A DNA stretch of 56,752 nucleotides, counting the filler, from Jimgerdemannia flammicorona (lineage: Eukaryota): the NCBI GenBank assembly GCA_003990765.1. It is 2 parts of 2 records of this genome, joined end to end, with 100 filler letters (N's around TTAATTAATTAA, not from the genome) between each part and the next. Parts side by side here need not be neighbours in the genome. Positions count along the whole stretch, not along the records: positions 1 to 28,326 come from RBNJ01000566.1; 1 more part is not named here. One strand, given 5' to 3'. Each line of letters begins with the position of its first letter. Position 1 is the first letter of the stretch. This document shows positions 1 through 56,752 of this stretch, in pieces. Position numbers and translations under genes: made by a program. The notes beneath the pieces are model-generated. The model ran no database searches and was not told the DNA's origin. It worked only from the letters and a program-made list of their open reading frames with translations.

Positions 1-578
1 TTTTTTTTTTTTTTTTTTTTTTTTTTTTAGCCATAGTGATAACTACGATACGCATATCACCATAGTAATCTCCTAAAAACGAAGCCAAGCTCTAAACAAC
101 GCGGAAGGTGTTGGCATTGATCTAGAGAGCATCGTCGTCACGGACAAAAATTAATTATCTGGCAATCGGAACCTTGGCTCACTTACCACTTCCAATTCAT
201 GCATGATGCACTCTGGCTTCCGAAACTCTGCTTTGTTCCGACACCTTATAAGTGAATTTTTGGTCGAAGCAGCCAAAAAAAGGCGACTTCCGAAACACCT
301 GGTCCGACCGCCGCCATCTAAATTTGCAATTCGGGACTTTGTCGAACCGAAAATCATTAAATATTGAAACAAAACAAATGTTTGGAAATTTCCATTTGAT
401 TCAAAAATCACAATTACTATCGGAATCCGCGCTCTTACCAAAATTATCTATGGATTTCTCGTGGAAAATCTCTTCTATCCATGCAATCCAGAAAGAGAAT
501 AGGTTTTCAATAAAGATTTATAAAGCCCCTGAATTTCGTTTTATTTCCAAAGGTTTCGCATCCTTTCAGCAAGTCAAA

Positions 579-1076
579 ATGGGCAATAAATCATCTCGTG
601 GTCGTCCATCCCGCGCACCGGTAGTTGACAAATCCCACGTTGATTTTTTGATGGGCGTATACGGTGTGTTTATAGTGCGCTTTATACAGATTATCTATGA
701 CAAACTCCTTAAGAGGAAACAAAAACGCTGCGGCATCTTTGTCATTGAACTGAGATTCCAGAAATCAACACCCGAGAAACTGATGGCGGTTATAGCGGAG
801 ATTCCCGCAGACAGCAAGAATCGAAAGGATTTGTTGAAAGAACTAAAACCTGAGGAGCGTAGCGAATGCCTTCTCCCGGACTGGGGAGTTTTTTGGGACT
901 TCCTCGAGGAGCGTTCTACCCAGGTCGAGGAAGAGTTTATAAGATTCACGCTGGAGCTTGGGGAAATGGCGAATAGGGGGCGGCTCAGTGTGGAGCTCGA
1001 AATGCATCATACGGCGGACGGGCCTTCGATGGGCACCGAAACGCGTATTATCCGTTTTCAGTTCCAATTTCTCTAG
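579..1076 (+). CDS. Small single-exon hypothetical protein (165 aa) with N-myristoylation-like start MGNKSS
   Basis: ATG at 579 in AAAATGG context inside ORF 252-1076, with TATAAA at 519-524 and a CpG-retaining, gene-like composition. No family recognised. Confidence 0.5.
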   Translation: MGNKSSRGRPSRAPVVDKSHVDFLMGVYGVFIVRFIQIIYDKLLKRKQKRCGIFVIELRFQKSTPEKLMAVIAEIPADSKNRKDLLKELKPEERSECLLPDWGVFWDFLEERSTQVEEEFIRFTLELGEMANRGRLSVELEMHHTADGPSMGTETRIIRFQFQFL

Positions 1077-1824
1077 TTCGAATAGACATTCCTTCCTTTT
1101 AATATGCTTGCATGACCAAAACCCTGCTGAGTACGTTTGTATTGTAATCTTTGCTGTTATATATGCATTCGGATTCGTTTTCCATTCTGTAAAACAAACC
1201 AATCAGATGCTGGTTTCATCTACATTTTTCGGTCAGGAATGTATCCGCATAAAACCTAGGAAGCTCATACATATCAGTTCACAATGTAAAAAATTAGCAT
1301 CATGAAGAGACCCGGAGAGACATAAAATTTATATCAAACCTGCAAAATCGTATCAAAAATAAAAATTTACATCGGATACTATATTTCTACTGGATATAAA
1401 AATCTGTCGCCACTCAACTCCAGAAGAATTCGAACTCTGACAGGAAGCTCAATCGGCGCCAAAGTGACGTTAATACTCTCTATTCCAAGTATTTTTTCTA
1501 CTACTTGGCAGGTTACTCATGGTCGCGCGATGAATAAAGTTGAGACATGTGAAAATCGTTGGACGAGCTGCTGCTATTCGTGACGAGGAAAGTTGAGCCT
1601 GGCAAGTTGGATTTGATATCGCCGCTTGGTTTAAATAATAAAATATACGGTGATACCAAGCGGCCAATTCCGTGTGCTATTGCAAATGTGGGTATACGCT
1701 AATTGCATAGGTAAGCGTAACGACAAACAAATATCATTTCATTTATGCTCGCCTAGAAGCCTAGCCACAGTAAATCTGTCGTATATACTGTGAAATGGAC
1801 CGGTGGGCGCAATAACCTCCTATT

Positions 1825-1947
1825 AATAGCTACCCCTGAACCTTAGTTGTTTCAATAGCTGCCCCTGAAGTTTAATAGCTGCCCCTGAACCTTAGTCGCT
1901 TCTTAAACTTAGTCGTTTTAATAGCTGCCCCTGAACCTTAGTCGCTT
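1825..1947. repeat. Short imperfect tandem repeat (AATAGCTGCCCCTGAACCTTAGTCG, ~4 copies)
   Basis: Read directly from the sequence. Confidence 0.8.
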
Positions 1948-4201
1948 AATTCCTGTAAGCCCCTTATGTTGCAAGGAGCGCCTTATTCCGGGGCACTCCG
2001 GAAATGGTAGGGTGTTTGTAAACAAATTAACACGGGATATTATTCAAAGTTGGGCGTCGGATTAGGATGGTCCTGGAGGCTGATGGCGTAAATTGAATGA
2101 AGCCGGACCATCGGTCGACCTAGTAACTCTCGGACCGCATACCGAATACTGTTAACAAACTTCTCTACTCAATTACTTCACGCTGTCATTTCCGCAACCA
2201 CCTAAGCTCGTCTCAGCAATAACCGGCGATACCACCCTTAGATCGCCTGATCAAACGGTAAGCACCAACACCTACATCGACTACGGCGACCAAAAACGTG
2301 GTTCATTATGTGGTTGAGGGAGTACCACACAATGACACTGCATGCATGTACGTGGTTGGCCTTCCAGTGCCAAAATGTAGAGTAAAATAAATAAAATAAA
2401 TTAAAATAAAATCCCGACAGTCCGGGGATATTATTGTCTAGGTTAAGTTGATGAGAAAATTTTCCTTTTTTTGGTGTCAGGATGCACAGTTTTAGTTAAT
2501 TTGCGCCAATGTTTATATCGACTTTCATATGTCTTCGTTCTCGTCTCATATTCTTGAAAAGTTACCGCTATTTAAAAGGCCAGATTTTCAAAGCCGCATG
2601 CGTTTCTTGAGCTGCGTTTGTCTTCTTGTTATGACTCTAAAAGGTTGCACGTCTCTCATAATCAGACTATTTCCGAGATTCCCACCTAGGCTCGCTACCC
2701 TCCGCATGCATTTGCTGACCCTGCTTCACGCGAATTCTATCTTCACAGGTCTGAGATCGCTTTCTTCTCGCGTTCATTCGTATTCAACGTACAAATCTAC
2801 ATGCCCCTTTAAAGAACCTTCTATTTTTATTTGTAAGTCTATTAATCGTCTTCACTTTTTGCGTCACTCGTCATCTCCACTCGACGTCTTATACTCAATT
2901 ATTCTAGATCAGCCACTATAGGTGAGGCCAGGTTCAGAGGCGATCCCTTCCTGGAGAGTCTCTACGCCCATCCATTGTCTTCAAATTGTATAAATTGTAT
3001 AAATTGTATGCAATTTATCTGGGCTGCAAATAGTTCTTCCCGCCTTGCTTTCCGCGCCTTTATAACCATTGCATTAGGGTCTGCCAGGATGAGCACTCTC
3101 CGAATGAATGCTACGGTATATTAATATTATACAAGGCCCCAAAGCGGTGGTGTATTGTACCTTACCAGAAAGGTGCATTGCACCTCAAAATTAATATATA
3201 CAAAACACGTTCGCATAGAAAGGTACATTGTTTGAGAACACACCAATACTTACACAATGATAAGCATACTTTTTAAGGACATCCCGAAAGACCAGGTGAA
3301 TTTTTCACTGCTATATCCTTGCGAAGCATGTTGAAAGACATTCTTTAAAAGTTGAAGACATCCTCTCATTGTCGATATTGTCAACATAACACCTAGGTCA
3401 TCTGACTGCAAAAAAAAACATCAAAATTTGTTCTTGACAAAATTTCTGTTCTGCCTTGTGTCTGCTTTAGGATTTTACTGGATCTTAACATCAATAATGA
3501 TTTTGTTGTATCCTCTGAGAGTATGTTATAGATAATAATACAATTATGATAAAAAATGTGGAACTTGTAAATAAAGGATATTATATCTAAGAGTAGATAT
3601 ATATATATATATTAATATTATTAAGCTATTGGAACTGTTGCTACTTCTGCTATATATTTAAATAATTTTGATACAAAGAATTTTCAGATGAGATATAATA
3701 GTTAAGTAAATCATATTGAATAAAAATGTATGATATCAGATATGACTGTATTTTTTTATATTATTATATACAATTTATTGACTAATATTATCACATTTAC
3801 TACTATTACTCTAAACAATAATCTAATATAATAACCATACTAAGTGTGAGATTGGTATCTCAAAAATATATTTATCTATTCTCAGTTTCTGAAAACATTA
3901 TTAAGCTAAATCTTATTCTAGATTTTACTTATATATATCTAACTATTCAATATTACTATATATATATATATTATTTTTTATAGTAGATTAAGAGATATAA
4001 ATATAAATTAGATAATAAGAGCTATTTTTAATAGATTTCTATTATAAAGATTATCTTAATTATCTAGTTTTAAATTGTATCTATATAGTCTATAAGAACT
4101 ATTTAATATTAAATTTATATCTAAATCTATATTTATTTTTAATAATTATATTGAGCTAATTTTTAAAGCTTGTTTAATTTATTAATATATATAGTTATTT
4201 T

Positions 4202-4669
4202 TATAATGAATTATTACAAGTCTCTGAAATTTTCTATAAAAATTTCTATAGAAATTTCTATAGAAATTTCTACAGAATTTCTAACTAGCAGTCAAAGCTA
4301 TCTAAAGTAATATAACTGTGTATAAATATATCTAGTATACTATATTTAATTATAGCCTTGAATATATATAAATACTCATTATACTGAATATATTGTAACC
4401 TTAGCTCTGCTTTCTCTCAATATAAAAATAAAGTAGTATTCTTATTATAAAAACTCCTTAGATCTGACTTATTAATAATTTTAAGCCTGATTAACTTTAG
4501 ATACAAGTATGGCTATTTTTACTAGTATCAAAACTATAAGTAATACTTAGACTCTATCACATTAAACAACTGGAACTCAGCACTTCCTTAAGAATCTAGA
4601 ACTTAGGGCCAATAGTCACTATTTATTATCTGTAATATATTAATTCTATCAGTATATAGTTTTATTACA
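4202..4669 (+). repeat. 5' LTR of element A
   Basis: Aligns by eye to 26409-26838 and ends ATTACA. Confidence 0.8.
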
Positions 4670-5607
4670 ATTTGATAATAATGGGTAGTTACTCTCTATC
4701 TATGAGCAACCTTCTTTCAAAGAATCTATTACAGATAATTAGAACTGATCAATATTACCAATATTGTTAGTAATAATCAAAACAAACCTTCACTCTGAAT
4801 ACTCCCCAGACTCAAGTTGAAGAAGTCAACAGAATTATCACCAAGTAGATTAAAACTCACACTAGTTAAGATGAGTTTGATAAACTCAATAACAAATCCA
4901 TCCAAGAAGTATTTAATACTTTTCTTACATTCAACAAAAAAGTCTTCAGCAAACTAGTCAGTAACCACTTCTATGAGAAATATATCTGAAACAAACTTCC
5001 AAATTATTACTACTACAAAGCTAAGACTTTTCTAAACTATAAGGGATACTATAGCTATTAAAAGAAATCTTACTTCTATTATCAAATTCTCTATATAGAA
5101 GTAAGAATAATTCAGCAACAAGAACTATAAGCCATATAATCTAGTGAAATCCTTATTATGCTATCCAGAACTAGGAGAATAATTGAACCAGACATTGGTG
5201 GCCCCAGTACTATTACAGAACTATCACCAAGAATATCAAGCCTACCAATGATCACAGTAGACCAAATAGTTACTCTATCAAAACTACCAGTCTACAGGCT
5301 CTCTTACTTTAGTAATATTATAGAAGAATTAAGTTCAAACTATAATCAATATACTATAACAATAGAAGAAGAAGACAAGATGCAAACATCTCACTAAATG
5401 AATAATGGAGACAGTAGAATAATATCAGCAGATAATAAGATAGCAGTATTGACTAATCTAGTAGCTATCCTCTATCAAGCCCTTCATCTCAGCATTGAAA
5501 CAAACAAGTCTACAAAAGGACTTCACCACTATATTTGAAGACAAAGTAGATCAATTAACAATATTCATAGGACAAGTCAATACCAATTACTATATATGTA
5601 TACTTAT

Positions 5608-6072
5608 TATAACAGTTGATCCAAATTAGGAATATAAATCAGGCGAATTAGACATTCAATCATAGTATCTGAACTCAATTTCTAATATAGTATAGTCTTA
5701 TAAATAGTAGTCATTGTTATTTCACAACTGTTAAAGTTTTTATGAATGTTGAACTCTTTGCAGATATTGAAGATTTCACAGATGTTGAAAGATTCAATAT
5801 ATGCAAAAAGTGACTTATAATATAGTCATAACTTAGCTACCTTATAGCTAGCAAACTTGTATAAATAATCCATTATCTTAGAGTAAATAAACCTCAGATC
5901 AAAATAGTTCAAAGCAAAGAAAAAGCAAAGAAACTAGTAAGCCTGTGAGCAGATACACTTTGAACTTACTCACTCCTATATCCTAAGGACTCTGCAGAGT
6001 TAAAGAAGATCAAGTTTTCAAGATACAGAAATCCAACATACTTCAAAGGTTAAGAGCATCCACTATGTTACA
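5608..6072 (+). repeat. 5' LTR of element B
   Basis: ~465-bp direct repeat of 9914-10376; ends TGTTACA. Confidence 0.88.
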
Positions 6073-8247
6073 ACTTGGTACTTATTGACTGATGATTCAA
6101 GACAAATCTCTCACTTTCAAGCTAAACAACAAACAACCACCACCATCTGAACAACTATACAATCAAGACATCTAGACAAGATAGATATAAGACCACCAGT
6201 ATTTCAAGGTTATACTTCAGATGAGTCAATCATCACTTTCATTAATGATTTCAAGCAATATACTGCTCTAAGGGGCCTGACAGCAAGACAGCAAGTAACT
6301 CTAATGCCCTTCAGTCTCTGAGGACTAGTAAGAGCAGTATTCACAGCTGCAACCTATGTAGAAAATGATGATGATGCTATGCTAGCAGCATAGAAGATCT
6401 GGTTCCAAGCCACATACTATATAGATGAGATCAAGTAGATACTAAAGGATTAGCTCAATATAATATATCAAGGAATAAGTGAGGATCCAAACACATTCTA
6501 TATCAGAATCTAATATCAGATAATTCTTACAGATTATACTGCCACCATCAGGGATCAAGTAGCTGAAGCAACCTTCATAAAAGAAATATACTTAGAGATA
6601 GCTCTGGCTATCCGCTCATCACCAATAGTTCTGGATCTGGTACCGAAGATCACTTATACTCAGTAATACTGGATAGCCAGACACCCACAAGACTATACAA
6701 TGGAGAGAGTCACTAGAGTCAGAATTGAAGCACCCAAGGCAATTAGTGTAATCCCTATCACAGTGATCAATTGAAAAACACCTCAACCAAGAGCTATCAA
6801 GCAACAGAGAAATAGTGAACTCTTGGAGGAACTTGCCAAGAGGTTTGCTAAAATGACAGCCCACCTAGGAGATATGGTGAAGGAAATTAAAGAAAGAAAC
6901 TACCACCCAGTTCAGAAATTCACCACCACCTCAGACAAGAAGAGAGATACCTATTACACCTGTAGAGAGGAGGGCCATTACTCATATGAATTTATGAGCA
7001 AAATCAAGCACAAGGTACAGCCAAGCAATGTAACTCAAAATAAGAAACAAGCCAACATCATTACCTTCAAAAAAATTAAAGAATCAGATAAAGAAGAATG
7101 GGAGGCCCATTCTGCACAAACTACTAAGAAGGATATCCACAAAGAACCCTACAAGAGACCACCAGGGAGACCCAAAAAGAACTCTGTGAAAAAGCAGATA
7201 GAGACTACTATAGAAAGTCCAGATGATGAAATAGATCAAGATATAGAGTTAGAATAGGCTGTTCGAGATATCATCTAAGGAATCACTCCAGCTAGTGAAG
7301 GAGAAAAGAAGAAGAAACTTTGCAAAACCAAGACCTTCAAGTATGATATCTTCAAGGATCTCAGTCAATAAAAGGTCAATGCAATCTTCAGCCAGCTGGT
7401 AGAGATACCTACATTCAGATAGCTAATGAGATATGGGCTTACTGAAACAACCAAGAAGTAAGGATGGAAGATAACTGAGGCCAATAACATTCAAGAAGAC
7501 TCAGGAGAAGAAAGCAAAGATAACTATAAAACCTCTGTCTATGCAACTTGTCAAATTGAGGATAGAGTCTTCAAGGCTATCATTGATACAGGAGTAGGAG
7601 AATGTCTCCTCAGCAAGAAAGCAGCAGACCACCTAGGTTGAGAAGTTGAAGAAGCAACCAAATTGGTATCCAATACAGTAGATGGCATAAGAGCCACACC
7701 TCTGAGAAAGATCCAAGAGGTCCTCATCAAGTTCAGAGGAGCAACCATCCCAGCAGATATAATCATGACTAATGCAACCAACTATGACATCTTTATCAGT
7801 AATTAATAGCTTTACAAAGCAAAGGCAATAATTAACCTAAATGTACAGAAGATATTGATCATCTACTACAGACAGAAGATATGAATTCCCATCAATGTCA
7901 ATAAAGGAGTCCTGTCTGAGATGAAGAAAGAAGAGAGCAAACAAAAGAAAGCCTATATGGTAACAACTCAAAAAAAGAAAAAGAATATTAGATGGATGAG
8001 TAAAGAAGACTGGTGTAAGAAGATTATAGAAAGATATGCACTATAAGGAGTCTGCCTCCATGGGATCCAAATATACTTTATAGAGTATATCAATGAGTGT
8101 TATCAGTACACTGGTATAATCAAGGAGATCTACTACCAAAGTAGAGAAAAGGTGCTTGAGAAACAGATAAGAGAAGAAAAGAAAATGAATGAAGAAGAGG
8201 ATGATGAACCACCAGCCCTCCTCAAAGGTAGTAGTAATGAAGAGGAA

Positions 8248-8660
8248 ATCAAGATCAAGATTGAGAAGATCCATTCTGATGCAGTCTTACCAGAATACAA
8301 GTCAGAAAATGCAGCCAGAATGGATATCACCACAGTGGAGGAAACTGTACTTGAACTACAGACAACCACCCTATTTACAACTGATCTGGAGATGACTATT
8401 CCAAAGGACTATGTTAGAATTCTCAAGATAAGAAACAGCCTGGGTAGAAGGAAAATCACAATTGAAGGAAGAGTCATCGATTCAGATTATATTGGAGAAA
8501 TACTACTTATTGCCAGAAACTATAACCCTATGATTCCATTAATAAAGAAGAAGGACTGACTGATATAGATGTTGATCTTCCCAGTCCTTTAGCCAAGAAT
8601 CATGGAAGTCAAGAAGTTGAAGGAAAAGGAAAGAGGAAGGAAAGAATTCAGATCAATAGG
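8248..8660 (+). pseudogene. dUTPase relic in element B
   Basis: KIHSDAVLP, AARMD (motif I), RNSLG (II), VIDSDYIGEI (III), ERGRKEFRS (V); contains internal stops. Confidence 0.85.
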
Positions 8661-9913
8661 AAGAGGAGTATTTGTCAGTATCAAGATCACCAAGCTGGAG
8701 TACAAGAAGGAGGAAACTACAAACAAGCACAGTCAATTGCTTATTTCTTTTACAAAAATATCATCTGTTGGTTCAAGACCCCAACACAAGTAACCACAGA
8801 TAGAGAAACAGTATTTGTGAACCAGTTCTTTAAGGTTCTCTACAAGAAGTACAAGATCTAGCATATTTGGACTACAGTATACTATCTCCAAGAAAATGGA
8901 TAGATGGAAAGGATCAACAAGACTCTCAAAAATATTATTACCAAGATCTGTGATAACTATGAAAACTGGGATCACTATCTGCCAATAGCATTATCTACTC
9001 TCCAGGATATTTGATCACAAAGCACCCATTTTACCCCTTGGAAAATGCTGTTTATAGAAGAAGGTTCTTAAGAAACCCTATCATCCAATGGAGATACTAT
9101 ATGGAAATGTGTAAATGGAGAGATATAGTAACAACACCAAATCAGAAAGAAGGCTGAAGATTACATAAACAGGGCACAGGCACTGTAATGGAATAATGTG
9201 GAAAAGGTTCACAAGCCCCTGGAGATTATTAAGATAGGAGACAAAGTCCTAGTATATTGGAATATAGTAGAAGCTTCATAGTCACAAAAACTAGAGCCTA
9301 AGTGGAAAGGACCTTACCTTGTGCAAGATATAAAAGAAAATACCTTTTGGTTATGAAAACTCTTAGGCACAATTATCCCCACTAGCATTTACTGAAACCA
9401 ACTCAAGAAGTATTATAGCTAACTAACAGAGTACTGCTATAGTCCTCAAAATCATCAGTACTGTACAGTGAGCTATAGAAAGACAATGGTGCACCACTGA
9501 GCTGCCAGTCATAGAAGAATTCTTTAATAGTATACAGAGCATAGTCCAGACACATCTATCACAAATCTCACACTTCAAGGCCTACCAGAACTGAACTAAG
9601 TTTCAAGAATACTTCAAGTTGGGACAACTACTGAACTTGCAGTCAGACATGGAAAAAGAAGACTGGATTAGAGAGTTTTAGCTCTCTTATACTCAGATTA
9701 CAACTGCCAAATGAGTTAACAAGATGTCCAAGGATAATGAGCCAGCTCTAGCCCATCTTTATAGAGTAGTTCCAGGAGACTTTAGATATATCAAGAGACA
9801 ATACTGAGAGTATATAATGATACAGATTAAACAGTATAAGGAGATACAAATTGTAGAAGCTTGGGAATTTGAATAGGATATTTCAGGGATAAATTACCTA
9901 TTCAGGAGGAAAT

Positions 9914-10376
9914 TGTGATAGTTGATCTGAATTAGGAACATAAATAAGGGGAAGTAGACATTTTATTGTAATATCTGAACTCAATTCTCAATATAGTATA
10001 GCCTTATAAATAGCAGTCATTGTTATTTTACAACTGTTAAAGTTTTTGTGAATGTTGAACTCTTTGCAGATATTGAAGATTTTGCAGATGTTGAAAGATT
10101 CAATACTTGTGAAAAGTGACTCATAACATAGCCATAACTTAGCCACCTTATAGCTAACAAACTTATGTAAATAACCCAGTATCTTAGAGTGAATAAACCT
10201 CAGATCAAAATAGTTCAAAGTAAAGAGAAAGCAAAGGAACTAGTAAACCTGTAGGCAGATACACTTCAAACTCACCCACCCCTACATCTCAAGAACTCAG
10301 CGGAGTTAAAGAAGATCAAATTTTCAAGATAGAGAAATCTGACATACTTCCAAGAATAAGCATCTACTATATTACA
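9914..10376 (+). repeat. 3' LTR of element B
   Basis: Starts TGTGA after purine tract AGGAGGAAA and ends ATTACA. Confidence 0.88.
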
Positions 10377-11224
10377 TTATAGATGAAATAACAATCAGAG
10401 CCCAGACAGTATCCTTGACAACAATACATACTATGAGATTGATAATCTCTATCCAACTGCAGCCTCACAAGTAGAAAGGATTGCTACACACTTTATAGAT
10501 ATAGTAGTCTAGTAGTGGTATAATCTATCAGTATACTCTCTTACTTGAGAAACTCATGCCAAAGTTATTATAAGTAATAAAGATGATAATTACCTTAACT
10601 ATAAAGCTTACCCAGCTACTATAGGATTAAAGTTGCTAATTATTCAGTAGTTCCATAGCTCTGCTTATATTGCTGAAGCCAGAACCAAGCTCAAGAATCT
10701 GAAATTGTACAATAATAGAAAAGAAGATCTCAAAGCATTCACTACATAACTAAAAACCCTCCTGAATACCATAGGAGCAGAATATAGCCAATGAGAGCAG
10801 ACCATAAATAGAACCCAAGCTGCTTACTTCTTTGATGCTATCTCTGGATAGTTGTTAGAAAAAATCTGTAAACAATAATTTTCCATATGAGTAATGATGC
10901 TTGGAATAAGCTATCATCTGTGCAAGCATCATCCTTAAAACCCAAAGACTAAGAGATAACAGAATCAACAACAAAGGAGATAAATGAGACCAATTAAAAA
11001 AGAAGTATAAATCTCAGAATAAGTCCTCAAAACTATAAAAAGGATTCAAGATACTGGCTGACAAGAAAATAGAAGAACTTATAAAGAAGAGAGTATATTT
11101 CCACTATAAGAAGAGAGGACATATGTCTTCTGAATACTCTGATAAGAAAACCAATACCAATAAAAGACCATTCTCCTTAAACACTATTACTATAATAGGA
11201 GGTGACCCAAAAGGAATCCCTAAG

Positions 11225-11640
11225 AAAATCAAGATCAAGAGATTATATATTACTATAAAGATTCCAGACAAAGTATATAAATCTGATGCTGGCTATCACC
11301 TCTACTCCAGTATAGAAGTAACCATCAAACCAGATAAGCAAACAACTATCAGCACAGATATCAGAATGGAAGTCTCTAAAGGAACCTATATCTATCTTAT
11401 AGAAAGGAGTAGTCTGGCCAAAGAAGAAAGACTCTATATGGCTGAATGAGTTATAGACCAAGGATTCAAAGGTGAAATTAAGGTTCTACTACATAATACT
11501 GGACAAAAGACTGTCAAAATCATATGTAGAAAACAAATCAATCAAGCTATCATTGAAGTGATATATAATGACCTTGAAGTAGAAGAAACAAATGAACTAT
11601 CACTCTCTAACAGAGGAGAAAAAGCCTTTGGATCAATAGA
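11225..11640 (+). pseudogene. dUTPase relic in element A
   Basis: DAGYHLY (motif I), RSSLA (II), VIDQGFKGEI (III), RGEKAFGS (V); lies between the gag Zn knuckle and the protease. Confidence 0.88.
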
Positions 11641-12871
11641 AAAGCACCCTAACAAGACTAAGGAAAAGACTAAGATATAGAAGATTGTCTATATCAAAGG
11701 TGAGATTATGACCAGAAAGAGTATTAGTATATTATTGATAGATATGTCTCTGCAGGATGATACCTCTATGAAATCAAGATATACTATTTCAAATATACAG
11801 AAGAATGCATTACATGTATTCTCAAATTCAAAAAGTATAAGCCAACTATCTCAGAATAATAAAATAAAGAAGCACATAATTGGAAACCTAGAAACAATCA
11901 CTGTTTGGTAAAAACTCAATACAGAACATATTCACCTATAAGGAAAAATCAAAGGAAACTCTGTTAAAGTCCTTATTGATAGGGGAGCAAGCAAGTGCTA
12001 TCTTGATTAGAAAACTACTGCCAAATTCAACTTCAAGATACAAAGGAACACAGAAGGAAATATTGCTACATTCAGAAATGAAATATTATAGAAACTCTCT
12101 AAGATATGCAAGAATACACTTCTATAATATTGAAACTATACCACAAGACAAACCTTCTATATAGCACATCTCTCTGGGTATAACCTCATCTTTGAAAAAT
12201 CCTGGCTCACTCAGGAGAACCCCCATATTAATTGGTGAACCAATATGATCTCTCCAGAAGATATCAAACTATAACCTAAACATATAAAGAAGAAACTGAA
12301 GCACAGATGTAATGTTATATCTGCCATTCAGATAAAGGAGCTGATTCAAAAGCCAGACCAGTATATCTAAATATATATAGTTAAGAAAACTATAGAAGAA
12401 GATAATGAAGAACTCTCTGAACTTCTGAAGAATAGAGACAATAAAGATGACAACCTCCAAGAACTACTCAAGAAGTATGAAGATATTTTTCAGAACCTCA
12501 AGAACTACTATCAGTTCATACAGTAATATAGCATTAAGACTATTCCTGGATCTGATCTCCCCTACTATAGAATCTATTGACTAGTCCAACCTAAGTTGGA
12601 AATCCACAAGAAATAGCTAGTAGAGTTAATAAGCAAAGGACTCATTTGCCCATCAAAATTGACATATAGTATACTAATTCTCTTTATTTGCAAGAAGGAT
12701 AAAAGTCTCTCTATGTATATTAATTACTGAGTACTCAATAAGATCTTAATCAAGAAATGATATATACTCTTAAGAATTAATAAACTACTTAATCAAATAT
12801 ATAAGGTCATGATCTTCACACTCATACCTCATATCAAGATACTATCAAATCTATATCAAAAGAAGAAGACG

Positions 12872-12921
12872 GAGAGTCTCTAAGCTGACTATAAAAAAAA
12901 AAAAAAGAGAGTCTCCAAGCT
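12872..12921 (+). mobile_element. Minimal poly(A) insertion (GACTAT+A14) with 15-bp TSD, a non-LTR/TPRT-type footprint
   Basis: GAGAGTCTCTAAGCT (12872-12886) and GAGAGTCTCCAAGCT (12907-12921) flank a 20-bp insert. Confidence 0.6.
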
Positions 12922-15225
12922 CTGAGGTTGAGGTGTGGCCATCTGGCTCCAGTGGAGGGGTCTCAGAGGTAGTTGATTCCTCTTCTTCCTGTTGGGTCTA
13001 GGGCTTTCATGAAGTTGGTGGCATCTTCTGCCCATCTTTGGCAGGTTGCATGTCTGATGAGGGCTAGGATGTCTTCTCTCAAATCGTAGATCTTGAGGGT
13101 TCTTCTTCTGGACTTCTTGGTCTGGATTTTTCGGATCTGGCTTCTATTATCTTCTCTTTTTAAGATATAGATCACAACATTATGACTGAGGTGAATCTTC
13201 TGGTGTCTGCAGTCTCAGCAGTCTGGGTGTCTTTTATGGTTGCAATATCCCTTTGCTCAGAAATGATGTTCCTGGTTGTTGATCTCTTGTTGTCTCAGGA
13301 ATCAGTACCCATCTTGGTCATAAGTTGGTGGAAGAGTAGACAAGGAGTATATTTCTATCTGGGTAAAGAGACCTTGTCCTCTGAATCAGCTTTGCAACTT
13401 GGTGGTAACTTCTTGGAAGATAGTTGACTGTGCAACTGTGTTTGGGGGTTCTGGTTTCTGAGGTCTCTGTCTCTCCTATTGGTCTAGTAGATGGCACTGA
13501 TAGCAGTAGTCTCAGAGAGAGTGGAAGACCATTTGGTGTGGACATCTTCCTAGCCGAAAAGCCTTTTCTTGGTGAGTTTCTTTCTTGGGGATAATGGTAA
13601 TTGTACCGGGTCCTTCTTCTATATTCCAAGGGTCATTGTCTTCAGGTAGTGTCCAGTGAGGGTCATCCCAGGGGATGAGTTCAGGGACTTCTTCCTCTTC
13701 AGGTACTTTTTGTTCAGGAACTTCTTGGTTAGAAACTTCTTCTTCCTCAGATGATTCTTGACCCCAAATTGCTTGTACTCTGCTGCAGGTATTTCCAGGA
13801 TATGTCTACATTTCTTCTTTTTCCTTCTGCACTCTGGGCAGGCTGTACCAGGCGATTTTCTTATTCACATAATCTTAGAGAAATGCTCAGGACACTTGTG
13901 TCTTTTGAGGCATATTGGGCATCCTTTGATTTCTCCTGCAATGGCTCTAATGGTGATAGGGATGGTGTTCTTGGCCCACACATTGTCTTCTGGTCTGTCA
14001 TCCACCAGATTAATTTAGGGATTAAGTCTGAGATCATTTCCATCCTCAGAATCTTCTTCCTCCTCTGTGGTAGATTCTTCACTACTGGCATATTCTTCCT
14101 GGATAGTGACCTTCTTCTTCTTCTTTGATTGCTTATAGCTGGTCACCTTAACTCTGTACTTCTTGCCTTGGTAGTCAAACTTAAGTACTTGTTGGCCAAT
14201 ATCAACAACTGCATTCATTTCCTTCATCTAGTTGGTGCCAAGAATTATGTCATAGGTGACAGCTTCAGTGACAACAGCTTTCAGGATGGAGAACTGAATA
14301 TGTCCTAGAGAGATGGTGATATTTCATACTTCTCCAAGGGGTTGAGTTCGGGCTCCATCTGCTACTATGATGCTGAGGTTGGATGGTCCATCAATGGGCC
14401 ATTGGAGGGTGTCCAGGAATTGTTTGGTAATAACACAGATAGCTGCTCCTATGTCTATGAGGATTTTCGCCTTTTGTCCTCCAATATCTCTATGTAGGTA
14501 GGTGCTGACATGTCTTTCAGCTGCTTGGACAGGGACAGGATCTGGTTCTTGCTGTGGGATTGGAACTTGGCCAGTGCTAGACCTGGTGGTTCTCAGCAAT
14601 TTGTTTTGGACTCTGGCTGGTGTCAGTTGCAGGAACTGCAGGAGAGGGACTTCCATCTTAGCCTCTTGAATCTTCTGCCTGACTTCATTGTAGATGTCTC
14701 TAGGCAAGGTCTTCAGGATGTACTTCTTTTTTGGCTTTGAAGCAGCAGGTTTCCATTCATTTCCTCATCCTCTGGTGGTAGCTCATTTGTCTTAGGGACA
14801 AAAGGTGAAGAAGTCTGGGGAGGTGTTTCTACTGTTCTTCTTCATGTTCTTCATCTTTCTCTTGGATGATTCTTCTTCTGATATTTCTGGATGATCTTTC
14901 TACAGGTCTCTTTCTTTTCTCTGCTAGATAGACTGTTTTCTGAGTAGTAACCTTGATAGGGTAAAAGTCTATATCACTGTAGTTTTCACTATTGCTTGCT
15001 TCCTCGAAATCTTCAACTGGATGAGCTTCAGTCTTTTTGTACTGAGTGTCATTTCTTCAGTTTGATGATTCTGAGTCCCTTCAGTCACTTCTTTTGTTAT
15101 CACATTCAGTGGCATAGTGTCAGAATTATCCACAGTAGAAGCATTGGACTTGGGCTCTGTCTCAGACAGAGTACCTTCTTTATTCTTGCTGATAATTCCT
15201 GTTATCTCTTAGTAGATAACCTTGG

Positions 15226-15459
15226 TCAATATTTTTGCCGTAATGTCGATCTACGCTAGGGAGGCATAACTATACTACTTTTTGCATAATGTCAACTATG
15301 CTATGCTCACATGATGTCAATCTTCGTGATAAAACACCAATAACCCCGTGTCACCGAAATGACCATGCATCACCCCGAAATCCTAGGAAAGAAACCTCAA
15401 ATAAATGATCGATTGTTCTGTATTTGGGTGGAAACACATGGTATAAAAGACCGGCCCAA
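15226..15459 (-). repeat. Ngaro terminal repeat B2
   Basis: 234-bp near-identical copy of 15741-15974. Confidence 0.92.
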
Positions 15460-15493
15460 CCACTATGTATATATATGTAGGGTGAGGTGGGTG

Positions 15494-15737
15494 GTAATGA
15501 AATATGTACGAATGTACGGAAGCACAAAAGTGTAAGTATAAAGCATGTATGAAGTAATGTTGAGTGAATGGTAGATTACATATAGAAGTAATGCGCCTAC
15601 CACGCTAGTACCAAAAAAGGAAAGACTATGCCTGATTTAGACACGCCTTAGACAAACAATGGCGTTGAAACATTTTGGGTGCTATATGCCCAAGACCTTC
15701 CTGCATTCGTTGACCTGTGGTCTCGAGCGAGCCCCCT
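15494..15737 (-). repeat. Ngaro repeat A2
   Basis: 244-bp near-identical copy of 20662-20905. Confidence 0.92.
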
Positions 15738-15740
15738 TAT

Positions 15741-15974
15741 TCAATGTTTTTGTCGTAATGTCGATCTACACTAGGGAGGCGTAACTATACTACTTTTTGC
15801 ATAATGTCAACTACACTATGCTCACGTGATGTCAATCTTCATGATAAAACACCAATAACCCCATATCACCGAAATGACCATGCATCACCCCGAAATCCTA
15901 GGAAAGAAACCTCAAATAAATGATCGATTGTTCTGTATTTGGGTGGAAACACACGGTATAAAAGACCGGCCCAA
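15741..15974 (-). repeat. Ngaro repeat B1
   Basis: Copy of 15226-15459. Confidence 0.92.
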
Positions 15975-16154
15975 ATGTTATATGTAAAATGTGTGGGATG
16001 ATGATGTGTAGCAGTGTGAGTTGGCAGCACCGAAAGAAAGAACTCGGCCCAAATGAAGTAAAAAGGGGGTTATGGATGTGGAAATGTGAGCAGAGTAGAT
16101 GATAGAAAGGCGCCGAAGGCTTAATAGAAAGGCTGCGCCCAATGTCGATGATAT

Positions 16155-16519
16155 GGCTGGTGTCGCAAGACCTGCGGTTAAAACCGAGGGCAGGTGTCAC
16201 CAATCGTGCGATAGCCAAGAAGCTGATTTAATGAGCCCAGCGATCGAGGGATAGAACTGGTGTCGCGAGTTGCACGGGGGTCCGAGTAGGCTGGTGTCGC
16301 AAGCTGTGCAATAACGAAAAGAAGGAGGGCTGGTGTCGCGAGCCGCGCAATGTCGGAAAAGGTTGGTATTGCAAACTACACGGTTGCAAGAGGCTGAGGT
16401 GGGTGGATTAAGGCTGGTGTCGCGAGCCGCGCAGTGATGTAAGGCCGATGAGGAGAGGTAAAGGCTGGTGTCGCGCGCCGCGTGGGACCCGGAATAAGCT
16501 GGTGTCGCGGGCTATGCGG
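16155..16519. repeat. Array of 9-10 ~21-bp repeats (GGCTGGTGTCGCGAGCCGCGC) separated by unique 10-30 bp spacers
   Basis: Copies start at 16155, 16189, (16221 decayed), 16255, 16289, 16328, 16361, 16412, 16463 and 16497. Confidence 0.88.
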
Positions 16520-16543
16520 TAGAAAAAAAGGAACGGAAAATCG

Positions 16544-17551
16544 TTAACCACAAGTAATATGAGTAACAGAACAAGTATTACGAGTTAATGAAGCCCGAAG
16601 GTGGAGAATGCGAGAAATAGGCATATGAATATAGCATTTAAATGCCACGCTCTCCCACTGATCCAACATCTGAATCTCGTAATCGGATAAACTGGCCGCA
16701 GCGGCATCGGATGTTGCACCAATCCGAAAACTATGCCCGGCATAAAGAAGCGGATTCAGACCAATCTGTGGAAGTAACATGCGAAGATGACTAACGAGAT
16801 AGGCCCAAGAGAACGATCGATTCGCGGAACACCAGAACAGAGGGGTGTCGGGTGGGGCTGGGTGCGCCAGGTAAAGAAGGCGGAGTAAGGATACAATGCA
16901 TGGTGCAGCGGGATCCATTTTGGTGATAAAAAGTGTTGTACCCTGGTGAAATGGGTCTGTTTTAGAGGCCAGCAGGGTGAGCGTAATATGGGTGGGGTCG
17001 GCAATGCTAGGTTGAAAAACCACAGAGCCGCGGGACAGCTGGGAAACAGGATCGAAAGACCTGTCCCACGTAAATTCGCCGGAGCGAAGAAAGCCGACAT
17101 ATGCAAGCGACATCACTGTCGCAAGATGCAGATTGTCATAATCAGATAGCTGAAGCAAACTGATAAGACTGCGAAGAATACCGAGCATGATAGGAAGGCG
17201 AGGTCGAGTTGGGCATATGCCTAGCCACCGCTTCATGCCACGCATCACTTGGGGAAGTTGGTAAAGACTGATGAACGGATTGGCAAAACCGGAGTCGATG
17301 TGTAGAGAATGAATGGCTGAGAGGTAACGTTTGATTGTGGATGGTTGAAGCCGTCGCAAGGCCAAGCTACAGACCCACCGCATTAGCACCAGTTCGGATG
17401 CAGGCAAAGGCCCGCCGGAGGCATGATTACTGCCATGGAGATTGCAGAATTGGAGGAAGCTGCGTTGTCCCAAAGAGTATGAGCAGTGCATTGATTTTGC
17501 CAGTCCGAACCACAAAAAGAAGGCAATGACAGGTGGAAGCACGGAATGCAA
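16544..17551 (-). CDS. Tyrosine recombinase (DIRS/Ngaro integrase); open frame but mutated
   Basis: GFLRSGEF (catalytic R), SKTDPF (K), GHSFRIG (HxxR), W...Y in DQWESVAFKCYI; N-terminal SAM-like region STIKRYLSAI. Confidence 0.9.
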   Translation of the reverse strand: MHSVLPPVIAFFLWFGLAKSMHCSYSLGQRSFLQFCNLHGSNHASGGPLPASELVLMRWVCSLALRRLQPSTIKRYLSAIHSLHIDSGFANPFISLYQLPQVMRGMKRWLGICPTRPRLPIMLGILRSLISLLQLSDYDNLHLATVMSLAYVGFLRSGEFTWDRSFDPVSQLSRGSVVFQPSIADPTHITLTLLASKTDPFHQGTTLFITKMDPAAPCIVSLLRLLYLAHPAPPDTPLFWCSANRSFSWAYLVSHLRMLLPQIGLNPLLYAGHSFRIGATSDAAAASLSDYEIQMLDQWESVAFKCYIHMPISRILHLRASLTRNTCSVTHITCG

Positions 17552-19137
17552 ATGATACCAATCGCGGTCGGGAGCGTCTGAGCGTAAGGGGCAAGACGAC
17601 GGAAACGAGGAAGATCAGCGTGGGATAAAGCATCAGCAATGCCATTATTGGACATTGAGATGAATATGGCGCAAAGTTGAAAAGCGTGATGCGCCATTTG
17701 AAAATAGAGCTGGCAGAGAAGTTCCAGCAGAAGAGGGTTGCGTGAAGAGCCCGAGTTGATAATAGCGACGATCGCCTGATTATCAGAATGAAGCAATATA
17801 TGGTGAAAATGCCATTGAGTGCCCCAGGTAGCAGCAGCAGCGACCATGGCGTAAAGTTCCTTGAACTGAATATCACGCGAGGCTATATCGGGAGGCCAGG
17901 GAGTGGAAAACCATTCGCTATTGAAATGTGCACCAAAGCCTTGGATCCCGCTGGCGTCCATCCATAATTGTCCATCAGGCTCGTAGAACCATGCCACCGG
18001 ATGTATAACAGAAATACCATTCCAGTGGGGTAGGAATTCAAGCCATCAATGAATGTCGGCGTAGAATTCCTCATTCAGTGAGATATGGAATGAGGCATTG
18101 CTGGAAAGAAGGTCAATAAACCGCCGCAGGAATGGGCAGCCTGGCGGAATGATTTTACAGGCAAATGCCAAGGAACTAATAAGAGACTGCAGTTGAGGGC
18201 GTGTACATAACGTGCGCAATAGCCACTGCTGAAGAGTGGCGAGCAACGTGTCAAGCTTGCCAAGAGGCAGGCGGGCTTCCATAGCCATTGTATCCAATTC
18301 GATGCCCAGAAAGACAAGTGATGTTGTTGGGCCTTCGACCTTGCACTCTTGAATTGACCAGCCAAGATGACGACAGATAGCAAGAAGTAAACATAGGTCG
18401 GAGAGAGCAGACGGCCAGAGCGGCGGCGAAACAAGAAGAAAATCGTTGACGTAGTGGATGAGTGCGCATATGTTATGACGGTGGGCGATCCATGCAAGAA
18501 GTTCCGCGAAAAGGTTGAAAAGAAATGGTGACAAGGATGTGCCAAAAGGAGCAAACTGATCAAAATAAAACTGCCCTGACCACTTGAAACCCAGCAACTC
18601 CCAATCTGTAGGATGGATGAGAATATGACGATATGCATCGGTGAGGTCGACCTTCAATAGAAGACATCCCTGGCCAAAACGACGAACCAAGTCCAAAGCC
18701 TCGTCAAACTTAATGTAAGAGAGCTGGAAGGTGTCGGCATCTATGCCGGCATTCACTGAATCGCCGTTACAGGGCCAAGAAAGGTCGTGAATATGATGCC
18801 ATGCGCTATTAGAATTCTTCTTCACGACAGTGCTAAGAGGAGATGAGCGAAAGCATTTGAATGGAGGGGATGAGAATGGGCCACAAATTCTACTGGCGGC
18901 GACTTCTCGCTCAATGTCAGACATGATCGCTTCCGGGTGGTCAAGAGCGGAGCGATGATTATAGGACAGCAGGCGCCGACGAGGCCCATTTAAGCTGAGA
19001 AGAGTGCCTTGAGTAATAGTGGCAATGGCAGCCTGAGCTACCTGTAGGGCAGGATACAACTGGAGCTCACGTACCCACACAACAGGGCGAAGAGCAGAAG
19101 AAGGAAGAGGAAAACGACATAGAATGTCTTGAGCCAC
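17383..19137 (-). pseudogene. Ngaro reverse transcriptase-RNase H ORF, inactivated
   Basis: KVDLTDAYRH, APFG, HYVNDFL (YxDD changed to YVND), FLGIELD; in-frame TGA at 18046-18048; RNase H DASG...ELYA...SDN...NGIADALS in the same frame. Confidence 0.9.
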
Positions 19138-19224
19138 TTTGTTGAGAGGGGTGGTAAATAGGCGACGGAGTAGGGTATTTGGAGCGGCCAGGGATATGTG
19201 TAAAGAATAAACAGGGGCGAGTTC

Positions 19225-20655
19225 CTAGGGGCAAGACAATGGATTGTAGGAGCATCGATACCATGGATGATCACCATTGCAGCAAGAACAGGAATGCACA
19301 TAAGGGCATCCTTTTCTATTGCACCCAGGATCCTTTATGGGTGATCCATCAAATAGAACGCCGTTGTATGCCTGACAAGTAGACCGTTGAGAGGCTTTCT
19401 TGGTAGATGGAGCGGAGGAGCCATCAGTAAGACATAGCCCCTGTTGTACATTGCGAGACTTGAAGGGCTTAAGCAGATTAGATGTAGAGGTTGGAGTTCA
19501 TAGACATTGATGTAGACTAAGGATCATAAAGAGGTCTGGGTCGCGCCGGGCCCAGTGCTCGCACTATACCAAAGAAACACCATCGTTCGCGATCTCCGCC
19601 AGTCATTTTGTGTGAAAGGAGACATGATAATCGAGAAGCGCAGACCAATACGACGACTTTGATAGTAAAATAAAATCCGCGGCATATGAAAAGAATGGAG
19701 TAGGATCGGTGAGGCCTGGGTATGCGTCATGAAGAACGCTGAAATACGTAAGCAGGGCGGCGAGGAAAGCAGGGATGTCTGGAAGATCTTTGATAAGGGA
19801 TGGCAGCTTTCGAAGAATGATCTGGGCACCCAATTCGTCAAACGTTTCGATGAATTGAGCGTCAGGAAGACCACCGATAGAAATGACATTCTGCTCTAAG
19901 AAACGGCCGAGCGACATGGCGGTGAACGAATTGTCGATGACCGTGGCCAACAGCCATTAATTAACATGGGTGTATTTTAAAGAGAGATTGACGTCTCGGA
20001 CAATGGTATGGGCAGAGACAACAGAAGGAGGTATAGGGATAGACTCACCCTGGGGATTACTGGCAGAGCCATGAATGCTGGTGGACCAAACTGAAGGGAT
20101 AGTCGGTAAGAGCTAGGATGAGGATGGGGATGCGAGAACTGCCGAAAGAGAAGCAGTAGCACGATCAATAAAGGCTTGATCGATGATGGGAGACACGTCC
20201 TGACCAGAAACGGCAGGAACTGCACTAGCCAGTGCCACTGAAGATACGATATCGGGGTGAGAGCGTAAGAGCTGAAAAAGTTCATCGAACTGACGGTCTT
20301 GCACAGATGCATGCTCTTGGAGCTGAGCAACGCTGGCTTTGATGGAAACATCAGAGGCCGGTGTGCTGAAAAAAGCTGGTCCGGCCGCCGTAGTGCTAGC
20401 GGGAGCCTTGGATGCAGCACGAGCTGATAGATGCATGATTCGGCGGGGTGCAGAAGTAGAGTGATCAGGGAGGGTGGCGAGATAATCCATGAGGATAGCA
20501 ACATCGGGGTTCTCGCTATCAGATTCTAGGTCGTCTTGCAGAAAACGGAGCACACGCTCGATGAAATTAACGTCCGAGCCCAGGTCGTGTTGGCCCTTTG
20601 ACGTATGGGAAGGGTCGTATCGACACAAAAGGCAGGAATTTGCGGAGAGGACCAT
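19225..20655 (-). pseudogene. Ngaro ORF1 (gag-like) with C-terminal Cys/His fingers
   Basis: ORFs 20113-20655 and 19603-19950 share one frame broken by stops; it ends CQAYNG...GCNRKGCPYVHSCSCCNGDHPWYRC. Confidence 0.75.
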
Positions 20656-20661
20656 GGTAAT

Positions 20662-20905
20662 GTGATGAAATGCGTACGAATGTACGGAAGTGCAAAAGCG
20701 TAAGTGTAAAGCGCATACGAAGTAATGTTGGGTGAATGGTAGATTATATATAGAAGTAATGTGCCTACTGCACTAGTACCAAAAAAGGAAAGACTATGCC
20801 TGATTTAGACATGCCTTAGACAAACAACGGCGTTGAAACATTTTGGATGCTATATGCCTAAGACCTTCCTGCATTCATTGACCTGTGGTCTCGAGCGTGC
20901 CCCCT
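20662..20905 (-). repeat. Ngaro terminal repeat A1
   Basis: Copy of 15494-15737, immediately upstream of the ORF1 ATG. Confidence 0.92.
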
Positions 20906-22240
20906 CATCTCCTCTGTGGTGGGTATCCTCTGTTGTCTTGATAGCTCTGATTTTTGTATATAGTGAGTTTTTCAATCTGTCCAACCAATCAGTCCAACTT
21001 TGAGCTGAGGTCTTGGATTTGCTTCTGTCCTTCTTTCCTTCCTTGGCTGGCCTTCTTTCTTCAGATCTTTCTTGTCCTTGAAGGAGTCCTTGCAGGGTTT
21101 TGATAAGGATATCTTCTTTATCTTCTTTCTTGTCATGATCACTCCAGGTAGTTCCTTGTCTGACATCATAGAATCCTTGGGCTGCATCTACTTGCTCTTC
21201 AAACCTTCTGATGCCTAGAGTGAGGATATGCTGGGCAATGTTCAGGGGAATTCCATTCATAAAGGTATTGGACCTATGATGTCCTGGTTGGTGGCATTAA
21301 ACCTGGCAGCATACATTCTCTTCTGAATTCTTGTGAAGAAGGCTCTGAGTGATTCTTCAAGATTCATCTTCATCCCTAAGATAGATTCTTGAGCCTTGTG
21401 GTAGGTTTCATTTCCTGCATACTTTTTAATGAGCCAGTGGACCATGACCTCATATTTGAGCTCATAAGACATTGCTGCTTGTATCTGTCTCACCAGTTCT
21501 GAATCTGGGTCATTAGTTGTTCAGCAGAAAATTCCTCTGGCTGGTTCTCTGAGCTGAGCCTTGAAGGTGGTGATTTTTCTTTTATCTGAGGGATTCCTCA
21601 GGGCTGCAATTCCTTCAATTCCATCAAGGAATTCTGTGGGGTCTTTCTCTGGGGATCATGCAAAGGTTGGCAATGAGGTGGCCATTTCATTATCACTTTC
21701 TTCAGATTCTGGTTCTGGTTCAGACTCTGATTCTGATTCGCTTTCTGAGTGTCACTGGAGATGGAGGTGCTTGGGTATTCTGAGGATGGTGTTCTGGACC
21801 TTGGACGAAGTGGAATGAGCCTAGATATTCTTATAGGAGCTACTTCCAACTCTGTAAGGGCTTATGGTAAAGATTCTATTAGTGAGATTGATGGAACTAG
21901 TATGGGGTGTCTGGCTGTAAGATCTCAGACTTGTGTAATAAGATCTTCTAGTTCTTGTACAAGTTCTTCAAAATCTCCAGCAGGGCCACCTATGTTGTCT
22001 GATTGGTCTTATTAGGGATTTTGGGCTGTACTATCTTCTAGTTTGGGTTGGGATCCTTCAGATGCCTGGTAGTTAGCAAGTCTTAATGTGATTACCTCTC
22101 TTCCTGTCTAGATGTGGTAATAACTAGTTCTTCTGTAGTGGCAGAGATTGGTGTTGTATCAAATGTATCCAGTTTGACTGTGGGTTCTTATGAGCTGAAA
22201 AGTTATGTCAATTTGAAATATTCCCAGTTGAGTCCCTAAA

Positions 22241-23599
22241 TGTAATATGCCTGGCTCAATAGAGGCAAATTACAAGATTGGAGGTTGATATAGTTTGGCT
22301 TGAGCCCCCAGTTACTTTGTTAAAAGCAACAAAATGTTCTAAGATTCCTGAGGTCTGTGGTATTTAGTAGTATAATATTCAAAACTGGATATCTGCGAGC
22401 AATTTCCTTATTGGGATGGTTCTCTGGGTGTAGCAGCGATTTGTATGTCTTTTCCTTCTTGGGTCAATCTGGGAATTGGTAGGATTTCATGTATAGCATG
22501 ACAATCTCTGTGTGTGACAGTCTGGCAATTTTAGCAGTTCTCCTTCTTGAGTGATGGGCAATCTCTATGTAGTGCAACAATCTCCAAAAGTATGTGATTT
22601 CTGGGTAATGATCTCTTGTGTAGCACAGTGGATTCCTTATGTGATTTGGGTGGATAACTTGATTTGGCACAGATTCTCTTAACTTGGTGGGCTTCTGGGA
22701 ATAATGACTTGAATGGTACAGATAATTTGAATAACTGGGAATAATGCTGGTGGAAGGTTCTTCTGTATCAGGCTCACTGATAACAAACAACTCAGATGTC
22801 ATGGAAACTCAGATGGTATGAATCAGGTTCTTCTGGGAATGCAGATAATTCAGAAATAATGGCTTCAACTGGGAAATATGCTGGTGGCTTCTGGGAAAGG
22901 GTCTCTTGGCAAAGTTGCATCAAAGACTGGCTTTGTTTGCACAAATGAATTACTGTGAAGTTTTATCAGAAACTGGCTTGAGCAAGGCAGCTTCCTCTTG
23001 GATAGCAGAAACTTGGGTTCTTTGGGCTTATCTGGCAAGCATACCAATAACATTAATTCCAAAGGTGGTGAAGTTCTTTCTTGAACTTAGGCAGCAAACT
23101 CGAATTCTTCAGGCTTAGTCTAGCAAGTATACCAAAAGTGTGGCTTATTCCTTAAGTGGCAGGTTACTCAAATGGCAGCGAAGTTCTTCTTTGAACTTAG
23201 TGGCAAATCTTCAGCTTTATATTAGAAAGTGAACTGGAGTTGAAAGAAATACTTTGCTCACAATCTCCTAGCAGTGGCTGTAGAGTTCCTCTTGAAGTGT
23301 GGTAGGCAGACTTGACTTATGCTTTGAATTCAATTCAGACTGAGGTTTATTCACTCTTGTCTCTAGGGTAATTTATATAGCTGTGGTTGCTATCTGGTTA
23401 CTATATTGCTAATTATAGATTACTATCTATGGCAAGTGTGTAGGTTTTATATAGGTGTGCAGATCTTGCACAGATATACCTTATCTGGTAGTCTGGCTAT
23501 TTATATAGCTTTCTATAGCAATGGTTGCTGGTTACTATGCTATATGTTTACATCATCTGGCTAAGTTATAATCTGAGTGGTACATTTTGGTTTGTCACA
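22241..23599 (-). repeat. 5' LTR of element C (~1.36 kb)
   Basis: TG...CA ends, AATAAA signal, adjacent PBS, and homology to 40960-41723. Confidence 0.75.
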
Positions 23600-26408
23600 A
23601 TACCTACAGATAGTCTTTGATATACTCTAAGAATATAAGCTCTTAGCAAAAAGAAAGAAATGTCATATCTTCAGAAAGGAAATCAAATATCTAGGATACA
23701 TTATCTCCAAAAACAGTATTGCTATTGATCCTTAGAAAACCTAAGCAATCTGCAATTGGTCTATTCTGAAGACCCTCAAGTCTCTATGAGGATTTAATGG
23801 ACTAGTAGGATATTATTGGAGATTTATTCAAGAATTCTTTGTAATTGCTACTCTACATAGTTGTCTTATTAAGAAAAGAGCTAATATTGAAAATGAATGG
23901 ACAGACGTATACACTATAGCCATGAATACCCTCATGAGAATACTGATAGATGCACTAATTCTGATTAGTCTCAACCCAATAAGATTCTTCATAGTCATCA
24001 CTGATACTTCAAACATTGCCATTGATACTATCCTAACTCCATATAAATATTCTATTACCTATATATCTCAGAATCTTAATGAGCATGAAAGAAACTACAT
24101 TACACAAGACAAGGAACTCCTTGCTATCATCTGATCTCTACAAGTATAGAGATATTACTTTCTCAATAAAAAGTTCACCCTATGGACAAATCATCGAGCC
24201 CTCTAATATATTCAGATATAGCTAATTCTTACAGAAAGATAGATCCAATAGATGTAGATTCTAGCACCTTTTGATATTAAAATCTAATACATTACTGGAA
24301 CTAAGAATAAAGTAACTAATATACTCTCCCAAAGTGCTCAAAAGAATGACCTTATAGCAATTAGCAATATCATCACTAGTCTATTTGAAGAAGTTAAGAT
24401 GGAGTATACCAAGAACAGTATATATACAAATTCGTAAAGAAGGCAATAATATTATAAAGAAAGTCTATAAGAATGTATCTATTTTAAATGGATACATATA
24501 CCTTGATAATATAAGAATTTGGATCCCTGACACCCCTATCTGTTTATGAATCCTATAAGTACTCTATGATATACTTATAGCTGGATTTATAGATTTTGGC
24601 AAAATATATCAACATATTACCTGAGACTTCTACTAACTCAAAATGATATCCAATATCAAAAACTATATTGTATTCTGCCATATCTGCCAAAGGTATACAC
24701 TTACCATTCAGGTACTAGTTGGTATTCTACAACCACTATCAATTCTTATCTAAAATTGAGACTATATTACAATGAACTTTAGAAAAGAGATGCAATTATC
24801 ATCTTCATTAATCATCTCAGTAAGCAAACTTACTTTGTCACAACCACTACTATAGCAGTAGTACCAGAAACAGTACAGCTATTCATTGATAATATATTCT
24901 GCCTTCATTAACTACTATCACTAATTATCTCAGACAGAGATTCAAAATTTTTAAGTAACTTTTGGCAAGTACTCTTTAAGAGTCTAGAAGGACAACTGAA
25001 AATGTTTATAGCATAACATCTACAAATAGATGGCCAGACAGAAGAACTAATCAAACCCAGAAGTAAATGCTCAGCATCTTGTATGGCTATAAGAAAAATA
25101 ATTAGAATAAAAAGTTGACTCTAGCCAAATTTACATATAATAATAGCTTAATTATAAGTACTAAGATAACACTATTTTACTTAAACCATGATCAATATCT
25201 ATGAACTTCTATAGTTACTACCTTAACTATATTACTAGTAGTACAAGAAATTACTAATACTATATAAGATAATATTCAGTAAGTATAAGATACCCTCATA
25301 GAAGCACAAAATATACAAGTGATATATATTGATAAAAATAGAAGAGAAGTTACCTATAAAATAGGAGAACAATTATTACTCAGCATCTGGCATCTGACCC
25401 TGAGTAATACAGATCCCAAAAAGAAACTTAAACTCTACTATATTGAATCATTCAAGATTCTCAAAAAATATGAACCTATTGTATTCAAGTTAGACCTCCC
25501 AGCAATACTAGGAAGAATTTACCCAGTGTTCTATATATTACAACTATAGCTATATACTCTGAACACCTTTGAAGAAGAAACTATATTACTCCCAGATCTG
25601 ATAATCATTAATCAGCAGATAGAATATGAAGTTAGACTATAAAGATTACTAATTTGGATGTCTGCTAAGCCCACTCAGTACTATCTTATATAGAAAGGAT
25701 ACTCTGAATATAATACTATCAGAAAAAAAGAAAACAATCTTTTACCAAATATAGAAGAAGTAGTAACCCAATATAGATATCTAGTATAATAAAAATTCTG
25801 ACAGAATTCTAAAAGACAGTCATACCTCTGAATAATCTCAGTAAAAAGAAGTATAAATATTCTGAAATAATCTTATATAAATAACCCTACTTCCAATATA
25901 AGTATATAGCAATAATATCAAGAACAAGTTAAGAACAAGATTGCTGCTACAGTTCTTAGAGTGACAGAATATCAATGAAACTTTACTAAACTGCAATCTA
26001 TCAACATATATATCTCTGGAGACCTCAATTTAAATGAAGCTCAACAATGTCTTAGAAGAATACAATATTTGTAGGCTTTTTGCTACTAATAAGAACTTAG
26101 GAAGTACTATAAGATAGGATGCCTTATCTATCAACAAGCTACCCTCAGGACTGCTAAGCATTGAGTCTATCTTTTCATTGATGACTCTACTTATATAGTT
26201 GCCAAATAATATTATGACCTTTTCTGTACCAGAGCCCAAGTCCTTGAATATCTCTATGGAGTATTCCCTGATAATATCATCAATTTGAGTAACAAATAAT
26301 AGGGCAAGATTGTTTTTCAAGTAGTCTAGTATACTGCTCTTCAGTTTGATGAATATCTAGAGTTTAGTGCTGAGTCTAATGAGTAGGCTGAAGCAAAGAA
26401 GAGGAGGA

Positions 26409-26838
26409 TATAAGAATTGTTACAATCTTCTGGAATTTTCTATAGAATTTCCAACTAGTACTCATAGTTATCCAAGGTAGTATAACTGTGTATAAATATA
26501 TCCAATGTACTATATATAATTATAGTCTTGAATATGTATAAATACTCTCTGTACTGAGTGCATTGTAACCTCAGTACCACTTTTTCTGAATATAAGAATA
26601 AAGTAGAATTCTTATCACAGAAACCCCTCAGATCCAACTTGTTAACTATTCCAGCTCAATAAACTTAGAATACAAGCACAGTCATTCCTATCAGTATCAG
26701 AATTAAAAGTAATACTTGGACTCTATTGCATTTGATAACTAGAACTTAGTACTTTCTCAAGAACTCAGAACTTAGAACTAATAGTCACTATTAATTATCT
26801 ATAATATATTAATTCTATTGATATATAGTTATATTATA
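26409..26838 (+). repeat. 3' LTR of element A
   Basis: Follows the PPT and is homologous to 4202-4669. Confidence 0.8.
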
Positions 26839-26899
26839 ATTTTTTAACTCTCTCTTTTAATTTATCTAAATTAAAAAGAACAGATTTTTTATCACAGTA

Positions 26900-28149
26900 T
26901 CTAAATCTAATTCCTAATATATATAATATATATAGCTTTATAGTTAGCAATCACTCAATCTCATAGTTATATAATTTGTATAATTATATAAAAAGTACAA
27001 CTTAATATAACTCATAATTATATAGATTGTACAGATGTATATATTTCAAAACTATACAAAATAACTTACAGAAAATGAAGTCATAAATTAGCTATTATAT
27101 AGTTAAAAAACTTGTATAAATATTCTCAGTATCTAGAGTCTATAATCTTAAATTCAAATAGTTAAAAGGTAAAGAAATAAGTGAACTAGTAAGCTTATAG
27201 GCAGATATACTTTGAACTTACCCACCTCTATATCTGAGAACTTTAAGTTATAAAAAAAGGTCAAATATTTAAGATAAAGAAATCTGCTATATATTTACTA
27301 TTATATAACTATAATATTATGACTTAGTATCTATTGATTGATAATTAAAGATAAATTCTTCACTTTTAAGTTGAATAATAAACAACTACTACCACCTGAA
27401 CATAAACTTAAATTGAATCAAGACATCTAGATAAGATAGATATGAGACTATTAGTATTTTCTCAATATATTTTTAATCATTCAATCATTACTTTTCTTGA
27501 TAATTTTAAGCAATATACTGTAGTAAGTACTCTAACATTTATATAACAAGTGGCTCTTATACAATTTAATCTCTAAGGATATATAAGAGCTGTATTTATA
27601 GCTATAAATTATACTAAAAAGAGTAATACTATAATATTAATAGTACTGAAGACCTGATTGAAAACCATCTACTTTATAGATGAAATCAAGCAAGCTCTGA
27701 AGAATTAACTCAATATAACCTACTAAGGAATGAATGAAAACCTGAATACCTTCTATACTTAAATTCAATATCTAATAATTCTAGCTAATTATACTAATAC
27801 TATCAAAGATGAAATAGCTGAAACATATAATAATACTATTAAAGATCAATTAGCTGAAACAATTTTCATAAAAGGAATTCACTTAGAGATAGTTATGACA
27901 ATATAATCATTACTAATAATTCTGAACTTATTATAGAACATATACTTAGTAATAATAGATAGCCAGATACCCTCAAGTTTAGACAATAAAAAGGGTTATT
28001 AGAGTTAGAGTTGAAGCATCTAAGATAACTAGGATAATCTATATAACTATAGTTAATCAAAATATATCTCAATTAAAGATCATAGAGTAGTATATAGAGG
28101 AATAGTACTTCTAATAGAAAACTACTAAGAAGTTTGTTAAAATAACTAT
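26900..28149 (+). mobile_element. More decayed relative of element B (LTR 3' half plus gag)
   Basis: 27180-28140 aligns with 5930-6860 (e.g. CAAGACATCTAGA.AAGATAGATAT.AGAC). The left boundary is approximate. Confidence 0.75.
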
Positions 28150-28326
28150 TGTGACGGTACAGCCAGATTTGGAAGAAGGAAATAGGGAATAGACACTTGA
28201 TCGCACCCATTCCCAAAGTAGTATAGCATCATAGTTAGCAGTCCTCGATTTCGACATTGTCTAATTTCTTAGACATTGTCTAAATTTTAGACATTATCCA
28301 AATCGAATACCCCGATTTAGTATAGC
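28150..28326 (+). mobile_element. Start of a younger LTR, cut by the assembly gap
   Basis: Begins TGTGACGG, resembles the start of the B LTR and retains CpGs. Confidence 0.55.
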
Positions 28327-28426
28327 NNNNNNNNNNNNNNNNNNNNNNNNNNNNNNNNNNNNNNNNNNNNTTAATTAATTAANNNNNNNNNNNNNNNNNN
28401 NNNNNNNNNNNNNNNNNNNNNNNNNN
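28327..28426. other. Artificial scaffold linker (44 N + TTAATTAATTAA + 44 N)
   Basis: Exactly 100 bp, with a six-frame stop cassette in the centre. Confidence 0.95.
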
Positions 28427-28447
28427 AAAAAAAAAAAAAAAAAAAAA

Positions 28448-29010
28448 TGGTTCTCTACCATTAAGCCTCTATCAATGAGAATCCAGCAATAATAAGTCTC
28501 TATTAACAATTCTCTGCCATTGAGCCCCTATTGACCATTCTCTACCATTGAGCCTTTATTGACTATTCTCTGCCATCAAGTCTCCATTAATGAGAATTCA
28601 GCAGTGATAAGTTTCCATTGACCATTCTCTATTATTGAGCCTCCATCAATAAGAATCCAGCAGCAATGAGTCTCCATCAATGGTTCTCTACCATCAAGCT
28701 TCCATTAAGCATTCTCTGCCATCAAGTCTCCATTAACTATTCTCTACCATTAAGCCTCCATTAACTGTTCTCTGCCATCAAGCCTCTATTGACCATTCTC
28801 TGCCATTAAGCCTCTATTGATCAGTCTCTGCTATCAAGCCTCCATCAACTGTTCTCTACCATTGAGACTCTATTGATCATCTCTATCATTGAGCCTCCAT
28901 TAAAGAGAATTTAGCAGTAATAATAGTTCTCTGCCATCTGCTATAGAGTCTCTATAAATGAGAATTTAGCAGTAATGAATCTTTATTGACCATTCTCTAC
29001 TATTAAGCCT
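28448..29010 (+). repeat. Tandem array of 28/48-bp units (TTCTCTGCCATTGAGCCTCCATTGACCA), forward orientation
   Basis: Read directly from the sequence. Confidence 0.9.
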
Positions 29011-29051
29011 TTATAATATATATATATATATAATTATAAAAATATATTTAC

Positions 29052-30363
29052 CTGTTAAAGTATATCTTCACCAGTCTAATATCCTTTATGATTTTTGCCA
29101 ACTTAAAATAAAACACATGCCTCTTTTTGAATATTGTTCTTTAGATATAGCTAGATATCCAATAGTGTCTAGAAGAAATTTTCTTATCATTAAACAAGCA
29201 TCTCTACTTTTTTTCCTCAAAGATTGTTCCTCTTTTGGTCTTTATCTATATCTAAGATCATTATTAGTATTGAAAACAGCTTCATCATGAGTAACTAAGA
29301 TATGTTGTTCTCTAAATAAAATGTTATATAGTAATGGTTGAAGATCTTGATCATATTTAAAAATTAATAATTTCCATCTAGCTAGTTGTTATAAGAATTA
29401 TTGACAATGAGCTTTAATATTTTCATATTCATGACTATCAACATAAATTCCTTTTCTGTATTTGTTGTAAATATATTCCATTTTGACCATTCATCTTCTT
29501 ATAGTTTCTTCATAAATAGTTATCACTTTTGTTGATAGATTAAGTGCTGGAAAAATTCTATATCCAAATGTTTTTTAAGTATTCTAGAAGTTGCTGTAAA
29601 TTTGTTATTCTGTAAAATAAGTTGTAACTACCTATTGAATATTTATATCTTGAAGAAGACATTTAACTTTTGAATGTTTTCCTTATTTGATAGTAGGAAT
29701 AAGTTGTTCATCAATCTGATCCTGTCTCCATTTCTACAAAAGTTTTAAATAATAATATCCATAATTTATACTTTCTGTAATAAGATTACTGATCTCAGAA
29801 TTACTCTAATTGTTATTCCTAAGTATCAAATACTGTGAGATATTGTGAAGTCACAAAATCATAGACAGAGAGAGATCTTTTGTTGTTTTTATAACGTTTT
29901 GTAGTATTTCAATAAGAATATCATCATTGTTATCATTATCACTATCTTCTTCTTCATAGTTATCAATTTCTTTCATCTTCATCTTTAATATTATTATCTT
30001 TATCTTCATCATCCTCATCCTCAGTATCATTTTCACTATTGTCATCTTGCTTCTCTTCCTCATCTTTATTTTTATCTTTTTCTTCTTTATCATCCTGGTT
30101 TCTATATATAATAAATTAATTATATTATTAGATTATATATACATATATATTATTTTTTAATTTCTATATAGATTAAAAATTTACTTTATATACTTTAGTA
30201 TGTTTTGGTTACTACTATATTCAGAAGGTAGTGGTAATAGTAATGGTGAAGCTTGGGGAGTTGAAAGCAAAGAAATTATCTTATATATATCCTCAACATT
30301 TCTTTGTATTTTTTGATATTATATCTCTCTCAGCCAAAGTGCTTGTTTTGTCAATCATCCCAT
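29052..30363 (-). pseudogene. Truncated DDE-type transposase relic (possibly IS630-Tc1-mariner related)
   Basis: Minus-strand translation through stops gives GKHSK, ETIRR*M, RKGIYVDSHE, HILVTHDEAVFNTND and LRKKSR, matching my recollection of fungal KGxYxDGHER...THDES transposases. Confidence 0.6.
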
Positions 30364-30419
30364 TGTTATACTATAATTATAATCTAATATAATATAAAGC
30401 AAGATTAATATAAAAGGCT

Positions 30420-31636
30420 TATAGAATTCTCATTAATAGAGACTCAATAATAGAGAACTATTGATGGAGGCTTGATAATAGAGAGTGGTCAATAGAGACT
30501 CAATAGTAGAGAACTATCAATAGAGACTCAATGGCAGAGAACTATCAATAGAGTCCCAATAGCAGAGAACAGTCAATAGAGGCTCAATAGTAGAGAACTA
30601 TTATTACTACTGAATTCTCATTGATAGAGACATGATAGTAGAGAACTGTTATTACTGCTGAATTCCCATTGATAGAGGCTCAATGAGAGAGAATAGTCAA
30701 TGAAAGCTTGATGGCAGAGAACTATTTTTACTGCTAAATTCTCATTGATAGAGGTTTGATGGCAGAGAATGATTAATAGAGGCTTGATAGTAGAGAACAG
30801 TCAATGGAGGCTTGATGACAGAGAATGGTCAATAGAGACTTGATGGCAGAGAGTAGAGAATAGTTGATAGAGGCTTAATGGTAGAGAACTGTTATTATTA
30901 CTGAATTCTCATTGATGGAGGCTCAATGGCAGAGAACTGTTATTACTGCTGAATTTTCATTAATGGAGGCTCAATAGTAGAGAACTGTCATTACTGCTGA
31001 ATTCTCATTAATGGAGGCTCAATAGCAGAGAACTGTCATTACTGCTGAATTTCCATTATTGGAGGCTCAATGATATAGAATGGTCAATAGAGGATTAATG
31101 GCAGAGAACTGTCATCACTGCTGAATTCTCATTAATGGAGACTTAATGGCAGAGAATGATCAATGGAGAATAGATGGTAGAGAACTGTCATTACTGATAA
31201 ATTCTCATTAATGGAGGCTCAATAGTAGAGAACTATCATTACTACTGAATTCTTTTAGATAGAGGCTCAATAACAGAGAACCATTATTGCTGCTGAATTC
31301 TTATTAATAGAGGCTTGATGGTAGAGAACTGTTATTGCTGTTAAATTCTCATTGATAGAGGCTCAATGGCAGAGAACCCTCATTACTACTGAATTCTCAT
31401 TGATAGAGACTTGATGGTAGAGAACTATTGATGGAGGCTCAATAGTAGAGAATGGTCAATATAGGCTTAATGGCAGAAAATGGTTGATAGAGGCTTGATA
31501 GTAGAGAACTATAAATAGAGACTTATTACTGCTAAATTCTCATTAATAGAGACTTGAAAGCAGAGAATAGTCAATAGAGACTCAATGGCAGAGAATAGTT
31601 GATAGAGGCTTAATGTCAGAGAACTATTGATAGAGA
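30420..31636 (-). repeat. Same 28/48-bp tandem array, reverse orientation
   Basis: GAGAATGGTCAATAGAGGCTTGATGGCA and GAGAACTGTCATTACTGCTGAATTCTCATTAATGGAGGCTCAATAGCA units. Confidence 0.9.
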
Positions 31637-31884
31637 ATCATTACTTGTTATAGTGAAATCCTCCTTACTAATAGTGTTAATATAGTAGCATAATAAGCAT
31701 AGTGTCATTAAGCTGATATACATATATATATATAAGATTTTATTTTTATATATTTTATTTGAATTATAGATAAATAGGTTTGTAGAAAGAAGAGGATATA
31801 TAGTTAATATTAATAAATTTTGAAACAAATCAATATTTCTAAGTTTGATAAGACAGATAAGTATTAGTAAGTCTCTATCAATAA

Positions 31885-32760
31885 TTCTCCCCATCAACCA
31901 TTCTCTGTCATTGAGTCTCCATTAATGAGAATTCAGCAGTGATGAGCCTCTATTGACTACTCTCTGCTATTGAACCTCTATTAATGAGAATTCAGCAGCA
32001 ATGAGCCTCCATTGACTATTCTCTGCCATTAAGCCTCCATTGACCATTCTCTACTATCAATTCTCTATCAACCATTCTGCCATCGAGCCTCCATCAATAA
32101 GAATTCAGTAGTGATAATAGTTCTCTACCATTGAGCCTCTATCAATCATTCTCTACCATTGAGCCTCTATCAATGAGAATTCAGCAATAATGATAGTTCT
32201 CTACCATCAAGCCTCTATTGACCATTCTCTGCCATTGAGTCTCCATCTAAGAATTTAGTAGCAATGAGTCTCTATTGATTGTTCTCTGCTATTGAGCCTT
32301 CATTGACCATTCTCTGCCATCAAGCCTCTATCAATGAGAATTCAGCAGTGATAACAGTTCTCTACCATTGAGCCTCTATCAATAAGAATTCAGTAGTGAT
32401 AATAGTTCTCTACCATTGAGCCTCTATCAATATAATGAGAATTCAGCAGTTATAAGCCTCTATCAATAGTTCTTAGAGGCACATTGCTGCTGAATTTTCA
32501 TTGATAGAGACTTAATAGCAGAAAACTATTAATGGAGGCTCAATGACAGAAAACAGTCAATAGAGACTCATTGCTGCTGAATTTTCATTGATAGAGGCTT
32601 AATAGTAGAAAACTATTGATAGAGGCTTAATGGCAGAGAATAGTTAATAGAGGCTCATTGCTGTTGAATTCTTATTGATAGACATCAGTAAGCCTCTATT
32701 GATGGTTCTCTGCTAGTAGTTGTCAACAATGAGAATTTAGCTTCCATTGATAAGCCTATA
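31885..32760. repeat. Second inverted pair of the same array (forward 31885-32473, reverse 32484-32681)
   Basis: Orientation switches at ~32480. Confidence 0.85.
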
Positions 32761-32849
32761 TAAGGATTCAACAACTAATATATATAGAGTTTAAAAATTG
32801 ATCTTTTTTGTTTTTTAGTTAATATTTATCACTAATGTGTAACTTCTTT

Positions 32850-35640
32850 TTATTTTTTAAAATCAACTGTAATAAGTATAGGGTACACTATATATCATTA
32901 GACAATAGTAAAATATATACTATAATAGAATAGAATAGTTATGCAATTTTACTATATTACTATAGAGATAGTATATATAGATTAATATGACTAGACTATC
33001 ATATTCTAATTGGGCTGAGACCATCAATATGGTAATATATATATATGCAACTGATGTATATCTCAAGTATTAAGTAAAGAATCTGATAATAATAAGTATT
33101 CTAGAGATAATTATCTAACTTCTGAGAAATTATGAACTAGAGTTAAGCCTAATATATATATATATTCAGATACAATATATATATTCTTATTAAAAGCATG
33201 CCAATTAGTATAAATTTAAGTCAAAAGCTAGCTAGCTTATATTTCTTGGGTATTTTGATAAGATATATTAACTCTAGGATCTATATTACATTATTTGGTA
33301 ATCTCATATAACATGTAGTTTAATAAAAAAAAAAAAAAAAAATGGAAATAATAAGAAGATTTATATATATATCTATTGGAACCTCTACTTCAACATCTAC
33401 TTCAATATCTATATTCCAGTCAATACAAATATAATAACTGGTACCAATCTCTTTAGTGGTCAAGTAAAATTATTTTTAACTACTATATATCTGAGCTAGT
33501 ATTGTCTGAGATAAGGATAATAAAGATTAAGAATAGTGAATCCTCCAACAATGATGATTAATGATCTATCAAAGATAAGAAAAAGCCAAAGCATAAGTTT
33601 AAGAATGAGACTTATTTAATTTAAGAAGCTATTAGAATATATCAAAGACCTTTTGATGCAAAGACTATATAGACTATACTAAGGTATATAAATATATATT
33701 TATTATAACTTCTGATAAGCAAAACACATATAATGAAGTGATAACTTCTCCTGATAATAAAAAGTAGAAGCAAGCTATAAATAAAGAGTATAATTTGCTT
33801 AATAAAAATAATACATAAGATCAGATATCTCTTCTGATCAATTAACAAACTATAGAATCATATTGGGTCTATAAAATTAAATAGAAAAGTAACAGAAGTA
33901 TAGAATAATATAAAGTATATTTTATTACTAAGAGTTATTTGTAAGATTATAGTATAGATTATAATAAGATATTTTTATCAATATTCAAGCTTACTTTACT
34001 TATAATACTTCTTGCAATCAGTACTATACAAAATCTAGAAATCTATTAGATAGATATAAAGATAGTATTTCTAAATAGTAATATAGATATAGAGCTATAT
34101 ATTTATCTACTACAAGGCTATGATCAGAACAATCCAACATATAAACTATATATAAGATTATATGATATCAAGCAAACTATCTGCTTGTGAAATAGAAAAA
34201 TTGATAAATATCTACTTGACAATATAAGTATATAGATAGATGATATAATCATCATTATAATAAAAAGTATACTTTGAGATATTAAAGAAATTCTATTTAA
34301 GATGACTGCTATAGGTGATACATTCTTTCTTTTGAGGATATCTATTATATATAATAGGAGAATATATTATATACTACTTCAGTTAACTTATATCTACACT
34401 ATCCTCAAATAATAAAATATCAGTAAAATTAAAAAAAACTCAATATTATATCTGAGATCAATAATTACAAAAACTACATCAATATTACCTATTAATAAGT
34501 AGTTGGTTCATATATTAGAAACAAGGTCTGATATTTTATATATTATAGAAAAAGTAGTATAGTACTTATCCTACTATAACAATTTATATTAAAGTACTGT
34601 TAAAAGGATTTTTAGATATATATATTAAAGGAATAGCATACTATACTCACCTTCAGTAGATTGAGTAGAAGTAATAGCAATAAGGATAAAGACAATAGTA
34701 ATCAATTATCTGGTATTTATAATACTGATTGGGCTAAAGACTTAGATGATTGCCAATTTACAACTGGATACTTTTATTAATTAAATGACAAAAGAGTAAT
34801 TTTATAGCAAATATATATACAGAGTTCAATGATAAGATCATCTATATAAGTAAAGTATCAAATATTATCCATAGTAATAAAGAAAGCTATTTTGCTATAT
34901 CAGCTATTAAAGAAACTTAGCTTTGATTAGAAATAGCACTATATACTTATTTATCAGAATAATCAACCCATAATTACTATGTATTTATTATAGTAGAACT
35001 AAATATATTAATATATAATAATATTATATATGAGAATATATAGAGAATAGAACTATATACTAAAAATATATTCCAATATAATATATAATTATAGATTTAC
35101 TTACCAAAGCTCTGCCAGGACCTAAATTTAAATAATATACTAAAGAAATAAGTCTTACAACAAACTATATACCAGTAATAGAACTATATATCAGCAATAG
35201 GTAATTATGGGATATTTTATTATAAAAAAATATAAAAAAATGATATATTATACCTTTCAATATATCTCTATCTTCAAGTATTGTATTATTACTCACTAAC
35301 TCTTCTTTATTTTTCTTTTTCTATATTTGAGATTTCCTATCATTGAGATCAATTTATAATCTTCATTACTATTATAGTTTCTTATACTTTAAGCATAAGT
35401 AGATAGTATTATTTTAGTATATTTGCAGTCATTTTGCAGTTATTACTTGGTTATATTATAATTCTGCTTATATTACATTCTTGTATATTATCTCAATAAG
35501 CAGGAGTATTGAAATTCTTATCTCTATAATGTGACCTATATATAACTATATCATTTTTGAGTTAGGTTACTTGATGCATAAATATATAAGCAATTAATAA
35601 TAAAAAATACTCCATTCTCTACTTACTCTATATTCTCAAC
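32850..35640 (+). mobile_element. Highly decayed Ty1/Copia relic (IN end, RT, RNase H)
   Basis: WAETI (~33010), TRSDI...VKRIFRY (~34520-34620), TDWAKDLDD...TTGY (~34730), DLLTKALPGPKF (~35095-35130). Boundaries are approximate. Confidence 0.75.
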
Positions 35641-38600
35641 TAAGTTATAATAGCTTTTAGTCTTAGAAGTAGTCTGGAAGATTAGGGTCTTTGTAGATGA
35701 TATAGTAGTAGGGCTTAGCTCTATGGTCAATGTTGGTGAGCTGAAGGCTAGTGTTGACTGTATGAGGAGTACTCTGGAGCTGCTGGGAAATGATTTGATG
35801 GGTAGGGACATTGTGGGTACTATTGTTTCTTTTTTTTTATTTTATTTTTTTATAATCACTTAGACTCCTACATTTATTACTAACTAGTCAATGATATATT
35901 AATACAGATTTACCCCTCACCCAATTCTAAAGAGAGCTTTCCTCTCCTCTCCGTCCCTCCAGGAGGTTGGAGACGGATCAAAATTTATAGACAATTCTGA
36001 GTGGCTTACTTAAGACAGATTTAAATGCGCGTTGGTGCACCTGCTCGCATTTTACATTTCCGAAGACTGGGGATTGTAATCGCAGGTATGAGTGCCGTCT
36101 GGTTTTGCCCTGGAGAGTTTTTGTTTTTTTCTCGATCAACGAATTTGTTGAAATGACCATCTCACCGTACATCCTCTCTCCCGTAAGCACGCCGATAAAT
36201 ATTATGAAAACCACAACAATTACATCCGCTGCGACAAGGACCACATGGCAACGTCAGCTTTCGACAAGGAAAGCCATCACATATCCGAAGCCATCGGTAT
36301 AATTCTCCGCCTGCACGAGTCCTCCAGCACGCCACATGGCTTCTGAGGACGGTTTTCGTTGATTTGATGATTCCCTTGAGCAAGGATGAAACGCATCCAA
36401 ATGTCCAGGCGCCCAACTGCCACGTCGCCGTACCTAGAAGATCCATAGCGAAGGCCCGCGCCCACCAGTACTGAGGAAGCCCCATCAGCTTCGCCAAGCC
36501 CTCACTCTCATTGTCCGCAGTCCGGAGCAGCAACGGCAGCCCGTCAGCAAGCATTGAGGGCCTAAAGGTGGTTACGGGAGAATGGGTGCAGAAGAGGTTG
36601 AAGAATAAGATTACTAGGACATACGTGTCTAATATTATAGTAAACTCGCATTTCACATGCCAACTACTTACCATATGTTTTTGCCTTATGTTCAACTCAA
36701 GGAATACGTCGAAGGCCGCTACTCCAAGATCATTCACGTCTCCGCGCCAGCCAATGTCACCGGCACCACTGCCAATGGCATAGAAATGACAAATAGCGGG
36801 CCTGTCAGGATCTTTGGCGACGATGGCGCACCTTCACCGTCTTGAGGACATAACGATCATTGGACAAAAGATAACGGGACGTACCAAATGGGACGGACAC
36901 AACCTGGGTAAATTCTTCGGGCGGTATCTGCTGGATCCACTGTCCGATATATTGCACGAAGAACGGAATACGGGAGGTTGTTTGATGTCCACAAGCTGTT
37001 TCCCAGTTGCGTCACGACTGCGAATCACCCGCGCATGTGTTTTTGTGCAAAATCACCATTCAAGACATCATTCAAGCCAAGCACACCTCGGTGGCAGATA
37101 CTAGCGTGCAATGCATACTGTTATACGTATTTTTTTTTATTCTTTTTTTTCGAAAAATTCGCTAGCCATTTTAATAATAATTATGAACTTGCCTGTGAAA
37201 TTATGAACGGCGAAGAATACATCCGTTACTTATGCCTTGATGCTTGACGCGATTTTTCTTTGTAGACGAATTACAAATAAAAATCTTGCACCTAAACCCC
37301 ACCGTTTTTCCTTCGCGCCGCTAACCACGTTTAAACGGGAGGCGACATTCTCAGGCGCTCGTCTCGGTACCAGCCGAGTACGGCCATTCTGGTGTCCGAG
37401 TGACATCACATAATATTCTTGAAACGTGATAATTCTTGTCCAAGAGCGAATGCATATCACGGGCTCAGTGTCCGGGCAACAGAGGATCCGTCTTTCACCT
37501 TTTTGAATACCGCGCTGAAACGGGGTTCTGGCCGTAGGAAAACGAAACGGAGAATCAAAAAATACCCAGTTCTGGGGTAACGAGTCACATTCGTTAGTTC
37601 GGTTATGGTAGATTATACAGTCTTCAGGCATGAAACATAATCGACGTTTACCAGGATTCGGTGCAGTGAGTGCTAACGGTAACGGTGTTTGATAATTATT
37701 GGTTCACCCAATGCTGGAATTTCATACTATTGTTGAGAAGAATGGGTCTTCATCGTCTTTGACGCGAATTAGCCGTCTACAGTTAATGACATATTCAGAA
37801 TGTCGTATTTTCCGCGGTTGTATATACCAAATCGCATTTGTATAAATGTATAAATTAGAAAATTAAAAGTGTTTGCCTTCCAAGCTATCGAAGGACAAAG
37901 TAACATCAAACTGCTTGTTTCAATGTTAAATTTCCATAGAATGCATAGATGGGTTTCCGAATGTAGACAAATATACCTTTAAAAAGGAAACCCTTGACTA
38001 TTCATTCGTTCTAGTGACACCCAGTGTTTGTGGCATAATGCCGATACTCACGGAGAAGAGACAGGAGGGGAGGGAGAAGGAGGTATGGTGGTTGCTTATC
38101 CCTTTGACTGTTTTGCACCTATATTTAGAGGCAAGATTTTAAAAGTTTATAACTTTTAAAATCATAATTAATAATTCTACCTTTGGTAAAAATTTTACAA
38201 AAAAAAAAAAAATTGTTTTTAAACAAATTGAGATATATTTTTAACAGAAAAGCAATGTTTCAAAAAATCATTTTTTTCAAACTTTAATTTGTCTGCTAAA
38301 TGATTTTAAAAGATGATCTTATCTACAGACAAAGGGATATGAAACAATGACACACAGCAGCATGCATTTGTGCTGAACCCTCTTTCCCTCACCCCAACCC
38401 CGGGATTACCATGCCAATCGTGCAAACGTATTCACGCAGTACATGCCAATGGTGTTGGCGACGATCTGTGTTGGTCGATGGGATTTCAGTTTTCAGCAAC
38501 TCCGACGATTTTCATATCCCGGAAATAATTATATCCAGAAAGATTTGGTGCGCTGCGCTATTTCAACCCGGTCCGGTCAATATTCCTGCAAATGGCCAAG

Positions 38601-38988
38601 CACACCTTGCGGGTATATATGTATATATATACATGTGACAACACCTTGGTTTTTGGAATGTGGTCCAGAGAATAGCACAATTGTAAAATATCGGATAGCA
38701 TACTCCATCGAACGACTCTTCTCTCTAACATTATTGGTTTTTTTCGTTCGCGTTCTACAAAGGAGGATTTATTTGCCCGGTCTTCGTGAGACCTTTGATA
38801 GTAACATCAATCCAAACGTAAATGTGAAAGTCGTCCGCGCTTCGGTGTTAAAACAAATGGTTAACGTATAAAAGGGCCCGAGACATGTAGCAAAGGATTC
38901 CTACCTCAGCGCAAACTCAAGCTGCCCTCTACACTCTCTTCGAATCAACCATCCTACTGTCTCTTCACTAAACCCCTCCAAAACAATA

Positions 38989-40350
38989 ATGAAGGTTCTC
39001 GGCATCGTTGCCGTGGTTGTCCTCTTCGTTGTTGCCAACGCTGCCCCGGTCGAAGACACTGCCCCTGTTGAAGCTCATTTCGTCACGCTCAATAGAAGTC
39101 GTAGGTAATTATGGGAGTTCCAGCTAGTATCACCTTTGCGGAATTGCTCTGCTGAATAATACAGCGTGATAACCTGGAAGATAACGTTGTTATTGCGAAC
39201 AATTCCAAATCTGAGAATGGCTCATCAAATTGAGGCACGACGCCAACTACACTCAGGTTCACAATTTGATTAAGATTCATGCTGGTAACAAGCTCTGGAA
39301 GTCCTTCAAGGGATTCGCTAGTAAATTCGATTAGGGAGATCCAGAGCTTGAATAATGTCGAAATTATTACGCTTGAATTTTGGCATGTCGTTTTCTCCAA
39401 TGCTATTTTTCAGTTGCAATAATCTCAATAACGATTTTGTCGTCGTTTTTTATTTTTACTTTTAAATATTACAGTTCACCATTGTTACGACCCAAACCCT
39501 TGTTCCTAGCTGAGGTCTTGCACGTATCTACTCGCCCGCTCGCCAGACCACGACCTACACTTACCCCGATACTGCTGGTTCTGGTATCAGAAAGGCATTG
39601 AATTTTTACTCATTCTAAAATTGGACGATTCGGATGTTGAAATTCATTCTGATTTACCATTCTTCCTTCAGTTACGTCATCGACACCGGCGTTCTCGCCA
39701 CCTACAATGATTTCGGTGGTCGTGCTCCTTTGGCCGTTAACTTACTGCAATGGTCACGGAACCCATGTCTCGGTAAGATGTGTCTCCTTTTCTACAGCTT
39801 TGACTTTGAAAGAACGTTTTCATTCCCTTTGAGTGTGACTCTTATACCCTTCTTTCTGTAACTAGGGCACCTTTGCCGGTGAAATCTCTTTGGAATATAA
39901 AATAAGAATAGGAAGAAAGTCTAAATCTATGTGTTGCCAAGAAGGTCAACATTGTTGGCGTCCAGGGTTTTGGACTGCGTTGGACCAGTGGCGTCGTTTC
40001 CGGCGTTGACTGGGTTACCCAAAATGCCGTCAAGGGAAAGTCCGGCATGCATTTTTTTGCTTGAATTGGGATCTTGTTAAAAATATTTTTCTCTTCATAT
40101 AGTCGTCAATATGTCTCTTGGAGGAGGTGCTTCATGTTAGACTCTGTGTGACTGACGTTTTCAATGGTCCTCCTACTGCTTTCACAGTTGATGCCACCAC
40201 GTCGACTGACGCCAAGGCTTCGTACTCCAGTAAGTGCCATGTTCCTTGCAGTAATTTGGCCAATAGTTTTCAGATATGGTCTAATCTAATGTCAAAATTT
40301 CGCAGACTACGGCACTTGCGTTGATATCTGGGCTCCTGGCACTGACATTA
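38989..40350 (+). pseudogene. Secreted proteinase-K-like subtilisin (S8A) pseudogene
   Basis: TATAAAA ~38867; signal peptide MKVLGIVAVVVLFVVANA; exons with PS*GLARI, YVIDTG, NGHGTHV, VAKK, VNMSLGG and YGTCVDIWAPG. Contains a stop, frameshifts and deletions; no GTSMA serine exon found. Confidence 0.88.
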
Positions 40351-40959
40351 CGTAAGTATAGGCATTGGTCTACAAAAGCCGCGCCACACGTCAACTGCTC
40401 GCAAGAAAGCGCCGCACGGGCCCTCCTCTCCTACAAACACATCGGACAGAATCTCGCGGCGATGTCTCTTAGTAGATACAGCAAACAGTTTATAACTGAG
40501 ACCAATAAGTGGTATAAGAATCTTGGCATATCCCACATCGGAAACATGGACCACCACATGCGAAGGCCAAAAAAATTGCCACAAGATCCTGAGGTCTGTC
40601 GAAGACAAGAAAATCTGCCCTCAGCCTAGAAACGGTCCGACTTCTCAAACACGATAAATGCATCATGATCCACAAAGCGTTGATCCAACAGCAAGAGCGG
40701 GAAAGAATAATTAAGGAACGAACCGTACGACGATCCGATGGAAGTTACCAAGTATTTTTTTTTTTTTTTACTTCTTTTTTGCTGCCATACGTGTTACCCA
40801 CCTACCTGTTACCTCAACCGAGTTCCTTCTTCCGAATTCTATTTCCAAATTCCGTTACTGACCGCTTAGCTGGTACACTGTACCAGAATTTGAGATTAGT
40901 GTTCCTAGCTGATACACCATATCAGAATTTGAGATTCATGTTCTCAACAGGAACAGCTA

Positions 40960-41723
40960 AACATTACCAGAAATAGCAATCTATAGTTAGCCACATAGTG
41001 ACCAGATAGCAACCACAACTGTATAAAATACCCCAGAGACAAGAGTGAATAAACCTCAGTCTGAAAATCAAAGCAAAAGCCAATTGTCTGGTACACTTAG
41101 GAGGAGAAACCTGCCAATGAGCCACTGCCAAGAAGATTGTGAGCTTCCTTTTCTACTCTGGTCCACTTTCTGATAAAAAGCCTGATTTGCTGCCAAGTTT
41201 GAGTGAAGAACTTCACCGCCGTTTATAAGAAGAAGTCTGCCCACACAAAGCCAGTCTAGAATAAGATGCACCTTCACAGTGAATTTGTTCACACAAACGA
41301 AGCAGTCTTTGACGTAACTTTGCTTGCCGCCACGTTTTTGGTCTGCTTGCCAGATAAGCCAGAAGAGAAATCCATCACATTTTTGGTACGCTTGCCAGAC
41401 TAAGCCTGAAGAACTTGAGAAGTCCGCCGATTTAGGAAGAATCCACGCCATCCGAGTTATCCGCCATTTTCAAGAGAAATGAAAGAATCCGCGTCACCCG
41501 AGTTATCTGCTTTATTCAAGAAGTCCGCCGAAATCGTCCGTTACGCGAACGAGAGAACTCACTCAAGAATCCAGTGTTGTCTTTTATACCACTAAACACC
41601 AACAAGGATACCAGAAACCATTGAACATTTTGTTGCTTTTTGACAAAGTAACTGGGGGCTCAGGCCAAACTACATAGCAGCCCCAACCTTGTAATTTGCC
41701 TCCATTTGAGCCGGCACGTTACA
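40960..41723 (+). mobile_element. Solo-LTR or LTR fragment related to the element C LTR
   Basis: Matches the reverse complement of 22241-23430 at both ends (AGAGACAAGAGTGAATAAACCTCAGTCTGAA; AAAGTAACTGGGGGCTCA...TTACA). The 5' boundary is unresolved and no TSD was found. Confidence 0.75.
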
Positions 41724-42333
41724 GTATCCTTCGTCCGAATTCCGTTCCAAGTCCAACGAATTCTGATCCGACATCGATTCCGATCTGCTACCCGATTCCA
41801 AACTCATTCCAGTGTCCGTTACACGACCTATATACTGAAAACACTTGCTCAAGAGCCAGGATATCGTTACAATATATAAAATATATGTTGGTTTTCATTT
41901 TTGACACTCTGTAATTTTAGCAATACTTCTCTATGAGTTATTTAAGATTGCAGTAATGGAGGTATGATTCATATTTATTTATAATCTCGTATTGAGATAT
42001 CTCCGAACAACTCGGAAATCGTATTCACGGGTAGAAATATAAAACCCGGCTGGGAACTCAATAAAATATACAAAAAGACAACCATTTTAACAAGTTTGCT
42101 AAGAATGTGTTTTATTCGTATGGTCGGTAGTGATATTGGTTATGTTGTTGCTCGGGAACAATGCACCTGTAGGCCTCTAACATCACAGTTAATGTACTAC
42201 AATACAAAGCCGATAGAATTGCATTCACCTTTTGCACAAATAACGCCAAAATTATATCCAATAGTAATAGATATCAACGATGAGAGGCCTGGAGGGGGAT
42301 AATCGCGAATATTGTACATATCGGATCTCCATG

Positions 42334-44401
42334 CTACTTGTAAGTAATGAGGTACGTCGGATAGAATCGCCCGGGCGAGTACACAATGTATATTTTGCTT
42401 CCGCCAGTGGTTCCTAAAAAAGAAAGTGCGGATTTAGACAAGAAATATTCACGTTTCCAATTGGAATTACAAAGTCTGCAAAGAGAATTCAAAAGAACTA
42501 CCACGCCCGTTGTGGACGAACGGGGTTCAGTATGCAATTCCCACCAGGGCTGGCCCAAATCCTTACCGTTGATCGAGTCATGTCGCTCGTTCTTGAACTT
42601 TCCGGTTTGCTTCGCTTTTGCTGGAGGTAAAGTGATCGAATTGTTTGACGGTAGATTTATTGAATCACCGGTGATAACCTATTATTGTAGTTTGGGAAAA
42701 TTTGAGTATGTTTACCATTTGATTTCACCAGAGTCATGTTGATACGGTGTGGGGCATAAATACTCACATCGGCTAAGAAGAACTGCCTAGTCCCCCCCTT
42801 CACGAATGCATAGTCATTGGAGTAAGATGCGTTCACGGCAAAGTAGCAGCCTCTGCCCCACATACCTAGTCCATACAGAAAAGATTGCCTTTAGTAGAGC
42901 AAAGGGTTTCGAAAAGGCGAGCGACGGTTTGAGACCGGATTTATGAATAAAAATTATCTCACCCTGTGCCGAGAATCTCGGGTCAAACCCTTCCTCACTC
43001 TCGTAGATGTCACTGGGCAGTGTGTTCCTCGAGCCATGGAAGAGAGATATAACGTTTATCTGGTTCATGTTCTTCTTCGATAACTGCCGATGATTGTGCT
43101 GGTACGTGAACCACAAGTGTCGATTCTGCAAAGGGCGCAAAAATTGTCAGTTGGTGGACAATTCCTACATTAAATGAAATAATTGAAACAAATTTATCAA
43201 CGATACGAACTTGCACACGCTCGATTTTCTGGATAGAGGCATGCGGCAATGTCTGGTGTACGCGCGCGACCACTGTTTTCCACTCCTTACTCGTGGCGCT
43301 CAGCGCCACCAATACGCAGTTCACATTCTCATCAAACTTGTCCCAGTCCTTCGGTACGTCATTTTCGATGTTTGCCGATTTTTCAAAGGCCCACTTATAC
43401 ACCTCCGCCCGCATGGTGTCCACAAACCCCTCGTGACCGGTCAGTTTGATCGTATTCTCCTTGGAATCGAGCTCCACGTCCACGTACAGACGTTCGGCGA
43501 TCATCCGAACAGCCGCGTCACGCTCCGCCGGGTTAATTTTCTCCCAGAGCCCCATCATGGGAATAAACTCTGTCTTTAGATTTGCGAGCGATTCCAGTTC
43601 ATTGGCTGCCACTGCGGTGTCGACACATGTTCCCATGATCACAATTTCGACGAGCTCTTTCCAATATTTGTAGTCGACGAGGGTGGGATTCTGAATACCA
43701 GAACAAAAATTCCGCATTAGTTTGTCATCGTGTCGGAAGGTTGCAATTTGTATCGTGTAACTACAAACCTTCTCGTTATTCAATGCAACTTGTGGGCTCG
43801 GCAGATCTGCTATGGGCATTTTTGGAATGGGGACATCTTTGCGCATAATGGACCGCTGGTAATTGGTATTTGTATTCCTCTGAAAGTGGCCCTGTTTACC
43901 GAACAGGATCTCGTAGGTAACACCAGATTTGACTCCTGCAACATCGCCGACAATTTTCACTGCTGAAACCATCGGGATTGAGCCCCCCAAGGGACGGCTT
44001 CCTATTCGAATCGAATACAAACTCGGACCTCGCCGTCGCCTCGAGATCGAGGTTGTGGTGGATAGAGACGCGGACACGGGTGGAGCGACGGCAGCTGCTT
44101 GGCTTCCCGATGACGTACCGTTGCCTGGTCGTACGATCGAACTCGGGTTTGGAAGAGGTGAGGCGAGGATCGGGGCGGGGACCGAGGCGGGGACCGGGGC
44201 GGGGACCGGGGCGGGGACCGGGGCGGGGACCGAGGCGGGGACCGGGGCGGGGACCGTGGCACACCACTTGTTGTAGGCGTTCTCGATTGCAATGTTTTGG
44301 TCACGATCATACATAATCCATTGCTCTCCTTTGTAGTGCTGAGGGCCGGAAAGTTAAAGATTTATTTTATTTTTATTTTTTATAAAATAGGTTAATCAGA
44401 G

Positions 44402-44443
<42 letters not shown>

Positions 44444-47400
44444 GGACGCTTGTGGTTTGAAACACACTTACCTTTCCTCCAACATCCTCCTTCCAGAACC
44501 ACTGATATGGGAGAGGTTGGAATGTTGGCAAAGCTAGATCACTTGAATCACAAGGACCCGTGTCAAATTCATCACTTTCCATTTCTTTCCATCTTTCCGA
44601 GAGCACTTTTCTGAGTATTGGATATATTTTTGTCGAATCCTGTGGATTGGAATTCTCGACATCAACATCATCACTACCCTCTGCCGGTGCCTCTTTCACC
44701 ACCGAATCAGGGTTAAAGTCGATGATGCGCACTTTGTGAATCTGCGTTTTTGGCAAAGTTCGCATGACGGCTTCCACAATAATCTTTGCACCCGTCTCGT
44801 GTGGAAACCCAAAGATACCCGTGCTGATGGGCGGCAGGGTGACAGTCTTACACCCTTTCGTGTTTGCCAGCAACAAGGCGTTGGTGACGGCCTCGCGCAA
44901 GTGCTTATCCTCGTTGTTCTCACCGAAGGACCACACCGGTCCAACGACGTGTATGACGTATTTCACGCCTTTCTTTTGTAAGTCGCCAGCCGTTGTTACG
45001 ATCCCATGCCCTGTCGAAACAGTACCGTACTGCGTGATGTAGTTCTGGCATTCGTCGCGAAGTTGCTGACCAGCGGCATTGGCGATCGCTTTGGCAATGC
45101 CTCCCCCATGTTGAAGCCTCGAATTCGCCGCGTTCACGATCGCGTCAACAGCCTCGTGAACAATGTCTCCAGTTACGAGCTGCCAAACGCGATACAAAAT
45201 GGCAAAATAGAGCAATGTGAGCTTATTGCAATGCTACGTAGAGAAAGATATCGTGTGCGTGACGGGTAAATCTAGTATATAAATCAACTTTACCAACCTC
45301 GACAGCTTGATTCGTTGCCCGGATTACAACACTGAAAACCTTCTTCGGAAGAAGGATTTCGACGCAGTGATGTTGTTCAATTTTCTTTACCTTATCTCTT
45401 TGCGTCAAAATTATATCTGCCCGCTGACGGTCGACTCGTACTGAGAACGACTGCAACTCAGATATAACCATGACCACGTATGTCTTGAAACTTGCAAAAG
45501 CATTGTCGATGGTGTTGCGTGCGCCAGAAATTCTGTATGAAATGTGGTCGCCATTCCATTCAGGCTTGATCCTGTAAACATGACAGATGTAATTAAGTAG
45601 ATGAACATCGTTTCACATCATCTTCGTTAATCATTCAACGCAAGATCCGATGGAGATTACACTTACCTCACATTATGCTGCTTGGCGATAATGTCAATTT
45701 CTTTTTCGTCCTTCCGTTTCTCAAACCACAAGCGGTAGCGCACGTTAGGAATCTTGAATAATCGGGAGGCACTCTCATTTTCCAGCAAAGTTTCTATGCG
45801 GGACTTTGCGGAAGCGATGATCTTGTCGGTCTCGCCGATGAGTTCGACGACCCGGTCGGGGCGAAAATCCAAGGAAACATTGAAATCGTTCAAAATCGAA
45901 ATCTTAAAGGGTTTCAACTCTTTCCCCATCGGATAGTACTGGTCTTCGGGAATTTTAAATGTGGTTTTCGAGAAGAAACGAACCGCAGCGAATTGTTCAA
46001 GCGTTTCTTGCACCACGTCCTTTCTTCCACTGACAACAACAATATGGATGGTGACGTTATCGCTCGTAGCGCCCTTTCGGAAATATTCCACAAGGACATT
46101 TATACGTGTCTTGATCGACTTGAAACGATGAAGGACCAACATTTCTTGTGTTACTGGATACACCAAATCCACTTGTTGCACATCTATCGAATCGAGCAGT
46201 GCCTCCACGGCATCCCTGGCTTTTGAGACATCCGTCGTTGGACCTTTCAGGGTGATACTATCGTGGATCAATGATGTGGCAGATGCCTCAGAGGAACGCG
46301 ACCGCATAGACATCTGAGTTGTGATGTCGTTCAAGGTTCCACCAGTAATGTTAACAGAGCGGTGCTGGCGGCGGATGGCATCAAGTTCGGTTATCTTGTA
46401 GCGTAGCAGATATTGATTTTTAATCCGCTCGACAAGAATAAGATCCTCCTTGATCACAGGCATTTCCAACGCCGTCCGTGCCATTTCCTTCTCTCTATCG
46501 GTGAATGCGTGAATGAACGTCGAGGCAGCGCCAACACCAGCGCCCACGACGGAAATACCGGCGCCGATGGTAGCCCCAAGGTCCCAACCGTTCATCTTCT
46601 CAGCGCCTGTAGTGCCCTTGAGATTTTCCTTGTCAACGACGGTGACGACGGTTTTGGTATCAACAACGGTAATGTCGGTTTCGGTTACGGTCTTTTCAGT
46701 GGAAACACCCGTCGAAGGGAAACCAACGAGAGCCTTGCCATGGCTGGCAACGCATTTGCCAAAGACGGGGACAAGGAAGGACCAAGTGTAGATACCGAGG
46801 GATTTCTTTTCCAGGTGGTGGACGCTGAACATGTCAAGGTCTCCTAAAATAGTCTCCTTGACGCCGATATAGTACAACTTGTTGGATAGGGAGTAGATAT
46901 GGCCCTCGGTGTTCAGGGCCCACTGCTGGGTAGCGGAATCGTTAATGGGCTTAGCGTGGGAATGAATCAACATATCCTGTTCGATTTCGAGACACAACGA
47001 GGAATGCTTGTTGACCAGGTAGCCCTCGCGGTAAGTCCACAGCTGGCTTTCCCACTTCTGCCTGTTGAGACGCTGCAACGAAGTCTTGTCGCCGCGCTTA
47101 ATGGAGGCGTTCTCGACACCGAGGACGTACTCGCCGGAAAGACGGATGTAGAACCAACCTTCTGGGAACTTGGCGTCGGTCACGGTCACTGTACGGATGT
47201 TTGTCACGACGGTGAAGGCCTCGCTCTGTTCGATTGTATCGCTCTCGGTGACACTGACGGTGGGCTGCTTGCTGGAGGTGGAACCTTCAATGACCTCGGA
47301 ACCGACGATAGGAATCGCAGTGGCACAAGCAAGAACGGTCGGGGTTGGAATGGATGTCGAAGGCTTCTTCTTACCCTTGCCCTTCCCAAAGACGGGGACC

Positions 47401-56752: not shown

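What the first reader, a model, noticed from the sequence alone, without database searches (positions are those of the whole stretch)
16155..16519. CRISPR-like repeat/unique-spacer array downstream of the recombinase in an RT+YR element
Seen: 9-10 copies of a ~21-bp GC-rich motif (sense strand GCGCGGCTCGCGACACCAGCC, with central palindrome TCGCGA). Periods are 34, 32, 34, 34, 39, 33, 51, 51 and 34 bp, with unrelated spacers. The array starts ~25 bp after the YR stop, and the periods are not all multiples of 3, so it is non-coding. Simple slippage would homogenise the spacers too, and the split-repeat replication model does not require this array. Inference: it could be YR or Gag binding sites, a structured or processed RNA, or recombination sites that captured short sequences. 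It is not a true CRISPR (eukaryote, no cas genes, short spacers).
Basis: partly seen in the sequence, partly recalled or inferred. Interest (0 to 1): 0.72.

Follow-up and report, generated by a model that had tools for sequence, protein, structure and literature searches.

The report
Folding-motif array in Ngaro retrotransposon tail
A fungal jumping gene carries ten copies of a short, long-conserved motif behind its recombinase gene; it is not CRISPR-like, but it may fold into tiny RNA knots that the element's own proteins read.

Summary
The array is real: ten 24-nt units with exactly the periods reported, 24 nt behind the stop of a tyrosine recombinase, in the 3' non-coding part of a dead split-direct-repeat (Ngaro-type) retrotransposon (15226-20908, minus strand). 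It is not CRISPR-like. The 30 aligned copies share the same spacers, one tested spacer occurs only in element copies, and copy number changes only by whole-unit loss or duplication. In the sister family the spacers resemble each other, so the array arose by tandem duplication. The motif itself looks selected. It survives in 1-4 copies in lineages whose recombinase synonymous sites are near saturation, and its outer arms show compensatory base changes (p about 0.01, few events). On the RNA strand each unit fits a compact H-type pseudoknot (post hoc; folding not shown). Other lineages in this genome carry different motifs at the same place. Best reading: a lineage-specific, single-strand cis signal (packaging or reverse transcription) multiplied by template switching. 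Rivals: a DNA-binding-site array, or a neutral minisatellite. The scan noted this array before on another copy in this genome (e1-7553564) and called it a by-product.

The parts
20662..20908 (-). Split direct repeat A1; 5' end of the element at 20908
   Evidence: 247 nt, 90% to A2; empty-site joint 15224/15225 to 20909 in run X1
19225..20660 (-). gag-like region, broken into several frames; Cys/His-rich C-terminal piece at 19497-19225
   Evidence: ORF pieces; no Pfam hit; identity as gag inferred from position
18046..19224 (-). Reverse transcriptase frame, ending in an in-frame stop before the RNase H part
   Evidence: PF00078, E 9.7e-10
17383..18045 (-). RNase H-like frame, overlapping the start of the YR frame
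   Evidence: PF13456, E 0.0029, below the curated cut-off
16544..17614 (-). Tyrosine recombinase frame (open, 356 aa stop to stop)
   Evidence: 292 homologues at E<=1e-30, several with PF00589 or named integrase/recombinase from basidiomycetes; conserved R117, K158, R237, Y268 columns
16496..16519 (-). Unit 1 (outer arms AGCC/AGCT)
16462..16485 (-). Unit 2
16411..16434 (-). Unit 3 (majority type)
16360..16383 (-). Unit 4 (outer arms AGTT/AACC, one compensatory pair); CpG-decayed in this copy
16327..16350 (-). Unit 5
16288..16311 (-). Unit 6
16254..16277 (-). Unit 7 (outer arms AACT/AGTT, two compensatory pairs)
16220..16243 (-). Unit 8, degenerate: inner palindrome lost, outer arms still pair
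16188..16211 (-). Unit 9 (outer arms pair poorly)
16154..16177 (-). Unit 10 (its orthologue in the sister family has a C-G pair for the T-A pair)
15735..15974 (-). Split direct repeat B1
   Evidence: 240 nt, 95% to B2
15494..15740 (-). Split direct repeat A2; B1|A2 junction at 15741/15740
15226..15459 (-). Split direct repeat B2; 3' end of the element at 15226

Best explanation
The array is a multiplied cis-acting signal in the 3' untranslated part of the RNA of a Ngaro-type retrotransposon. Shown: the position between the YR stop and repeat B1; vertical inheritance of a 23-24-nt motif across one recombinase clade (1-4 copies in most sublineages, 8-12 here and in the sister family); gain and loss of whole units with breakpoints in the motif; base-pair covariation of the outer arms. 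Inferred: units multiply by template switching during reverse transcription; each unit folds on the single strand, with the inner CGCG/CGCG helix and the outer RGCT/AGCY helix interleaved as a compact H-type pseudoknot (stems 4 and 3-4 bp, loops 1-2, 0-1 and 5-6 nt), or as one of the two hairpins; the element's own Cys/His-rich Gag-like protein or its RT binds them, giving lineage-specific packaging or cis preference in a genome with many co-resident Ngaro families. The window's copy is dead and decaying at CpG.
For: Motif 16 of 18 identical (1 transversion) between this family and family B, where YR fourfold sites differ by 0.42 transversions and little else in the region aligns. A decay-aware profile gave 99 sense, 0 antisense and 2 shuffled hits in 79 regions; 22 hits lie outside the two families closest to the profile (one locus counted twice), none in the 36 regions labelled as other motif types. 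Every hit in a locus that is in the tree falls in one YR clade (SH-aLRT 99, quick tree; L248, 4 hits, is not in the tree). Paralogous motif identity 0.75 and 0.72 against spacers 0.39 and 0.44. Outer helix: 6 compensatory cells of 56 against 2.5 shuffled, p 0.011, over all 14 arm types. 8 of 10 units fit H-type geometry on the sense strand and 1 of 10 on the antisense strand; 0.3-0.5% of shuffles of the majority unit do. The dimensions are like those of solved short pseudoknots, e.g. PLRV 4/2/3/1/9 and TYMV 23 nt (PMC2873773 Table 1). Whole-unit deletions of 34, 51 and 39 nt. All 36 exact motif matches in the genome lie on contigs with element copies, at the arrays. Distant fungal Ngaro-like elements carry another conserved, covarying structure right behind the YR stop.
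Against: The covariation rests on about five events, all double transitions. The paired-cell count alone is not significant (44 of 56 against 41.4, p 0.09). In the tool test the +1 slid control scores close (0.373 against 0.418), and one of 11 rows was added because it showed a compensatory change. The inner helix shows no real covariation (one cell, in a decayed copy). The pseudoknot was recognised post hoc. No nested fold beats shuffles: z 1.73 for the array, z -0.2 to 0.9 for units. For 6 of 7 units the nested fold is more stable on the antisense strand. In the sister family only 5 of 11 reconstructed units pass the geometry test (heavy decay). The other two motif types were not shown to form the same knot. 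No Rfam match. No expression or binding data.
Confidence: 0.43

Rival explanations
1. Neutral by-product: a degenerate minisatellite made by strand transfer in a hypervariable 3' region, as in Ogre/Tat elements. The motif stays alike because it is the only remaining homology at which switching and conversion occur; at most one ancestral copy has a function.
For: Spacers are duplication products in the sister family; whole-unit gains and losses; family B (17 copies) spread with only two units; most distant elements have no array; such arrays are described for Ogre/Tat 3' UTRs (PMC7004042 passages); an earlier scan note on another copy read it so.
Against: Homogenisation inside an array cannot keep a one- or two-copy motif intact across saturated synonymous divergence. 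The motif is the CpG-richest and so most mutable part (40 CpG in 216 nt against 9 in 150), yet the best kept. Compensatory changes.
Confidence: 0.23
2. Array of double-stranded DNA sites (CGCG-N5-CGCG dyads in a CpG island) for a host transcription or chromatin factor, working as an enhancer or insulator upstream of B1-A2, or upstream of A in the circular intermediate; analogous to Sirevirus repeated motifs and the gypsy insulator.
For: Dyad symmetry and CpG density; constant motif with variable spacers is the pattern of the 12 Su(Hw) sites (PMC2374998 passages) and of Sirevirus RM boxes (PMC2829016 passages); a TATA-like stretch lies in A1 (about 20752-20744) and A2 (about 15584-15575) (read); a CGCG-N5-CGCG stretch also appears in the reconstruction of a second motif lineage.
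Against: Compensatory changes are not expected for a duplex site; the dyad spacing is 6 nt in family B; the full motif was not found outside the element (36 of 36), though a host factor could read a shorter core.
Confidence: 0.22
3. Hairpins on the single-stranded antisense cDNA that load the YR or stall or prime DNA synthesis, as integron attC sites do for their recombinase (analogy recalled).
For: DIRS-1 cDNA is single-stranded and antisense (PMC7192593 passages); the covariation is strand-neutral; nested folds are slightly more stable on the antisense strand.
Against: As DNA only the 4-bp inner hairpin forms, -4.4 to -4.9 kcal/mol on either strand. The element ends are precise and lie 900 nt away, and no copy examined begins or ends in the array in a way that marks it as an integration site (30 aligned).
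Confidence: 0.1
4. CRISPR-like memory: recombination sites that captured short foreign sequences.
For: Only the look of the array: constant repeat, unlike spacers.
Against: Same spacers in the 30 aligned copies; orthologous spacers in the sister family, 16 differences in 99 sites; 24 of 24 matches of a spacer 16-mer lie in element copies; spacers of 8-27 nt; no Cas family among 22 of the 25 ORFs of 150 aa or more that were scanned.
Confidence: 0.02

Closest known systems
Ngaro retrotransposons (DIRS order; PMC3783388 abstract, introduction and passages; PMC8547959 and PMC13465315 passages)
   Same: A1-[gag, RT/RH, YR]-B1-A2-B2 layout, no methyltransferase hit, precise ends without target duplication.
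   Different: A ten-unit motif array between YR and B1. The words tandem, array, promoter and UTR do not occur in PMC3783388; Ngaro plus pseudoknot gave 0 papers.
Hypervariable tandem repeats in 3' UTRs of Ogre/Tat LTR retrotransposons (PMC7004042 passages)
   Same: Same position, family-specific monomers, proposed origin by strand transfer.
   Different: Here the motif is kept while spacers diverge, persists at low copy number in deep lineages, and covaries; the host is a YR element.
Sirevirus repeated motifs (PMC2829016 passages) and gypsy insulator (PMC2374998 passages)
   Same: Many copies of a short CG-rich or constant motif with variable spacers in a non-coding part of a retroelement.
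   Different: Those lie in the LTR, upstream of env or in the 5' UTR and are read (or thought to be read) as duplex DNA; no binding factor is known here.
Compact H-type pseudoknots of luteoviruses and the TYMV 3' region (PMC2873773 Table 1)
   Same: Stem and loop lengths in the same range, short loop 1, longer loop 3.
   Different: Those are single, solved structures with a frameshift or tRNA-like role; here ten tandem predicted knots in a 3' UTR, loop 3 shorter (5-6 against 7-9 nt in luteoviruses), folding untested.

Membership tests
Ngaro retrotransposon | Split direct repeats A1-ORFs-B1-A2-B2 | tested here: met
   27 of 30 copies show both the B1|A2 junction and a B2 end
Ngaro retrotransposon | RT/RNase H followed by an overlapping YR frame | tested here: met
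Ngaro retrotransposon | No methyltransferase domain (unlike DIRS and PAT) | tested here: met
   No such Pfam hit in the element's frames; a decayed domain could be missed
Ngaro retrotransposon | gag ORF upstream of pol | tested here: inconclusive
   Broken frames with a Cys/His-rich end, no Pfam hit
Ngaro retrotransposon | Integration without target-site duplication (feature recalled) | tested here: met
   Empty site joins 15224/15225 to 20909; 30 of 30 last B ends read TTGA followed by different flanks
Ngaro retrotransposon | RT/RH phylogeny inside the Ngaro clade | not tested
   No reference Ngaro, PAT or DIRS sequences were fetched; the tree is YR only
CRISPR array | Spacers acquired from outside, varying between copies (features recalled) | tested here: not met
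CRISPR array | Uniform spacer length and near-identical repeats | tested here: not met
   Spacers 8-27 nt, repeats 75% alike; no Rfam CRISPR match
CRISPR array | cas genes | tested here: not met
   None in 22 of 25 long ORFs of the window; the genome was not searched for cas
Minisatellite / 3' UTR tandem array | Head-to-tail units alike over their whole length | tested here: inconclusive
   No TRF hit; spacers unrelated here (p 0.058) but related in the sister family (p 0.0003)
Minisatellite / 3' UTR tandem array | Copy number varies by whole units | tested here: met
H-type RNA pseudoknot | Interleaved stems with feasible loop lengths | tested here: met
   8 of 10 units, sense strand; post hoc, own geometric rule
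H-type RNA pseudoknot | Covariation in both stems | tested here: inconclusive
   Outer stem yes, weakly; inner stem nearly invariant
H-type RNA pseudoknot | Both stems form at once in solution | not testable with these tools
   ViennaRNA folds nested structures only

The most novel reading that the evidence does not exclude
Ngaro retrotransposons mark their own RNA with lineage-specific folded tags between the YR stop and repeat B1; in this lineage the tag is a minimal 22-23-nt H-type pseudoknot, amplified to a tandem array of ten, that the element's Gag-like protein or RT recognises. This would be the first defined packaging or priming signal for a split-repeat YR retrotransposon, and a natural multi-pseudoknot array.
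Probability: 0.25. Interest if true: 0.75.

Novelty: new variant of a known kind. Interest (0 to 1): 0.47.

Why it matters
How YR retrotransposons select, prime and copy their RNA is open: for DIRS-1 the primer of reverse transcription is not known (PMC7192593 passage). A short motif that is inherited with one recombinase clade, differs between clades in the same genome, and has natural compensatory variants is a ready-made test substrate. If the array is only a by-product, it extends the 3' UTR repeat phenomenon of Ogre/Tat elements to Ngaro elements and is of modest interest.

Tried and rejected
Coding reading: a 104-aa frame (16511-16197) repeats a short peptide, but most periods are not multiples of 3 and it has no Pfam hit. 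Global fold of the array: no better than shuffles on either strand. Rfam: 2 chance-level matches in 14800-21200, none on the array; 0 matches at gathering score in 20 loci; a ribozyme reading got no support. A mis-spaced pattern gave 9 matches against 14 control, uninformative. Viral contigs: no YR relative, no motif match. Metagenome relatives: the motif pattern matched 11 of 179 loci, all this family; 3 of 60 regions long enough had five or more repeats (19 of 79 loci were left out as too short or not listed). Sequencing runs: no RNA holder listed; three runs with shares 0.06-0.07; contigs of X1 cover the array in part, X2 and X3 do not, so nothing follows on expression. RNAalifold did not recover the long helix of the distant group-X structure. 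The careful tree did not finish; the quick tree is used, and the second motif type is not one clade in it. The 76-bp array of Chlamydomonas TOC1 is recalled and was not confirmed by search. The original Goodwin and Poulter description of Ngaro was not read, and no supplements were opened; Repbase-type annotations could already mention such repeats. No structure prediction, complex prediction or covariance model was run.

Full report
Observation. Ten 24-nt units run from 16519 to 16154 on the minus strand with periods 34, 51, 51, 33, 39, 34, 34, 32 and 34. They start 24 nt behind the stop of a 356-codon frame. A 15-nt pattern has 10 matches in the window, 7 of them in the array, against 0.22 expected. 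Tandem Repeats Finder does not list the region. The unit reads C-CGCG-Y-RGCT-CGCG-ACACC-AGCY.

The host element. Direct repeats of 247 and 240 nt give the order A1 - ORFs - B1 - A2 - B2. The frames are a broken gag-like region, RT (PF00078), an RNase H-like part and a tyrosine recombinase whose best homologues are 40-44% identical, some named from basidiomycetes. This is the layout given for Ngaro elements (PMC3783388, abstract, introduction and passages; PMC8547959 and PMC13465315, passages). Contigs of run X1 join 15224/15225 to 20909, so the element spans 15226-20908 without a target duplication. In 30 of 30 copies the last B end reads TTGA and is followed by a different flank. The element sits inside an LTR retrotransposon (aspartyl-protease hit at 14764-14327, below the curated cut-off). 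The copy is dead: RT ends in a stop, and across copies CpG sites have changed at 20-27% against 2% elsewhere, alike in motif and spacer. An earlier scan note calls the host Endogonales; I did not check that.

No spacer capture. The genome holds 40 matches to the region (a lower bound). I aligned the best 30: all have the same spacers in the same order. 27 of 30 have no gap of 3 nt or more in the array; one lost 3 nt, two lost whole units of 34 and 51 nt, and a further copy (L241) lost 39 nt, with breakpoints in the motif. A 16-mer from spacer 2 has 24 exact matches, all in element copies. In the older sister family (8 copies aligned) spacers are orthologous: 16 differences in 99 sites and 7 gap columns. 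Unit number there varies between copies. In the sister family 7 of 45 spacer pairs are at least 70% alike (0.44 expected, p 0.0003); in this family 0 of 36 are (mean identity p 0.058). The array therefore grew by duplication, and the spacers drifted apart.

The motif looks selected. Paralogous units are 75% alike in the motif and 39% in the spacers, although the motif holds 40 CpG in 216 nt against 9 in 150. I fetched 80 further stretches chosen from the 150 YR matches listed. I then scanned 79 downstream regions with a decay-aware profile built from this family: 99 sense hits, 0 antisense, 2 in shuffles. 77 hits are in this family and its sister and are partly circular. 22 lie in more distant sublineages (9 of 17 family-B copies, L059, L212, L235, L231/L255 which are one locus, L218, L227, L248). 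None lies in the 36 regions that I labelled by eye as other motif types. In a quick YR tree of 73 rows the motif-bearing loci fall in one clade (SH-aLRT 99); L248 had too short a match to enter, and the careful search did not finish. Between this family and family B, fourfold YR sites differ by 0.42 transversions, near saturation, while the last 18 nt of the motif are 16 identical with one transversion. Against the sister family, transversions are 2 of 192 in motifs, 4 of 99 in spacers and 0.051 at fourfold sites. Two other motif types fill the same position in other lineages: one with a GCAGG...CACGACCAC core, one with CGAC-CGCTC-GTCG (read by eye from decayed copies). All 36 exact matches of the motif in the genome lie at the arrays of element copies.

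Signs of base pairing. The unit has two overlapping inverted repeats, inner CGCG/CGCG and outer RGCT/AGCY. Over all 14 arm types from 23 units of three families, 6 of 56 cells are compensatory against 2.5 in shuffles (p 0.011); paired cells are 44 against 41.4 (p 0.09). On real copies of the ten units plus one sister unit, which I added because it showed such a change, all 4 outer pairs have a two-sided change (2 of 500 shuffles), but the +1 slid control scores 0.373 against 0.418. The inner helix is nearly invariant. Read 5' to 3' on the element's sense strand, the helices interleave as an H-type pseudoknot. 8 of 10 units pass a simple geometric rule on the sense strand and 1 of 10 on the other, and 0.3-0.5% of shuffles of the majority unit reach 8 pairs. 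In the decayed sister family only 5 of 11 reconstructed units pass, and in family B 1 of 2. Solved short pseudoknots have similar dimensions (PMC2873773, Table 1 passage). Stacking of the two helices sums to -11 to -17 kcal/mol before loop costs, against -4.5 to -7.7 for the best nested fold; the loop cost was not computed, so the knot is possible, not shown. Nested folds do not beat shuffles, and are a little stronger on the antisense strand. Rfam has nothing for the array.

Wider relatives. Of 79 metagenome loci, 60 had enough sequence behind the YR. Three show five or more short repeats and none shows this motif, so arrays are not a general Ngaro feature. About 29 of the 60 carry instead one conserved structured-looking stretch right behind the stop. 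In 17 of them a 15-pair helix has 15 two-sided changes against 5.9 shuffled (0 of 500; related sequences inflate this). This agrees with the idea that this region is read as folded RNA, and with two unchecked or partly checked scan notes, which are not independent support.

Mechanism. I think it most likely (0.43) that the motif is a single-strand signal in the 3' UTR, multiplied by template switching during reverse transcription and read by the element's own Gag-like protein or RT for packaging or cis preference. Position, inheritance, unit turnover and weak covariation are shown; folding, binding and role are inferred. Rivals: a neutral by-product like the 3' UTR repeats of Ogre/Tat elements (PMC7004042 passages; 0.23); duplex sites like Sirevirus repeated motifs or the gypsy insulator (PMC2829016 and PMC2374998 passages; 0.22); hairpins on the antisense cDNA, which is single-stranded in DIRS-1 (PMC7192593 passages; 0.10); spacer capture (0.02).

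Novelty. The element is an ordinary Ngaro-type retrotransposon, and repeat arrays in retroelement UTRs are known. I found no paper on such a motif in Ngaro elements: searches (0 papers for Ngaro with pseudoknot; 2 papers, titles and abstract starts unrelated), and word searches within PMC3783388, PMC13465315, PMC6681497 and PMC8547959. The library lacks most subscription papers and I read no supplements. The scan saw this array before on another copy and judged it a by-product (e1-7553564); the deep conservation and covariation tests here shift the odds toward a selected motif without settling it. Verdict: new variant of a known kind, interest 0.47.

Noticed in passing
L100:4880-5010, L116:3513-3643, L119:4883-5013 and about 26 more metagenome loci: Conserved structured-looking stretch right behind the YR stop of distant fungal Ngaro-like elements: an invariant 7-bp helix and a 15-pair helix with covariation (15 two-sided cells against 5.9). 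It can be drawn as a pseudoknot or as a long rod; no Rfam match in the three loci scanned.
   Followed up: partly
L073, L074, L083, L084, L089, L090, L092, L099, L104, behind the YR stop: A second group with another conserved hairpin followed by an AAAGAG stretch; in L099 the stretch recurs downstream, as a terminal repeat would.
   Followed up: no
L052, L053, L055, L056, L061, L069 (G000), behind the YR stop: Another Ngaro lineage has a higher-order repeat of about 108 nt, three times over, with a hairpin whose loop side varies between units while the stem is kept.
   Followed up: partly
L050 (G000:C2774), L066 (C653), L070 (C3101): Short young derivatives holding a partial, apparently duplicated YR end plus array and repeats, some in inverted or tandem arrangement; possible non-autonomous elements.
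   Followed up: no
window 16050-16035 and 15974: The first letters of repeat B (TTTGGGCCG) also occur about 75 nt upstream of B1, and B starts with nearly the same letters in most families seen.
   Followed up: no
window about 13000-15225 and 20909-23000: The Ngaro copy is inserted in a decayed LTR retrotransposon on the minus strand (aspartyl protease hit 14764-14327); empty sites exist in run X1.
   Followed up: partly
window 28327-28426: Scaffold join: two N runs around a short linker; only 1-28326 lies on contig C566, so the two halves of the window need not be adjacent.
   Followed up: yes
window 28451-32682: AT-rich satellite with 28-, 48-, 56- and 76-bp periods in both orientations.
   Followed up: no
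window 43010-48468 (minus): WWE plus macro-domain frames and two ricin-type lectin frames side by side.
   Followed up: no
window 50659-51597 and 8047-8559: Ankyrin-repeat frame with 102-bp period; a dUTPase hit in a probable retroelement remnant.
   Followed up: no
L086, 208-376 nt behind the YR stop: Nine copies of a 21-bp tandem repeat in a distant element; absent from the close relative L078, so possibly flanking DNA.
   Followed up: no
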